64,000 nucleotides of DNA from Amphiscolops sp. MND2022 (taxonomy: Eukaryota), in contig OZ076415.1 of assembly GCA_964187785.1 (NCBI GenBank), positions 48,794,001 through 48,858,000 on the forward strand, given 5' to 3'. The translations under genes were made by a program, and so were the position numbers. A model generated the notes under the pieces. The model was not told the DNA's origin. It searched no databases and saw only the letters and a list, made by a program, of their open reading frames with translations. Positions 1 through 64,000 of this stretch are shown here, one piece after another (position 1 is the first letter of the stretch; the number at the start of each line of letters is the position of its first letter).

Positions 1-874
1 GGACCATCTTCCTTGTCCCTACCACCCCAGAGACACCTTGTTTCTTATCCCCACAAAACGAAGTTGTTTCGACACTTGAAGCAAAAATTACCCGGATAAA
101 TTAAAATGAGCAACAAAAACGAGCTCCATTTTGAATGATTGACAAAAAAAATGAAACAATATCAGCCTTGTTTACAAATATGGCAATTTTTAAAAACAAA
201 TTTTCTCATGTTCCACTTTTTGATTGGGGTGAAATGAACGCACACTGGTAAAATAATTCAGGACTGAAAGTATACCTTTGCTCAAAAAACGTCTTGATGA
301 ATTGATAGAATGCAATTAATTTTTTTGACTCATTTGTGATGTCAAAATGAAAAATTGAAACTTGTTCTTAAGATCTCATTTTAATAATTAAATAATCGAA
401 TAATTCAACTCACGTCTTTTCATGAACGTTGTTAATTGATGCGACGAAATTGCTGATGACAATATTTTTGACGACGAAATTTCTGGATTTGCTAATACGA
501 CAAATTTTCTGACGATGAAACTTCTTGCGGCGAAATTTCCGCCTTCTCTTTTTGTAACCAATGAAAGGCTGTACGAAAAGAGTCAAAATTAGATAAATAT
601 CGGAAAATGTGGCATCTTTGGTATCATTTTGAGGCACTTTTTTCCAGTTGAATTCTGCGGAACAACCTCTATAATTTCGGTATATATCAACATATCAAAA
701 TTCGGAACTTTTTCAGAGCTGCAATTTTTCTTTCTGGCTTTAGATATTGCATGAAAATTTTAACCCAAAAGTCAGAAAAAGCAATATAAAACAATCTCAA
801 TTTTTTTTGATTTCGAAACACCATCAATTTGTTTCTTGTTCGCATGAATTTCTTATTCATTAGATATAACTGAC

Positions 875-3800
875 CTGTGAAAAGTCTTCTGTAAGTTGGG
901 TCAAAACTTATAGCAGTTATCTCCAAGTTTATAATTCTGCCGTTAATGTTCCACGTGTGGCATCCGCTGAACTGCATCAGTTTTTTGCCAGTTTTGTAGT
1001 CCCACACACAAACTGTGGAGTACTGGTCTGCTGATACTACTACCTCGAAAACGGGGTTATACAAAACACAGGTGACCCCCTTGCCATGTGATTTGGGATC
1101 TTCCATCTTTTTGGCGTCTTTTTTGGCAGACAGATTTCCGGTGCGCTCTCTGTACACGATCTCCTTGGTTGCGAGTAACAGTTTACCTGGAATGTTGAAA
1201 TGTTGAACAGGTTCGACGTAAAATTTGCAAATTGTGTTCTTGATAAAAGAATTGGGAAAAACTTTGCAGTGAGAAAGAAAATTTACGAAATTTGCAAAAA
1301 AAGCTTCAAAAGTTGTGGAATCAAATTGCATGAAAGAAAATACAAAAAAACACGGATGGTCTGAAATATAGACTCTGACCTTGAGTTAGTTTCCATTTGG
1401 TCTACTTTGACGTTTCTGTGGAATTCAGGCATTGCAGAAGCGAAATATGACCAAAATGTTGGCTGTCAAAAGTCATCGAGGTTTTTTCTAACATCTTTTT
1501 AGAAGTTCCAGTTTAGTTGTATTACAACAAATTAGCATTCAAACTTTTCTCGAAGGTTAGTTAATTCTATCAAGACATTATGCAATGTTTATGAAACCAC
1601 CTGTTGCAGTGTACAGTGTACTGCAAGTGTGTAAAGAAAGGCGTTTACCATCCTGAGGCGCGAAGAGCACGGCAGAAACGTCGTGAGGTTGCAAGTGGGG
1701 GTAGTTCGCGTTGAACGATTGAGTGACCTTGGTCTCGGGAATGTCCCACACTTTCACATAATTATCCGCAGAGAAGCTGATGACGTCATTTGAGGGATAG
1801 GTGACAATGTACTATCACTGATAAGGTTATCAATGACTCATTGGTTATGATATAATTGATGCTGACACTAAATTTGTATTCCTATATCACAGCAGTGTTG
1901 AGGAAACCCAGTAAAAGTCAAAGAAGTGTCATGCATTTTAAATGAAACTTTCTATTTGAAAACATTTGATTCTAAAACATTATTTTCGCAAATACTTTCA
2001 ATTTTTTAGTCGGTTTTAGTGTCATTTGTCAATCTGAGCTCAAATCTGAGCACTAGTGCATTTTTTGAGCTTCTCAAGCTCATTCCTTGTCCGAAACCCC
2101 TTATCATCCCATACTTGACTCAATCCTTCATTCCAGGTTACTTGCCATGCATTATATGATTTTTTAAAAAGGGATTGAAAGAAATAAATAGATAAACTTA
2201 TTTTGAGTGGCCTTTTTACCGATTTAAAGTAAGATAATATATCACCTGATAGGGACTTAAAAAGCAAAAATACTAACTAAAACCTAATATACTTGATGAT
2301 TTTTTTTGGTTCAGAGTAGAAACTCTATTTCACTGGATGTTTTAAAAAAATTAGTAAAGTGGTAAAAATTATTATTGGTATCCTTCTATCCCTGATGATG
2401 GTATTGGTGGGGTGATCTATGCTGAGGTATTCCACACGTGCGTTGTGTCCCACGAGGATGTTCAGGGGCTGACTGGGCATATAGGGGTCCCAGATCTTCA
2501 CCCTCTGGTCCACCCCCGCGGTGATTACCACATTCAGCTCTTCCGAATAGTCGAAACAAGTGATACCTTCAAAATGAATGAGAAGTTCGAGGTTGAGGTT
2601 CACTAATTGTGAAAAAGAGCGGAAAGGAAACAAACATGAATTGGAAGCCGTAAGAATATAAAGGTCAGTGAACACAATGAAATTTAAAGGTCAGAAGGTT
2701 CATTGAAAACACTTTACATGTAAAAATTATTCAAATTTTGATCGATTATTTTCCACTATACATGTATGTTTGACAAACATTTTGAATTATTTCTGTCGTT
2801 GTATTTTCCAAAATTGTCTTTTTTTAAATTAACGTGTGATGAAGTATAAGGCCCGACAATTGAAGTCATTTTTCGTCATTTCTTTCAATACTGTCAAAGT
2901 CAAGTGACCAAATAGTTCTACAGAAACAATACAATACTGTATGAACATTAAATTTGTTATAAAATTGAACAAAATTGTTTCCAATTAAGCATAAATCGCA
3001 TAAAAAACTGTCTATAATTCCGAAGCACATACCCATATTTACCTTTAGTGACATTAAACACATAGGGCGGTCTCCCATTTTCCCGCAAGAGGGATACGAC
3101 CATGGATTTTTTGGAAGACCAGGAGCAAGATATGAACTGTTTGGAAGAAGGAAGGTACATGATTTGTCTGGTCCAGCTGGCATGGATGTTCACGTGTTGA
3201 AACGATTTGCAGTGTGGGAATTTCCCACTGAAGTAGACATCCATTCCCATCTCCTTCTTGGAGTTCAAAAAAGCCTCTGTTGCGAAGCCGGTCATCTGCG
3301 ACTCGTACAGTTGAACTATGAAGACACTACCGCCTGAAATGAGACTCAAAATTTTTCCCCCTAAAAATCCAGGCCACAGTTTTTTTCGTTCAAAAATTTT
3401 GTTCGTAATTTTTCTCTCAACTGCAATTTGTCAAAGAGTGCCCACTTATTAGTGAGTTGATCGAGGGAATTGTGAGTTACCGATCGAACCAACCAATTGG
3501 AGACAACCTTTCTATATTAATTGTGGAACCTAAGTTGCCAAAAACGTTGGTTCCACTCATTCTACTAACTTTAGTTAAGGAAACTTTGCTACTATTCTAA
3601 ATAGGAAATAACGTTGGCCTGACGAGATACATCTCAGATACATTTTTTCGGCATTGTGAGACTTTTCTTCAATTTTTTCATAAGAGGGTTTCCAATGCAC
3701 CAATCCTTTGACATTTTGAAGTCCTTTTGCTATTTTTGAGCCTTAGATATGGCGCCGACTTGGGCCGTTCCCGGCTTGTTTTTTAAACAATCATTTCAGT

Positions 3801-6800
3801 ATATTATGAATCCATATTTTTCGACACACTCCACTCATTACACTCTAGCGTACCTGTATCACCCCAGAATAGTATACTGTGGTTTGTGTTTCTGTAGTCA
3901 TAGTGGTAGAAAAGACACTCAGCACTATGGGGCAGTTTGGTCACTGTGAACTGTCTCTCGAACTTGTTGATGTCGAAGAACCACAATTCGTTCAGAGTAG
4001 AGGCTACCACGATAAGGTTAAGGTTACTCAGCACTGCCAGGTCTCGACAGCATAGAGGCACGTACCCTCTTGAGGGACAGCGCATCTTGCGGATGTGACG
4101 CATGTCGTGGCTCCACACGTTCACAACTCCAGACTGAAACAGTGGATCTTGTCAAAGGGTGCTAATTCTGCCAAAATTGTGAATCCGATTTGTGATGAGA
4201 ACAAGCCGTGACCGGCCCAAGTCGGCGCCCCGCTCAAGTTTCTTGAATATGCAAAACATACTGTTTTAAAAATTCTATCACTTTCACAGTGCCGAAAAAT
4301 ACCCCAAAGTATACGCATAAGACTCGGAAACCACCTTTTCCCCAACTGGAAAGGAACAATCATATTTCGAAAAAAAAATTGGAAAAGTCTCATAGTGCCG
4401 AAACAAGAACTTTCAGCTCGAAAAACTACCTTTTCTCAACCCGAAATTCGTTACAAACGTGGGAGGGCACGTTTTGACCAAATGAAAGTTCCGGAAAAAC
4501 GCACAGAGCCAAAAAAAGCTTTAACAAAGTATGAAAAAGTATTGAGAATAAAGCAGCTGCTCGGTTAAGTTGAAAAAGAAGAAGGTGTCACAATCCAAAA
4601 AATCCAAATGGGGAGACCCTTCGGTTTCAAATGATTTTGTACCAACTCTAAATATCCTAAAAATCAAATGGGGGACCCTTTTGTAACATTGAAAGATTTT
4701 CCAAGAAACGTTATATCCGATATACGTTATATCCGGAATTTGTTATAACCGGTTTGCGTTAAATCCGGTATGGGTCTTGGTATTGTCGAAGGGGTTATTG
4801 TCTGATCGAAAAAAAACACTGACTAAAAGCCATGAATAAAGTCGACTCGTTTCTTAAGAAAAGCGTCGACTAAAGTAGGCATTTGTAATTTCGCATCTAT
4901 CATCAGAATTAGGGAAGCGAGATAGCTTTTCAAAAGAAGGAGAAAAACAATTTAAAATGAAAATTTTTATGTGCCAAAGATACTCGGTTGACATCAGTGA
5001 AAATTCAAGTTAGCAATGTTGCAAAAATATTATTATTAGTTGCGGCATGTAATGTTCGAGAACGGACTAATAAATAAAAATTATTAACTGTTATCTGATT
5101 AAATGTTATCCCAGATAAAAATTTGAAACTCTTGCCAAGGTCTTGCACTTTCTTACTTTCTTGCATACCGTTGCATACTTTTCTTGCACTTTCTTGCATA
5201 CCGTTTTTTATCTTTATAATTAACAGTTTTTCTGAAATGCATCCTTGAAAAATGAACAACCAAAAACAGCTGTAATTCCGTCAAACCAGTAATTCTGAGT
5301 AAAAGCTGAGTTTTCATTTTGTGATCATTTTGCGATGTCAATTCATAAGCAGGGCATTTTCAGAAAAGGTGTTGAAACAAAAAAGTTAGAGATCTGAATC
5401 AAAGGTACAGAATTTGTTGCAGGACTTTCTTGTTATGAAAACGGTTTCCGAAATATTGCATGATAAACTTCAGCCAAACGTCAAAAATAAGCTAAGTGTT
5501 ATAACTTTTGTAAATTTTGATCAAAACAAAAATTCCCTGTAATTCTGATCAAAATTGAACATTTTGTTTCTGGGACTCTTGTGTCAAATGAATATATGTT
5601 AAATGTTCTTGCGATTTAATTTTTAGTCAGCGAAACCTTGTGTATTTTGCTATTTGTTACCCTAGTGTATGCAGTACGTTTTGAGCAGAAAATGTTGAAA
5701 CTTATCCTCCAGAGAAAGTCACAAAAAAAACACAAAAATCAATTTTCTCCAATTTCAACCGTTTTACTGAATTTTCTTACATTTTTCGTGTTTTTATTAG
5801 GTATGAATCACCACAGCGATCAAAGACGCAATATTTGCTTCTTTAGCGAATTTCAGTAAAGAACGCTTTTATATAGGAAAAAACCATTAATTTCCTAATC
5901 GGAAGCTAAAAATTGTCAATTTCCGAAAGTTTGATGCTAAGTAACAAAACGTTTGGCTACTAAAAATCCTTGATTTCGAGAAACATTTATTCAAGGTAGT
6001 CCGTGAAACAAGACGCACCGTCCTGTTTAACAAGACGCACCGAAATAAATTAGCTACATTTTCTCAACGTTCGAGTGTGAGAACATCTATTTTCAATTGG
6101 TTTCACGGACTACCTTGAATAGATATTTCTCGAAATCAAAGATATTTAATAGACAAACCATTTGTGATTTAGCATCAAACTTTCTGAAATTGACAATTTT
6201 CAGCTTTTGATTAGGAAATTAATGTAATTTTTCTAATGTAAAAGCATTTTTTTTTCTGAAATTCGCTAAAGAAGCGACTATTGCGTTTTTGAACGCTGTG
6301 GTGATTCAAACCTAATAAAAATCCTAAAAATGTACGAAAGGTTAACACGGTTGAAATGAGAAATTTGGTTTTTGTGGGCTTTTTGTGCCTTTCTCTGGAG
6401 AAAAATTTTCAAATTAGGAGAGAAAACTCGAGAAAACAACATGTGCAGCTAGAGTTCAGTCGCGTTCGTTTGCAGGCGCTCGCTTTATTGTTGACAGTAT
6501 TACGTAATAGCATTCAATTTAATACATTGCAGAGCTTCATCCTTTGAATTTATCTTGAAATTGACATCTCAATCTTTGAAATGGAGTTATCGGATTCCGA
6601 AATGAAACAACTTGTACTCAAATTATCAGGAAAAATTGAGCAGCTTGAAGCAAAAGTTACTCGCCAAGAATCCCAGATTGTTACTTTGACAAATGAACTT
6701 ACGGATCTCAAAGAAAGGGTATCGGCGCAAGAGAGATATACAAGCAAAGACTGTATCATATTCTACAACTTCCCGATAGATGCTGCTTCAGATGATTTGG

Positions 6801-9800
6801 ATATCGACATGTGCAGGGCCATCAAACATCACTTCAATTATGAGCTGTCTGCAGGTGATCTGAAAGCCTGTCATCCTCTCAGAAGGCCCCAAAACACAGG
6901 TTTGAGCGTTCCAATAATAATAAAATTCATCTACTTCCGGGACAAAAACGAAATCTATGCCAGAAGGAAAATGCTCGCTGGTTTTCAGTTCAAAGGTAAA
7001 AATCTTTTCATTACTGAACGACTTCCTGCAGCTGCACTTGAAGTCAAAAAAGCATGTGAAGAAGAAAATTTAGTAACTACAACACACAATTGCGAGGTCA
7101 AAGTTTTTCTGAAAGACCCTAAAGGAATGGTTTATAGTCAAAAAGTGGGTTCAACTCTCGCAGTGAAGCAGTTAAAGGACAAAGCCATTAAACGGTAACC
7201 CAGAACGAATGACAAAGTCAGTATGCAGCGAAAAGACAATAAACGCAATTTAGAGGACGTTGAGAACGCAGAGACTAACAATATGAGTACACATGAGGCT
7301 ACGCCTATTATGAAGAAGCTCAACAATAACAATTCGCCAACACTGGAGGCACTGGGCGGCGCTAATGCATGCGAATGAAAGTGGAAACTCCAAATTTGAT
7401 TAAAAACTTTGCTGTTGATCAATCATTAGCATATTCTAGGTTATTAACGCTACTAGGCTTAAACATTAGGTCCTTGGGATTCCATCATGACGAGTTAAAC
7501 ATATTACTAAATACTTTTGAGCATAAACCGGTTGTTCTGGCACTAACAGAAACATGGATAGCTGAAAATGACCCCCTTGATGAATACGACATCTTAGGAT
7601 ATCAACCCATTGAATCTACCCCTAGGCTGAACTGCAAGAGAAGATCAGGCGGTGTTGCATTTTACGTCCAAGATGGCTATTATTTCAAGCCCATCGGCTT
7701 CAATACAGAAATTGAAAGTTCTATCATAGAAATTAGGCTAGACGATAACAACACCAAAAATGTTTGTGTCATCTACCGACCGGATACATTTCGAGTGAAC
7801 AAGTTTTTGGATCATTTCGAGAAACTACTCTATTTTCTCAGCTCACTCAGGTCAGAAACGGTTATTTTCGGTGATTTCAATATCGATACACTCATAGACG
7901 ACACTGAGAGTAGAAAGTACATAAATCTACTGAAGGCATTTGGTTTTGAAATTCAAATAATTTACCTACAAGGATAACAATCAACTCCAAAAGCTGCATT
8001 GATCATATAATTACCCAAAAAAATATTCAGACCGACACCATCAAAACTACCATAAGTGATCATTTCACAGTTATGGCTGATCTCGGTATCAAAACAGAGT
8101 CTTATAGTAATACAAATAGTTACACTTCCCGAAATTTGAGAAACCTAAAGAATGAAAATGCAATAAAATTTCTTTTCTTCTTGAATCATGAGTTAGGTAA
8201 AATGAACAAAGCTGCTCCAATTGATGATAAAGTTGAATATCTTGCTAAAACAATCATGAGATGTGTTGATAAATATGCACCCGAGAAAAAAATGAATAAA
8301 TTAACGCCAAAACAATCATGGATAACGAACGAAATAAAAAATCTAATCACAAAACGAGACGCACTGTTCGAAAAATGGATACTTAGTCCGACAGAAGAAA
8401 ACCATATAGCGTACAAAACTATACGCAACAAAGTTACTCACATTATAAGGACAGAAAAAAGCAAGCTAATTTCGACGCACTTGGTCAAAATCCTAGTCCC
8501 AAGAAAATATATGCAACGCTCAAATCTAAAAAACGACAGAGTGAGATGAGTAAATTTGCACCGGATGCGGATGCAATCAATGAATATTTCGCCCAGATTG
8601 GATCTGTTCTCGCTGCGGAAATTAAACCTATTGATAACAAAATTAAGATTAACAGAGTGAAAGACACAATGGTTACAACACCAACAAACTTACAAGAAAT
8701 TGCGAGAATTCTGAAGCACCTAAAAAACAAAAAAAGTAGTGGTCATGATGGAATCTCAAATGAAATTCTCAAGTGTTGCTCACCAGTCATAGAACCAATT
8801 CTTGCAGAAATTTTCAATGAGATGATTGAATTTTCGATATACCCAGATTGGATGAAATTAGCAAAAATTACTTCCCTGTATAAAAAAGGTGATAGAAACC
8901 TCCCAGAGAACTACCGCCCCATCAGTTTGATAAGTTCCCTAAGTAAGGTTTTTGAAAAACTTCTATTGAAACGAATGATGTCTTTTTGCTCAAAGCATAA
9001 AATTCTCACATCAGCCCAGTTTGGGTTTCGACCAAAGATGTCATGTGTACAAGCTATCATCAGAGTAACAGAATGTCTACGGGAGCAAATTGACAAAAAA
9101 AATGACTGGACAAGCATGCTTCATTGACCTCAAAAAAGCTTTCGATACTTTAAATCACGAAATTTTATTAAACAAGTTGGAAAATTACGGTTTCAGAGAA
9201 AAAATTAACGAAATTTTAGGAAGTTTTTTGAGAGACCGAAAGCAATATGTCAGATTGAATGAAATCGAAACTGATAAACTAACTGTCCAAATAGGTGTAC
9301 CACAAGGATCTGTTCTGGGACCGTTTCTTTTCCTTATATAAAATCAATGACCTTCCTGCTTCATGTGAGAAGGCAGAAGTAGCAATGTTTGCTGACGATA
9401 CGACTCTAATTAAATCAGGAAAAAGAGTTGATCCTCTTCTTAGCCAAGAAATTAATTGCGTACGGGATTGGTTCTTATCAAATAAATTGACAGTTAACCC
9501 TGAAAAATGTGAAGCAATGTGTTTTGGTTATGGGAAACCGGACACAATTAAAATCGGGGTCTCTGAATTGAATTATAAAGCATCCTGTAGGTATCTGGGA
9601 GTTCACTTGGATAAAAAACTCCTTTTCCGAGAGCACATAGATTATGTTGTAAAAAAACTAAATAAGTTCTGTGGTCTTATATACAGAGTCCGTCACTTTT
9701 ATCCACGGAAATGTCTTTTAATGTTTTATAACTCTTTTGCAAAATCAGTTATCTGCTATGGTCTACTGGTTTATGGTAGTGCAGCGAAAACAAATTTACA

Positions 9801-12800
9801 AAAAATTGATTGTGCACAGAGGCGAATATTGAGAGCAATTTTTTTCAAAAAGAAGTTTGATTCAATGGTCAATGTATTAGCAGACAACAAAATTCTCAAC
9901 GTTTTTGAACTTTTCATGGTGGAAGTAATTCAAGAGTTGTTCAAGCAAATTCGAAAGGAATCATCTTTGGAACTGTCTCTAACTTTTACTACAGGCAAAT
10001 CAATAAGCACTAGGAGGGCGGTCAAAGGATTTCTGGATGTACCTTGTAGCCAAACAATAGTGAAGCGAAAATCGTTGTCAAATACTATGATAAGAGCTTA
10101 TAATTGGTTGCTGGATTTTGATTTAATTCCAGAGAACTTAGGAGATTCAACCAAAAACCAAATCAAAATGTATATCAAGGACATTTTGTCAGTCTACATC
10201 ATGAACAATAGAGGTTTGATGGAAATATTTTACTAAAAGTGTTTTAGCAATACTTAATATTTAATTGTGCTGAGATTGATCAAATGGGCACAAACTTGAA
10301 GAGCACTGATGCTCATTTTGTGTCCACATTGGATTTTCTATACCTTTATGAATACTTTAATGTATGTCATGTATATTAATCCAATGAAATTCAATGTTTC
10401 AAAATTTTATGCATAGTCTGAGCATGCCTTTTCGTAGTAGCAAAATTACTGTAGACTGGACCCTACAAGATTGACCAAGATCTTTGTCGTTCCAAAAAAG
10501 CAAAGCAAGATGTCCAAATTTTCTGACCAGAGAGACCATTTTCACCTCTGTGAGCGGAATAAACATTAACCTTTTGTCATATTATCCTTATAAATCATGA
10601 ATGATCTTGAATGAGAAAATCTCCCTGAAAAGTTGAGACATTGCTAAAACATTATCACGTGGAAGGGGTGACTAGCCTTGACATGTTTACAACATGAAGT
10701 ATGCTTAAAAATCGAAAATTTTATAATAAAGTAATAAAAGAAAATCACCGGTTAAATCTTTTGGTATCAAAGCTAACTGCTTTCTCATGACAAATTGTAC
10801 AGTTAATTGCATTTCGGGGCATCCTGGAGGGCACTTATGATTCCGTACTGCCCTTTGTAGGGGCCATAAAGGTTTGAGTCTAAGCTGACCATAATGAAGG
10901 CCAAATATGACACCAGCTTGATTAGATTTTTGAAAATTGTTTTGAATGCCAAACTATATAAAGCCGGAAGGTCAGATCCTGGTCGGAAAACCAGGTACAA
11001 TTTACTCCAAAACATTTTTCAACACTCAAAATAAACAAAAAACGTTCAAAGTCGAAACACTTTTGACAACTGAAAATTAGTGCAACCCAAATTAGTGAAA
11101 AAACGTTCCATAGTGTCAAAACACCTGAAGTAGGACTCTTTACGCTCTAAAAGCGTACTGCGCTAAGTGAAAACAAAAGAAAATTGAAAAAATTGAAAGG
11201 GGACCCTTCATTGTAATATGAAAAACTTTTGAGATTGTGTGCCGAGAAAAAAGTACAATGTCGAAAGCCCAAAGGGGGGACACGTTGATTTTGTCTAGAT
11301 ATAAAACCAATTGGGAAGATCTTTTCCCATCCCCCAAGTGCCGCTCGCCGCGAAAAGCTGTAAAAAGTGGCATTTTCAGTGTCAGCTCTGTTCTTACAAC
11401 ATGCCCTGACTGAAAGTTTCGTGTTTTCGTGAGTAATCATCACCATTTTGATGGAAGTAATAATGCATTTACATGAACTTGTGAATATATGTGGAACAGT
11501 GATGAAAACCTCGTGTTTCAGGTTCTTATTTCAGGAACATGAATTTTTATACTTTCAAAGATTTAAATTCAAAGCCAAAAAGAGAAAAAGTATCTGCAAG
11601 CCATGGTTTTCTTTTACATCGAAGTACAGTTTACATCGAAGTCGGAAGTTGTTACAAAGTTGCAAAAATTTAAAATGAATAGCAGGCTTGGTTTAGATTA
11701 CAATTTTCATATTCGTCATGAAGTTGTTCAGTTTGTTCACGGATCTTTCTCGCATCTTCTTCCGAGTGAAGCTGTTTACTTCCGGAGTTCGGCTCAAAGT
11801 TGACAATCTGTTGCCGAACTCTCTCGGGTCCGCCATTCCCTTCTCGTAATCGTTTGTCGTCGTTTCCATGAATGGACAGCTGTCTTTGTCGGGCCAATAC
11901 AGAAGTCTCAAAACGTAACCACATCTCTTCACGTGATCTAATGTAGATATTCTTGGCTCGTAGAAAGACTTGTTTTCTTTTCCCGCCTCAGGTCCGCATG
12001 AAAATTTCCCTGGGTAATCTTCTGCCAGGGAATCAATGATTGACAGCTTCGGTGCCTTGGAATATAACTTTTCCTCTGAGAAAAAGCCGAACACGTCATG
12101 AAGCGAAGTTGATAGAGCAAACTGGCCTTCTTGTCGTCGACTCAATACGTCACTGATTGCCGGATGCACGCTGAAGTCTTTCAGGTGTGAATACTTTCTA
12201 AATTCACGCTCGAAAATGAAACTATTGTTGAACAATTTTTTCTGGCAGATTAAAATTCTAAAAAAAGGAATCAAGTGAATTTCGTTTCCTTTCGCCGAGT
12301 CAAAAATCAAGCTTTTCACCAGCAAGTGAATGGATTCGCGCGGGAAAAACACATTACCGTCAAGGGGTAATACCCATAGCGGGTTATATAACTTTATAGC
12401 AATCGAAATAGCGTAGTTTCTGGCAGAATTGACATTTAAAATCTGGTCTAGTCGTTCCGTAGAATTAGCCGAACATTCTGCGCTTCTGTAATACTCCTGG
12501 TTGAATTCTTCCAAGATTTTAACCAATCGCATCTCAGATTCGGAATCCATCATGCACTGAATGAGCCAAAAGCTTTTAATGCAACTCTGGGATTTTTGAA
12601 CTTCAATTTCATGGGTCAAAATGTGACGCAAATTCAGTTCCATCTGCTGAGGACTTTGCAAAGGCGGTAAACTGGGTCCCAGAATTCTAACTATGACGGC
12701 AAAAGTATTTGGCTTAGTTGAATTTTGGCTGGTTGTTTCACATAGTGACGGGTGGGTTTTCTGCTTCTCATGGATTATTCGTTCGGAATTGTAGTTTTGA

Positions 12801-15800
12801 GTTTCCTTGAAACTTGTGAAATGTGGGAGAGAATCCAAAATCGATAGAACTGATAAAATGATATTGGTCAAGGCCAACACGATTGCAACTGCACTAAGGA
12901 ATTGAATTTTGTTTGAAGGTTTCGGTGACATCATTTTCGCTGTGTTTTCGAATATTTCTTTTAGTTTTTAAAAAACCAAATCAGGGAGTAGTAAAATCAA
13001 CCTGCTTAAGTGAAGGAAGATGCAGAACTTTATGAAGCACTGGAGGCAATTGAATGAAATGATTTCATTCGAAGAACAGAAGTGATAAAAGGCAAACAAA
13101 GGCGCCAACACCAGATTAGTGAGAGCCAACGCCAATTAAAACCAGTAGACAGGTACTTTGAACTCAAATCAAGAAATTGCCAGATTTAAAGCGTACAATT
13201 CATATCAATTCTAAAAAGTGACAACTCATATCAAGCGATAACACATACCAAGCGATAACACATACCAAGCGATAACTCAAATGATGAAAATTAAAATCTA
13301 TATAAGAAAATTTATTCCAAATAATTCATAAGATAATTAGAGAAAATTAGATAATTGACAAGTAATTATTAGAGATTATAACTCATATCAAGCGATAACA
13401 TATCTCACAGCCATAACTCATTTTTTAAATTGAATATGAGTTGTCGCTATACTGATTTAAAAGTCACGAAGACTACAGGTAATTTTTGTTTGCCTTTGCT
13501 TACTTTTTTGCAATTCGAAAGTTCGTTATATGCTAAGCACTTTTTGACTGACAGCTCAATTAGGATTTACACTTCGTTTCAAGACACCACTTTATGTTTT
13601 GTTTAACCATATTTGATCGTGTTAATAAACCGTGAAAACTTGCTTGACCTTGAACAACAACTAGTACTACAAAATGACCCAAAAACAGTAACTGCTCGCA
13701 AAAAGAAGCTACAAGGTAACCAAAAAAGACGGAACGCAAAAAATGGCGCTCGCAAAGTTTCAACGTTGCTGTCAATTATTCAAATTAGTTTCTTTCAGAA
13801 AGGAAAAAGTTTTCACACATTAAAAGTTAGAACGAAATGACTGGGCAAGGCGTTTAAATGCATTCTTTTGTATGGTTTGAACCACCCTTAGTTGAAAATG
13901 AAATATGAGCTTTAATCAACATGATTGACAGAACAATTGAAAGATTTTCAGTACCTTGTTTACAAATGATACGATTTTGGAAACGCAATTGTTTGTGTAT
14001 TCCGTTTTTTGGTTAACCTAGTGAACTAGAAGCATTCCAAGTTTTTATTACACGAGAGCTCCATCTTGAATGATTGAAAAGTTTTCGATGTCTTATTTAC
14101 AAATTTTACGATTGCTTGTTTCGAAGGAATTTAGTGTTTTAGTGTAACGAAACGCATAAATTAGTTCCGATTTTTTTTCTGGGATACCTGCAAGGGGCTA
14201 AGAGCTTTAGTAAAGAGTTTTGAGGGCATTTCAAATCAATGATGAAACTTCTCAACATCTTGTCAAAATATCCAGGCCCATCAATGGGACGCCTTTGACA
14301 GAGAACTTTCAGACTTCAAAACATGCCCGTAGACGTTTGGGATCTCAGTAATGATCTCAGTTTGGGATCTCTCACGCCCATGTGATCTCAGTACGCGGAG
14401 GGAAAATCTCCAAAGCTTTCCAGATGATCACAGCGAGAAAATTGAAGTTTAAAAATACAATGAGAATAATCAGGTACTAAATATACAATCAAGAGAAACA
14501 TGTTATTTGATGACTAACTTCGTCAAGGGTGAAATACCTGCCCCTGCCGGGTATGGGGGCACAGTGAGTGAAGGTCACACTGCGAGTGAGGGGGTAGAAC
14601 CTCATTTTTGTCACTAACGCACTGTGTTTGCGGGGCAACTCCACTTCGTCGTTGGAAAAGGGAGTTTCTGCCATCATTGCCTGCAAAAGTTTATGGTGAA
14701 AGATTGTTTGTGTTACACGGTAAATCTTTTATCTGAAACCTGGAACGTTTCAAACAAGTCACCAAATGAGGTACCATACCCAACGATCAAAGACACGCTA
14801 CGCTTGCCAAGATCATGGTTAATCTTGCTAAATCATGGTTATTGCAACTATATTGACCGTTTTAGTAAGATGATTTTCGGAACTAGTTATGATGATTGCT
14901 GAATAATAATCGTTCAAATATTTGAATAATGAAACATTTGTGTCTGTTTCTGTAAGTTTGGCAGTTTTGAAGAAACGTGAAAATGAGAATTCTGTTCTTC
15001 AGAGCAAAAGCACGTTTCAAAGTTTCATGTAATCGAAAAACAAAATGTTTGGATCCAGAATGGTGTTTTTTGTTTTGATTCAATTATTGTCTGGAATTTT
15101 TGATTAGGATAAAATATAACATTTGAAAAACCATGAAAATGAATAGTCCTTTGATATAATGTCACTGATCACTTACCTGGAAGCAAAAAAGGCCTGTTTG
15201 AAAGCGCAGCTGCAATCACAAGCAATGAACAAAGAACTACATGTTTGGTCGCTTTCCAATGTTTGAGAAATACGGGTTAGGAATTAAGGATGTACATGTC
15301 ATAATAAGCCTATGGTACAAAAGCAAAGCACCCATCGCAAATATTAATATAAAACACTTGATCTTATTATTATTATTTGAATTTTCATGTTCAATTTTTA
15401 TAAATGGACAGCTTCTCCAATTGTCATCTCATACTAGTACCAGCTGGCACTCCACGGTAATCCACAGACGGCCACCGGTGAAGAAATATTTGCCTCATGT
15501 GACATGGGGCTAGATGTCAATCAATCTCATCCAATATCTTTATTGACAGCGTAGTACCAGTCTGAAAGTATTGTAATCTAACTCTAAACGTTGACGTATT
15601 CACTTTACGTTTGAACTTTACATGGATCAGAATAGACTATTCAGCGACACTTTCGTCAAATGAATTGTTAAGATTGACATTACAACATGGCACAGTACAA
15701 AGGTAAACATCTGAAATAACCTGAGAGCACGAGTTCCTCAAATAAGGAAAGAATTGAAAGAGCGAACACAAAAGAAAAAGAAAAAACCCACCAAAAGAAA

Positions 15801-18800
15801 ACGTTACCGATGTTCGAGAATTCATGAAGGTATTCATGAAGAAAAGCTATGGTGGAGGCAAATCACTTGATATATGAAAACAACCCAAAATATAGGCCTC
15901 AGTGAAATGACAGTGAGATGATACAATCCTACAGGGACGATCTGGAAAACCGGATCAAGGATTTGTTCATTTGAGCAATAGGCAAGTCAGCGATAACGGA
16001 AAGCCAGAAACCTTTCGAGACAACGACCCAAATGAAATGGACATAAATTAATTATAATCGCTTTATTGGTTATTTTATACCGAAAGAGAACAAACTCCAC
16101 AGTGAAGCTGATTTCTTCTGATTAACAAGAGTAGAACATGAGACAGCTGACGATGTTTGGAGGAGGTTACTACAAGTGAAACAAAATGACGAATTCTAGA
16201 ACGTAACACCAGATGAATTACTAGTATCGAAGTTTCTATCCGTAACTGGCTGACCGACTGGAGTTTAGGAAATCAGAAAAAGTGACAACCATTCACACCA
16301 TAGAAACATTAATACACGAATATCTGTTGGACCGGTTAAGCGATACAAATCAAACAAACGACGGCAAAGGAAGAAAACACGTCCAAGACTGACCGTATAA
16401 AAGAAAATGATCGGAAAGTTTAGGTCAAAAAAGAAAACAAAAGACCGGAAAATGAAAAACTCAAAAAAGTAGACAACCGGTGTAGACAAAGTTGTGCACC
16501 ATGGACAAAACAGCACCAATGCCAGGCAAAAGCAGCGGAATGCAGCAAGTGCAAAAGAAGACGACCTTCGAAAAAGATGTACAGACCACTGAAAAGAGTA
16601 CAATACGGTGAAAGAACAACTTCATCAGCAAAAAAATGATCGGGAGTATACCAATGTCCAAAAGATCAACAACGACAAGCCAATGGAAGGATTTTACAGC
16701 GCAACACTATTCGCCAAAACAACCTTCCAATACGATTCATTATCGACAGTGGTTCGCCAAAGAACTTAGGGCCAGAATGCTTATTCAATGAGATAACCCA
16801 AGTCGACCCACGCCAAACCACATACAAAGATGTAGATGTAAACAATCACGAGATCGATTTCACATAACAAACAAAAGCAACAGTCGAAAGAAATAAGAAA
16901 TAATTGAGTTACCGTTACTAATAACAAAAGCACAAACTTCCCCGTTAATGGGATTGGATTGGATTAAACAACTCAATTCAAATCCATAACATGAAACTGG
17001 ACAACACGGAAAAATGAAACTCCGGAACGACTTCAATGATTTGTTCTACAACAAAAGAGAATTACAAGAACTTGTCAGTGAATGTAACTTTATAAGAAGG
17101 GGAACAAATAAAGTTACAGAAGTGCTGCCCAATTCCAATACACTTCAAAGACCAAGTTGGAAAAAAATTGACTACAACGATTATCAGAACATGGATACTT
17201 GGAAAAAGAAAAAAATAGAGGAAGTTGCTTCGTTAGCCCCGCCGTGATAACAGTGAAAACCAACAAAAATGAGAAAATTTCTTTTGAACCCAGAAAACCG
17301 AACGACGTGACAATAAAAGGAGAAGCCCAAAGGCCAAATATGAAAGAACTCATTGCATGAATATCACCAAAAACATCGTAAGGAACGGAAATCGAGATTT
17401 TACCTACAAAGCGGGAATTTGATTATGCATACAGACAAATAAAACTGAACGAAGAGGTAAAACCTATGCATGTTCACTGTTACAGGACAGGAGTTTACAG
17501 ACTGCTATCGTTTCTTGATAAGGTTTATGGACTGGCGGTTGTTCCGACCACTTTCCAGGAACGGAAAGACAGAACACCCAGCATGATTAGACGACATTGT
17601 AAATCAGAAGACAGTTGGACTATTACAAATAACACTGTTGACAAGTGGAATAGCGAGAAACAGCCAATCAGCCGATTAAACAATTACAACTGGAGAGAAA
17701 CAAGGCAGCGACGAGAAGCCAACCGTCACAACCTGAACAAAATGATTATACGATCCAAAATAGGATATCGTAAGGAAAAGAACTATTCGACTGTTCGGTG
17801 CTAGAATATAAAACGGTTTGTAATTTTATGTTAGCGTGTTCACTATACTTACTTAATTTAGCTGGAGGGAGATTGTGACATGCTAGATCTCAAACATTAT
17901 CATGCAACATCTTTATTGACAGCGTAGTGCATATCTGAAAGTATTTCAAGCTAACTCTAAACGCTGACCTATTCACCTCTCTCACAATTAAACTTTACAT
18001 TGATCAGAATAGATTTTTTAGCGAAACTTTCTTCTATTGCATTGCTAAGATTGAAATTGAAACATCTCTCTTGAAAGCTTTCCCTCGTTGGAAAATATTG
18101 TAATCTGAAACTTTTTTGTATTCATATTTCCATCGTTGGAAAAATTTATAACCTGAAATTTTTGTATTCATATTGAAGCTACGACTTTCAGTTGAAAACC
18201 CACAAAGCTTTAAGTGTTAAATCCACAAATATTTGTTTTGAGATGCAGGAATGGTCCAGACTAGCATGGATGACACTTTTTCGCACTACTGAGTGTTTTA
18301 AAATCTTATTTTTATCTGGAATTGGTCAAACTTTCAAGATAATTTCTAAGGTTGCCATCGACTCATCAAGGTTTTAGAAAACTTTAACGGGAACTTTCAA
18401 ACAAGTTTTTCGTGTTGTATCCGGCTTCTACAAAAACTAACTCGTTCGAATATCGGCGGAAGATCACAACTGTGGAATTGTGCAGAATTTAGTATGCCTT
18501 CGAACTAATTTGAAACAGAACTGCAACCTCGTCAAATTTATTGCGAGCGACTTTAATGCAAAGAAAGTTCAGTCATGGCATGAACTGTAATCTAGCGTGA
18601 TTTTCTTTCAGCTTGGTATTTGAGAAAGGGTGATTACAGCAGATGGTAGTCAGTTAGCAAAGCGAAAAAAAATTTCCACATTTATTGCAACAGCAGAAAA
18701 CTTTAAAAGGAAGCTACACGATTTTTAGTCGGCGCTTTTCGTAGAAAAACGCAGACTATAGTAGTGACTTTTCTGTTTTTCTTTTTTTTAAGATCAACGA

Positions 18801-21800
18801 AGTGACAGATTTTATAAGCTTTATAAGCTTTAAAAGCTAAGGGCCACACTAATGTAAATTGTGCATAGAGGTTAATTAGGAGTTTTTGAGGTCTGCCAAG
18901 CAAGGGCGTGGGTTCGAGTCCCGCCCTTGATCAATTTTTTTGTGCATGTTATTTCGGCTTTGTGAGACTTTTTTTCGCAAATGTCTCCAAAGGGTCCTTC
19001 CTTCAATTTTTTTCTATTTTGCAAAAGAATGGATGTTCAAAAATACAAAAGGCTCCCCATAAGCTTTAGAGCAGACTATGGTAAAGACATTTTTTATTAA
19101 GACCAACGAAGTGACAGATTTTATAAGCTTTACAAGCTGTTGCATACTAACATGTAACTTCTACCAATTGGTTCTACCAATCGGTCGCAGATTCGAGTCC
19201 CTGCTTCAGCCAGAAACGTTTTCTTGCATTAACAAAACCGGACGAGACTAAAGAACCTCGATTTTTTCGGGCTTTGTGAGCTTTTGTGAGGAACAACACA
19301 TATGCATAGCTAACGATCAGTCGGTTGTTGAGAGTAAACAAGACAGCTAAACAATTGTGTGCGCTGAATTAAACATGGCCGCGTCCAAACTAAATGAACT
19401 TATTACTGAACTAGAAAACAATGAAGAAAATTCTATTGTTAGCCAAATTTGCAGCCTTTTCCAGGCCGAATTGAAAGCCAAAGATTCTGAAATAAATTCA
19501 TTGAAAGAAGATGTTCGTTATTTATCCAAACAATTTAATGAACAAGAAAGATACAACTCCAAAAATTGCATTTTTGTTTCTAACTTACCACTTACCTCTG
19601 GTATTTCAAATTTTAAAGATGTTACTCAATTCTTGCGGGAGTATCTGGGTATCGTGGTGCAAGAGACGGACCTACAAGCGTGTCATCCATTGGGCAAGTT
19701 CACGGACCGTCGACAACCACCAAATGTATTAGTGAGATTTCTTCATTTTTACTCTAAGGACCGCATTTGGGCAAGAAAGTATCAACTCAAAGGTAAGATG
19801 AACCCTATCAATAATAAACCTATTTATCTACGGGAACGTCTTACTAAGGCAGATTCGGATTTGTTGGACTATGCAAGAGGTTTGGGTTGTGTGACTACGT
19901 CAATGAATCCTGCACCACAATTTTTGGTCAAAACGAGTTTTGGAAAAAAAAGCTCATACCGTAACTGATCAAACGGACGTAGACGAATTATTTACTGGTG
20001 AGAAAATTATTCTACGTCAAACAGGAGATCTTAAAAAAACCAGCTCAGAAACACCAAATCAATCGAAATTCGTGGAAGCTGGTTCAAAGCGGAAAAATAT
20101 GGAAAGCTCACCCGATATTGACTTTGGAGATCTAATGCAAAAACTCAAGTCTGCCAAACAAGACCCAGTGAAACTACAAGCAGTAACTAAAGAGTTTTTT
20201 ACTGATGACGTTGATGCTAAACAACAAGGCCAGAATGTTTATGGTAAACTGTAAATTGTCTATGCTCTCTAACAAACCATCTGTTGTTCATAAATTTTCT
20301 ACTTCATGACTAATGATATCAGCCAATTTGAAAGCCGGATGAATGAGGTAAATGTATTAGGTTTAAATATTAGATCCTTGGGATTCCATCATGACCAACT
20401 CAAAATACTTCTCGAAACTTTAGAGCGGAAACCTGAAATTTTGTTTTTAATAGAAACATGGTTAACTGAAAACGATCCTTTAGATGAATTGGATCTTGTT
20501 GAATACCAGCCAGTTGAATCAAAACCTCGAGAATTTTTCCAGCGCAGATCTGGAGGAGTGGCTTTTTACGTGAAAGAAGGTATCAAATACAGTAATATTG
20601 ACTTTCAAACTGAAATTGAATGTTCTGTAATACATTTAACTTTCCCTGAAAATGTTGTGAAAAATTTTTGTGCAATATATAGACCTGAAACGCTCCGTTT
20701 ATCTAATTTTTTCGCAGAATTTGAGGCTCTACTCTATTTTTTGAAGACAATAAAAGGCGAGTCAATAATTTTTGGAGACTTCAACATTGACACACTGGTA
20801 GAACATAAAACCAAAACAGATTACATCAACTTACTAACGGCTTATGATTTTCAAGTAAGTAATTCTCTACCAACGAGAGTAACACCGACATCTAAAACAT
20901 GCATTGATCATATGATCACTGAAAGAATGGTAACTACGGAAACAATACAAACAACTAATAGTGACCACTTCACGGTCACTGCAAAGATACCGGCCAATTG
21001 GAAAGAATGTACGAATATGAATATCCCATTAGTTCGCAATTTAAAAAAAATAAAAGGAGACAATGCGCTAAATTTCCTATTCTATCTGGATCAGAAACTT
21101 ACAAAAATGAATGTAACATCGGACGTTAATGCACAAATGGAAGGACTATCAGAAACTATTATGACAAGTGTAGATCATTTTGCACCGGAGAAACCTTGGA
21201 TAGGTCGTATTAAATCCGACGATTGGATTACAAACAAAGTTTAAAACGCTATTAATAAACGTAATCAACTCTTCCAGCTCTGGGTAAAACACCCTACCGA
21301 GTTAAATCGTATAAATTACAAATCAAGTCGAAATAGAGTCACGAGAATGATTAGATCGGAGAAGAAAAAAGCCAATTACAAAAAACTAGGAGTAAATCCG
21401 ACTGCTAAAACAATCTACAAAACATTAAAAACAACACAAAAACAACAAGATGTAATGAACTTTCCCAACTTGAATGTTCTGAATAATTACTTCGTATCAA
21501 TTGGACCAAAATTATCATCTAACTTTGATACCATGACAGAAAAGTGTAATATACCCGATTTTGAGAAGACAATGTCTGTACATCCTACAAATGAAAAAGA
21601 AATCTCTGAAATACTTCGAGGTTTGAAAAATAAAAAAAGCAGTGGTCATGATGGAATAAGTAATGAAAATTTGAAATGTTGTTCTCCCATAATAGAACCT
21701 TTCCTTGTCAAGATTTTCAATCAATGTTTTGAAAACTGCATTTTCCCAGATTGCTTCAAAATAGCTAAAGTACTACCTTTGTATAAGAAAGGTGACAAAA

Positions 21801-24800
21801 AAGACCCTCAAAATTACAGACCAATCAGTCTTTTGAGTTCATTGAGCAAAATTTTCGAAAAAATCATTCATAAACAAATGATGAACTTCTGTCGAACTAA
21901 CAAGTTGCTCAACCCGAGACAATATGGATTTAGAGACAAAATGTCTTGCACTGATGCGATCGCTGCCATAACTGATTTTATTAGAAACGCGATAGATAAA
22001 AAACTGACCGGGCAAGCCTGTTACATTGATCTACAGAAAGCGTTTGATACCCTTGATCATAAAATTTTGCTGAATAATATGGAAAAACTTGGATTGCGCG
22101 GAAATATCAACCATCTAATTGGCAGTTATTTAACTAATAGATGGCAATACATTAAAGCTAATAGCATGAGCACAGAAAAACTAAAATTTTGCACGGGAGT
22201 TCCCCAGGGATCCGTTCTAGGGCATTTTTTGTTTCTTCTTTACATCAATGACCTTCCAAATGTCTGCCAAAATAGTCAAATGATGATTTTTGCCGATGAT
22301 ACAACCATTATTAATGCAGGAAAACGTACTGATTCTCCAATCAAAAATGATATTGTAGCTGTTTCCAAATGGTTTAAATCTAGCAAGTTGACGATCAATA
22401 CTGATAAGTGCGAGGCAATGTTTTTTGGCTGCGGCAAGCCTGATAATTTGAACATACTGTCGAAAGAACTTGGTAACCAAAATTCATGCAAGTATTTAGG
22501 TGTTCACATAGATAAAACCTTAAAATTTAGAGAGCACATTGATCATGTGGTGAAGAAACTCAATATATTCTGCGGCTTGATGTATAGAGTAAGACATTTG
22601 TATCCTAGAAAATGCCTCCCAATGTTCTACAATTCATATGCTAAATCAGTAATAACATATGGTCTACTATTATACGGTACTGCTGCCAAATCGAATCTAT
22701 CAAAAATTGAAACTGTGCAAAGAAGAATATTGAGAGCAAGTTATTTCAAAAGAAAATCTGATTCGTTGGAAAATGTACTTGCAGACAATAAAATTCTGAC
22801 TGTGTTTGAACTTTTCATGGTAGAAATACTGAAAGAATTATTTCGTCAATCGAAGTCTGAATCACCTTGCATCCTTCTTCAAATAAACCAAAACTCCGAT
22901 CCTAAATTTCAAACAAGGTGGAATAAAAGGAACCTGTATACTCCTACATATAGCAGAACTGTTACTAATAGTAAATCTCTGACCAATTGCCTTCAAAAAG
23001 CATACAATTGGTTAAAAAACTTGGATCTTGTTCCTTCCTCACCCTGGAAAATGTCTCCACGTCAATTAAAACAGTATATACCGAAAATCACATCACTGTA
23101 TATTGTTGACAACAAACAACTATTAGAACTGTTTTATAATTCATTGAAAAAAAACCTCTACAAGCGTCATTTACCTCATTGATAACAAATCATTGGCTTC
23201 AACTTGGCATCAAGAGCGTAAACTCGAAGAGCATCCTTTTGCTCCTTTTACGTCCTCTTTGGGTGCTTCTAAATACATCTTTTTGTATTTTATTGCTACT
23301 CAATGAAATTAAATCTTATCTTATCTTTTCGAAACTTTTTTATTGTCTCCAAAGAGTTCAAAGGGTCACATTTTGGCACTATGCGGCCCACCGGAGACCT
23401 TCATAAAAAATTTTCCAATTTATTTCGTTTTTTGAAAGTCTCAAGTTGGGGAAAAAGCGTTTTTTGAGTCTTGTGCGTATACCTTGGGGCATTTTATGGC
23501 ACTGTAAATTTGATGAAATTTTAAAAAAGTCCTTTTGCGTATTTAAAAAACGTTTAATTTTTGAACCTCGAGCAGCGGTCTTTCCTTTGGTAGCGCATAG
23601 GTTCACCTATGGCCACCACAAAGTGTTTCATGGCCTCCGTAGTTGCCATTGATGGTTTCCTCTACGCTGTCAACCCGGGTTATGATTCCTAACCCTCTAG
23701 GAAACAAAAGTGTTTAAAAATGGGAAAAGTTTGTTTTGCTATCTTGAATAGTCACCATTTCGTGAGCACTGTATTTCATTGAGTTCATTTAATCAGCGAA
23801 AGATAACTTGATGGAGTTTGATTGAAATTTTCAGTACGACTTGTAAAACTTATCAATGAATGAGCCGCGAAAACGCTGTTTAATGAAAAAATCTTACCTT
23901 TGTGTTCTAAAGCTCAAAAATATACAGCGAGGAAAACAGAATGAGAAATAAAAAAGCGAGACATCTTGAGTGAATCCATTCCATCAACATTTTCTTTTTT
24001 AAATGTAGGTTTTCACGGTTGTTAAACTCTAAGTACCTCAATAAACGAATGAATTGAATTCTCGGTTTGTTTACCATGCTCTGACCTTTTAAACACTTTT
24101 TTATGATTCAAACGACCCTTGCTGAAGATACTCTTCAATATTTTGACTTCAGTTTGCTTCTTACTGAACCTGAAGGTTGATTTTCGCAACGATCTTTCCT
24201 TCAAATTGAAATTTGTATTATAATGATAACAACCAGTCATTGCGCTAAATATGAAAAAAGTGGGAGCGGAAGGTGTATGGGGAATTTCGCTCATCATATA
24301 GTTCATGTATAAAATCACTCGAGAGCCTCCAGAACAACAACCGGATTAGCCAATGCGTCCAAAGGGTCCAAAGGGTCACATTGTTGACACTATGCGACTC
24401 ACCGGAGACCTTCATCAAAATTTTTCCGAAATTTTTTGTTTTTTGAAAGTTTCAAGTTGGGGAAAAAGTGTTTTTCGAGACTTATGCGTATCCCTTGGAG
24501 CATTTTATTGGACTGTTTTAATAGCAGCTATTCAGTTTTTATTGTACGACAGTTCAGTAAGCTTAGTTTTATACTGTATTTCAATGAGAGCATCGTGGAA
24601 AGCGTGGGACATTTTTGCAAGAGCTCCCAACAGAAATAGTGTGACGTGGTTACCTTGATGAGATCTTTCTCGAGGTATTCAAGGAGGAGATAGGATAAAA
24701 ATTCGTCCCAGTCAACGGTGCCATCGCAATTGGTATCCACTTTCATGAAGATCTTCTCCAGTTCTCGATCATCGGTCGCTTCTCCTAGTACTTTCTTCAT

Positions 24801-25762
24801 TGCCACTGCAATCATCATAAACTAAATAACTAAATTTACAACCTGTTCTGTTTTAAAACCGATAAGCACAAAAACTGGGTCACAAAAACGCAGAAAATGC
24901 ATTAAATCTTGCAGAAGGTCACAAAGAATCTTCTAGTAATTTCTTAAAAAAAAACGCAAGAAGAATGAATCATTTCGTCAGATACATTTCGTCAGCCGTA
25001 ACTCCATTCCATCATAATGAAGGGAATCGATGGATCTCATAGGATTCGGAGCTCATGATCACCATGGTATGAAGTTTCATTTCAAGCCAAGCGCGTTGGG
25101 ACTCCGGGGAGCCATTACGGCTGTTTTGCTACGTTTTTGTGCAAAAATTAAGCAAATTCTTCCTGTTCATTTTTTCTCTACAACAAGCACCGCACCGTCT
25201 ATATTGATCAAACTACCAGGCTCATTCATCAAAAATGCACCATTATAAAACTGAGCAGTTGACTTTTGCCTGATGAGGTTACACCGAGGAGAATACGGTG
25301 AAAATACTCCATTGACATATTGATTTTGTCATTTTGGGACCCAATGTGCATGAATATGTTTTCAGATCCTGCGAAGTTTGAAATTTCAGTTATGATATTT
25401 CGAACGACAACAGAAGAGAAGTTGGTGACAGCTGTGATTCTAATACTTCGAAAAATATCAAGCCTTGCATTTTAAGTTGTTATAAATATCATTGATTATT
25501 AAACATCTTCGATGTTTTCAATGCAACATTAACCTTTGAACTCGTCAATGTCTAGTCCCCCTCCCCCGTCCTCGTCTGCCTCCTCGAATATCTCCTGCAT
25601 GCGAATGAGGTCATCCTGTCCGGTGTCTTGGTCTAGAGAACTGCCCCCCGCTGTGGACTGGGCAGAACCCCCCTCGTGCGCGGCACCTCCGCTGCTGGCC
25701 TCAGACATTCGACTGTTGGCACTGCTTCTGGCTGCTCCCGAGTAAACTCTCTGGCTGCTCAT
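875..25762 (-). CDS. EF-hand + WD40-repeat protein (WDR49/WDR64/EFCAB8/WDY-like family), multi-exon, 3' part beyond left edge
   Basis: Exons assembled by hand with phase-consistent junctions: 25762-25534, 24805-24654, 14680-14519, 4133-3854, 3333-3043, 2566-2392, 1776-1649, 1186-875. EF-hand loops FEEADEDGGGGLDIDEF and FMKVDTNCDGTVDWDEF. WD40 repeats GHNARVEYLSIDHPTNTIISFSADNYVKVWD and SHGKGVTCVLYNPVFEVVVSADQYSTVCVWD. All junctions are GT-AG except the donor at 2391 (GG). Confidence 0.85.
3700..3782 (-). repeat. Terminus of Helentron/HINE-like non-autonomous repeat
   Basis: ggcgccgacttgggccgttcccggcttgtt is the reverse complement of the terminus seen at 4200, 25930 and 39478. Confidence 0.6.
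4200..4700 (+). repeat. Helentron/HINE-like non-autonomous repeat copy
   Basis: Starts aacaagccgtgaccggcccaagtcggcgcc. Internal gggg(g)accctt units are shared with other copies. Confidence 0.6.
5700..6425. mobile_element. Foldback/MITE-like element with ~320-bp imperfect inverted arms
   Basis: 5700-6020 is an imperfect reverse complement of 6100-6420, e.g. ttgatttcgagaaacatttattcaaggtagtccgtgaaac vs gtttcacggactaccttgaatagatatttctcgaaatcaa. The loop is ~80 bp. Confidence 0.7.
6581..7378 (+). pseudogene. LINE ORF1 (coiled coil + RRM-like nucleic acid chaperone)
   Basis: Coiled-coil N-terminus, then FYNFP / DLKACHPL / IIIKF / FITERLP motifs. One in-frame TAA at 7196-7198; the same frame continues to TGA at 7378. 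Confidence 0.75.
7369..10236 (+). pseudogene. LINE ORF2 (apurinic endonuclease + reverse transcriptase), frameshifted
   Basis: APE motifs LALTETW, SGGVAFYV, IFGDFNID, SDH. RT motifs NYRPISL, DLKKAFDT, GVPQGSVLGP, FADDT, YLGV. About four frameshifts (near 7960, 8470-8545, 9100, 9340). Confidence 0.9.
11140..11360. repeat. Internal fragment of the HINE-like repeat
   Basis: gaaaggggacccttcattg and aaagggggga units match other copies. Confidence 0.45.
11693..12934 (-). CDS. Intronless 413-aa type II membrane protein, putative GT-A-fold glycosyltransferase-like, nested in intron 3 of the WD40 gene
   Basis: Uninterrupted ATG-started ORF. N-terminal signal anchor FLSAVAIVLALTNIILSVLSIL. Motifs IVRILGPSLPP, LNLRHILTHE, NVNSARNYAI, WVLPLDGNVFF. 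The family assignment is from memory. Confidence 0.7.
   Translation of the reverse strand: MMSPKPSNKIQFLSAVAIVLALTNIILSVLSILDSLPHFTSFKETQNYNSERIIHEKQKTHPSLCETTSQNSTKPNTFAVIVRILGPSLPPLQSPQQMELNLRHILTHEIEVQKSQSCIKSFWLIQCMMDSESEMRLVKILEEFNQEYYRSAECSANSTERLDQILNVNSARNYAISIAIKLYNPLWVLPLDGNVFFPRESIHLLVKSLIFDSAKGNEIHLIPFFRILICQKKLFNNSFIFEREFRKYSHLKDFSVHPAISDVLSRRQEGQFALSTSLHDVFGFFSEEKLYSKAPKLSIIDSLAEDYPGKFSCGPEAGKENKSFYEPRISTLDHVKRCGYVLRLLYWPDKDSCPFMETTTNDYEKGMADPREFGNRLSTLSRTPEVNSFTRKKMRERSVNKLNNFMTNMKIVI
13217..13453. repeat. MITE remnant with (a/t)caagcgataac subterminal repeats
   Basis: Repeated gataactcatatcaagcgataac units. Inverted ends gacaactcatat / atatgagttgtc. Confidence 0.5.
15498..18064 (+). 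mobile_element. Old, internally deleted Ty3/Gypsy-type LTR element
   Basis: Diverged direct repeats 15498-15687 and 17874-18064, both TGTGACA...AACA. PBS-like tggcacagt after the 5' LTR and PPT ggagggagat before the 3' LTR. Degenerate gag/pol-like interior. No clear TSD. Confidence 0.75.
19375..20254 (+). pseudogene. LINE ORF1 (coiled coil + RRM-like), one frameshift near 19945
   Basis: FVSNLP, DLQACHPL, VLVRF and IYLRERLT motifs, homologous to ORF1 of copy 1. Confidence 0.75.
20306..23182 (+). pseudogene. LINE ORF2 (APE + RT) with a single in-frame stop
   Basis: ORFs 20306-21244 and 21347-23182 are in the same frame, separated by TAA at 21242-21244. Motifs IETW, SGGVAFYV, FGDFNID, SDH, NYRPISL, DLQKAFDT, GVPQGSVLG, FADDT. 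Confidence 0.92.
24340..24520. repeat. HINE-like repeat fragment
   Basis: Near-duplicate of 23355-23520 (aaagggtcacat...caccggagaccttcat...). Confidence 0.55.
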
Positions 25763-27431
25763 CTTCTGGGCTATTTCAACAGGATCACTCCAAGAATTCA
25801 GAATCTCTTCTTGGTCACGTTTTCACAATTCTTTAGAATTTGTTATCTGGAACCTACACAACGGAAACACAAATTTTAGAAAACGGAAACATAGGATGAT
25901 TCGAAAGAAGATTCCTTAGATCTTTGAAAACAAGCCAGGAATGGCATAAGTCGAAGCCCCACTTAATCCTCAAAAAAGCGCAAGTCTTCAAAAATTTACA
26001 GAGTTCCTTATCTTGTTGTGCTTAAAAACTAGGAAGGAGGTAGGGCTTAAAAAGACTTTTCTATCCTTTAAATAGGCATAAAGAGATTTTTTCTAACTGG
26101 AAATGTCAAAAAAGAAACGTACCCTTTTATGAATTTAAAAATCTTCAGAAAAATTGCGGCACAGTGCCCAAAGTAAACCCACAAATTACTCTTTATTCCA
26201 AATTTATGTTTTAAAGTGAAAGGGAGGAGCCTTTTAATCATTTTGGCAATTCGTCGAGTTTGTTTCAAATTTTTATAGTCCTTTCGACGATTAAAAAAAC
26301 TTCCAAAAACTTCCATAATAGTCGTGTTTTATGTCATGAAACTAAAATTAGGTTTCTGTGTAAAATTAATAGGGTCTTTTCTAAGAGATCTAAGTGCCTG
26401 AATGGTCACCACAACCTGAGTTTTTGGCTCATAAAAATTACTTCAAAAATGAAACGAATAGTTATTCTTCATTCCTTCAATTTTTCAAGTCTACTATACA
26501 GAAAAAAGATTGATGCTTCATTACAAATGCAAGGAAGGAATGTAATTAAGACTTCAAATCGAACTGTTACCATTTGAAACCTTACTTTGGACAAACTAGA
26601 CACTTCCAATTCGGTTTCCATTTTTCATATTTTTGATTTTTTTTTTCGTTTTTCTTCCAAATTGATGAAAATTTCACAAAATGGCATCAAAACGCTCTAA
26701 CAGATTCTCTGATGATGCATATCGAGTTAAAAAACGTGATTTTTGAAATCAATTTCTACACTATTATACTGTTTTCTACTGCTTTATAAAAAACAAACCT
26801 GCTTTGATTGTATAAACATATATGAAAAGGTATAAAAAATGCGAAGCAGTTGTGAGGATGGAAAAATATAGAAAAGATAATAAAAATGTTAACTAATTGA
26901 CTGATGACCATTCTGGAAACCAATCATTCTAGTGGACTTCTCAGACGCTATTTAATATAGCCAAAAACCATTCAAGAAATGACGTTTGTTTGAAAACAGA
27001 AGGAATTTATAAAAGAATTATAACAACGTTTCAATACTTCTTTTCACAAGTAGTTCAATAACCTGTCCGTTTTTGAAGCCAGGAAGCCAATGGCCAATCA
27101 TTTCGAAGTTCATCATTTTAGTAGGAAACGTCCTCGAAAGTGGTTATATTTATTAAAACATTCACACTTATAGCAAAAATTTCTTTCGACTCTGCAAAAG
27201 CGTAATCTGAAATTTACAAAGTAGAACAGTCTCAACGTAGAAAATGCTTGTAGTTGACGAATTTTGAAAACTATATAACACAATCTTGCAATTTCTCAAA
27301 CTCTCGGATGATTTAGTGTTCGTTCAGACTCAAAACTAGCTTCTTTTCTTGTATTTCTACATCTTAACCTGACACAAAAGATATCAATTTATTCAGGTCG
27401 AATTGTAAAAATCTTGAAAGCACAATGGAAC

Positions 27432-27648
27432 TGTTGTATCTCGAATAGACTTAAAAGAAAGAGAATTCAATGTTAAAATTCAACTGTTCTGTTTCTATCC
27501 TTTTTCTATCTGTTAGAACAAAGTTTCATCTGCATTTATGTGGCAGGGCAGGTATTTAATATATGAATAACAATAGTATAAATAAACACAGACAAGAAAG
27601 CAGACTAAATAGTTTTTAGAGTCTAAATGAGTTCGTCTGTCCTCTACA
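27432..27648 (-). repeat. 3' LTR (217 bp)
   Basis: TGTAGAGG...ATACAACA on the minus strand. About 20 differences from the 5' LTR by hand count. Confidence 0.92.
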
Positions 27649-30600
27649 TTCCCCCCTCCACTATTGGCTGGTGATCTGCCAATGGGGGCGTTCTGCTTTC
27701 TGTTGTGGCGGTCAGTCCTCCACTGGTCCAGTTTTTGATCGACGATTGACCGTTCTGGGCAGTTTGATCTGTACCGGTTTGCAACTGGCTGTAACGTCTG
27801 AATTCGGTTCTTTGACCGGTCTAAAGGTTGTCGTATTTCCTCTCCGGTTGAGCTTCTGCTTGACTTAGTGTGGCCCCCGAGTTCAGTCTTTCTACGCTGT
27901 TTCCTGTAATCATGACAAACCGCAGTATTATATCTAACGATTTGATTAGTTTTTGTCAATCTCTTTGATCTGTGTATAGGTTCCTTTTCTTCAGTGTCAA
28001 TTTCAGTACTTGAGCTCAGATTACTTGATAAGTTTAGATCAGAATTTTCTAGGTTATCTTCTAGTGTGTTCGAATTATTGTTATTATCAGTGAATACCTT
28101 ACCGTTCTCGTCTCGGATAAAAAATTCCTGTTCTGCGCATTTAGCGTCTTCTATAGCACGGTTTACTTCCGTGGCCGTCATATTTGTTACTGTAATGGTC
28201 AATGGGCCCATGGTACTTCCCGGAATAGGTGGTGTGTTGGTTAGTGTTCGTGGGGAGTTCCGGCTGGTACGATCTCTGATTAGCTTTGGTCTGCCTCGTC
28301 CGTACGTACTCTTTTTCAGGGTCGTGTTGTCGAGAGGCTCTGGCGTCTTTGGACTCTCTGTGTCCATTAATGACATCACTGATCCGCTTTTCGATTCTAT
28401 CACCATTGCCCGTTTTTGCTTGGATGGTGATCTGATAAATCGGCCGTCCGGTCCGCGTAGTCTGATCCCTAAGTTGCTTTGTTCCTGGTTAAAATCAGAG
28501 AGAGGTTTACTAATCATATTCCCTTGTAATACTCTTCCGGTTGGATTTGTTACAGTATGGTTTGTGCCCGATATTGCTATTTGTGGTTTGAATATGCACT
28601 TTTATATTTGTTTCGATGGTGTTGTTTCTCTAAGAATGAAAAAGAATATTTACTAACTCTTTATGTGTTTTTCTTCGGCTTCATTGGCAGCTGGTCAGAC
28701 ACACCGCCAGTCACTTGAATGAATTTACTTGTAAGGTATCTGGTTCCGCTGAAACAGAACGTTTTGTTAAGTTTTTTTTCATCAAGGTTTAGCAAGTTGC
28801 TTATCTCCATATTTGGTTTTCTGCTGTAGAGGTGCTCAAAAGCTGATTTTTTCAGTCGCTTGTGAGGTGTTTCTCTCATTACGTCCAGTGACATATCCAG
28901 GGCTCTACCCAAAAGTTCTCCGGCTTTAATGTTTGTTAAAAGGTTTTCTTTCAGAGTTCTGACCCCCCGTTCTACCAATCCGGTGGGTGTATGGTTATAC
29001 GGTGTCCCGTATATTAATTTGATGTAGTGTTTTTTGCAGAAGTCTCTGAACCGACGTCGCGTGAAAGCGCTACCTTTAATTGTTCTAGTCGTTTTTGGTA
29101 TACCGTTTTGCTGGATGTATTTTTCAAGATAATTTTTCCGCCGTCTAGCCGTCAGTAGATGTACAAAAGCTTGTCGCCGACCAGGTCCAAGGATTAAAAA
29201 AAGTAAAATCGACGGTTGTTTACCGTGATTGGTCCAATGAAATCCAATTAGATTTTTTAGTTTGGGTTAGCTTACCGAGGATTGTTATTCGTTTCCGTGT
29301 TCAGTATGTAGGCCTAACGTTCTTACCGGACATTTTGCAGGGAATGCATGACTCGCATTTCTTTTTGATTGACTCGGCCAGTTTCGACCATCAGAAGTGT
29401 CGCGCTGCGATTGTCATCTTATTGATGGCAGGATGGCCCTTGTGTAACAGGCTGATGATGGTTGATCGGAGGTTCTTGGGGACGGTGATTTCGTCCTCAA
29501 TAAAAACCAGACCGAACCGGTTTGACAACTTCCTCTTGTGGGGCTGATATGCGTCCGGTATTAAATCGTGTTGTTGAGGTTCATTGGTAGTCTCGGTCAT
29601 CAATAATTGCAGGTCTGTTGAAAAGTTCTTCTCAGTTTCTCTCACAGCCTGTTCAAGATCTCAGTTGTTGTCTTCTTGAGCTACGTTTTCTGGGACATGT
29701 CCCATCTTGATATATTGGACGCTCTTTGGCCCGACATAGCGTGTCCAATTTATTGCGGGGACTTCCAGGATGGACAGGACTTGGTCCGTTTCGGAGTCGA
29801 TCACGCCTTCTTCGGCATTGGGGCGTATTGGTCGAGGCCCGTTGGGGCTGACGATGTTCCGGGCATACTTTGTTGATGGGCCGGTGTTGGTCGATCCATT
29901 TCCCAAAAGGGATCTACGGTCCATTGTTCCGACCTTCTCGATGGAGGTTGAAAGCCTCCGCTGAGTTGGAGACCTCGTAGGTGACCTTGTTCCCGGCCTT
30001 GGAAAATTTGTTTTAATCTTTCCTCGATTACTCGTCTTTCGTTTCTCAGGAACTTCGGTTCGTGATATTTTTCCACTTTCCTCCGGTTATGCGATAAATA
30101 TCGGGCTGCACAATTTCCACCATCTTAGGATCAATTCTGTAGTTTCGACTGATGAATCTAAAGCACCGAGATTGTCAATTGTTTTAGCATCCATTGTAAT
30201 TTGTCCTTTTTGTAATTTGCGATTTTGAAGACTTGCGTGTGAATGATGTGGTGTTAAGGCAATCAATGGCGGTTTCTTTGCGCACAACTTGTGACCGTGT
30301 TCTGTTATTTGCTTTGCGTTCGCTTTCGTCCCGATCGCTTTCTGATTGATTGACGTGGTTGCTAAGTCAACCGTGTTTGTAAATCAACTTGTAATGCGGT
30401 AACATGTTGTTGACGACATATTCTCCGTCGTACGCATCGTCCGTTTGCGGCGGCGCGGACGGATTTCTGCGCAAGTGATCCGCGAGCGCTAAATGTTTGA
30501 CTGCGATATGCTTTACATTAAGAGTGAAATGTGCTGACTGGTCCAGGCTTCTTGTTAGCCGTGCTCTGTATGTTTTATTGAATCGGTTTCGTTTAAATAA

Positions 30601-33110
30601 TGGTTATAAAGCCTGATGATCCGTGAGTAATTTAATCGACCTACCATAGATATACAAACGGAAATGTTCTAATCGTTCTATGCGGCCAATATTCCGAGTT
30701 CATTTATCGCGTACTTCTTTTCGGCATCTGATAGAAATTGGCTCACGAAACCGATTGGTTTTAGTTTTCCGTCTAGCTGTTTTTGCCTGCCAAAGTGTTG
30801 CACCGAGGCCTTACTTACTGGTGTCGGTTGTTATCATGCTCGTATAGTTTGAATTGTAGTGAGCCAGACACGGTATCTCCGCGATCTTTTGTTTGAGATT
30901 TTCTAACACTTGTGTGTAATCTTTCGTCCATAGCCAATCATTGTCCTTCTTTAAGGGCTGTCTTATGCTTTCCGTTTGCACGGGTTGGCTGTCTATGTAT
31001 TTGGACAAGTATTGGCTGACCCCCGAAAATCATTTGAGTTCTTTTTCATTATAGGATCGTTTCAAATCTTTTTTTGCCATGAGTTCGTCCAGCAGTGGCC
31101 TGATTCCGTTTTGGTTTGACTCATGGCCAATCCATTCAAGGTCCATTTTAAAAAAAATCGGATTTATTTTCGCTGAGTCTGTATCCGGCATACTATAGCC
31201 AGGTTAAAACGTCTATTAGCTCCTTTGTGTGTTGTTCTTTTGAGCCTTTGGTTACGACAATAATATCATGTAACCATGCAGGGTGTTTGTTTTCCAATGT
31301 TTTGTCAATATTCTCCGGAAAATGGTCGGTATGTCCGCTAACCCGTAAAATCTCTTCAGGAAACGGTGGTAACCGGTGAAAGATCCTGAAGGGTTACGGC
31401 GAATATGCACAGGTTTCGGGCGTCTCTCGACAATAGTAGCTGGCCATATGCCTAATCCAGGTGGAACTTCGAAATCCAAATCTCGTCTGCCGGTCCATCT
31501 GCAATCTTTCTGGAAATCCTGGAAAGTAATTCCTCCATGTTAGTCATCTTTGCCTTTTTTATGGTGATTTCATTTAAGTTTCGTGAATGTAGGGCAATTT
31601 TTACTGACTTGTCCTTCTTTACCGTGTTTATAGCTGGACTGACGAAAGAGTTTTCCGAGATTTCCTTTTTGCTTTTTCAATATGGCCTTGTTTCATGAGT
31701 TTAACGACTTTTTTCCCGACCGAGTGTTATACGTGGATCGGTATTGGTCTTCTTTTTTGCTGTATCAATTTTGCGTCTTCCTTTAGCTGTATTTTCACTT
31801 CTAGTCCGTTCACGGTGTGACTTTCGTTGAAAAATTTTTTGAACTTCCTTGTTAGGATTGTTTTGTCCGGATCCTCAGTTATGTGATATATCTGTGGATC
31901 GGTCTTATCGATATCCAGCGTTATTCCCATTTTCTCCATCTAGTCCAAACCTAATAAAGGGATGGTTTTCTTTGTTGTTACCAGGACTTCGAGGTTGTTT
32001 CGCTTCCCGTTTATTTCTACTGTTGCGATTGTTTTCCTTGAGATCTAATCCGATTGTCATTTACATCTCTATATTCGGTTTCCATTGGCTTCAGTGGCAG
32101 AGTTCTGTTGAATTGTTATTTCGGTATTAAGGTTACCGGTGAGCCGTTATCCATTATAAATTTGATTGGCCGGATATTGACCAATGCGGTAAGAGTGAAG
32201 AATTCCGGAACATTCTTTTTCATTTGGCGTGTTGAATGGATCTCTTGATTTACTGATTGGATCGTTTTCGGTGATCAATCGTCCATTTCCGCATTGCTTG
32301 CTTCAATTTCTTGTATGTGGTTTACTCTTTTGTTTGTTCGACAGCATTTCGCGTAGTGGCCGATCTTTTCGCATTTCGCACATTTCTTTCCCTTAACCGG
32401 GTATTCGTGCTGTATAAGCCAATTAGGCGCTCTGCATTTATTGCAGTCTAGTTTCTTGAATTCAGCCGGTTTATCCAATGGTTCTTTGGTTCGTTTGGAC
32501 TTCTTGTCTTTCTTTTATTGAGAATCGATTTTTCTGCTCATCATCTGTTTCTGGTGAGTCGTTCAAATTCTCATACATGTACTCGTGTAGTGCTTCGGTA
32601 ATTGCCTCCACTGACATTAATCGCCTATCGATTTTCCGATTACGGATAAAAACGTTGATGCCAAAAGTTCCGCTGCGGTTAATGTTTCGCTTCTCTCTTT
32701 CTAACCGTTTTGGTAATTTCCGTGATAGCACTTTGTCTAATTGCCCACAAAAGACTGTTGTTTATCTCTGTTTCTAATTGATCACGCTATTTTGGCAGTA
32801 TTTCTTTGCTGTTTGTCATTGTCGATAAGTCTAGATCGTTTGTCATCTTTATGTTTTGTACAAACTTCCGCCACTACATGTTTGCGTTGGTTAGTCTTGC
32901 TTTTCCACTTTTGGAATGGGGAGTTTCTGGGTACATGTCCGTTCATTGGTTCGGTTAAGCGTATCGTTCGGTAGCGGTTGTTCACTTGAGGGTGTTCCCG
33001 CCGACGTCCTGTTGGTGGCTCCGTTCTTTGGAGTGGTGTTTGTGCTGTTATCCATTAGATATTTTTAGTAGTGGTCCTTTTTAATTCTGATGGTTACTCT
33101 GACTGCGCCA

Positions 33111-33328
33111 TATTGTATCTCGAATAGACGTATAAGAAAGAGAAAATCAATGATAAAATTCAACAGTTCTGTTTCTATCCTTTTTCTATCTGTTCGTACA
33201 AAGTTTCAGCTGCACTTATGTGGCAGGGCGGGTATTTAATCTATAAACAACAATATTATAAATGAACACAGACAAGAAAGCAGACTAATTAGTTTCTAGA
33301 GTCTAAATGAGTTCATCTGTCCTCTACA
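33111..33328 (-). repeat. 5' LTR (218 bp)
   Basis: Direct repeat of 27432-27648, followed on the minus strand by the PBS. Confidence 0.92.
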
Positions 33329-34679
33329 GGAACGGATATCGCAAAGATCTTGACTTTTGAGTAGCGGAAATCTACTTTATTATCATTTTCTAGTTCTCTT
33401 TTATATCAAACAGTTTTACTTGAAACTGTAAAAATGTCTCGAAGCCTCGAAGTCCGTACTGACAACAATCTGACCAATAACGTCTTCTAGCTTGGAAGTA
33501 TCTAAAGTATCTATTATAGGCTCGATTAAGGCATTCAGTATGCATTTTAATGTAGGATTGCTTCCGAGATCTTTCAAAATTTAGACGAGGACCTCGTAAA
33601 ACATGATTTTTCTAGTAATGACTGGTCCACTGAAAAACAGTCAACGCTGTCAGGGCTATCGTCGAGCATGAAAAAGACCCATACACAGTAAAACAAGATA
33701 TGATGACGGTAGTTTTACGAAAAATGAAAGTATGGGTGCTTCCGTGATCCTTCAAAATCCAGATCAATTCCTCGGTAAAACTGGTTTTTTCTAGTTTAGG
33801 CTGGCCAACTGAAATTACCCTCATTTGAAGATAGCAAAAAACAGTTTTGCCCAAAAATCCGTGAATCACGTTCTGAGAGATTCTTCGAAAAATGACATCA
33901 AGTCCTCGCAAACCTCCCTTTTCGTTGTTTCGCTGGTATATGGAGGAACACTCGATACCCGTGAGACGTAAATCAAGCAAGTGAATCACATACCCGTTTT
34001 TAACAAAATGTCAACAAAAATGAGAAAAAACCTCCGTTTGAGGGCCTTTATATTCCATCAAAAATGAGACCTTGATTTCAAAAAACTAGTTTGGGAAGTT
34101 TTTAAGGATCAACTAAGGACCCATAGACTCTGACAGCTCTGCAAACGAGCGCAAACATGATTAAATGCTATTCAATATAGAACAGATACACATCTCTAAA
34201 TAATTTTACGCATGCTTCCGAAATCCTTCATAATCCAAATCAGGAACCAAAATCCAGTTTTTCTAGTTTTTCTGGTGACGCATTTCTGTTGTTGGGAATT
34301 TAGCATTACCACGCATTACCCTGAAACAGCTGAAATGATAGATCAATCACTATTAGAAAACATCGAAAGAAAATCAATCCATGTTTTCTAGTTAAATAAG
34401 ATTCATAATCACCATTTTGGCGGATTAGGATCGGATCCTATGAACTTCAGGCTCACCATCATGCTCTTATGAAGCAGAAGCCTCTAAAGGTGCACCTTCA
34501 GAAGAACAGCAAATAGTAAAATAATGTCTAATTGTCCAAGACGCTACTGGTAGAATAAGATCTGAATTCATTGTTATCTGCTGGTGGAACAAAGTCTAAA
34601 ATCACAGTTAACTGATTGAATGAAGCCTGACTTATTGCTACAATTACATTCAGAGTAATTTAGATCTTAATCCGCAAAG

Positions 34680-34850
34680 AAGAGAGTGATTTTAGACCTT
34701 ATTTCACCAGAATACAGTTGTGTCAGGCCTCATTCCGTTAGAATACAGTAATTTTAGATCTTGTTTAACCGAAGTACTGTGTCTTCACACCTTGTTCTAC
34801 CAGAATAAAGTGATAGTAGTCCTTTTCTCACCAGACATGGTGATTTTTAC
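34680..34850 (+). repeat. Degenerate ~31-bp minisatellite, cluster 1
   Basis: About 5-6 tandem units resembling agaatacagtgatttcagaccttgttccacc. Confidence 0.6.
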
Positions 34851-36499
34851 GTCTGCAAGGTAGATTACCTAACTAGGCTTTACGACGGCCCACGTCTTCA
34901 CTATGGAACAACCTCTTGTAATAATTGTCCAGGTTCACTTGCAGGTTCCTTTGTACTCGAAAATTTGCGAAAATCCTTCTTCTTCCAATTCAGGACAAAA
35001 ACGTTTGTAAAGATCTTTAGATTTTAGAATATAACCAATTCCACTTGAAGCGTTAGAGCTCAAATGGACGTTATCCTTTTTTCAAGTGTTTGTCACTATA
35101 AATCTGTCTAGAAATACCTCTAAACTTCCAGCCTTTTTTGCGCGAAGCTAATATGGCGCTCACAGTTTTGGATCTCTGAGGTAGAGATTGCCGTAATGGT
35201 ATGCCAAGAACAAAAACACTTTTAGCTTTGGTAAGTAAGAAATTAGCGAGGTCTGATAATTCCTGCGTTGAATCTTCTGCAGATTTTGTGGAAGGGACGA
35301 TATTGCAAAAAACATCGTTACCTCCAATGAACAGAACAACAGCATCGCAACTGTCTTTTTTCAGAATAAAATTGTAAACGTGTCTTACACAAGCTCCTGG
35401 TAAAGATAAGACATTGAAAGTAGCTATATCAAGTCATTTACCTTGACTATCGGCAATTAGCAAAGTTCGCGACCTCGGCAATTGGAATAGTTCTTTGGTC
35501 AGAAAAACGTTTGGGCACAACAAACGAGCATTCGATGTCGGTGAAGCTATCACTGCATCTATGACTCTTTCTTGTGTTTTCTTTGAAACATGAGATTCTC
35601 TAGCCTCCGAGAATTGATTTGTTTTCTTTTAGATCTACTTTATCTACTTTCACGTTCACAAGAACTATTAAAAACCTGTCGATCCGATGATGATGAAACG
35701 AATAAAAGCACAAGATCGAAGCAATAACTTTGATTGAAGATGAAATATCGAATCAACTTGTTTTCACTACGCAATAATCAATTGGTCAAAATAAAATCCA
35801 ATCAACGAGTAAAATCTTGAACGAACAATTTCCAAAATATGCCTTCTTGAGGTATTCGAATCAAAATTAAAGATCAACTGTTCGGTAACGTACTTAATTT
35901 CTCACTCTCTCTTCGTCCGTTTTAGCCAGATTGGAGTCTATTAGGACATACGGGAAACAACATAAACTGTCAAGTTTAGAATCAATTATACGGGGACCAT
36001 AAAAGCTCTTCTAAGATACACTGAGTTCACACACTGTCCACTTTCGAGGCGATGAAGTATTTAAAGGTATTGGTTTAACTACGTCTGAAGCATACACTTA
36101 CACGATTTTGTGGATCATGATTATATTTGTTATTTCCCCTTAAAGCTTCTATCAGTTCGCACAATCTCTACCGGTTTCCATCTTGTTTAGATATAACCAA
36201 ATATCACGTAATTGAAAAGTTAATTACACAAGCAGAAGGACAAAATACCAATTTTGTATTATATTAGATGAAAAATCTGATTTTGCCCCAGAAAAAAATA
36301 TTTTCAAAATTATTGCCTTCGATTTTCGGTTTTTTGCCCTAGATGTTTTAGTTGGCCAAAAGTATGTGGGTAGCCAACCATCTCCCAGTCAAATTCTTAA
36401 ATCTCAATCTTTTCAGTCATCATTTAGAAGCTGTTTTAGGGTACTTTTCAAAATCTTTTTTTTTCAGTCTTTATTCGAGGGCCAACAATTGTTTTAGCC

Positions 36500-36670
36500 C
36501 GTCTACCGAAATACAGTGATTTGAGACCTTGTTCTACTAGAATAGTGTTTTTAAACCTTTTTACTACAGAATACAGTGATTTAAGGCCTTTTTCAACAGG
36601 ACAATGACTTCAGGCCTCATTCGACAAGCATACAGTGGCTTTATGCTTTATTCACTATGTTAGTGATTTC
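36500..36670 (+). repeat. Degenerate ~31-bp minisatellite, cluster 2
   Basis: Same unit family and orientation as 34680-34850. Confidence 0.6.
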
Positions 36671-39600
36671 ATGCCTATTATTTTCCGCCCACATATAACG
36701 GGGAAGGAAAATGATAATATGCTTTTTTTCAATTTCTGCCAAACCTCCTCCCAGTTTCTTCGACCTCACCTATAGTTACTTGACTATTTTAGTTACTAGT
36801 AACCGTTACTGACTAAAATAGTCGAATAACTAAAACAGCTCAGAGGGGGGAATAATATCTAAAGTCAAAAATGGGAATAAGATCTAAAATTTCAGGACGG
36901 GAATAATATCTGAAGACAATATAAAGAGAAATATCACTAAATTCAAGATCTTATATTTTAAATCCTATTTCCCCTCCACAGCTATGGCTCAGTTGGTGAA
37001 GGGAAGAAGGCGGAAGATATGCCGGTGCTTAGCGGGCGTCTTGTTTCACACGAATTGTGATTTTAAGCCTTAAATCTTTACATCCATTTTTACACATTCC
37101 ACTGAGATCCTTCTCAATCCAGAAGAAATTTTCAGTATTCGTCAGCTAAAACATAGTGTCGACAGTGACAGTCTGTTCCTAGCTAAAAACGCAATAAAAT
37201 GTTTGGAAAATGGCAAGGGAAATGTATTGCTTGATACTTGATACCTGGGAACATGGACCTTGATACTTGGTCAAAATTCAGCATTACTGGGTACCAATTT
37301 CGATTTTTTTGAACAAAATATTTACGACTGCCAATGACTGGTTCAGGATTATTAGGAATTTGAGGACTTTCGGAAGCTGAAGTTAACCTTGGCAGTCAGT
37401 CCTTGGAATCCTTGAGTTATCCTGACTTAGGCCCACTGGAGTGTCTGTGTGGAAATTTGTTCATTGAAAATCATTTTTTCCGTCTTGATTCTGATTTGAA
37501 AACCTTTCACTATCACGAATATTGTTTCTCTGTGCAGTTTTTCTGTGAATCTTTGGATGCAACGCATATAACTTTTCCTCAAAATTGTATATCTCTCTAA
37601 ACTTGTGCCTCGACACGATAGCTCCTCAAAAGTGTTCTATCGATTGAGAGAAAGCAGAACGCTTTCTTTTGAAAACTTAAAATGTATTTATTCGGAACCG
37701 AAGCATGCCGGACTCAATCTAGCATGAAAGTTGAAAGTTTTATTTTCTTGAACGCTTATATAATCCAACATTTATCATAAAAATTAAAATTGAACATTTA
37801 AGCGGGACAGGGCATAATCAGCTCTTTGAGAGAACCAAATTCAGATCAACTCATCCTGATTCATTTGCTATCCGCAATCTCTTATTTCTACATAATATAA
37901 TTTTCTTTTTTTGTTTAATTAAAATGTATGATTCGGCTGTATTTTCAATTCTTTCAAAACATCCTGTAGAAAACTATTGAATGCGATGGTTAACTTATGT
38001 TTAAACTGAGATTGATTGGAATCCAATCGTTTGACGTAAGAATGAAGTTTTTCGTAGGGTTGAAGTGGATTTAACTATTGAAACAACTAAGAAATAAAAT
38101 TTAAACAGTCTGAATAAATTTTTTGGAACCAATTTTTTTCAAACTTTCGACTACACTAGGCGAGGTGAATCAAATATATGAAACGTTAAAATGAAGTTCA
38201 CTCACCAAGTTTTTGGGAAAAATAAGTTGGTGTTACGTAAAATCAACAGTAACCCGTTTCAGAGTTGCGCATAAGTCCTTTATAGTAAGGCTACTGTTAT
38301 CAGTGCCACGTGTCAGTTAATTCCATTTTCTTCACATGCGCAGCTGAACAACTACGTGTGTGTTTTTTGTTTCACCGTTAGCTGGCTGGTTTGATGAGTT
38401 CATCAAAAATTAATCAACTTTCAATGCATGCACATTTGGCACACATGAACTTATCCACGTTGTTCTTCAATCTGCTCCAGAGTAAGAATGGCAGTTATTC
38501 CGTAGAATTCGCCTGTAAAGTTGGACTTGTGTAATTTCGTGAAAATTGCGTGTAATCGGTTATCAAAATTGAATTGAAAGCTTCTTGTGGACATTCTAGG
38601 ATAAATTTCATCAACCGAATTGGTCACCTAGTGTTTAGGCTCTAGCCATTTGAAAAACTAGTTTTAGTCGAAGCCTTAGAATGAAACTGTCAGTTTTCGG
38701 GACATATTTAAATTATATCAAATTTTTACCTTGTCGTTCCAAATTCAATCTTGTAAAACGCTTCCAAATTTCCAACTTAAGGACTCCGACCGCGAATATC
38801 TGCAAACGCTGTCTGCAATTTCAGACCGGAATTTGTCCAGAAATTTCATTGAAAGTTTTGTCTTAATTTTATCATTGTTTTGTTTTTGTGAGGTTGAACT
38901 TTATATTTTACGTGATCTTTGTGCTTTTTTGAAGGATTCCACCCAGTACACCACATTTCGTGCACGGAATTTTATGATCTCATGTGATTCCATGAATGCA
39001 ATCAAATGGTTCCATGCGATTTCATGCTTGATAATGGTATGAAATTATCATATGGAACCATATGATTCCATGCATGAAATGGCATGGAATCCCATGTTGA
39101 GTTGGATCTGTTAATCGAATGAAAGCTTAGACGATGAGGCGTTATACGTTAAAGTTATAAGGTTAATTGAGGTGAGACCCTTTTAACTCCGAAAAGTGGA
39201 ACAAGGAGCATGCGGTGAAACCGATAATCCTTACTTTGTTCAAGTGGATACAAGACTTAGTAGAAATGTATACAGGTAAACCTTGTATTGCATTCCCTAG
39301 CATGAGAGTTCATAGTTAATCTGATCGTGTTTCGACCTCACTACGATAGTCGTGATGGTGCTGTGGAAAGTAATTGCAAACAATTTTCGGCACAAAATTT
39401 ACGTTAAATATTTTCTCAAAATCGTCAGAGATAAACAAAACAAAGATACAATTGTAAAATAATCTTTATAAAATCACAACAAGCCAGAACGGCATAACTC
39501 GGCGTCATATCTAAGGCTCAAAAATAGCAAAAGGACATGAAAGTGTCAAAAAACTCAAAGTATCAAACTGACAAAGAGAGTATCAAACTCACAAAAAACC

Positions 39601-39781
39601 CAAATGACGGAACTGGCGCGACAGATGCCCGCTAGCGCGGGCCCCTGGCGCACTAAAAGGGGAATCCTTTCGGATTTTTAAACATCCATTGTTGCAAAAA
39701 AATAATCATTGAAGGGGGACCCTTTGGTGAAAAAAAAATTCAAAAAAAGTCTCACAATGCCAAAAAAACTGAAAGGGTGGA

Positions 39782-39969
39782 AGTAGTGAGTAAAGGGGGG
39801 GGGTTTAGGTAGATTTTGAATCCTTTGCAACTTTTGCTAACATGAAATTTTGGTAGCTAGAATTATCAGCTGAGAGTGACAGTCATATGGCAACTGAATA
39901 CACAATGGACTAAACAAGTTTAACATTGACAGTTGGTTGACATTTGGCACACACAAAGTATCGATATTA
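39782..39969 (+). repeat. Maverick left terminal inverted repeat
   Basis: Reverse complement of 53641-53828. The outer ~66 bp are identical except G-run length (9 vs 10); about 13 differences overall. Confidence 0.95.
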
Positions 39970-40457
39970 ATGAATTCTATCATGGTTCTGAAATTGAACC
40001 CAAACCTAACAAAAGTGACACCGGTTGTCTATTTCCATTGATAAGATGTATTTGAAACTCAAATGAAACCACGCTTTATTGAAACTGAATCTTCTGAACC
40101 GAACTTTATCAAAACTTTCGAATGGAAAATGCTTCAACCTAAAGCACCAGTTTTAAACGAACCATTTTTTATTCCGAACTTTTCTTCGAAATGAAAACAA
40201 ATTGACTGTTCACTGAAAACAAGGTTTTAAAATGATCGAATTTCCGAAGAGGAGGCTTTCCTGAATCGAATTACAATGACTCGTTTTCGATTGAAAAGTT
40301 TTGCAAAAATGCAACAAAAATTGAAATGATTACTTTTGATAGAAACATTTTCTAAAATTGAAGTAAACTAGATTGAATCAATGAAAGCACAAAAATGTCA
40401 ATGCAAAAACCAATGAAGAAAGCCTTCTCTTTCAGGTATTCTTTCGAATGAAAGATC

Positions 40458-43400
40458 ATGCATCTGTGTGATACATGCGGAAAAGTCTTCACTTCTCGAC
40501 GGTTTTTGAATAACCATCTCAAAACGAAACATAACCAAAACTTGGTGGAGAACTCTACCTCATTCGAATGCGGAGAATGTCGCAGTCAATTCAACCGAAG
40601 CCACAATTTATTGAAGCATCTTAGAAATCAACATCAGTCTCCATCGGCTCACAGGTGTTTCTTTTGTTCCACATATTTTGCGCATGAGAAATCTTTGCAC
40701 TTTCATGAGAGAAAAGATCACGGCCTGAATGAAATAAAACATCAAAAAAAGAGAATCTTTTCCTCAGCCCCTGTTGAATTCACGACTAAAGCCATTAATG
40801 ATAGATTCAAAGTTCATCGCTTGAAAATTATGCGAACAGACTTGTGTATCGATCCATTCAATTATTTGATATCGAATCAACAGAGTATATTGGATTTTGT
40901 GAATGAGAAACTCAGTCAATCGTCCAATTTAAAGGTGGGAGTTAGCATTGCTGTTAAACTTGTGAAACCACTGACCAACGATGACATGACTGCTTTCTTC
41001 AATTCTCATTTCATGCGTTTGGCTGATCATATCACAGATGAAGAATATCACGTTCACGTAGACCAATTAATGTCCAATTTGAGTGTTTACGCATCCTGTG
41101 GATCTGGTTGGGTGATAGATTCTCTACTTTCAGTTGAAGTCAAAACAGCTACGTGCCAAATGGCCTGTGGATCTTCATACATTGCAACGCCAATTATTCT
41201 TAAAGGTCTTTCCCGCAGCTTGCTGAATATCAAGAACAAAAAGGACAACTTTTGTTTTCTTTACTGCGTGGCAGCTGCAATATTCTCTTTCATTGGTCGA
41301 CCCAGCCATCCTAGTAATCACAAGGAAAATGTGAGGCGACTGAAATGTAATTCTGCGCGAATGCCAATGCCCTTATCCAGTATTCCTACTTTCGAGCGGT
41401 CAAATGATGTTTCAATCAATGTCTATCAACTGGAAGGAAGGAAGTTGGTTGCTGTGTATTATAGTAAGCGAAAATCTTCGAAGCGACGAATTAACCTTCT
41501 GCGTTTGGTAGGGGGCTCCAACTCTCACTACTGCCTAATCACTAATTTCTCCAATCTTCTTCAGCGACTAACACGATCGGAGAGCAAACGTAAAAAAGGT
41601 TCAAAGTCAAAATTCTGCTCCAACTGCTTTCAGCCTATCATCAAGAAAAATTTCAGAAAACATTTCAAATTTTGTGAATCAAATTCTCCACTCGAAATTC
41701 GTATGCCGACGTGTGCTCCTTTTGTCGAGTTTGTCAATTGGCAGAAAACACAGAGAGTTCCCTTTATTGTTTACGCAGATTTGGAAGCAATTGATGTCCC
41801 TTCGAATCCATCTACCACTGTGGGAAGCAACACTAAAGAAATTGAAAAGCAGTTTCTCTGTAGTTTTGGTGCTGTTCTCATCGACGATAGAAGTAAGTTT
41901 GTCAGTATTAGGTTTTTCGGCATCAAAAATTTTCGTTTCACAAAAACCGTTCTGACCCAAAATTTTTGGTTTAGGTAACAGTGTTGTGAAGAAAGAGTTC
42001 TACAAAGGAAAAGACTGCATTCAACAATTAATGAAGTTGCTTCGGTCGTGGTCAACATGGTGTTTCAAAAAGAAACAAAAATGTAAAATTCTACGAATAT
42101 CCAAAGATGATAGAATTTCTCTACTGAACCAAGATGACTTGAGATGCTGTTTATGTGGTGAGGAGATGGAAGAAAGTCAACGGGTAATTCACCACTGTCA
42201 CCTAACTGGTGAAATATTTGGAGTAGCTCATTCCAAGTGCAACCTGCGTGCGAGAACAACAAATTTCCTGCCGGTATTTTTTCACAACCTTTCGCGTTAT
42301 GACGCTCATCATATTATTAAATACTTGGTAATCGAGACTGGTGAAAAGTTGTCAGCTATTGCTAAAAACGATGAAACTTATATTTCGTTCTCTTTGGATA
42401 TGCCCATGGAAAAATTTAAAAGCAAGAAGGGTCACGATGTCATTCAATATCATTCTTTACGGTTTCTGGACAGCTTCCAGTTTATGTCTCAGAGCTTGGA
42501 TTCTTTAGCTAAAACCTTGGACAAGCAAGACTTCAAGTTGTTGAAAGCATGTTTCCCAAACATCACTGAAAGTATCTTTGAAAAATTAACAAGAAAAGGA
42601 TTCTTTCCGTACAATTTTCTCGACTCCCTCGAAAAATTTGCAATGCCACTTCCACCTTATGGCCCTGACTGGTTCAACACCTTGACTCAACGTATTGAAA
42701 TCACCGAGCAAGATTATGGTTGTGCTTTGGAGATGTACAATGCTTTTCATTGCCAAAATTTAGGCGACTATCACGATATCTATCTGAAAAGTGATGTGTT
42801 CATCCTGGCCGACATTTTTCAAAAGTTCAGGGAGGTATGCATGCAAGTCTACAGGCTGGACCCAGCTCACTTTTATTCGGCTCCGAACCTGAGTTGGGAT
42901 GCCATGCTAATCACAACTGGCGTTAAAATGGAACTAATGCAGGACATTGATCAGCTGTTGTTTTTTGAAAAGGCAATCCGAGGAGGAATCAATGGTCTTG
43001 GTGCACTGAGGCATTTTGAAGCTAACAACAAGTATCTGGATAATTTCAATCCTGAAAAAGACGTTACTTTTGGGGCGTTTTTTGATGTAACATCTCTGTA
43101 CGCAGGAACAATGCAAATGGAAATGCCGCTCGGAGGGTATCAATGGTGTCCTGAAATTACTCTGAATGAAATTCTGTCTACGCCCAATGACTCTCCCGTT
43201 GGTTACTTCGTCGAGGTTGACCTCGTGTACCCTCCTGGAATACACGACTCTCATAATGATCTTCCATTGGCTCCGGAAAAATTAAAAATACCTAAAGAAT
43301 GGAAATCGGATTATGCCAAGTCATTTGGTTTGAATATGAGCTCGGCGAATGAAAAGCTTGTAGAGACCCTGCTCGACAAAAAAAACTACATTTGCCATTA

Positions 43401-44906
43401 TGAAAACCTAAAATTCTATGTCAAACACGGTCTTAAAGTCACGACTCTACACCGGGCGGTAAAATTTCAACAGTCAAAATGGTTGGGAACGTACATTGCC
43501 AAAAACACTGTAATGCGTAAAAGTGCCGCAAATGACTTCGAGAAAAACTTTTACAAGCTAATGTCGAACGCTTGTTTGGGCAAAACAATGGAAAATCTCA
43601 GAAGACGTAGTACTCTAAAGTTCGTATCAACGGAGACTCAAGCTGAAGCATTCATTCAACGGGCAACCTTCAAGAGTTTCAAAATCATCAGCAAAAATCT
43701 TGTTACTGTTTCTTTGAAACCCTCTTCAGTGGTATGGAACAAACCGACACCCGTTGGCGCGAGTATTTTGGATTTGTCAAAACTTTCTTTGTACAAGTTT
43801 CACTATGAGGAGATGCTTCCACGGTATGGAGCAGACCGGTTGAAAGTAGTGTACAAAGACACAGACTCCCTGCTTTATCGAATCAAAACTGAAGACTTGT
43901 ATAAAGATATGGCCACATTCAAACATCTACTGGACCTCTCGGATTATCCTGCTGATCATTTTCTCCACGACAAAACCAACAAAAAAGTACCATTAACAAT
44001 GACGGATGAACTCAACGGAAAAGTTTTAAAAGAAGTTGTCTGTTTGAGATCTAAATTGTATAGCATCGATTACGTGGGAGGAACCAAGCAGAGTGCTAAA
44101 GGCGTTCAGAAATCTGTCAAAAAAACGCTACATCATAATTTATTCGAGGATTGTCTACTTTCTCAATCAACAGTACGTAGAAAGATGATTCAACTCAAAT
44201 CAGCCAGTCATCAAATAATTGTCAACTCTGTCAACAAGGTTGCTTTGAGCTGCTACGATGACAAGCGCTATATTTTAGATGACACGGTATCCTCCCTTGC
44301 ATATGGACATTATTCCTTGAAATCGTCTAGTCGACTAACGAGTGAGTAGACTTCTACATTGGGGAGATGTGAATGGTCTTTCGAGCAAAAAAAAATTTGT
44401 TTTTTTTGTAGGTCAAAGTGATTCGTCTGTTGATTCTGATGCATCCAATGATTCTTTCGACGGTGATGCTTCAGACATTGAATCTGAAACCGACGAGGAG
44501 GTTGGTAGTGGTGCTGATACTTGCTCTCTATCCAATACAATGAGCCCATCTGCTAGCAACAGCTCTCCTTGTGCCAATCATTGCAGTGTTCTAGCTCAGG
44601 CATGGAGCTCTGTGGAATATAGTTAGTTTTCATACAATACCTTGTACTAATCGATAAACTCGACGAGTGTGAAACGAAGATGTTTCAATTTCAGCTGCTC
44701 CAGATCCTGGATTCTTTCTCAACCAAACAAGCGGCGAGAATTCTGACCATGAAGCTCAGTGTATCAATTTTGAAACCCTTACCGATGATGAAGTTTCTGA
44801 TTCCGATGCTACACGTTTTGCCTGTCCCTTCATAGACTACGAGGCTACTGAAAGTGATGTAAGCCCTGATGATGAACCTTCCCGTAAAAAGGCTTGTCAA
44901 AAGTAA
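40458..44906 (+). CDS. Protein-primed family B DNA polymerase (pPolB) with N-terminal C2H2 fingers; predicted 4 exons, 1407 aa
   Basis: Exons 40458-41892, 41975-44341, 44412-44621, 44695-44906 (total 4224 nt, in frame). ExoI YADLE, ExoII FHNLSRYDAH, ExoIII YLKSDV, PolA FDVTSLY, PolB KLMSNACLGK, PolC YKDTDS. EndoVII-like insert CCLCG...IHHCHLTG...AHSKCNL. Intron 1 is required to join the domains; introns 2-3 are inferred (without them the protein ends at TAG 44349). Confidence 0.9.
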
Positions 44907-44976
44907 AATTCAACTGCCAATGTATATGCAAGGTTCTGTAAATCTTATATGCATTTACAGGTTTGATACCCATCAG

Positions 44977-45582
44977 TCATGTTACTTTATACATCAACAT
45001 CGTTTTACAGTGATCATTACAAAATAAAACCAAATCGATTTCTTGCATTTGTTTTAGCGGTTCCAACAAGGTTACAAATTGAGAGTGAAAAGTCTCCAGC
45101 TTGATAGAGTGTTGATCAGCTAGACGCATCAAGTAATGAGCCATGTGAAGACAATGCAGACCGCAAGTGTTTGAATGCGATGTTTGCAAAGGAAACTTGA
45201 TTTCAAAAATTTCTCCAGTGCCAATCTTTTTGAAAAGTGTCATCAAATGTTCAAAAAATGAAGTGTAATTCTGAATAGGTTTTCCCAATGGGTCCCATAC
45301 ACAAAAAAGTGTTCTCAATTGCCTCTTGAGGAACACTTGCGGTCTCAATATGAATAACAGCAACCAATGCTGTCCAACAGCTCCTACTGGAGATGTGTTA
45401 ATTATGAAATAAGAGTGCAAAAACAACGTCTGAAAATCTTTGCTACTTGTATTAACAGTCTCATTCTTCATCGCCAGTGACGGTAATGAGAAATTGTTTG
45501 CCGACCAAACACCAGCAAATTTAAATCGCGAAGATGCACAGCAGTTTTTAGCCAAGTCTGTAAGTGTAAAGTTATCCATCAT
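44977..45582 (-). CDS. Adenain-like (Ulp1/C5 family) cysteine maturation protease
   Basis: GQHW (His), WDPLG (Asp), PLQ...SNTCGLHC (Gln/Cys). ATG at 45582 overlaps the MCP stop (ATGA). Confidence 0.9.
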   Translation of the reverse strand: MMDNFTLTDLAKNCCASSRFKFAGVWSANNFSLPSLAMKNETVNTSSKDFQTLFLHSYFIINTSPVGAVGQHWLLLFILRPQVFLKRQLRTLFCVWDPLGKPIQNYTSFFEHLMTLFKKIGTGEIFEIKFPLQTSHSNTCGLHCLHMAHYLMRLADQHSIKLETFHSQFVTLLEPLKQMQEIDLVLFCNDHCKTMLMYKVT

Positions 45583-46949
45583 TTGCTCCGGCAATTTTTT
45601 CGTATATTACGCCCAGAGTCAATAAATACTTGACTGAATCGTTCACCAACAAGAAAAAGTTCCACAGGATCCGTTAAGGCTTCTGAAAAATCCAACTTTA
45701 GAGTGAGGCCACCTCCAGTGAGTTCCGGAAAAAGAGTGAGCGTCTTGCTCGCTTCTCTCGACGAGGTTAAATCGAAAACTAGGAAAAAGTGGTCATCTTC
45801 AAAGTCTGCCATTCCTATTCCATTCCCGCCAGTCTCAAAACCTAGAGCACAAATGGTGTTGTAAAAAAGACGGGTGCAATTTGTAGTCCTTATGGGTGTC
45901 CCAGCAATGGGAACTCCATTGCCGCGCTGAATTTCAACTTTACTCAGGTTGAATTTTTTGTACGGCGTGCATTCAATTGTCGATCCCCTGAAAAACTTGT
46001 TTCTCACCATGCACAACGTCAATCTGCGGATGGGTTCTGTTCCAAAAATGTTTTCCTTCACAAAACAATTTTGTCCAGCCTGGATTATAAAGCTCTTGTT
46101 CAGGCTCTCGATGTAAGGATAAACAGCGTCACTTTTCAACAGAGCTTTTTCTATGCTGACTCTAACTGAATCAGACAACACAATTTTGTTTACAAACAGG
46201 GATGCCTTTTCAATAACTACAGAGAAAGGCGCCTGATCGATTCGTTTGATGTCATCCGCAGTCCATGTTCCTACACTTTCGAGAGCGCAATTGCTCGGCG
46301 ATATGTAGAACCGCAAATGGAGTGAAACCCCAGGCAAAAGTAATCGCTCACAATCCAAAAAATCAATATGCGGCGCGCCATAGAGCTCAATTTTGAATTC
46401 TTCGCCTTTTCGAAAATTGTCCAGCTGCTTCATCTTTAGTTCTTCATTAGACTTTTCATTCGCTCTGTAGTGATAGCCTTGACATTGAGCCCAAGTCATT
46501 TTGCTGGCAATGTCCGTTGTAAGTTCAGTTTCGATGTAGGCCAAATGATGATAATTATTGTTGCTGCTGGAAACCAATTTTCCATCGAGAAAGAGCTCCA
46601 CATGTGAAAATAGAGAGTGTAAAATGTTATTTGCAAATGTGAGGTCCACGTCTGCAGGTTTAATTTTGTCTTTGCCATCTGGTCCGTAAATGCACACCTC
46701 CAAAGCCAGACAAAGCCTGTTCAAATCTATACAATTTTTGTTTTCAGCTGAAACGACAAAATCCAGTTGGGGCCCGCGACAGCCCACGTGGGGAAACACT
46801 TCCTGATCAAATGAACCTTCATAATTGATCAATACAGTCGGTTGCTCGAAAAAGTCCAAAGCACTGTGCGTTACTGGTCTGGCAATTTCCGACGCTTGAG
46901 TAAACAAAGTGCCCGTTGTGCCATTGCTGCTTCCACTATTCATTGGCAA
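45579..46949 (-). CDS. Major capsid protein (double jelly-roll, Maverick PY/hexon-like)
   Basis: 456 aa intact. LDFFEQPTV...LDFVV...IDL, FANNILHSLFS.VELFL, LYGAPHIDFLDCERLLLPGV, FLVFDLT motifs are typical of Maverick MCPs. Position between the core protein and protease also fits. Confidence 0.88.
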   Translation of the reverse strand: MPMNSGSSNGTTGTLFTQASEIARPVTHSALDFFEQPTVLINYEGSFDQEVFPHVGCRGPQLDFVVSAENKNCIDLNRLCLALEVCIYGPDGKDKIKPADVDLTFANNILHSLFSHVELFLDGKLVSSSNNNYHHLAYIETELTTDIASKMTWAQCQGYHYRANEKSNEELKMKQLDNFRKGEEFKIELYGAPHIDFLDCERLLLPGVSLHLRFYISPSNCALESVGTWTADDIKRIDQAPFSVVIEKASLFVNKIVLSDSVRVSIEKALLKSDAVYPYIESLNKSFIIQAGQNCFVKENIFGTEPIRRLTLCMVRNKFFRGSTIECTPYKKFNLSKVEIQRGNGVPIAGTPIRTTNCTRLFYNTICALGFETGGNGIGMADFEDDHFFLVFDLTSSREASKTLTLFPELTGGGLTLKLDFSEALTDPVELFLVGERFSQVFIDSGRNIRKNCRSK

Positions 46950-46959
46950 AATAGAAAAG

Positions 46960-47451
46960 TTAGGCGAAGTTGACGTTAGAAAGAATCTCGGACCGACTTC
47001 TTTTGGCTGACTTCTTTTTAGAAATGGTCGCCAATGGTCTGCTAGCAGTGCTTGTAATCTTATCTTTGCCTTTTTTAGTAGCCGGTGAGCCCGAATGACG
47101 CGAAGGCCCGTTCGGCGCCGCTTCCCGGAGCGTGACCTTGGTCGTCGCCGTGCCGCCGTCGGTCATCATTGTTTTCATTGCACTTTTTTTCAAAGTGTCT
47201 TTCAAAGCTTTGCGAGGTCTCTTTCTCCCGGAAACAACGTTTGACAGTTCAGGAACAAAAGCAGAAACTAAGTTTTTTCCAAACTCTTTTGCAACTGGCA
47301 ACACATATTTTTTCACAAGAGGTACCGCTACCCTTCCCATACGCATGGCAAAAGCGCCCATTCCACCGGATCCAAATTGCCTCGCCGGGCCGCCAAATGT
47401 TGTTTGATGATGACTTTGCAGTCGAATTTGAGAATCGTAATGAGCATCCAT
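46960..47451 (-). CDS. Basic core/membrane-lytic precursor protein (Maverick pX/pVI-like)
   Basis: FGGPARQFGSGGMGAF (QxGxG protease site), then an amphipathic helix and a Lys/Arg-rich C-terminus. Confidence 0.7.
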   Translation of the reverse strand: MDAHYDSQIRLQSHHQTTFGGPARQFGSGGMGAFAMRMGRVAVPLVKKYVLPVAKEFGKNLVSAFVPELSNVVSGRKRPRKALKDTLKKSAMKTMMTDGGTATTKVTLREAAPNGPSRHSGSPATKKGKDKITSTASRPLATISKKKSAKRSRSEILSNVNFA

Positions 47452-47494
47452 ATAGCGACCGCTTAGTGTGATGACTTTGACCAGAATGGAGCTC

Positions 47495-48396
47495 TCAGCG
47501 TTGGCGAAATTGAAGAGTGATGTTGGTGCGGCCGCGACTTAAAAAAGGTAACAATTGGCCAGACTCACTGCGTAAGGAAATTGTTATAGATTCGATGCTC
47601 GATTTGACTATTCGTCGCCATTGGAGATTGGTAAATGTTTGATAGTTTAGATATTGTTGCCCACGGTGTTCACTTAGGAAATTGCTTAGTGGAATTGCAC
47701 GTAGTAACGCAGTCTGTGAGTCTCCCAAAATTTCGTTTTGCACTAAATTGCAATAGAGAAAGATTGTGTTGCACCCACCGCTGATATCGATTGGAAACTT
47801 GCCGACAGTCTTTGATTTCATAGGGCTGGTTCTCGAAGTTGAACTGCTCTCCTTACAATCAATGACCGTTTTCAGTCCCAACACGTTTTGCAAATCGTTT
47901 GTTGTAGCTTCCAATAGGATGCAATCACGTTCGCTACCATCAAAACAAACCTTCAATGTTTGTGAAGATTTGTCAACCTTCCATGTAACTGGCAATTTTG
48001 CTGCAGCATTTGGAAAGACTTTTTTGAAAATGCTCTCCAAAATTTGGTCGACAGTCGAGTACAATCCTGGTTTAATGCTACAGGTCCTCTCTTCAATATG
48101 ATCTTCAATTTTAGGAGGGGTGTACATTGTCACTAGGCCATACGCCCTCTTGCGAGTTTTTTTACCTTGTTCCTCTTTATCATCTGGTTGAGCTGGCCTC
48201 AGCTGGTACTTGAATTCGCCGCAGGTAATGTTTTGAATTGCTGAAGGCCACGAAATTTCAGACACTGCTACTTCCCACGATCCTGATAAGGAGAGCTGGT
48301 GTGGTAGTAAAGTTGTGAATTGTGCCAGCGTATTGTTTGGAAACGTTGCCATTGAGGCATTGACACTAAATTTATTGTGAAGTCTTGGGATTGCAT
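47495..48396 (-). CDS. Minor capsid protein (penton, single jelly-roll) with a 1-nt frameshift near the N-terminus
   Basis: FPNNTLAQFTTLLP...WEVAVSEI, FLYCNLV..EILGDSQTALLRAIP, IESITISLRS...LLPF. Upstream ATG at 48396 reads MQSQDFTINLVS; adding one A at ~48360 restores LVSNASMATFP. Confidence 0.85.
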
Positions 48397-48426
48397 TTCC
48401 ACCAGTTTGTTCAAGGAGCTTCCGAG

Positions 48427-49641
48427 TTATAGAGGAGATTCTTCGAATGTTGTTAGTTCAGACTCATAAAATTTCCCAAGAATCAACTGATTGTTGGCGT
48501 CCCTAATCGTATAAGTGGGAGGGTTCAGTGTTTGTACTGTGGCTATCGTGAAAACCTCCTCAGTGAACTGAATGCGGTACCCTCTATGAAAAGTCTCAAT
48601 TTTTCGTTTTATTCTCACTTGCTGGCCAATGTGAAACTTTGGCCGAAGAGGGGTATTAGTGTTTTGCAACGAAATCAAATATGGAACATCGCATTTGCGT
48701 ACTTCCTTTGGAGCTAGCTTGGTGACACGATTAACTCGGCTGTTGATGACGTCCACGAATTGTTGCAGGTTTTCTACATAAGTATCGGTGTTGTTTTCGT
48801 GCAAATACTTGAATAAAATTGCCTTCAGTGATCGAATATTGCGCTCTGCAAACGCTGACTTTGTTTCGCTGTGCGTGGAATAAATTTGGATGTCATTATC
48901 AGTGCAGTATTCTGAAAATTGTCCTGCAAACTCTCGACCTTTATCTACCCAAATTTTTTCAGGCTTCAAGAAAATTGCGCAATTTGTTGAACAGAATTTA
49001 GGCTTCAAAGGGTTTGATTTATTCTTTCCTCTGGAGTTGAGATTGTTAATAATGGATTGGAGAGCATTTTTACATTCGATGGCCGTTTTTCGTTTCAATG
49101 GCATTGCCCAAACAAACCGACTCAGGGTGTCAACTGCTACCAGGATGAAGTTTACACCATGGTTGTGTCGTGCCAACTTTTGCATGTCTGCCAAGTCAAT
49201 GGACCAAATCTCATTCAACCGGTAGCTTTGAACTTTCAATCGGAGAAAACGATTGCGCGTTTGTTTAAACTTGGAATAAGTCTCGCTGCGGTTGAGATAG
49301 TTGTCAACTTGTTTGAATGTGCATTTGGAAGTCTGTTTGAGAGCAGTTCGACTGCCAAAAGCAGACGGATTGTTGCAGGATGTGTAAAGGTTATGCAATT
49401 TGCTATGTGCAATGATTTCTTCTGTTGGCTGGACCAATCGTCTTGTCGCTGAACATTTTGTGCATAGAAAGGTTTCGTTTTTCTTGTAATCCTTCAACTG
49501 TTTTAGGCCACTGCACGCAAAGTGGACCCATCCACATACGTTGCACCAGACTGAAGGATGTTGTCGAGAACCTCGACCCAATTCCTTGGCACAATTTCCA
49601 CAAAAATATTTTGTTTTAGGTTTTCTTCTAGTTTTATACAT
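48427..49641 (-). CDS. Retroviral-like DDE integrase with N-terminal PHD-like zinc finger
   Basis: WSIDLADM (D), WVDKGREF (D), AERNIRSLK (E), and Maverick C-terminal F..G..VRI/FTEEVF/GKFYESEL motifs. N-terminal CGNC...CNVC.WVH..C...CTKC. ATG at 49641. Confidence 0.92.
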   Translation of the reverse strand: MYKTRRKPKTKYFCGNCAKELGRGSRQHPSVWCNVCGWVHFACSGLKQLKDYKKNETFLCTKCSATRRLVQPTEEIIAHSKLHNLYTSCNNPSAFGSRTALKQTSKCTFKQVDNYLNRSETYSKFKQTRNRFLRLKVQSYRLNEIWSIDLADMQKLARHNHGVNFILVAVDTLSRFVWAMPLKRKTAIECKNALQSIINNLNSRGKNKSNPLKPKFCSTNCAIFLKPEKIWVDKGREFAGQFSEYCTDNDIQIYSTHSETKSAFAERNIRSLKAILFKYLHENNTDTYVENLQQFVDVINSRVNRVTKLAPKEVRKCDVPYLISLQNTNTPLRPKFHIGQQVRIKRKIETFHRGYRIQFTEEVFTIATVQTLNPPTYTIRDANNQLILGKFYESELTTFEESPL

Positions 49642-49696
49642 ATTCCGCGGTAAGATCAACTGTCGGGAACTGAGTTAGGCGTAAAAGTGATTCTTG

Positions 49697-50368
49697 CTAA
49701 TATAAACGCAACCATTTAGCAGTTGAGGAACTTCCAATCTTTTCATCCAAATCATTTTCTTCGTGATAGTGGGCGATTTCTGATGCAACACGTTTTGCAT
49801 TTGTATTAGCGATCAGAAATTCTGGTATCCGGATTCTCCTGATCAGTTCCAAAGCATTTTCACTCAATTTCTTCGTGGTCACCTGTAGGTCATTCAAAAA
49901 ATCGAAAATTGGTATGTTTACGTCTCGGTCGTGCATAAGTAATCGACCAGAGTTTGAATCAATCGACACATCCTTGGTCTGATCAATTTTTTGCAAGATT
50001 TGTCTCGATCGCTCAACTTTGCCGCCGGAAAGTCCCGAGGAAAGCAAATCGAGCACAATCCTGTCCGTTTTCGCAAGAGTCTTAGCCTTGTCGGATATGT
50101 CTTCATCAGCAGGAGCGCTCCTTTTGGGTGGAGCTTGCAATCTCGAGTTCAAATTGATTTGCGTGCAAGTTTTTTCCGCATTTGTTTCTTGCTGTTCGCA
50201 ACTGGTTCTTTTGTCAACGTTCGGCAGGATTGCTTGTGGGAAGGATTCGCTGAGATTCGCGATGTCGGATTTTGCGATTTCTGATTTGGTAGTTTTCAAA
50301 GACAACAAGGATATGTATTCGTCCAGTGTTATCAGAACGAATTCTTTGGTGCTACTGCCCGATATCAT
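49697..50368 (-). CDS. Conserved Maverick protein of unknown function (223 aa)
   Basis: N-terminal FVLITLDEY and C-terminal IFDFL.DL / IPEFLIAN resemble the conserved ORF upstream of Maverick integrases. Intact and overlapping its neighbour. Confidence 0.6.
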   Translation of the reverse strand: MISGSSTKEFVLITLDEYISLLSLKTTKSEIAKSDIANLSESFPQAILPNVDKRTSCEQQETNAEKTCTQINLNSRLQAPPKRSAPADEDISDKAKTLAKTDRIVLDLLSSGLSGGKVERSRQILQKIDQTKDVSIDSNSGRLLMHDRDVNIPIFDFLNDLQVTTKKLSENALELIRRIRIPEFLIANTNAKRVASEIAHYHEENDLDEKIGSSSTAKWLRLY

Positions 50369-50684
50369 GGCGTTTCATCAAATGATTAAGAATTGAACGT
50401 TCTATCAGATGCAAAAGTTTTAATCCATTTTTAGATGCCAACGACTGACGTTTCTTGACAATTTTGTTACTCTTTGCACAAAGAAAGTCTATCAGGCTTG
50501 TGAATTTCTCCAATTTCTTGCGGGAAACATTTGATGCCATTTTGATTTGGCCATGAACCACATTGAAAAGACAATTGCAGAAAAACTTTATTATTTCGTT
50601 CGAGCAATGAAGTAAAAACGTTTGTTTGACCACAGGTTTCATATCAATGAACAAATCAAGCATATAAAAGTTTCGTCGACTCAT
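50352..50684 (-). CDS. Conserved small basic Maverick protein (110 aa)
   Basis: IIKFFCNCLFNVVHGQI...KKL..F..LI..L pattern, typical of the small ORF downstream of Maverick ATPases. Confidence 0.65.
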   Translation of the reverse strand: MSRRNFYMLDLFIDMKPVVKQTFLLHCSNEIIKFFCNCLFNVVHGQIKMASNVSRKKLEKFTSLIDFLCAKSNKIVKKRQSLASKNGLKLLHLIERSILNHLMKRHDIGQ

Positions 50685-51357
50685 TTTCTACAGTTTCAGT
50701 TGTTTTAGTCGTAGAAATGTAAAACACAGAAGGTTTGTTGCCTGAGCAGTCTGTAGAATATTTGAGTTTGGGGTCCACCTGTGAATCCAAGTCAATCAAC
50801 AAATGACCGAAAGGCCTTAGTGTAGCTCTTTTATATGCCTCCAATAAAAGCTGTCGATCGCCCATTTGTCTTCCCAACACGCCAATTTGTTCAATATCGC
50901 GAGGGCTCTTGAAGAGTATCATTTGCGTAACGTTCAAGTCTATAGTTTTTGAATTTTTTGCTGGTTGATAGAGGTTGTGCTTTAGTATCATCAAGTGAAT
51001 ATTGCGATGGCGTCCTGCGACAACTAAGCTCAAAAATGCTTTGTCTTCACATGCATCTTGATACAAATCATCGATTACAACCAACGTTCTCATCTTTTGC
51101 GCCTCACACTTGTCGACGGCAGACCATTGGAGACCTTGATGGAATTCAATTGATGTTCTGTCATCGGATGCCCCAAGCAATAAAGATTGATAATGATCTT
51201 GGAAGTGGTTGTAAAAATATAGGATTTTATCGAAGGATGGCTTGAAAATTTTCCGCTGATTCTGCAACATTTGCGACACGAGTTGAGTTTTCCCGCAACC
51301 TCCAGGGCCAACAATTGAAATGAAACAGTGAGGACTTGTATTAATTCTCTTATTCAT
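50656..51357 (-). CDS. A32/FtsK-HerA family genome packaging ATPase (233 aa)
   Basis: Walker A GPGGCGKT, Walker B LVVIDD, GRHRNI arginine finger and ILKHN motif. ATG at 51357 overlaps the upstream stop (ATGA). Confidence 0.93.
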   Translation of the reverse strand: MNKRINTSPHCFISIVGPGGCGKTQLVSQMLQNQRKIFKPSFDKILYFYNHFQDHYQSLLLGASDDRTSIEFHQGLQWSAVDKCEAQKMRTLVVIDDLYQDACEDKAFLSLVVAGRHRNIHLMILKHNLYQPAKNSKTIDLNVTQMILFKSPRDIEQIGVLGRQMGDRQLLLEAYKRATLRPFGHLLIDLDSQVDPKLKYSTDCSGNKPSVFYISTTKTTETVENESTKLLYA

Positions 51358-51647
51358 GCTCTTGGACTCGGAATGATGTATCCAATACAAGCTGACAGTA
51401 ATGCTAAAACGCCGGAATGATAATGAGTTTGAGAGCTGAGCGCTAAGTACCCAATACTGAATAGAACAACTGCAAAAATTATTGAGTAGTGAAAAAGAAG
51501 AATGAAAAGTGTTCTGTTGCAAGTACTTTTTCTGAAACAGCAACAATTCAATTCGAATGGCGATCTTTCCCGGTTTTGGTCGTCAAAAATAACGGCTCCA
51601 ACATCCAGTGCATCAGCAAAATCCCCTTCGCTGGTTGCTTTTGTCAT
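51354..51647 (-). CDS. Small two-helix membrane protein (97 aa)
   Basis: CCC cluster, hydrophobic segments TLFILLFHYSIIFAVVLFSIGYL and GVLALLSACIGYII, C-terminal PSP. ATGA overlaps at both ends. Confidence 0.7.
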   Translation of the reverse strand: MTKATSEGDFADALDVGAVIFDDQNRERSPFELNCCCFRKSTCNRTLFILLFHYSIIFAVVLFSIGYLALSSQTHYHSGVLALLSACIGYIIPSPRA

Positions 51648-51895
51648 TGTTCTTGGAAAAAGTTTATATGATAGGGATTAATGTTTAAAACAAAGTTGAT
51701 AACTTGGTACAGCCTTTGCAAGTCGGTCAAATTTAAATGAATCCGATTCAAAGTCTGTCGACTTTTTGTACTCGGAATGTTCGACTGCTCTATGCAAACA
51801 AGAAGCGTTTTTGGAGTCAAGCGAGCTGAAAAATTGGTAGTGGGAGAGATGGGAAGTGAAATTGAAGTTTCAACGTAAGAGCGCACGACTGACAT
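51644..51895 (-). CDS. Small 83-aa protein, possibly PC4-like ssDNA-binding fold
   Basis: ATG-started and coupled by an ATGA overlap. Beta-rich N-terminus then RIHLNLTDLQRL helix. The fold is a guess. Confidence 0.45.
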   Translation of the reverse strand: MSVVRSYVETSISLPISPTTNFSARLTPKTLLVCIEQSNIPSTKSRQTLNRIHLNLTDLQRLYQVINFVLNINPYHINFFQEQ

Positions 51896-51922
51896 CTGAG
51901 CAAGCTGGATCGGTAATGAACG

Positions 51923-52339
51923 TCAAAGCAAAAACTTCTCGTATTCCGTAGTCCTGTATATCTTCATATGCAGCCAATAAGCTAATCCTGTAAAGTGTCC
52001 GAGTAACATATTGTTCGTGAAAATTGGTTTATGAGATAATGCATATACATAACCCGGACCCAGATCGAAATTGCTTTTCATGAAACCGAACGCATCGTGA
52101 AATATTGCATGAAGTCGGAAGATTTTGAAATGTTTGAAATATTTGTCCAATATACTATTTCCGGGACCTATTAGACCGCCAAATTCTGCCATGTCATTAA
52201 TGTCCCACAAATTGACATCTTTATCAATACAGTAGCAAACTGCCAGGAATGCGTTTTTTCTCAGTGTATTTCTTGGAAAAAGGTAACTAACTTCGCCCAA
52301 AGCAGTTTGCAAATCACTAGCGGAAAAAATAATTTGCAT
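51923..52339 (-). CDS. Phospholipase A2-like protein (parvoviral VP1u/adintovirus PLA2-type)
   Basis: LIGPGNS Ca-binding loop followed by LHAIFHDAFG with the His-Asp dyad. Confidence 0.65.
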   Translation of the reverse strand: MQIIFSASDLQTALGEVSYLFPRNTLRKNAFLAVCYCIDKDVNLWDINDMAEFGGLIGPGNSILDKYFKHFKIFRLHAIFHDAFGFMKSNFDLGPGYVYALSHKPIFTNNMLLGHFTGLAYWLHMKIYRTTEYEKFLL

Positions 52340-52404
52340 TTTGAAAGATTTATTTCATCCAAATTAAAGCAACTGTTTCTCAACAGAAATTTTTGATAAA
52401 TGGT

Positions 52405-53280
52405 TTAGGGAAATTGTGAATTCTCATCAATGAATGTGAACAAATCAGTGGTGTAGTTTATGTTCACTTTTTCCTCGACATTATCAGTTTCCGAGTTTTG
52501 ACCTTCAACACATTCAATGCATTGGCATTGAGCATCTGAAAATCCCAAATCCACTGACAGAACATTGTTGTGATGCGAAGCGTGGATTGTCCCAAAGCCT
52601 CGCTCAAGCAGCTCTATAAAGTCCAGCACACTGTCTTTGAATACCGTTTGGGACCTCTGCAGCTCAACTAATCTTTGGCTTAGAAAAAAAAGTTTTTCAG
52701 AGTCTTCTCTATCATTGAATGGAGTGTAGCAGCTCCGTTGCAGCTCCCAAATCAAGTTGAAATTGCATCCCAAATCAGGGGTTGGTTTCGAATTCAAAAT
52801 TTTTTCCAGTTTCTTCCCGTGAATGAATAAATTGTTTCCGCTAAGACGGGCCTCAGTTAGGAGACAATTCTCTGGGTAGGAAATTTTGAATAACTTTACT
52901 TGACTATTCGTCACTTTCAATGTCTTCTGGTTGCCCAGATATTGGGCACCCAATGTTTCTTTAATGAACTTCTCTGCGCCCACGAATGACTTGATGTATA
53001 GGAGAATATGGAAATGCTCTCCCTGGATAGTTGAACAAAGATCTGCTTCCGTTTGCTCAGCTACTCCATGGCGTCTGATGCTGTACTCGCAGTGAGTGTT
53101 TTTCAGGAGTTTCTTAATAAATCGGCAAAGATTTTCTGGAAATCTGTTTTGAAGCTCATCTGCAGGTTTGCATTTTTTATAGGGTGGCGATTCCTGATGA
53201 TTACTAGCCAACCTTTCTTCTTCAGTGAAGAAAACCAAGTAATAGAAATGAGGAGGAATTTCGCGTAAGACACTTGACAT
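52405..53280 (-). CDS. 291-aa protein with HUH-like motif, function unknown
   Basis: Intact ORF from ATG 53280. FYYLVFF strand and QGEHFHILLY motif. Confidence 0.6.
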   Translation of the reverse strand: MSSVLREIPPHFYYLVFFTEEERLASNHQESPPYKKCKPADELQNRFPENLCRFIKKLLKNTHCEYSIRRHGVAEQTEADLCSTIQGEHFHILLYIKSFVGAEKFIKETLGAQYLGNQKTLKVTNSQVKLFKISYPENCLLTEARLSGNNLFIHGKKLEKILNSKPTPDLGCNFNLIWELQRSCYTPFNDREDSEKLFFLSQRLVELQRSQTVFKDSVLDFIELLERGFGTIHASHHNNVLSVDLGFSDAQCQCIECVEGQNSETDNVEEKVNINYTTDLFTFIDENSQFP

Positions 53281-53640
53281 GATGGAGCTGAGGAACCAAA
53301 TGGCGTTCAATTTGGAAGGAAAATGGTTCGGATATCTTATCTCGGTTATGTAACTTTTCCTTTAAAATGGAGTTTTCCGTCCAAAACCGAAGCTGTTCCT
53401 AGCACAGTGTAACAGCGTGTTTTGGTTGTCGCTAACCGGTATTTTTCTGAGGTAATCCAAATTCTGTGCTAGGAACTTTCAGCAACAGTCAATTTGGCAA
53501 AATGGTCAAATTTCGGCAAATTGGTTAAATTTACAGCTCCCTTTATATTACTGGGTATCGCTTCTGACACCTTATATGGTAAGTTTCACATTCACCTTCG
53601 TTTTGATTTCAGTTCAAGGTTATAATAATAATAAAAGATC

Positions 53641-53828
53641 TAATATAGATACTTTCTGTGTGCCAAATGTCAACCACTGTCAACGTTAAACTTGGTTAGT
53701 CCATTGTGTACTCGGTTGTCATATAGCTGTCACTCTCAGCTGATAATTCTAGCTACCAACTTTTCATGTTAGCAAAAGTTGCAAAGGATTCAAAATCTAC
53801 CTAAACCCCCCCCCCTTTACTCACTACT
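53641..53828 (-). repeat. Maverick right terminal inverted repeat
   Basis: Ends ...ctttactcactact followed by TSD ggtgga. Confidence 0.95.
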
Positions 53829-56800
53829 GGTGGACCCTTTGGGGTTTTTTTCAACATCCTTTCTGTCGCAAAACATCAAAAAAGTGAAGGGGGGCCCTTT
53901 GGGGATTTTTTGCGAAAAAAAAATCTCAGTGCCGAAAAAAACTGAAAGGGGGCCCTTTAGTTTCTCCCGGTATTGTGTGTTATACGGAAAAAGAGGAAAA
54001 ACCTTTTTGGTTCAGTTCGCTAGGCAAATGATACAGTTAGGGACCATAAAATTTGGTAGAACTTTTAAGAACTATTTTGGTCAGATTGTGTGGACTGAAA
54101 AAAAAGAGTCACTATAATAGTCGCGTTTCACTTCATGAAGCGCCGACTAAAAACTCAAACAATTAGTGAAAACTTATTCATGTAAACTGAACAGTATTTA
54201 GATTACATAATTGTTTCTTCCCTGGCAAAGATGGTACATAATTGTGTTTCTTCCCTGGCAAAGGTGGTCAATTAGCCTTCTTTCCTTTGCTATGTACTTT
54301 CAAAAATGAACGAAAAGTTGTTGATTCAGCCAAAAGTTGCACAATTAAAAGTAGCAACATTTTTGTATTCCAGCCACAAGTGTCTTGCTGAAGATGTCTT
54401 CTTGTTTTCATCGGAATCCAACTATTTTCAGATGAAAAGGGAGTGCTTATTTGGAAAAAACTTGTATGTTGAAATGAGGAATCTTGAGGCAAGAGAAAGG
54501 TCGAATATCCAATAAGGTGACAATTGTCTGAAGTTTTTCGACAAATTATCCATACTCAGGAAGGATTTCACGTCAGCACAAACTCAGAAAAAGCAGACAG
54601 AGAAAATTAGTTCAATTTTCAGTAGCTTTTTACTAAGGTCTCAGATGAAAGGCCACACCGGACGGCCTAGTGGTTAGGCCTGATTGGTCCAGTTGTGGTC
54701 AGAGGAAAGATATGAGTCATGGTGCAGTCTCCAGATACATATTGACCGAGTTTGACAGATTTTCATTATCAATGATTACATTAGGCAAGATGAAAAAATC
54801 AATGCCTTTTTGTTGTAGGCGTCTTCAGATTTTTTTCAACTTTCTTACCGAAATCTTTTTTGAAGCGTGATGTTCTCATACCTCTCCACATGTTTTGCAT
54901 CAAACAAATCATTGTAACCCCTAAGATTCCAGAAAACGAAATCAGCTACACATTTTTTGTCACCAGTAAGGAAAATTTTGTTTTAAAACCATATAACAAC
55001 TATTTTCAAAACCGATCATTTGGCAACATTTCTGATTTCAACCAAATATACAAAATCAGCTATTCAAATACGGTTCGAAAAAACGATTTTCAATCGCAAA
55101 TCGTACAATATTCAACGATTCAGCCAGACTTTAAAGAACGGTAATTGGTCCCATTTTTATCAGCAAACATGCGCAGAAGCCCACTTCACTGTTTTTAGTT
55201 CAAAGTAGAAAAAGCTTTGAAAAACATGTTTCCCTAACCACCGTGTACATACAGAATAACAAAAGTAAACTCGAACGCAAAAAACTTGAATACAATCGGT
55301 TCCACCGAAAAAAACATAAGCGAAGTAGAAAGGTGATGTGGCATATAAACTCTATGAGAAATAACTGGAGTCATTCGTTGTAGCAGATGAGCTGAATTTG
55401 AGACGGCAATTACTTGAAAAATCGAAATACAGAAAAAAATGAAAATTCATCACTGAACTACGTGGTATCGATAAATCAACAACACTCTCGAGTCTCAAAA
55501 ACTCATTTGGAGAAGTCTTAAATTCTCTCCCGAGCCTTTTATATTTCCTAAACTATCGTTTCTCTAACCTCGGCATGTTTTGAGAATGAGGACGCTCAAA
55601 TGCTAATAACATAGAAACCTAAAGTGTTAGAAAAGTCTTCTCTTTCGGGTACAACACTAATAAGGACAGTTCTGAGGCCTTGAGGAACCTAAACGGAAAC
55701 AAACTTCCGATTCGATCCAATTTACCCGCGCGGCATTGAAAGACGAAGCGCCGGTTCTAGCTAAACAATTTGTTGTTCATTTTTCGTTTTTCTCAGAAGC
55801 AAAAATCTTAGTTTTTCTTCATTACTGTCGCCAATAGATACTAGATGCTGGAAAAAACTTTTTAAAAATTTTCGTTTGGGGCTTAGGGTAAACGGGAGTT
55901 TCTTTGTCTGGTGATGGGGCCTAAGAAGTAAGAGTTAGAGGGTTCAATTGCCTTGCTAGACCAAAACCTTTCAATCCTTAAAAAAGTACCGGAAAGTCCA
56001 AAGAGTCTCCCTATTCCCTATGGGGTTGTCAAGCGATGTGCATTTTTCGAAAGGAAAATTTTTTGATTTCCAGGGAGGGGAACGCGGAAGCAGTTCAGGA
56101 GAAAAGTCGAGTGTTTTGGCGCTGCGACTCGATTGCGGAAAGTTTTATGAATCGTTTTCAGTTAGAAACACGTTTTCGAGCCAGGAAGGTCACTTCTTTC
56201 GTTCATGTCGGCAGTTTGTGAGTTATGTTTCGAATCAACATTTTCGAAGCAAAATCACAAATTTGGGTTTTTAATGTTTTGAGTAAATAAACTCACTCCC
56301 GAAAAAGTCACTTTTGTTTCAAATTTTATCGAAATTGCTGAACCCAAAGTTTGAAATGAACCATAATGCTCGGAGATTTTAATTTCAGTCAAACATGTTG
56401 TGGTTAAGCCCTTGTGCCTTGCATTGTGTCGAATTGAATTTAACTTCTCTAACTCACCATTTTCGGGCCTTGAGCAAATCCTTATTTCCATGCTTGGGGG
56501 TATGCTCAAGACAAAACACAGTTCTTGAAAGCAACAGAAATGAAAAGAGCAACAGCGTTGAGACCTTTGTGAACTTGAACCACGCATCTCGTTGAAAACA
56601 CAGCTTCAAGCTGACCCACTACTACTAAACTACAAAGCTGCAAATATGGTACCAAACGTTGCAATCAGAAGTGATGATCCCAAAAAGGTATCGACTTAGC
56701 AAAGCGTAAATGCTTGTTCGGCGTCAACGCAGCAAAACTAACAAAGATCTTTTTCTTTGCAAGTTTTGACTGTTTTCTGCTATTGGATTGCAGTCTTTGA

Positions 56801-58461
56801 TTATTTTGTGTGCAATAGTTTCCACAGAGATGTTGTGCTGGGTACTTGTAGGTGGCACGGTATTTTTTCTGCTTTGGGCTCTAATAGCCATCAACTTCAA
56901 TGATCAATATTAAAAACAACTGAAAGGACTATATAATCCTGTTAAATTTATGGCGCGCATTTAGTCACTGTACCGTTTTTCGATTAAGAATACAACATAT
57001 GACGTTTCGCATTATTACATGAATGTATTTCTTTATGTTCAAATAATACTGGTTCGCTTCAACTCAATAAAAGCGCTGTCTTGCTGTTACGAGAACTAGA
57101 CTAGCTGAAGACTTGGAGCAGCGCTGTCTCACTGCTACCAAAATTGGCTACTAAAAGCGGTCGATAAAAATCTGAAAAAAACTCAACATTTACGCTTCTA
57201 TATTTTAGCTCGAGTAGATATAAGTTAATGTTTTGTGTTCGAGAACTGTGGATACTATCCCCCACCCCCGCTCAAATAGCAAAATTTGCCCAGTCAAAAC
57301 TTTTCAGAAACTATTCAAAAATTCCATAACATTGCCTTAAAATGGGAATATTTAAGTCATTTCAAGGTCTTTTTCGGCACTTTTTACAAAAATTCCAATA
57401 TATTCTCAAATACGTATGCTACAAATCAACGCTGATGGTAGTTTAAATTGAAAGAACCTATATTATTTGAGTATAACCTTGGAACATGGCAAAATTTGGA
57501 AAAATGCGGCTGTTGGTAATTTTTTTGCCATATGGAAATACGGGCGGAAAATATTAAGATCAGATGAGAATGTTTTTCGCCTCTTGAAAATCTCCAAAAC
57601 ACCGCTGAGTGCAACTTCATGGAACTACTTTTTGGACGATTGATGAATTTGACATGTAAAAACCAAACCATTTTGTAATTTGTACGCCTCTTGGCAACAA
57701 ATGATTAATTCACTTATTCATTCATTCATTCATGAAGAACGCAAGAACAGGTCGTAAAGTCAATTCGAATCCTGGAATGAGCAGATTTACAAATACATGG
57801 AATAAAATAATTTGAAAAGCAAAAACGAATTTCCACTCCAGTGAACACTTCACATAATCACATAATTTATACATTTAACCACTGATTTTCTGGCCATTGC
57901 AAAGATCATCGTCAAAAACAGGTTCAAAGTCCACTTTATAATGGTCTGCGAAACTGTATCATGATATTAAAATGATATTTGATGATCATAAGTAACGGCA
58001 TTAACAAAAAAATTTCACTCATGGCCAAACTAAAACCTTTTATCAGAAATACAGCAAATTATTAAACCATTTTATTGATTTTTGATATATCGGAGTCATG
58101 TCATACGTGTGGAAACGAAAGGCCTATGTTACAATTAAAGCTTTGCTGCAACAGAAGCACCTTAGAGACTGATTAGTATCATGACCTGTTCATCAGCACA
58201 TTTATTTCCACACGAAGCAAATAAGTATTACAAAAACAAAAATCCTGAACCACGTCATAACAATTTAGCAACAAGTAGAGATTTTCAGTTGAGTATAAGT
58301 CACAGATTATCCAATTTGTGGTTTATGGTTTCCTTAGACCCCACGTTCAGTATACGTCTCCGTCAGGGGATTTGAATTCCTTGCAGACGAGTCCATTAGT
58401 AAGATTGCGTCCAACGTGTTATAATTTTGGTAGATTCAATCATTGTCCCTTGATGATGTTT

Positions 58462-60774
58462 TTACACCAACTTCTTGGCAATGAAGAACTTCTTGAGATG
58501 TTGCACTTGCCAGAACCCGAGGCCAACGAGAATCACAAGCTGGAAAATAGCCCAAACCAGGACTCTTTGGCTGGTAGACTCGCTGGTATCTCGGAATCGC
58601 TTTTCTCGTTGCTGAAAACATGTTGAAACATGATAAACATGGAATGCACACATACCGCAACGCATGAAGATCAGTCACGCTGAACAAAGAGATATTATGA
58701 ACTTGAATTTCTTCAACTCACTCTTAGCTAAACTATGTTGCTTTCATGAGTGCATCTCGTGAGGTTGGGTAATTTATATATGGCAAGAGAAAATATACGA
58801 GTCAGCGTTCCTGCTTTACAAGAGCTTCTTGAACCAGGTCAGCTGGAGTCGAAACACGTCACAGGTAAAATAATGGAAAATTTTTTCTAATAATGGCATA
58901 CAGTTCCCTTTCAATCATCATACTTTGGTGTCAATGAATTGCTTTTCTTTCAATGTTTTTCATAGCGATATCTAGAATAATTCAATTTTAATCATGATTT
59001 TTTTTACGAACGTGGAGTTGAATGACCAAGAGTTTTGAGCGAGCTTCGTTGAAATGCTACTATGGCAACATTATATACTTACTCGCTGGTAATTTTGTTC
59101 CTTGTAGATTTGAGACACCTGGTCGTTGAGTTGTCTGAGGCGCAGTTGTAGTTCCGACAGTTTGTCCTTAGAGGCAATCTCCTTGTAGTTGTTAGCATGT
59201 TCGCCCACTTGGATGTCCAAATACACTCGCTGAAACAGCACAAAATTCTTCACTCGATCTTTAGCACAAACAACAGTTCGCCTTGATCGAAATCTTGAAG
59301 TCGTTCACACCGAAAAACACTACCATGGCAACTCCCCGAATGGTAGTTCTATAATTCTCAAAGTACTGAATGGTAGTTCTAAAAAACCTCAAGTCCTAAA
59401 ATTGAAACAAAAATGTTCACATATTGGGAATACACTAAAACAATGCGTCGACGGAATACTTACTCGTTCATAGTTGTTCGTTTCTAATGTTCCCAGAATT
59501 GTCACGTTGGAGAATAGTGTAAAGTCTATAAAATTTGAATCGACTACAGAATTTTTTGTAACGACTAACAGCTTTAGGAATATCTTCGTTTCATTAGACT
59601 TTGAAAGTTACCATTTTTTGCTGGTGTCCCCAGCTTTGATTGCTAGTGAAAAATAGCCGAAAACTTTAGCAAGGAACACGCGAGAATTAAAAGGATGGTT
59701 TCTCTGTCTATTACAACTACTAGCATACTTTTACAGATCTCACCATTTTAGCTCCACCGAACCATTTGCTGGTATTAGAGTAGAGGCAGATTACATGTTC
59801 GCCGCCTGCGTGTGATATGAATGTGAACTGGCCCTGTGCTTGATAGGTCCTGCTAAGAACCATCTTGTCATCAGGGTCTCGTACATCTACGTGCATTCCG
59901 ATGCCAGGGGCGGGTGGCAGGAAATCACCTGTTTTCTTGTCTTCTATCATCGTCTTGTAGTTACCTAAACAGCAAACCAATGTTACTCATAAACTGCGGA
60001 AAAATTAGTTTCATCAGGATAACAAACAGGATCGACAAATAGATGATCTACCATCTTCTTATGAATAGATAATCTACCATCTTCTTATGAATAGATAATC
60101 TACCATCTTCTTATGAGGTATTGAGCTGCCAAAAGTGGTCAAAAGATGGAGAAAAATTTCAGCGAATTGTAAGATTCAAGAAGTACTTCCAGGGCTGGTC
60201 GAAAAACTCCCCATAAGAATTGCAAACAGAAAATGTCACTGGCAACATCTGAATTTTGAACACCAAGTTTGTAATTTGAATTAGGGAGAATAAGTGACTT
60301 CGGCATTCAGGGCTATATTTTCAAGAAATTGTAAAGCAACTTTTGGCAAACTAATAATTCTTGATAACAATCGGTACATAACAGCATTCTACAGTAGTGG
60401 TAATGGAAAAGGTCAAACACCAAGTTTAAACATTTTTAGACGCACAATAGAAAATACTGGTTTCAAAATCACCCCAGTTCAAGCCGAAATTTCAAACTAA
60501 TACTTTTATATGATCAACTAATGCCCAGACTATTATTGTTGACTAGACTTCTATTTTCCAGATTTATGGCAATTTTACGGAGAATCAAGAGCAGACGACA
60601 ATGATTGCACTAACCTTTAAGCAAAGTTTCTTCAGGCACTTCTTCGATGAAACACTTTCTCTCCGTCTCAGAAATGTGGAAGTACAGTCCATTGCATGCT
60701 AGGGGAGCTAAGAGGACCAACAGGAAGGCTAAACACTCAATCCTGGCGGAGAGATTCATCACACAAGCTAACAT
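58462..60774 (-). CDS. TMED9: p24-alpha (gp25L) transmembrane emp24 domain protein, TMED9/TMED4-like, 4 exons, 225 aa
   Basis: Exons 60774-60615, 59964-59744, 59229-59083, 58611-58462, all GT-AG and in phase. Signal peptide, GOLD domain ([29 protein letters not shown]), coiled coil ([11 protein letters not shown]), TM helix and C-terminal FF..KKLV. Orthology between TMED9 and TMED4 cannot be resolved. Confidence 0.93.
60039..60116 (+). repeat. 26-bp tandem repeat x3 in TMED intron 1
   Basis: atagataatctaccatcttcttatga repeated three times (first copy has one mismatch). Confidence 0.9.
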
Positions 60775-62681
60775 TCTCAAACCTGAAAAGAACCCGAAAT
60801 CAAGACCAATTGGAATCGAATGTTCATAAAATGAACCTAACCATTTCTGAGGAAAAAACCACAGCATTGATGAAAACCGAAATATTTTCTGTTCCAGGGA
60901 TTCCACGATGATGATTATAATTCTCAAATCAGAGTTGGATAGTAAAAGACACTGTGGTATTTAGAACTTATATCAACTTTGAACTTTTTGAAATTAGAAT
61001 TCCTATCCTTCAACAACACGTTTGTAGCAACCAGATAACGAGGAAAAACGGAATTATCAACTAAGATTGTATTGATAAGATCTAAAAAGCAAATTGATAC
61101 CGGAGTTGCAAAAATAAATTGCACACGAATAATGGAGAGTGAGAGCCTAGCAGCGAATTCATGACCAAATGGATGATACACAAGAATAACATGAAACTTG
61201 CATAACTTTTTTAGCATCTTGACTGGTATTTGCAAGGTTTTGGCGCTTTTTGCATGGTATTTTAGGTGATTTACAAAGTTTGGTCTCGCCTTGCTTTCAT
61301 TTAAGAACGGCCCAATTTTTTCTTTTGAGCCAAGGAACCGCCAATAATTTTTGATGCCATGAGCCCTTGGCTTTTCGGCACTGAGATTCTTCAGAACTTT
61401 CCGCCCATAACTCCATAGATACTTTCACTGATAGAAAATTTTGCACATTCTGCATACTCTTGTAGATCAAAAAGCATTCCCCGTGCAAAGAATACAAAGC
61501 TTGCAAGATCTCGCAAGGAAATTTTTCCATACAAGATGTAAGAAAATTTATTTTTTGGAAGATTTTTGCAAGCACCCATAAATTGTTTCAATGTAGGTCT
61601 GTTGTCACCTATTGCGTGAAAATTCATTTTCAACCCATTGAAAAATAGGGAGTGTCTCAACAGTATCTCATCATGCATTGCATCAAATTCACCAAGTTGA
61701 AGTTTGGTCGGTAAGCTAGACTACCAGTTTTGGAAAAAAATGAATTTGCAAAACTGATCGGCTTACAAAGGCGACTTATCAACTTTTTTTGTTTCTATCA
61801 CAATTAGGGAAAGCAGAGCAATTGAAACTTCCAAGAGATTTGAACTAGAAATAAATGCAAAGGCCCTTTGGTTGGAGTTTGATGAGCTTCGGTTAGAAAA
61901 AAAGCTCCGAAGAATGTATTTTTCCAAACCATGGTGAAATGGGGCAGTGACTTGGGTCGTTCCCAGCTTCATATAATTATATGGTAAAATACTTCAAGCG
62001 CTATCATGAGCTTTTTTGAAAACGGTTGATTCAATTCATTCAACAGGGACCATTAGCCGGAAGTAATTTGTTTAGACTAGAACAAAAACTTCAGAATAGG
62101 ATTTAAAGGGATAGTTTCACAAAAGCGATTAGCATGTTTCATGTTATTCGAGCAATGAATTAACTGAACTAACAACTGCGCCAATGACCCGAGTTGAGAA
62201 AGAGCAGCACCAGAAATTTTGAGTTGTGAAAAACCCGTGGAAACAGTGTGAACAAAGTATGCTTCAAACCCAAGGCCACCGAAATATATTGCTTCATATA
62301 TACATATACAATGAAAGCTATCCACGTACCAGTTTACGTTACTATGCAACCAACGCAAAGCATTAACATCAAGAGGAACTTAGAATTCATCTTCCATCGC
62401 AGAGAAATGGTTCAATTAGAGAATTTGAAATGTTTTACTGATTCAAAAAACCCACGACACACGATGTCGTTTCTGGTTCTTTCCATGTGTAGGAGTCTTA
62501 ATAGTTATCAATAAAGTATTTTAACTATAAGTTATCAATTTCAGATGACTCATCCGAGAAGCTGCTTCTATCCTTCAGCGGAAATGACAAGCAACTTGTC
62601 CATGGAGTCAGTTCAGGACCTTTTGAGTATTAAAGGTACCTAAAACAGCCGAATTTGAACATGAACTGCTCTACATCTATT

Positions 62682-63200
62682 TTTTAGTCGGCGCTTTTTT
62701 TAAATAAGAAAAGAGTCTACTATAGCCGTGGCTTTTCGTCACTGTTTTTTTTCGATACACCTAAGTGGCCAAAATAAATCTACCAAAACTCCTAAAAAAT
62801 TTAGAGGAAGGCCCCAAATTGTACCTGTTGGCATAGGGACTGAACCAAAAAGTTTTTTTTCTTTCCGCGTAACATACAAAACCGGGTGAGACTAAAGGGT
62901 CTCGTTTCAGTTTTTTCGGCATGGTGAGACTTTTTCAAAAAAATCCCCAAAAGGGTCCCCTTCATTTTTTTTGGAGTTTTGCGAAAGAATGGATGCTGAA
63001 AAATCCCAAAAGGCCCCCCTCGTTTTTTTGGCATTGTGAGACTTTTCAAAACAATTTCTGACTAAAGGGTCCTCCCTTCAATTTTTTTGATGATGCGACA
63101 GAATGGATGAAAAATCTCAAAGCTTCCCCCTGGCGCGCCAAGTCGGTCCATTTTTTGGGTTTTTCGGGTACTGTAGAAGAGAATACTTTGAAGTCCTTTC
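62682..63200 (-). repeat. HINE-like repeat copy, truncated by LINE copy 3
   Basis: Begins ttttagtcggcgctt and contains aagggtcccctt units. Breaks off at tttgaagtcctttcgctatt where the RT fragment starts. Confidence 0.65.
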
Positions 63201-63202
63201 GC

Positions 63203-64000
63203 TATTATTAAATACTTGGACATCGTATACCAATCGCTAGATGAGAACAAAGAAGTAACAGTCGTCTACACAGATTTTGAAAAGGCCTTCGACAGGGTCG
63301 ACCATGGAATACTATTGAAAAAGCTTTACTGCACTGGGATAAGAGGAAAACTCTTCAAATTAATGAAGTCGTATATCCTTGGTCGACAACAACAAGTCAG
63401 GGTAAATGACAGCCTATCTAAACCCATCAAAGCATCTAGTGGCGTGCCCCAAGGAGCAATCTTGGCGTCTTTATTATTTTTGATATACATCAATGATTTG
63501 CCAGATGAATGCAGATTCAGCATCCCTCTATTGGCAGCCGACGATTCCAAATTCATAGGAATGGAATTGAACAGCAACGATTTTCAAGCAGATATGAACA
63601 ATATATACAATTGGAGTGAGGTAAACTGTCAGCCTTTTAATGTCAAGAAATGTGCAGCAATAACATTTGGGAGAAGCACGTACAATCATAATCTCATGTT
63701 TAATGGTGATACAATTCCAACAGCAAACCAACAAAAGGACCTTGGAATACTTATCACGGAGAATTTAAATTGGAATGGGCACATAACTACCGCAATTGGA
63801 AAGGCTCGGAAAGTATACCAAATTGTTCGACGAAACTCGCCAATACTCACCACCATAGCGAAGCTTAATTTATACAAAAGTATGATGTTGCCTATTTTAC
63901 TCTATGGGTCCCATTGTTTGGCCGCCAATGTCACCCAAGCACGAAAACTTGAGCATTTCCAGACATCAGTTGTCAAATGGATTCTTCCTGAAGAAAACTA
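63203..64000 (+). mobile_element. 5'-truncated CR1-like LINE, RT fragment running off the right edge
   Basis: Reads ...VYTDFEKAFDRVDHGILL...SGVPQGAILASLLFLIYINDLP...AADDSK...KDLGILIT. Confidence 0.88.

What the first reader, a model, noticed from the sequence alone, without database searches (positions are those of the whole stretch)
11693..12934. Intronless glycosyltransferase-like gene nested on the same strand in a 10-kb intron: horizontal transfer candidate
Seen: an intact 413-aa single-exon ORF with a signal anchor, in a genome whose other host genes are multi-exon. It is flanked by decayed repeats and lies on the same strand inside intron 3 of the WD40 gene. From memory (not searched), its motifs RILGPSLPP / NLRHILTHE / NVNSARNYAI / WVLPLDGNVFF / QEGQFAL / YSKAPKL parallel a poorly characterised family (YRILGNDLPPRH, NNNGARN, W.LP.DGNCF, EEPQIAF) in bacteria, algae and fungi that is often fused to alginate-lyase domains and is rare in animals. 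Inference: an acquired Golgi/surface glycan enzyme.
Basis: partly seen in the sequence, partly recalled or inferred. Interest (0 to 1): 0.7.

Follow-up and report, generated by a model that had tools for sequence, protein, structure and literature searches.

The report
Intronless sugar-transferase gene of acoel family
This is a real, conserved, single-exon gene for a membrane-anchored sugar-adding enzyme of an uncurated family that is mostly bacterial, but it is one of at least eight copies inherited within acoel-type worms, not a fresh gene transfer.

Summary
The 413-aa ORF is real, but it lies on the minus strand (11693-12934). It has an N-terminal signal anchor. Its predicted structure (pLDDT 83) is a GT-A glycosyltransferase fold (Z 11-13 to CHSY3/CHPF, LARGE1, TarP and SpsA).

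No Pfam, NCBIfam, PHROG or PDB sequence match exists.

The reading as a horizontal-transfer candidate holds only for the family's deep origin, not for this gene.
- The same 1.07-Gb animal genome has at least seven further family loci, and at least five of them contain GT-AG introns.
- Each of five tested paralogues pairs with its own orthologue in other eukaryote-type assemblies.
- One member is a RefSeq gene of the acoel Convolutriloba macropyga.
- The window gene's orthologue (71% identical) gives dN/dS of about 0.08.
- Read depth equals that of the flanks, and base composition is host-like.

The gene is therefore a vertically inherited, intronless member of a family expanded in this lineage. 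The family probably came from bacteria or viruses long ago.

No RNA data were available. The donor sugar and the acceptor are unknown. Nesting in an EF-hand/WD40 gene is plausible but only partly verified.

The parts
11693..12934 (-). Complete single-exon coding sequence, 413 aa plus stop. It is the window's member of the GT-A-like family.
   Evidence: ORF listed. Identical protein P0001/P0009 found. Orthologues are 71% and 58% identical. dN/dS is about 0.08. Depth is single-copy and equal to the flanks.
12836..12907 (-). N-terminal hydrophobic signal anchor (residues 10-33), implying type-II membrane topology.
   Evidence: Kyte-Doolittle maximum of 2.6 over 19 residues starting at residue 15. 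Modelled as a helix at 9-35. Homologues carry a hydrophobic N-terminus in the same place.
11885..12709 (-). GT-A-fold catalytic domain (residues about 76-350).
   Evidence: The AlphaFold model has pLDDT mostly above 90 in this stretch. VIA-align gives Z 11-13 over model residues about 66-400 to GT-A glycosyltransferases. Foldseek gives probability 1.0 to LARGE1 and SpsA.
12416..12436 (-). NVNSARN motif (residues 167-173), the family's counterpart of the GT2-type N-x-G-x-x-ARN nucleotide-sugar-binding motif.
   Evidence: N169 is invariant, and R172 and N173 are at least 90% conserved in A1. The bacterial branch has NNNGARN, invariant in A2. The equivalence with the GT2 motif is an inference from established GT2 signatures.
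12353..12370 (-). LPLDGN motif (residues 189-194), occupying the place of the GT-A DxD motif. Only the first Asp (D192) is conserved.
   Evidence: D192 is at least 90% conserved and G193 is invariant in A1. The bacterial branch has WDGNCF with invariant D and G. The motif follows strand 187-192 of the model.
24528..25762 (-). Context: two EF-hand-coding exon candidates of the presumed host gene, upstream of the ORF on the same strand.
   Evidence: Pfam EF-hand_7 and EF-hand_1 matches.
687..4124 (-). Context: WD40-coding exon candidates of the presumed host gene, downstream of the ORF on the same strand.
   Evidence: Pfam WD40 matches in 687-1331 and 2325-2675. The fragment at 3804-4124 gave no Pfam match.
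6581..10236 (+). Context: decayed, frame-broken LINE copy (endonuclease plus reverse transcriptase) between the ORF and the WD40 exons. Its 3' end is the high-copy repeat next to the ORF block.
   Evidence: The ORF pieces look like broken counterparts of the parts of the copy at 19357-23182, judged by eye and not aligned or scanned. In the identical locus L016, Pfam Exo_endo_phos and RVT_1 are recorded on the matching ORFs. Depth at 10000-10551 is in the thousands.

Best explanation
The ORF is a functional, independently translated gene of the host animal, which appears to be an acoel-type worm. It encodes a type-II membrane protein. A short cytoplasmic N-terminus and one signal-anchor helix are followed by a lumenal GT-A-fold glycosyltransferase domain.

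The most likely function is transfer of a sugar from a nucleotide-sugar donor onto a glycan in the Golgi or secretory pathway. The domain belongs to a sequence family with no curated model. That family is widespread in bacteria, where it is usually fused to an alginate-lyase-like domain, and is patchy in eukaryotes.

In this animal lineage the family has expanded to at least eight loci. The window gene is the intronless member of a pair of old paralogues (C7 and C4). The pair was already duplicated before this species split from the species that carries P0002, P0003 and P0004.

The gene has been inherited vertically under purifying selection and is not a recent horizontal acquisition.

Shown: the ORF, the fold, family membership, the paralogues and their introns, the orthologue pairs, selection, and single-copy depth.

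Inferred: glycosyltransferase activity, lumenal topology, the catalytic roles of D192 and E269, and the acoel identity of the unnamed assemblies.
For: ORF and anchor.

Fold: AlphaFold pLDDT 83 and pTM 0.79. VIA-align gives Z 13.2 to CHSY3/CHPF, 12.5 to RmlT, 11.9 to LARGE1 and TarP, and 11.0 to SpsA. The top 25 rows are all glycosyltransferases. Foldseek gives probability 1.0.

Family:
- 204 hits at E<=1e-3 among 1.84 billion representatives.
- A profile of 30 members recovers all listed hits at E of 1e-27 or better.
- Conserved motifs are shared with the bacterial branch.
- Alginate_lyase fusions are confirmed.
- 186 confirmed loci occur across many bacterial phyla.
- By predicted shape, the nearest ESM Atlas clusters are a bacterial alginate-lyase fusion and a viral 274-aa protein, both TM 0.56 by query.

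Vertical inheritance:
- The own genome has at least 8 loci.
- C4, C8, C1b and C3 show GT..AG introns.
- Tree pairs: C7+P0002+P0003 0.99, C4+P0004 0.999, C8+P0034 0.999, C3+P0039 0.99, C1b+P0055 0.96. The C7 group is sister to the C4 group at 0.99.
- The Convolutriloba macropyga RefSeq protein sits inside the clade.

Selection: dN 0.19 against pS 0.72 versus P0002.

Not a contaminant: depth about 60x equals the unique flanks, and one contig spans 10374-13242. GC 0.41 and GC3 0.47 are close to the host exons.
Against: - There is no transcript evidence. No RNA run holds the stretch, so expression and gene boundaries are unproven.
- No AATAAA or ATTAAA lies within 400 nt downstream.
- The classical DxD motif is absent; the sequence is D-G-N. 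Metal-dependent Leloir catalysis is therefore not assured, and the protein could use another mechanism or be a non-catalytic GT-A-like protein.
- Foldseek also lists nucleotidyltransferases of the same superfold (KdsB, RmlA, AGPase) at similar E-values.
- Only one clade member carries an organism name. The 'animal' identity of the other assemblies rests on their transposon and gene content and on unchecked notes from other agents.
- The four DNA runs and the identical ENA contig L016 come from one sample or data set. They are not independent of the assembly.
Confidence: 0.7

Rival explanations
1. Ancient horizontal transfer founded the whole family. A single intronless gene from a bacterium or a virus entered an ancestor of these worms. 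It then duplicated to at least 8 loci and gained introns independently in several copies. The window gene simply kept the original intronless state. This is a claim about origin and is compatible with the best explanation for the present-day gene.
For: - The family is overwhelmingly bacterial, with 186 loci across many phyla. Viral clusters are the nearest by protein-language-model features and by predicted shape.
- Named eukaryotic members are few and scattered: Closterium, Mesotaenium, a gregarine, one acoel.
- Orthologues in the other two assemblies are uninterrupted ORFs, while this genome's C4, C8 and C1b have introns.
- Intron positions are not shared between paralogues. Profile positions are about 80/207/244 in C8, 90/180/240 in C1b, 131/262/317 in C4 and 305 in C3.
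Against: - The tree is only midpoint-rooted.
- The animal-type clade groups with other eukaryotes (the gregarine group, support 0.87) rather than inside a named bacterial clade.
- Detection is biased towards intronless genes, because the protein collection comes from ORF calling on contigs.
- Most hits carry no taxon label, so absence from other animals was not shown.
- The gregarine transcriptome could contain sequence from its animal host.
Confidence: 0.4
2. Recent, individual horizontal transfer. On this view the ORF came directly from a bacterium, alga or virus into this intron, and its lack of introns reflects that.
For: The ORF is intronless, sits among repeats in an intron-like gap, and belongs to a family that is mostly bacterial.
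Against: - The closest relatives are eukaryote-type contigs at 71% and 58% identity. The next closest is an intron-bearing paralogue in the same genome.
- The best bacterial-type hits are only about 30-40% identical over parts of the protein, at E of 1e-9 or weaker.
- Synonymous sites against the orthologue are saturated, so the gene is old.
- Composition is host-like.
Confidence: 0.04
3. Retrogene. On this view the intronless copy arose by reverse transcription of the mRNA of an intron-containing family member and landed in the WD40 gene's intron.
For: The sister paralogue C4 has at least 3 introns while C7 has none. LINEs with reverse transcriptase lie on both sides.
Against: - There is no poly(A) tract (longest A run downstream is 5) and no obvious target-site duplication.
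- Identity to the closest paralogue is only 42-48%. Any retroposition would predate the split from the species carrying P0002, where the orthologue is also intronless, so hallmarks would have decayed.
- The C4 orthologue P0004 is itself intronless. This favours intron gain in C4 over intron loss in C7.
Confidence: 0.12
4. The protein has the GT-A fold but is not a Leloir glycosyltransferase. It could be a sugar-phosphate or nucleotidyl transferase, or a catalytically inert glycan-binding or regulatory protein.
For: - The DxD motif is replaced by D-G-N.
- No GT2 Pfam model matches, even at E<=1.
- Nucleotidyltransferases appear among the Foldseek hits.
Against: - All the best VIA-align matches (Z 11-13) are glycosyltransferases, and nucleotidyltransferases score lower at Z 9-10.
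- The N-x-N-x-ARN ... D-G motif pair resembles the GT2 donor-binding signature.
- Invariant polar residues (N169, D192, E269, R343) are kept from bacteria to animals, which argues for catalysis.
Confidence: 0.15

Closest known systems
GT2-type GT-A glycosyltransferases with solved structures (SpsA 1H7L, TarP 6H1J, TarS 5TZ8, K4CP 2Z86, PmHS2 8VIW)
   Same: The same Rossmann-like GT-A fold over about 175-215 aligned residues, Z 11-12. There is an Asn/Arg-rich motif before a hydrophobic strand that ends in Asp. N-x-N-x-ARN ... LDG resembles the GT2 N-x-G-x-x-ARN ... DxD signature (sequence; the comparison rests on established GT2 signatures).
   Different: No Pfam GT2 model matches. Sequence identity is 7-16%. 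The second acidic residue of DxD is replaced (D-G-N). The family also has its own motifs: R-x-L-G-x-x-L-P-P-L-Q/H near the first strand, and C-G-Y-x-x-R-L-x-Y-W-P near the C-terminus.
Animal Golgi GT-A enzymes that build acidic repeat polymers (CHSY3/CHPF 9Q8Z, LARGE1 7UI6)
   Same: These are the best structural matches (Z 13.2 and 11.9). They share the type-II membrane layout with a lumenal GT-A domain.
   Different: Those proteins have two GT domains, are 590-610 residues long in the solved chains, and belong to curated families. Here there is one domain and 8-14% identity. Nothing shows a shared substrate.
Bacterial 'alginate lyase family proteins' of about 700-1000 aa with an N-terminal uncurated GT-A-like domain (for example in Mesorhizobium loti DSM 2626 and Mesobacillus campisalis)
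   Same: The domains are homologous. A profile built from the animal clade finds them at E 1e-38 to 1e-67. Motifs are shared. The nearest ESM Atlas cluster by shape has TM 0.56 by query over 254 residues.
   Different: The bacterial proteins carry a C-terminal PF05426 lyase-like domain and lack the signal anchor. Many lack the C-terminal third that is conserved in the animal clade. The animal proteins have no lyase domain.
Convolutriloba macropyga LOC142358769 (RefSeq 'uncharacterized protein', P0043)
   Same: It belongs to the same family and the same animal-type clade. It is 49% identical to this genome's C9 paralogue.
   Different: It belongs to another subclade (II), not to the window gene's subclade (III). 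It is only 26% identical to the window protein. It has no functional annotation.

Membership tests
GT-A fold glycosyltransferase superfamily | A single Rossmann-like alpha/beta/alpha domain that superposes on solved GT-A enzymes | tested here: met
   Model pLDDT 83. VIA-align gives Z 11-13 with rmsd about 3 Å over 175-215 residues to many GT-A enzymes. Foldseek gives probability 1.0.
GT-A fold glycosyltransferase superfamily | DxD (Asp-x-Asp) metal/nucleotide-sugar-binding motif after the fourth strand | tested here: inconclusive
   Only the first Asp (D192) is conserved. The motif reads D-G-N here. Elsewhere in the animal clade it reads D-G-N/C/G/S, with D-G-D in one member (P0020). The aligned bacterial copies have D-G-N/A/G. 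Metal-independent GT-A enzymes exist (established knowledge), so this neither proves nor excludes activity.
CAZy/Pfam GT2 (PF00535 and related models) | A significant match to a GT2 sequence model | tested here: not met
   There is no GT2 model hit for the window protein at E<=1, nor for 30 family members at E<=0.01.
Uncurated 'GNDLPPRH / NNNGARN / WDGNCF / EEPQ' family (often fused to Alginate_lyase) | Significant sequence homology and shared motif set | tested here: met
   phmmer from the window protein reaches the lyase fusions at E 1e-9 to 1e-5. The clade profile reaches them at E 1e-38 or better. The window motifs RILGPSLPPLQ, NVNSARN, LPLDGN and QEGQ align to the bacterial motifs.
Uncurated 'GNDLPPRH / NNNGARN / WDGNCF / EEPQ' family (often fused to Alginate_lyase) | Fusion to a PF05426 Alginate_lyase domain | tested here: not met
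   The window protein and all 30 animal-clade members have no such domain. The fusion is a feature of the bacterial branch only.
Horizontally transferred gene (recent, this locus) | Absent from related genomes and from paralogous loci; nearest relatives in the donor group | tested here: not met
   There are at least 7 further loci in the same genome. Orthologues occur in two other eukaryote-type assemblies and in Convolutriloba. The nearest relatives are these, not bacteria.
Horizontally transferred gene (recent, this locus) | Atypical composition, or depth that differs from the host genome | tested here: not met
   GC 0.41 and GC3 0.47 compare with host exons at 0.42-0.59 and 0.52-0.62. Depth equals the unique flanks in four runs.
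Processed retrogene | Poly(A) remnant, target-site duplication, and an intron-containing parent of high identity | tested here: not met
   There is no A-run longer than 5 downstream. The closest paralogue is only 42-48% identical. Age could have erased these hallmarks.
Nested (intronic) gene | Host-gene exons on both sides, joined in one transcript | tested here: inconclusive
   EF-hand exons lie upstream and WD40 exons downstream on the same strand. No RNA is available to join them. The host exons were not found within 10 kb of the orthologues in the other assembly.

The most novel reading that the evidence does not exclude
A bacterial or viral GT-A enzyme gene was captured once by an ancestor of acoel worms. 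It then radiated into a lineage-specific family of Golgi glycosyltransferases (at least 8 loci here), with spliceosomal introns gained independently in different paralogues after duplication. This would give acoels a set of glycan-building activities that no other studied animal has. The window gene would be the copy that preserves the original intronless state.
Probability: 0.3. Interest if true: 0.6.

Novelty: new variant of a known kind. Interest (0 to 1): 0.42.

Why it matters
The gene points to a GT-A family that has no Pfam, NCBIfam or PHROG model and no solved structure, although it occurs in many bacterial phyla, in viruses, in streptophyte algae and in an expanded form in acoel-type worms.

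For glycobiology it is a candidate new glycosyltransferase family with an unusual D-G-N in place of the DxD motif. Its recurrent bacterial fusion to a polysaccharide-lyase-like domain hints at acidic polysaccharide substrates.

For animal genomics the family offers a compact test case. Orthologues 75-80% identical are intron-free in one species and carry three or four introns in another, so recent intron gain or loss can be examined directly.

The specific claim of a fresh horizontal transfer into an intron does not hold, which lowers the finding's surprise value.

Tried and rejected
1. Curated libraries. Pfam, NCBIfam, PHROGs and the PDB sequence search gave nothing for the window protein or for bacterial relatives.

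2. Related loci. The search for related loci with the broad alignment A1 failed because no stretch was conserved enough. It worked with a bacterial sub-alignment.

3. Taxon labels. The only names obtained were Convolutriloba, Polyplicarium, Closterium, Mesotaenium and one unnamed EukProt transcriptome. A full taxonomic breakdown could therefore not be made.

4. Synteny. Host EF-hand/WD40 exons were not found within 10 kb of the orthologues. Only the coding region aligns at the DNA level (75% over 993 nt).

5. Polinton cargo idea. A Polinton lies 2-8 kb upstream of orthologue P0002, and another lies at about 40-53 kb in the window. Their integrases are only 26% identical, host exons lie between the window's Polinton and the ORF, and the ORF is single-copy. 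I rejected the idea as coincidence.

6. Transposon-born introns (lead from s1-189753).
- Intron 1 of C8 contains a 217-bp repeat with more than 500 candidate copies, but the repeat does not span the intron.
- Intron 3 of C1b is unique.
- The lead is not supported for these two introns.

7. Expression. No RNA runs hold the stretch.

8. Independent assembly. ENA contig L016 is 100% identical over 21 kb, so it is the same data and not independent support.

9. Literature. Three full-text searches found no description of this family or of an acoel glycosyltransferase transfer. The two papers opened were irrelevant.

10. Bacterial gene neighbourhoods. The two loci examined gave no clear polysaccharide cluster. 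One has GT2 and ATP-grasp neighbours in Mesobacillus; the other has unrelated neighbours in M. loti.

Full report
**Observation**

The window holds an uninterrupted ATG-to-stop ORF of 413 aa at exactly 11693-12934, on the minus strand (sequence read). It is the longest non-transposon ORF in the first 30 kb. Residues 10-33 are strongly hydrophobic (Kyte-Doolittle maximum 2.6) and are modelled as one long helix at 9-35. This is the layout of a type-II signal anchor. The protein has four N-x-S/T sequons and eight cysteines. C313 and C338 are conserved across the animal clade, which fits a lumenal domain (inference).

In four DNA runs of one sample, the ORF and about 1 kb on each side have the same depth as other unique sequence (about 60, 95, 20 and 31). 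High-copy repeats border the block at 10000-10551 and 13128-13495, and a single contig spans 10374-13242. The stretch therefore behaves as single-copy host DNA. The runs come from one sample, and the identical ENA contig L016 (100% over 21 kb) is not independent.

**Surroundings**

Two EF-hand exon candidates lie upstream on the same strand (24528-24818 and 25529-25762). WD40 exon candidates lie downstream (687-1331 and 2325-2675). Two LINE copies on the plus strand fill much of the gap. Nesting in an EF-hand/WD40 gene is plausible. The 'intron 3' and '10 kb' details could not be checked, because no RNA run holds the stretch and no further exon was recognised.

**What the protein is**

Pfam, NCBIfam, PHROGs and the PDB sequence search find nothing. 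A phmmer scan of 1.84 billion cluster representatives finds 204 relatives at E<=1e-3.

An alignment of 30 of them (A1) shows these conserved motifs:
- R-x-L-G-x-x-L-P-P-L-Q
- N-x-N-x-A-R-N
- W-x-L-x-L-D-G-N-x-F
- Q-E-x-Q
- Y-x-K-x-x-K-L
- C-G-Y-x-x-R-L-x-Y-W-P

An AlphaFold model built on A1 has pLDDT 83 and pTM 0.79. An exhaustive structural comparison gives Z 11-13 to GT-A glycosyltransferases (CHSY3/CHPF, RmlT, WrtF, LARGE1, TarP, K4CP, TarS, PmHS2, SpsA). Nucleotidyltransferases of the same superfold score lower. Foldseek agrees.

The N-x-N-x-ARN ... L-D-G pair resembles the GT2 donor-binding signature, but the second acidic residue of DxD is missing. This is therefore a GT-A-fold enzyme of a distinct, uncurated family.

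Four of nine long hits carry Pfam Alginate_lyase. An alignment of their GT domains gives the recalled motifs: YRIIGNDLPPRH, NNNGARN, WxLPWDGNCF and EEPQ (A2). Two of these motifs find 186 confirmed loci in the GTDB species set. The listed hits include:
- Alpha- and Gammaproteobacteria
- Bacillota and Bacteroidota
- Planctomycetota and Verrucomicrobiota
- Chloroflexota and Spirochaetota
- Deinococcota and Desulfobacterota

The Mesorhizobium loti and Mesobacillus copies are lyase fusions. By predicted shape, the nearest ESM Atlas clusters are such a bacterial fusion and a 274-aa viral protein.

**Is it a horizontal transfer?**

The closest relatives are not bacterial. They are unnamed proteins on long, transposon-rich, eukaryote-type contigs in ENA assemblies.

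The window's own genome (1.07 Gb) contains at least seven further family loci:

| Locus | Structure |
|---|---|
| C3 | two exons |
| C4 | at least four exons |
| C8 | four or five exons |
| C1 at 95.24 Mb | four exons |
| C1 at 7.97-8.00 Mb | two tandem multi-exon genes |
| C9 | one large exon recovered; structure unresolved |

Donor and acceptor sites at the C4, C8, C1b and C3 junctions are canonical GT..AG.

In a tree of 160 domain sequences, all eight loci fall in one clade. It has three subclades and also contains the RefSeq protein of the acoel Convolutriloba macropyga. Five paralogues, including the window's, each pair with a different protein of other assemblies:

| Pair | Support |
|---|---|
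| C7 + P0002 + P0003 | 0.99 |
| C4 + P0004 | 0.999 |
| C8 + P0034 | 0.999 |
| C3 + P0039 | 0.99 |
| C1b + P0055 | 0.96 |

The C7 group is sister to the C4 group at 0.99. P0002, P0003, P0004 and P0034 come from one ENA sample. P0006, P0007 and P0055 come from another pair of samples. The duplications therefore predate the separation of these species, and the gene has been inherited vertically since.

Three further observations agree:
- Against P0002 (71% identity), dN is 0.19 while synonymous sites are saturated (pS 0.72), giving dN/dS of about 0.08 or less.
- GC and GC3 are close to those of the host exons.
- Two polymorphisms were seen inside the ORF, one synonymous and one K114N.

**Deep origin**

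Outside the animal-type clade, the nearest groups are:
- A small set that includes the gregarine Polyplicarium.
- A well-supported set that includes the streptophyte algae Closterium and Mesotaenium.
- The large bacterial and viral-like remainder.

The distribution is thus mainly prokaryotic with scattered eukaryotes, which fits ancient transfer into eukaryotes.

Two observations hint that the founder of the animal clade had no introns:
- Orthologues in the other assemblies are single ORFs where this genome's copies have introns. For example, C8 and P0034 are 75-80% identical, yet C8 has three or four introns and P0034 has none.
- Intron positions are not shared among paralogues.

Against this, the tree is only midpoint-rooted, most hits carry no taxon label, and ORF-based protein collections favour intronless genes. 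I rate ancient transfer at about 0.4. It is not shown.

**Other agents' notes**

Other agents in this scan call this genome 'acoel' or 'acoel-like'. My only own evidence is the Convolutriloba member nested in the clade.

Their lead that introns here can be born from miniature transposons was tested on two short introns and was not supported.

**Mechanism proposed**

The protein is anchored in the Golgi or secretory membrane by residues 10-33. The lumenal GT-A domain binds a nucleotide sugar through the N169/R172/N173 motif and D192. A conserved acid, most likely E269 of Q-E-G-Q, acts on the acceptor. These residue roles are inferred from conservation and from GT2 precedent. They were not tested.

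The recurrent bacterial fusion to a polysaccharide-lyase-like domain, and the best structural matches to enzymes that build acidic repeat polymers, weakly suggest uronic-acid-containing glycans as substrates. This is speculative.

**Verdict**

This is a real, selectively maintained, intronless gene. It is a new variant of a known kind: a GT-A glycosyltransferase of an uncurated family, expanded in acoel-type worms. It is not a fresh horizontal transfer. Interest is moderate.

Noticed in passing
G000:C8:59051626-59063569 (L017/L018) versus L025:3001-4014: Orthologues 75-80% identical differ in gene structure. This genome's C8 copy has three or four GT-AG introns (about 0.4, 7.2, 2.2 and 1.1 kb). 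The other assembly's P0034 is one uninterrupted 337-aa ORF. The same contrast holds for C4 versus P0004 and for C1b versus P0055. This points to recent intron gain here or intron loss there.
   Followed up: partly
G000:C8:59063159-59063375 (inside the first C8 intron): A 217-bp element with more than 500 candidate copies in the genome (77-89% identity) sits inside a 411-bp intron. It does not reach the splice sites.
   Followed up: partly
window 13128-13495 and 14784-14967: Short stretches have read depth in the thousands to tens of thousands, against about 60 for unique sequence. These are very high-copy short repeats directly upstream of the gene. The first contains tandem copies of a 'gttatcgcttg(g/a)tatg(a/t)' unit visible in the sequence.
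   Followed up: no
window 19357-23182 (+) and 6581-10236 (+): There are two copies of one LINE family. The ORFs of the upstream copy are intact (203-aa ORF1-like, 312-aa endonuclease, 611-aa reverse transcriptase). The copy nearer the gene is broken into five or more frames.
   Followed up: no
L001:1-8244 (contig of orthologue P0002): A Polinton/Maverick (double-jelly-roll capsid, rve integrase, family-B DNA polymerase) lies 2-8 kb upstream of the orthologous gene in the other assembly. The window has its own Polinton at about 40-53 kb. Their integrases are only 26% identical, so this looks like coincidence in Polinton-rich genomes.
   Followed up: partly
P0052 (1275 aa, unnamed; placed in the bacterial-type part of the tree) and L040/L066 (Kushneria sp. 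TE3): One alginate-lyase-fusion protein, unnamed and placed in the bacterial-type part of the tree, carries two copies of the GT-A-like domain flanking the Alginate_lyase domain. Kushneria has two family genes 34 kb apart on its chromosome.
   Followed up: no
P0101 (Closterium sp. Yama58-4, CAI5474277.1, 1784 aa): A streptophyte alga has the domain at residues 179-482 of a very long multidomain protein. The rest of the protein was not examined.
   Followed up: no
window 12593 and 12785: Two of the four runs show alternative bases inside the ORF. One is synonymous (S50). The other changes K114 to N in a poorly conserved loop. They are probably alleles of the sequenced material.
   Followed up: partly
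window 27513-30076 (-): Several long minus-strand ORFs lie in a G+C-richer block (0.41-0.44), and one looked retroelement-like on reading. None was scanned against Pfam.
   Followed up: no

Follow-up and report, generated by a model that had tools for sequence, protein, structure and literature searches.

The element and its insertion site

We analysed a window of 64,000 nucleotides from contig OZ076415.1 of Amphiscolops sp. MND2022, in which positions 39782-53828 are occupied by a Maverick/Polinton element of 14,047 bp (Table 1). The element has the AGTAGT/ACTACT ends of this group and 188-bp terminal inverted repeats (TIRs) that are 93% alike (176 identities, 11 mismatches and 2 gaps), the outermost 66 bp being identical save for the length of one G-run. 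It is flanked by a 6-bp target-site duplication (TSD), GGTGGA, a match expected by chance about once in 4096 cases. The left flank can be aligned with a paralogous host repeat at ~62740-63130, whose similarity continues into the right flank; this is consistent with a clean insertion, and nothing points to a chimera. The element integrated into a host repeat by its rve integrase, with duplication of the 6-bp target.

When the gene for the protein-primed polymerase (pPolB) is counted once, the element holds 13 genes. The exact termini, TIRs, TSD and 13 ORFs of the preliminary description are thus borne out, and the ends, TIRs, TSD and core gene order, which is of the vertebrate type, support its identification of a full-length 14-kb Maverick/Polinton. 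The same description set an intact element against LINE and LTR neighbours riddled with stops. A LINE at 6548-10236 and an LTR-type element at ~27500-29300 are indeed fragmented, but the ORF2 of the LINE at 19351-23182 is broken by a single stop, into stretches of 316 and 645 aa, and the contrast was overstated.

Table 1. Features of the Maverick/Polinton element and its flanks. Introns are predicted; PW, PZ and PM positions follow vertebrate synteny in the accessible text of PMC8097293.
Feature	Position	Strand	Basis
Left TSD, GGTGGA	39776..39781	.	sequence
Left TIR	39782..39969	+	starts AGTAGT
pPolB exon 1	40458..41892	+	C2H2 zinc fingers (Pfam zf-C2H2); aligns to P0005 residues 1-479
Intron 1, 82 nt, phase 1	41893..41974	+	GTAAGT...CTGAC...TTTAG
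pPolB exon 2	41975..44341	+	exonuclease and palm, motifs A, B, C; PF03175 E=4.7e-22; P0005 residues 479-1265
Putative intron 2, 70 nt, phase 1	44342..44411	+	GTGAGT...TTTTGTAG
pPolB exon 3	44412..44621	+	acidic, Ser-rich, without stop
Putative intron 3, 73 nt, phase 1	44622..44694	+	GTTAGT...TACTAAT...TTTCAG
pPolB exon 4	44695..44906	+	PDPGF and PFIxxEA motifs of pPolB C-terminal tail
Adenain-type cysteine protease, 201 aa	44977..45582	-	Pfam Peptidase_C48 above cut-off
Major capsid protein, 454 aa	45579..46943	-	Atlas 0.98 to double jelly-roll cluster PF21738
163-aa basic protein	46960..47451	-	position of PW
Putative minor capsid (penton) gene	47495..48396	-	position and N-terminal motif
rve integrase, 404 aa	48427..49641	-	Pfam rve E=1.4e-6; PHD E=0.019
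223-aa protein	49697..50368	-	position of PZ
110-aa protein	50352..50684	-	position of PM
A32-like packaging ATPase, 233 aa	50656..51357	-	Pfam Pox_A32 above cut-off
97-aa protein with hydrophobic stretches	51354..51647	-	13-member cluster
83-aa ORF	51644..51895	-	sequence
PLA2-like protein, 138 aa	51923..52339	-	GPGN loop and HD pair
291-aa clade-wide protein	52405..53280	-	conserved His71, His89-x-His91 (HUH-like)
Right TIR	53641..53828	-	finishes ACTACT
Right TSD, GGTGGA	53829..53834	.	sequence

Core, virion and accessory genes

The element encodes the core proteins expected of a Maverick, the minor capsid protein being putative. The polymerase scores 79 bits against PF03175 (cut-off 25.8), the PolB class of Alpha adintoviruses, and the A32-like ATPase and the cysteine protease exceed the cut-offs of PF04665 and PF02902, respectively. 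The integrase reaches 28.9 bits against PF00665, under the curated cut-off of 32.6, and was accepted because the DDE residues are visible and the TSD fits; its N-terminus bears a PHD-type Cys4-His-Cys3 finger. The major capsid protein (MCP) has no direct Pfam match and none in the phage collection, and its double jelly-roll assignment comes from the Atlas feature score. From its N-terminal motif and gene position, the product of the penton gene is a putative single jelly-roll minor capsid protein; neither Pfam nor PHROG gave a match. The 138-aa protein is presumably PLA2-like, judging by its two motifs, and matched nothing in Pfam, PHROG or a PDB sequence search. PHROGs returned nothing useful for 10 element proteins, and scans of viral contigs with the pPolB, the 291-aa alignment and the MCP found no relative.

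The 291-aa gene probably encodes an HUH-type single-strand nicking domain, as judged from conserved residues. In the family alignment, His71 is kept in 20/20 covering rows and the H-x-H in 18/20, with the His-hydrophobic-His pattern of such domains and a strand at 89-96 in the predicted model. Tyr135 is nearly invariant, yet lies outside any YxxK motif, and the Atlas score to Rep_OBD clusters is only 0.80. Single-sequence folding gave an unusable pLDDT of 37; with the alignment, the mean pLDDT was 56. Compared with the PDB, this model gave a best VIA Z of 7.2, to generic alpha/beta folds, with no significant fold match and no HUH protein among the 50 matches listed. Against BFVD no match reached E<=0.001, and several of the weak rows (E 3e-3 to 6e-2) were named Rep or parvovirus NS. 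A profile search of representatives with the family listed 100 matches, all unnamed, and no bridge to a named family.

The accessory set had been put forward as an undescribed combination, which holds in part. Alpha adintoviruses are described as having PLA2-like genes (accessible text of PMC8502044), which also occur in group 2 Maverick-Polintons (accessible text of bioRxiv 10.64898/2026.06.19.733378), and the 163-, 110- and 223-aa proteins lie at the PW, PM and PZ positions. For a PHD-integrase or an HUH gene in animal Mavericks, we found no description in the accessible literature searched.

The polymerase gene is predicted to contain three introns

The pPolB gene occupies one large ORF at 40458-41978 and another, in a different frame, at 42031-44349, together with two small downstream exons. 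From the sequence, we predict that it is interrupted by three GT-AG introns of 82, 70 and 73 nt, all phase 1, with a GC content of 33-34% as against 40% in the flanking coding DNA. After its zinc fingers, exon 1 presumably holds a terminal-protein and vOTU region and the start of the exonuclease, by the domain order of Polintons.

At intron 1, the full-length homolog P0005 aligns with its residues 1-479 up to 41894 and with residues 479-1265 from 41974, so that no residue is lost over the 82-nt gap. An independent contig, L001 (70% nucleotide identity), carries at the same codon a 111-nt intron of different sequence that keeps the GT, CTAAC and TTTAG signals. Intron DNA was compared in these two copies, and other relatives were judged by their ORF ends: the 5' part has 56 homologs, and among the 33 that extend as far as the junction, 26 cease matching exactly there, 5 run through and 2 are ambiguous, counts drawn from homologs that are not independent, many probably coming from one or a few assemblies. 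All 26 breaks fall at S, G or C, residues whose codons can end in GT. Among the listed sisters of the 5' ORF, 6/14 are 506 or 382 aa long and end in the same intron-derived tail. The intron has no further copy within the window. Its GT-AG ends, branch-like site, pyrimidine tract, coding colinearity and conserved position are those of a U2-type intron at the sequence level. A programmed frameshift at this gap was rejected, as the L001 insert is in-frame, 111 nt long and contains stops.

Relatives uninterrupted at the intron 1 site (P0005, P0332 and P0542) belong to the same clade. The hypothesis that the intron-1 carriers form one unbroken clade was rejected (AU p=0.005) in a 23-row tree in which each lineage was represented by one well-covered row; 21 of these rows came from a first, quick-mode tree of 42 rows, and P0528 and P0542 were added. 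Both trees comprise database relatives alone. The two pPolB pieces remain open and conserved over families 41-99% alike.

Putative intron 2 is predicted from the DNA of this copy alone and contains the stop of the unspliced frame (44347-44349). In 13 polymerase ORFs of the clade, S or G occurs 7-9 residues past YGHY and is followed by a stop or by drift, as a donor at this point predicts; P0549 has D, not S or G, at the donor position. In a related family, raw ORF calls finish at '...SSFGC', at the position of putative intron 3, and three RefSeq models in the same cluster go on from there into the PDPGF tail. The position of putative intron 3 is a junction in the Convolutriloba macropyga RefSeq models XP_075250921.1, XP_075241726.1 and XP_075245649.1, which are themselves predictions and come from a family ~59% alike (P0015 cluster). 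Exon 4 was found by tblastn with the tails of six related proteins (E=6e-5 to 5e-3), and exons 3-4 are free of stops. Nine of the pPolBs compared carry the PDPG and/or PFIxxEA motifs joined to the polymerase, in several cases within a plain ORF; most of the distant pPolBs finish directly after the GHY motif. We conclude that three host-style introns most likely divide the polymerase gene of this family, an unusual arrangement for genes that are described as lacking introns. These predicted introns, missed by the preliminary description, are the most unusual trait of the element.

Age and lesions of this copy

The family to which the element belongs is young and multicopy, with 24-57 protein members per gene that are mostly 98-99% alike. 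Identical proteins occur on up to 13 contigs, and 17 of 3,670 residues compared (~0.5%) are private to this copy, which supports a fairly recent insertion, as had been proposed. The TIR mismatch (7%) is unsuitable for dating the insertion, being far above the private change in the genes; it more likely reflects an inherited asymmetry.

The element carries a full replication and capsid gene set, with private lesions in the penton, MCP and polymerase genes. A frameshift, which may yet be an assembly error, places the first ~15 codons of the penton gene out of frame with the remainder; the longer N-terminus is kept in 8/14 listed sisters. A deletion near residue 327 has removed from the MCP two residues that are present in 14/14 listed sister proteins, and the pPolB has seven copy-private substitutions, one of them inside motif B. 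The protease, ATPase, 291-aa and 163-aa genes are without private change. The MCP deletion, the motif B change and a pPolB that is not one ORF contradict the view that the copy is intact apart from its penton, and the penton frameshift, the MCP deletion and the split pPolB set it outside the 'intact' Mavericks of PMC8097293, whose conserved ORFs are uninterrupted and intronless. Given the frameshift, the in-frame MCP deletion and the motif B change, the suggestion that this copy may form particles is unsupported, and particle formation by it is unlikely.

Interpretation

Very probably, the element is a copy that inserted recently and has decayed slightly, from a Maverick/Polinton family that is active, or was until recently, and whose polymerase gene is split by introns into four exons. 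Judging by the best named homolog of this mobile gene, from C. macropyga, the host is probably an acoel worm. Host RNA polymerase II would transcribe the polymerase gene in the nucleus, and the host spliceosome would join its exons into a ~1,400-aa enzyme with an acidic tail. The introns would be old and inherited with the element, not accidents of this copy. In the established Maverick model, protein-primed synthesis from the element ends is followed by re-integration; this element would copy itself and re-integrate in the same manner, and the present copy would need proteins supplied by sister copies to be mobilised.

That the locus is instead an essentially intact provirus able to make particles by itself, its lesions being assembly errors, appears highly unlikely. 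All virion genes are present, four genes are unchanged, private residues are few, and many sister ORFs are truncated too, as error-prone assembly would produce; however, such errors would have to account for three separate lesions, and the MCP deletion, seen in 0/14 listed sisters, and the motif B change would be atypical of single-base indels. It is extremely improbable that the pPolB gaps are disabling insertions, with the whole family polymerase-dead and copied in trans by uninterrupted relatives. Such relatives do exist in the same clade, at site 1, but both pieces stay open and conserved, the splice signals are kept while the insert interior and length vary (82 vs 111 nt), and the tail motifs survive in exon 4. 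Quite unlikely, too, is the reading in which intron 1 alone is real and 44342-44906 holds a decayed gene for a small acidic protein (oncoid-like), distinct from the pPolB. Small acidic accessory genes are known from adintoviruses in the accessible text of PMC8502044, most of the distant polymerases end right at the GHY motif, and the unspliced frame has its own stop; against this stand the fusion of the tail motifs to the polymerase in the nine pPolBs noted above and the splice signals and phases, which fit at both intron 2 and intron 3.

An extension of the four-exon reading, which we regard as unlikely, is that an acoel Maverick lineage has put replication control under the host spliceosome and possesses a lineage-wide HUH nickase that releases or resolves the element. 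Three introns of the same phase might allow a tailed polymerase, a short one that ends at the stop within intron 2, or a terminal-protein product made by exon skipping, and an intron-regulated polymerase may be likened to the replication unit of adenoviruses, which is spliced. The nickase would make the single-strand cut that frees or resolves the element; to our knowledge, such a cut has not been demonstrated for any Maverick protein.

A core replication gene with inherited spliceosomal introns would imply transcription and processing in the host nucleus, not borrowed cytoplasmic giant-virus machinery. To ORF-based screens, the lineage as a whole would look 'polymerase-fragmented' and dead, and the C-terminal tail of the polymerase would escape them; some high-copy 'defective' Maverick families elsewhere may merit re-examination. 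The splice junctions would offer a simple RNA marker of Maverick expression, and Convolutriloba relatives are maintained in laboratory culture.

Comparison with known systems

A search of the accessible literature found nothing on acoel Mavericks or on inherited introns in a Maverick pPolB. The closest named pPolBs are those of C. macropyga in RefSeq (XP_075240282.1, 53%; XP_075250921.1 and others), annotated only as uncharacterized proteins. They share the acidic tail, and their models join at the intron 3 position, but they continue unbroken at the sites of introns 1 and 2.

Vertebrate Mavericks, as described in the accessible text of PMC8097293, resemble the element in their (AGT)2//(ACT)2 ends, 6-bp TSD, size, gene orders (int-minor capsid-PW-MCP-protease and ATPase-PM-PZ) and two inward-pointing modules. 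Here, however, ATPase-PM-PZ lies on the integrase strand, the integrase has a PHD-type finger, PLA2-like, membrane and HUH-like accessory genes are present, and the pPolB has three predicted introns, whereas intact vertebrate elements are reported there without introns. With 134 intact vertebrate Mavericks recorded (Barreat and Katzourakis 2021, PMC8097293), the completeness of the present element is ordinary.

Alpha adintoviruses and group 2 Maverick-Polintons (Polintoviricetes) share the PF03175-type PolB, adenain, rve integrase, packaging ATPase and PLA2-like gene; they differ in that the present PolB is split by predicted introns, and the accessible accounts of the group do not mention an HUH-like gene. 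The PLA2X of Alpha adintoviruses is described there as PLA2 with a pX-like tail, whereas the protein found here is known from PLA2 motifs alone. Nematode Mavericks likewise have a full core gene set in an invertebrate, but in the accessible text of bioRxiv 10.1101/2022.07.12.499685 their core genes are intronless, with introns in cargo genes only, and they carry a fusogen, of which none was seen here. Dinoflagellate Maverick-like proviruses (accessible text of PMC11957031) do have spliceosomal introns inside full-length elements; those introners are mostly young transposons inserted after integration, whereas the introns predicted here would be inherited, lying at fixed sites across diverged families.

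Structure and affiliation of the Maverick

The structure of the element is demonstrated at both ends, where the exact termini, TIRs and 6-bp TSD of the preliminary description were all recovered. The 188-bp TIRs match each other at 176 positions and differ by 11 mismatches and 2 gaps; their outer 66 bp differ solely in the length of a G-run. The flanks are the two halves of a split host repeat composed of AAAAAACTGAAAGGGGG-CCCTTT-like units, and a paralog of this repeat matches the left flank and then, after 7 bases, the right flank, as expected of a clean insertion.

Features discussed in the text, in window positions
Feature	Position	Strand	Phase	Remarks
WD40-repeat-like exons	687-3430	minus		presumed host gene; GT donors
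413-aa ORF	11693-12967	minus		intronless
LINE	19351-23182			ORF1 and ORF2
Host repeat, left part	39600-39781			insertion target
Element, left end	39782			AGTAGT, flanked by GGTGGA
pPolB intron 1	41893-41974	plus	1	82 nt; begins GTAAGT, ends CTGAC...TTTAG
Endonuclease_7 match, weak	42091-42250			beginning of pPolB exon 2; slightly below cut-off at E=6.4e-5
pPolB putative intron 2	44342-44411	plus	1	GT-AG
pPolB putative intron 3	44622-44694	plus	1	GT-AG, with TACTAAT
HUH-like gene	52405-53280	minus		291 aa
Element, right end	53828			ACTACT, flanked by GGTGGA
Host repeat, right part	53829-54120			insertion target
Host repeat paralog	near 62740-63130

Pfam matches identified the polymerase pPolB (PF03175), the protease (PF02902) and the ATPase (PF04665), with the rve integrase and PHD finger below cut-off; a 454-aa protein scored 0.98 in Atlas to a double jelly-roll cluster. 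The genes run integrase, minor capsid, 163 aa, major capsid (MCP), protease, and ATPase, 110 aa, 223 aa, the order given for vertebrate Mavericks with PW, PM and PZ in the consulted part of PMC8097293; these names, and penton, were assigned to the window genes by position, without a database match. The class of pPolB and a PLA2-like gene point to an Alpha adintovirus or group 2 type, following the relevant portions of PMC8502044 and bioRxiv 10.64898/2026.06.19.733378. The closest named pPolB homolog is from the acoel Convolutriloba macropyga, at 53%, which makes an acoel the probable host, as judged from a mobile gene; those of the window proteins' own cluster members that were read are unnamed. 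The Endonuclease_7 match in exon 2 is common to many pPolB relatives.

Predicted introns of the polymerase gene

pPolB is visible as two ORFs in differing frames, 506 and 772 aa long, and is predicted to be spliced, lineage-wide. The full-length homolog P0005 aligns with residues 1-479 up to 41894 and residues 479-1265 from 41974, on either side of intron 1, whose GC content is 33% as against 40% for the flanking coding DNA and which has no second copy in the window. Conservation of intron 1 is demonstrated at the DNA level. L001, the single related locus found in the metagenome contigs searched (70% nucleotide identity), is interrupted at the same codon by 111 nt of other sequence, with GT, CTAAC, TTTAG and in-frame stops. 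The 5' part has 56 homologs, of which 23 fall short of the site and 33 reach it. Of these 33, 26 break off at the site (17 at an S, six at a G and three at a C), five continue uninterrupted and two are ambiguous. In relatives 64-79% alike, the 3' ORFs start directly past the site.

The split label needs two changes on a 23-row tree, so the intron was either gained once and exactly lost once or gained twice at the same codon. A single clade of intron-1-split rows was rejected on that tree (AU p=0.005), and a 42-row tree built in quick mode agrees. The lineage of homologs P0005, P0332 and P0542 is nested among intron-1 carriers and precisely lacks intron 1, with intron 2 apparently kept; its pattern, too, is one exact intron loss or a repeated gain.

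An apparent gap at 44350-44977 resolves into two more GT-AG segments around stop-free acidic exons. The last exon bears PDPGF and PFIxxEA motifs, one or both of which occur in the C-terminal tails of nine fetched pPolBs; homology of the tails is demonstrated for six of the nine, which match this exon (tblastn E 6e-5 to 5e-3). In 13 clade polymerases (P0001-P0007, P0010, P0011, P0017, P0036, P0153 and P0542), an S or G 7-9 residues past YGHY is followed by a stop or drift, fitting a putative common donor at intron 2, with exceptions in P0549 (D) and P0032 (earlier position). Six raw ORF calls in a related cluster stop at '...SSFGC', and three predicted C. macropyga RefSeq models of the same cluster run into a PDPGF tail at the intron 3 position. 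Since this C. macropyga family is uninterrupted at sites 1 and 2, intron 3 looks the oldest of the three.

A conserved HUH-like gene

The 291-aa gene has 23 homologous clusters (47-99%), and a profile search with the family returned 100 representatives, all unnamed. H-x-H is present in 18 of 20 covering alignment rows and an upstream His in all 20, with Tyr135 nearly invariant. The predicted model is a small alpha/beta domain (mean pLDDT 56) in which strands 64-71 and 89-96 carry the His residues. Fold searches with this model gave no significant match, and Atlas pointed weakly to Rep origin-binding clusters (0.80). A putative HUH domain is likely.

State of this copy and its surroundings

The clusters of the ten genes looked up comprise 24 to 57 members each, and certain window proteins recur unchanged on 6, 9 or 13 contigs, so the family has spread recently. 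Against 14 listed sister proteins per gene (10 for the 772-aa ORF), this copy is private at 17 of the 3,670 residues compared, which bears out its description as a recent integration. No private changes were seen relative to listed sisters in the protease, ATPase, 291-aa and 163-aa genes; in the protease cluster, eight rows are MCP fragments and six are true sisters. The first penton codons are out of frame, the longer N-terminus being kept in 8 of 14 listed sisters. Near residue 327 the MCP is shorter by two residues than in all 14 of its listed sisters, and polymerase motif B holds one private change. The copy is a genuine, recent, slightly damaged Maverick: "complete, essentially intact" overstated its condition, and these three lesions leave the suggestion that it may form particles unsupported.

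The LINE, whose ORF2 (endonuclease/reverse transcriptase) is split by a single stop into 316 and 645 aa, is younger than an earlier account of surrounding LINEs riddled with stops implied. The minus-strand exons are taken by eye to be those of a host WD40-repeat-like gene, whose introns may contain the Maverick and LINEs. The 413-aa ORF has an N-terminal hydrophobic anchor and one other cluster member.

Proposed mechanism and comparison with described Mavericks

We propose that pPolB would be transcribed in the nucleus by Pol II and its transcript processed by the spliceosome. Replication would be protein-primed and would rely on a fused terminal protein and vOTU protease, as in the consulted section of a Polinton description (bioRxiv 10.1101/2024.03.18.585575), and the element would re-integrate via the integrase; the PHD-type finger might, speculatively, read chromatin. 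Alternative isoforms would be possible, since the three predicted introns are all of the same phase and the second, if unspliced, supplies a stop.

Unlike the window pPolB with its predicted introns, intact vertebrate Mavericks are intron-free in the portion of Barreat and Katzourakis consulted (PMC8097293), and nematode core genes are termed intronless in the corresponding part of 10.1101/2022.07.12.499685. Dinoflagellate elements bear introners, mostly gained after integration, according to the excerpt of PMC11957031; the parts consulted of PMC10748475, 10.64898/2026.10.13.758929 and PMC13650328 add nothing further on introns. The papers searched yielded no description of inherited pPolB introns or acoel Mavericks, nor of an animal Maverick with a PHD-integrase or HUH gene. 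The completeness of the window element is ordinary; what appears to set it apart is a polymerase predicted to be spliced lineage-wide, together with a conserved HUH-like accessory gene.

Follow-up and report, generated by a model that had tools for sequence, protein, structure and literature searches.

The DNA polymerase gene (pPolB) of a Maverick/Polinton element in the window (the whole stretch of 64,000 nucleotides that was analyzed, to which all coordinates refer) is very probably interrupted by three introns, as judged by comparison with related sequences. The host spliceosome likely removes these short GT-AG introns, which would yield a single polymerase of 1407 amino acids whose last ~140 residues form an acidic, predicted-disordered tail, likely docking on host nuclear proteins. 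The best explanation of the data as a whole, in which we have good confidence, joins this host-spliced three-intron gene and its old, docking acidic tail with a stepwise gain of the introns. The element type is known; what is new here is the presence of introns, with their apparent stepwise gain, in a Maverick core gene.

Structure of the polymerase gene and its element

All parts of pPolB lie on the forward strand. Exon 1 (40458..41892, 478 codons) encodes C2H2 zinc fingers, N-terminal domains and the ExoI motif YADLEA at 41772; exon 2 (41975..44341) encodes an EndoVII-like insert and the exonuclease and polymerase motifs FDVTSLY and YKDTDS; exon 3 (44412..44621, 210 nt) encodes an Asp/Glu/Ser-rich linker; and exon 4 (44695..44906) encodes the motifs PDPGF, INFETL and CPFIDYEATES and a basic patch, and ends with the stop codon TAA at 44904-44906. 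They are separated by intron 1 (41893..41974, 82 nt, GTAAGT..TTTAG), intron 2 (44342..44411, 70 nt, GTGAGT..TTTTTTTGTAG) and intron 3 (44622..44694, 73 nt, GTTAGT..TTTCAG, with a branch-like site CTAAT), all in phase 1. The stop of the raw ORF (44347-44349) falls inside intron 2, whereas the exons (1435+2367+210+212 = 4224 nt) are each open until the terminal TAA and are predicted to encode 1407 residues when joined. A preliminary description of this DNA had given the same lengths, positions and ends of the introns; the common phase and the divisibility of 4224 by three, which it also put forward, hold as well, although taken alone they are weak evidence. Both FIDYEATESD and PSRKKACQK are found in the spliced frame, and the tail is indeed rich in Asp, Glu and Ser (57 of its 138 residues).

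The polymerase profile PF03175 matches with E 4e-22 (79 bits, cut-off 25.8) and the catalytic motifs are present, while the match of the exon 2 insert to PF02945 (E 7e-5) is just under the cut-off. The introns have the features of the U2 type, namely GT...AG ends, a donor consensus and a pyrimidine-rich acceptor, and their precise removal restores homology, for intron 1 with intronless sisters and for the tail junction with predicted RefSeq models. Their sequences differ from each other, carry no clear end repeats and have diverged across families. A candidate poly(A) signal AATAAA (45023..45028, forward strand) lies inside the convergent protease ORF; this hexamer occurs within 250 nt in only three of ten families.

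The element spans 14,047 bp (39782-53828), with AGTAGT at both ends. Its ~188-bp terminal inverted repeats (TIRs; 39782..39969 on the forward and 53641..53828 on the reverse strand) are 93-94% complementary and are flanked by a 6-bp target-site duplication (TSD), GGTGGA, at 39776..39781 (forward strand) and 53829-53834. Maverick/Polinton TIRs begin with short AG/AGT repeats. The remaining genes are encoded on the reverse strand. A cysteine (adenain/Ulp1-like) protease (44977..45579, single ORF) matches PF02902 above the cut-off with E 1.8e-4. The adjacent 453-aa single ORF (45579..46940) is likely the major capsid protein, considering its size, position and 59-70% conservation, and gave no match in Pfam, PHROG and PDB sequence searches. 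It is followed by a basic ORF of ~163 aa (46960..47451), likely the core protein, and by a 285-aa ORF (47495..48352), likely a minor capsid protein by position only, for which family searches returned no match. A retroviral-like integrase with an N-terminal PHD-like finger (48427..49641, single ORF) matches rve with E 1.5e-6 (28.8 bits, under the cut-off of 32.6), and it matches the pPolB-adjacent integrases at 8 of 9 IMG/VR loci. An A32-like packaging ATPase (50656..51358; PF04665, E 2e-6) scores above the cut-off; the search of a protein atlas with ORF 52405-53361 gave no usable match.

The TIR ends, the 6-bp TSD, pPolB, the rve integrase, the cysteine protease and the packaging ATPase thus identify a Maverick/Polinton, which shares these traits, the size of ~14 kb and the likely capsid genes with animal members of the class (adintovirus, Eupolintoviridae). 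It departs in one descriptive, not definitional trait, intronless core ORFs, in that pPolB carries three introns. No intron-sized frame breaks are seen in the alignments of the protease, the likely major capsid protein, the core protein, the likely penton and the integrase of intact family representatives. The element revealed no RNA polymerase gene, so that host Pol II likely transcribes it and short host-like introns would be tolerated; in-frame stops within unspliced introns would only remove mis-spliced RNA.

Conservation of intron positions

Of 50 sister loci in the same genome, 19 lack intron 1 at exactly this codon, and in them exactly one codon separates the exon 1 and exon 2 sequences. 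It is absent from four sister families and present in six others besides the studied one; in these six, the intron is of unrelated sequence and about 59-88 nt long, and locus L150 has a 111-nt GT-AG intron at this site. Among metagenome relatives, 23 of 32 are contiguous across the site. The lineage of P0003 and P0004 was found neither in genome G000 (best identity 75-76%) nor in the metagenome scan, and its intron 1 state thus rests on protein ends.

The acceptor of intron 3 was examined by a fixed-offset AG profile, which served as a controlled test. All 11 family representatives have an AG at a distance of exactly 8 nt upstream of the conserved DPG codons, which holds for none of the other offsets between 5 and 21 nt. 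This AG is also present in 47 of the 48 loci that had both anchors (53 loci were examined, five of which lacked an anchor). Similarly, a phase-1 GT occurs 28-40 nt past YGH in 11 of 11 representatives. The intron 2 acceptor, the intron 3 donor and the open exon 3 frame are kept in all ten families; the length of exon 3 is always a multiple of three and its predicted frame is stop-free, whereas the third frame contains 4-25 stops. The GC content across families is 0.19-0.40 in introns versus 0.44-0.48 in exon 3, but exon 3 is not better conserved than the introns (between-family identity 0.49 vs 0.51-0.53). A stop-free splice path exists in 44 of 48 loci (not in L031, L032, L087 and L090), a count obtained with a permissive criterion and no null.

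Three predicted RefSeq models of the acoel Convolutriloba macropyga (XP_075250921.1, XP_075241726.1 and XP_075245649.1; LOC142343118, LOC142336698 and LOC142339456), annotated only as 'uncharacterized', represent a related pPolB with the same tail. They join exons 3 and 4 at the homologous phase-1 site, at which the raw ORFs of this cluster stop, but have no intron 2. In P0010 and P0012, too, intron 2 is absent and the polymerase reads on into exon 3. Sibling copies conserve the introns in position, with sequences diverged across families, and this comparison supports the original proposal of three host-type spliceosomal introns.

Of the four splice dinucleotides, the first is intact in all 22 close copies and the other three in 21 each. 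The preliminary description had called for tests of selection and of frame-breaking indels in exons 3 and 4 of such copies. Shared variants show low pN/pS (0.29 in exon 3, 0.39 in exon 4; few sites), but over all variants the ratio is 0.63-0.76. Private frame-breaking indels in exon 3 are carried by 2 of 21 close copies (L014, -8; L021, +5), and L014 has also lost the intron 3 donor. Indels in intron 2 (19 of 21 close copies) were discounted, because they are located within A/T homopolymers.

The C-terminal tail

As far as sequence comparison and modeling tell, the tail is a conserved, predicted-disordered module of one pPolB clade that has no Pfam family. Its motifs are PDPGF, VD[FW], [CN]PFIxxEAxE and the basic patch, and a tail HMM gave 67 hits. 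A single uninterrupted frame covers both polymerase and tail in three distant families from the same genome (L139-L142), in 5 of 120 database homologs and in 18 of the 67 HMM hits. These intronless relatives support the tail as a part of the polymerase; because its frame is there continuous with that of the catalytic core, the tail is, on this comparative evidence, older than the introns. It appears dispensable for pPolBs in general, because its motif is missing from the ORF in 115 of the 120 top homologs and from all 24 metagenome C-termini. An IMG/VR scan with A2 found nine loci, all without the tail, and that with P0011 no match. Searches with the tail gave no meaningful match in Pfam and PDB and no usable match in a protein atlas. 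For the relative P0190, AF2 modeled the core with confidence and gave pLDDT <50 across almost the entire stretch of residues 861-994.

The tail is rather likely a disordered partner-binding module. It would act as a flexible arm of short motifs, in which the basic patch, presumably of the nuclear localization signal type, would serve nuclear import, and the acidic F-x3-E-A motif would engage chromatin or a histone-chaperone partner, so that the polymerase could copy a chromatinised template inside the nucleus. Both residues of F-x3-E are present in 61 of 67 sequences, and position +7 is filled by Glu in 48 and by Val in two. The motif may resemble those of papillomavirus E1, Spt6 and Claspin. 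It did not appear in the accessible part of PMC11380579. Spt5N itself prefers H3-H4 as its partner. The acidic histone-binding motif of Spt5N (PMC8886531) shares with the tail the aromatic-x3-Glu spacing in an acidic disordered tail of a processive nucleic-acid machine; two of its three key residues (F, E(+4), V(+7)) match, but +7 is mostly Glu in the tail, not Val. The tail thus lacks the full motif of the Spt5N/Mcm2 type and gave no sequence-profile match to it. By this analogy histone binding is plausible, and H3-H4 could tentatively be named as the partner.

Intron history and alternative explanations

Intron gain in this lineage appears to have been stepwise, beginning with intron 3, followed by intron 2 and last by intron 1, and intron 1 was likely lost precisely at least once. 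This order derives from protein ends without DNA and from a quick tree in which one fork is open. The tree comprises 28 rows; L031, L032 and L101, which have short open frames, are not among them, nor are P0006 (the studied family) and most homologs. P0011 has no intron 3, yet is placed among rows that appear to have it.

That the interruptions were inserted into genomic copies already dead, or are introner passengers in a simply broken gene, is extremely improbable. Introners do populate eupolintoviruses of dinoflagellates (PMC12166617), and in vertebrate Mavericks Genewise 'introns' mark decayed copies, according to the accessible part of PMC8097293. However, more than 20 dispersed copies share the interruptions, about a dozen of them 99% identical, so that the element has spread together with them; their position, but not their sequence, is kept across families about 60-75% identical in protein; and the TIRs, the TSD and the other ORFs are intact, which largely refutes this reading. 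The symmetry of exon 3 (phase 1-1) and its poor sequence conservation, together with the many tail pieces that gene callers report as small ORFs of their own, would fit a reading of exons 3 and 4 as a separate small gene, or one in which exon 3 is normally skipped (donor 44342 to acceptor 44694, frame kept). Both are very unlikely, as no conserved ATG is seen in exon 3, the tail is contiguous with the polymerase in intronless relatives, the splice sites and frame of exon 3 are kept in ten of ten families, and the predicted RefSeq models include this exon. The preliminary description had proposed that regulated retention of intron 2 provides a functional short polymerase ending in LTSE beside the long form, which could switch between two replication modes. 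A relative modeled by AF2 does have the end of its catalytic core directly ahead of intron 2, this is also where most pPolB homologs terminate (the tail motif is missing in 115 of 120), and a stop follows the intron 2 donor in nine of ten families. But this stop lies 10-31 codons past YGH, with neither its position nor the preceding residues conserved; L088 and L089 lack it and read on through 97 open codons into exon 3; no A[A/T]TAAA occurs between intron 2 and exon 4 in any of the ten families; and a short form is impossible in relatives without intron 2. Nonsense-mediated decay, to be expected when a stop precedes a spliced intron 3, also counts against this isoform. We therefore regard the proposal as improbable; the early stop is, by its sequence context, a by-product of the phase-1 donor, which as GTTAGT reads xGT TAG in five of ten families.

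The three introns could also be right and the tail nevertheless act in cis or on proteins of the element, either as a DNA-mimicking acidic arm damping the polymerase or as a handle for the basic core protein, the integrase or the packaging ATPase. The strong acidity of the tail, the basic core-like ORF of the element and the departure from Spt5 at +7 would agree with such a role. It is nonetheless unlikely: in the AF2 model of a relative the tail is not docked on the polymerase core, and solo pPolB repeats, around which no capsid, protease or integrase gene occurs for ~10 kb upstream and 15 kb downstream, still carry the tail, an argument for a host or cis partner and against a virion partner. 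More speculatively, and with considerable doubt, this polymerase clade may have its own Spt5/Mcm2-style acidic F-x3-E histone-chaperone-like arm to replicate through or recycle nucleosomes, and at the same time its gene may, in this lineage, record as a natural time series how introns were gained and precisely lost in a DNA virus that is still mobile, versions with 0, 2 and 3 introns residing in one genome.

Comparison with known elements

The host-spliced structure would make expression of the element dependent on the host spliceosome, and the family, whose alignable copies in a single genome include versions of the gene with and without introns, offers a rare direct test bed for intron gain and loss. 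The conserved C-terminal module without a Pfam family may link protein-primed replication to host chromatin. Broken Maverick ORFs are scored as decay in the accessible part of PMC8097293, whereas the split pPolB is here the form that spread; ORF-based surveys would thus call such elements dead and truncate their polymerase, as in the raw database entry P0006 of the studied family (787 aa, ending in LTSE).

Multidomain pPolBs have been described with the architecture TP-vOTU-EXO-PALM (10.1101/2024.03.18.585575) and as HNH-bearing pPolB2 (10.1101/2023.08.22.554363), to which the EndoVII/HNH-like insert found here by PF02945 is comparable; an acidic C-terminal tail is described in neither, as far as their accessible parts go. 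Intact vertebrate Mavericks are described as having intronless ORFs (PMC8097293), and in nematode Mavericks the core genes are intronless and only cargo genes contain introns (10.1101/2022.07.12.499685), again according to the accessible parts of these sources. The three introns in the core gene pPolB set the present element apart from both, in agreement with the initial view that they are unusual for a Maverick core gene. The introner-containing eupolintoviruses of dinoflagellates (PMC12166617) likewise have spliceosomal-type introns within integrated polinton-like viruses. Those introners, however, are young copies of one mobile intron family, whereas the introns described here are old, conserved in position, about 0.5 identical between families and mutually unrelated, and occur in an animal.

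The Maverick element and its surroundings

The pPolB gene, encoding a protein-primed family B DNA polymerase, belongs to a 14,047-bp unit (39782-53828) that ends in inverted repeats of ~188 bp starting with AGTAGT, has GGTGGA duplicated on either side, and is a Maverick/Polinton. The strand opposite to pPolB encodes a protease (PF02902), an rve integrase, and an A32-like ATPase (PF04665), together with conserved ORFs of 453, 163, and 285 aa, which had no match in a family search and are likely capsid and core proteins. The ~290-aa ORF at 52405-53361 (-), with no Pfam, PHROG, or protein-atlas match, contains GEHFHILL, which presumably resembles an HUH endonuclease motif; a 138-aa ORF at 51923-52354 (-), with no family match, has a GPGN...HD...Y spacing that we take to be like that of parvoviral phospholipase A2; and the ~97-aa ORF at 51354-51677 (-), with two hydrophobic stretches, likely specifies a membrane protein. 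The host is an animal (1.07-Gb assembly); among named organisms, the acoel Convolutriloba macropyga supplies the closest relatives of the polymerase.

The window also holds two related, broken LINE-type copies (endonuclease and RT; 6548-10236 and 19351-23182, +), ~71% alike; a likely decayed LTR element (27434-33328), whose ~215-nt direct repeats, 5.68 kb apart and matching at 91-94%, enclose a weak rve match at 28661-29266 (-); and an open frame with weak WD40 matches (687-1385, -), probably a host exon. Elsewhere in the genome, a tandem H3-H2A-H4-H2B histone cluster (L123, G000:C4:21122000-21130000) has a unit of ~3.63 kb and occurs in many arrays.

Structure and conservation of the split polymerase gene

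Direct inspection bore out the preliminary description of three GT-AG, phase-1 introns at 41893-41974 (82 nt), 44342-44411 (70 nt), and 44622-44694 (73 nt). The exon pieces of 1435, 2367, 210, and 212 nt contain no stop in the running frame until TAA at 44904-44906, giving, as had been claimed, a predicted spliced frame of 4224 nt (1407 codons and a stop). The tail exons contribute 138 whole codons, 57 of them for D, E, or S, in line with the Asp/Glu/Ser-rich character attributed to them. A genome search with the tail region returned at least 24 near-full-length matches, about a dozen at 99%, and therefore it is in its split form that the gene spread. Judged from sequence, this three-intron pPolB of a recently active Maverick family is a real gene, with a predicted tail that is hidden from the raw ORF but conserved. 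Downstream (44907-45028), the convergent pPolB and protease stops are just 70 nt apart and a candidate pPolB poly(A) signal sits within the protease ORF, thus the 3' ends of the two genes likely overlap.

Sibling families retain the sites of introns 2 and 3, a point of comparison raised in the preliminary description. In all 11 family representatives, which are related by descent and thus not independent trials, a phase-1 GT follows 28-40 nt after the final conserved motif of the polymerase, and exactly 8 nt separate the end of an AG from the DPG codons near the start of exon 4, with no AG at other offsets from 5 to 21 nt in any of them; the same AG is found in 47 of 48 loci with both anchors. 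Exon 3 (174-210 nt in 10 families) is always a multiple of three, and its predicted frame is free of stops in 10/10 families (D/E/S 41-67%). The introns flanked by these fixed sites have diverged to ~0.5 identity between families.

At the intron-1 junction, 52 loci were fetched from more distant families; among the 50 with both flanks, 29 have ~59-88 extra bases, 19 have none, and two have small private indels. Intronless families have exactly one codon between the exon 1 and exon 2 homologies, as expected from removal of a phase-1 intron, and inserts elsewhere start with GT after the same base and end in YAG, their sequences being unrelated. At this site, the metagenome contig L150 carries a GT-AG insert of 111 nt, while 23/32 metagenome relatives run straight through the position without a gap or stop. 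Among 28 close copies, all keep the GT and 25 keep the AG. One locus, L080 (G000:C3:45713326-45723226), has an intron 1 of 63 nt, not the 62 of its family, so that the raw frame reads through (1288 aa).

Retention of intron 2, proposed earlier to yield a short polymerase, is not supported. The stop of the raw second ORF, on which that proposal turned, lies within intron 2 at 44349 and is a by-product of the donor consensus itself; its position shifts between families, it is missing in one family, and no poly(A) hexamer is present upstream of exon 4. Intron 2 of two loci, L088 and L089, measures 72 nt and contains no stop, which lets the raw polymerase ORF continue, in the predicted frame, into exon 3.

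Among shared variants (present in two or more of 22 close copies), exons 2, 3, and 4 have pN/pS values of 0.05, 0.29, and 0.39, and the protease has 0.29, from few sites. The higher values for all variants (0.49, 0.76, 0.63, and 0.91, in the same order) are what decay after insertion would be expected to give. The preliminary description had set the tail against frame-breaking indels in exons 3-4 beside a conserved exon 2: private indels of this kind break exon 3 in 2/21 copies, which counts against it to that extent, and exon 4 in none; the exon-2 stretch examined has indels in six of the same 21 copies. A stop-free splice path is missing in 4/48 loci.

The tail as part of the polymerase

Among the 120 top-ranking database homologs, 5 have polymerase and tail contiguous, as do 18 of 67 matches of an exon-4 profile and, in single genomic frames of 1257-1328 aa, three distant families of the same genome. 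Intron 2 is missing from the homologs P0010 and P0012, which end at the apparent intron 3; three RefSeq models of P0012's cluster run on past it into the PDPG exon, with a junction identical in phase and position to that predicted for the window's gene. The conserved core comprises PDPGF, an acidic VD[FW], [CN]PFIxxEAxE, and a basic patch, in many cases together with a last serine/acid run. These comparisons argue that the tail belongs to the polymerase, although it is absent from most pPolBs (115/120 database homologs, 24/24 metagenome C-termini). It has no meaningful match in Pfam or PDB, and the AlphaFold2 model of a relative (P0190) has a confident core, with pLDDT <50 across nearly all of residues 861-994.

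The intact intronless frames lie in three multi-copy families (L139-L142; G000:C1:76727000, C2:3980000, C9:52639000, C10:5051200). No capsid, protease, or integrase gene lies from ~10 kb upstream to ~15 kb downstream, and no TIR was found. L141 and L142 have at least 9.8 kb in common, extending into tandem repeats. These loci are possibly solo-polymerase mobile elements.

History of the introns

Intron history was inferred from a quick tree of 28 rows with one fork open, in which rows P0003, P0004, and P0009-P0012 are known from protein. Outgroups bearing the tail have no introns, P0009, P0010, and P0012 apparently have intron 3 only (from protein ends), introns 2 and 3 are present in families L096, L034, L090, and L092, and the window's clade carries intron 1 as well, a pattern suggesting that intron 3 was gained before intron 2 and intron 2 before intron 1; P0011 lacks intron 3, though inside a group that apparently has it. 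The seven rows with intron 1 are set apart from all others by one branch (SH-aLRT 98). However, the starts of P0003 and P0004 coincide with the intron-1 junction, and P0003 shows an acceptor-like read-through, even though both group as sisters of the L034/L090/L092 clade, intronless at this site; thus intron 1 likely reflects either one gain and one precise loss or two gains.

Proposed mechanism and comparison with known systems

Direct observations are the sequence features, how these are conserved, and the tail that is contiguous with the polymerase in relatives. The host Pol II would transcribe the gene and the major spliceosome would take out all three introns, resulting in one protein of 1407 aa; more tentatively, the tail might serve as a flexible arm that combines an import signal with an acidic aromatic motif directed at a chromatin partner of the host. 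The tail persists in solo pPolB repeats without a nearby capsid or integrase gene, an observation that favors a host or cis partner. The F-x3-E spacing, found in 61/67 profile matches, fits F146 and E150 of the H3-H4-binding Spt5N motif, as given in the consulted part of PMC8886531, whereas the third residue differs (in the tail, E in 48 and V in 2 of 67).

In the sections consulted, the adintovirus paper (PMC8502044), the pPolB domain paper, the nematode pPolB paper, and an animal-virus survey contain no spliced pPolB or acidic tail. In the papers searched, neither conserved spliceosomal introns in an animal Maverick pPolB nor the tail was found described; the split pPolB with a conserved tail is thus a variant of the Maverick polymerase for which we found no report so far, its absence from print not being proven. 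According to the parts consulted, dinoflagellate eupolintoviruses carry introners (PMC12166617) and cryptophyte PLVs carry group I introns (PMC12220804). The earlier remark that Maverick genes are usually described as intron-poor agrees with the consulted portions of accounts in which introns are reported absent from intact vertebrate Mavericks (PMC8097293) and likewise from nematode Maverick core genes (10.1101/2022.07.12.499685); the window's pPolB, with its three introns, differs from both.
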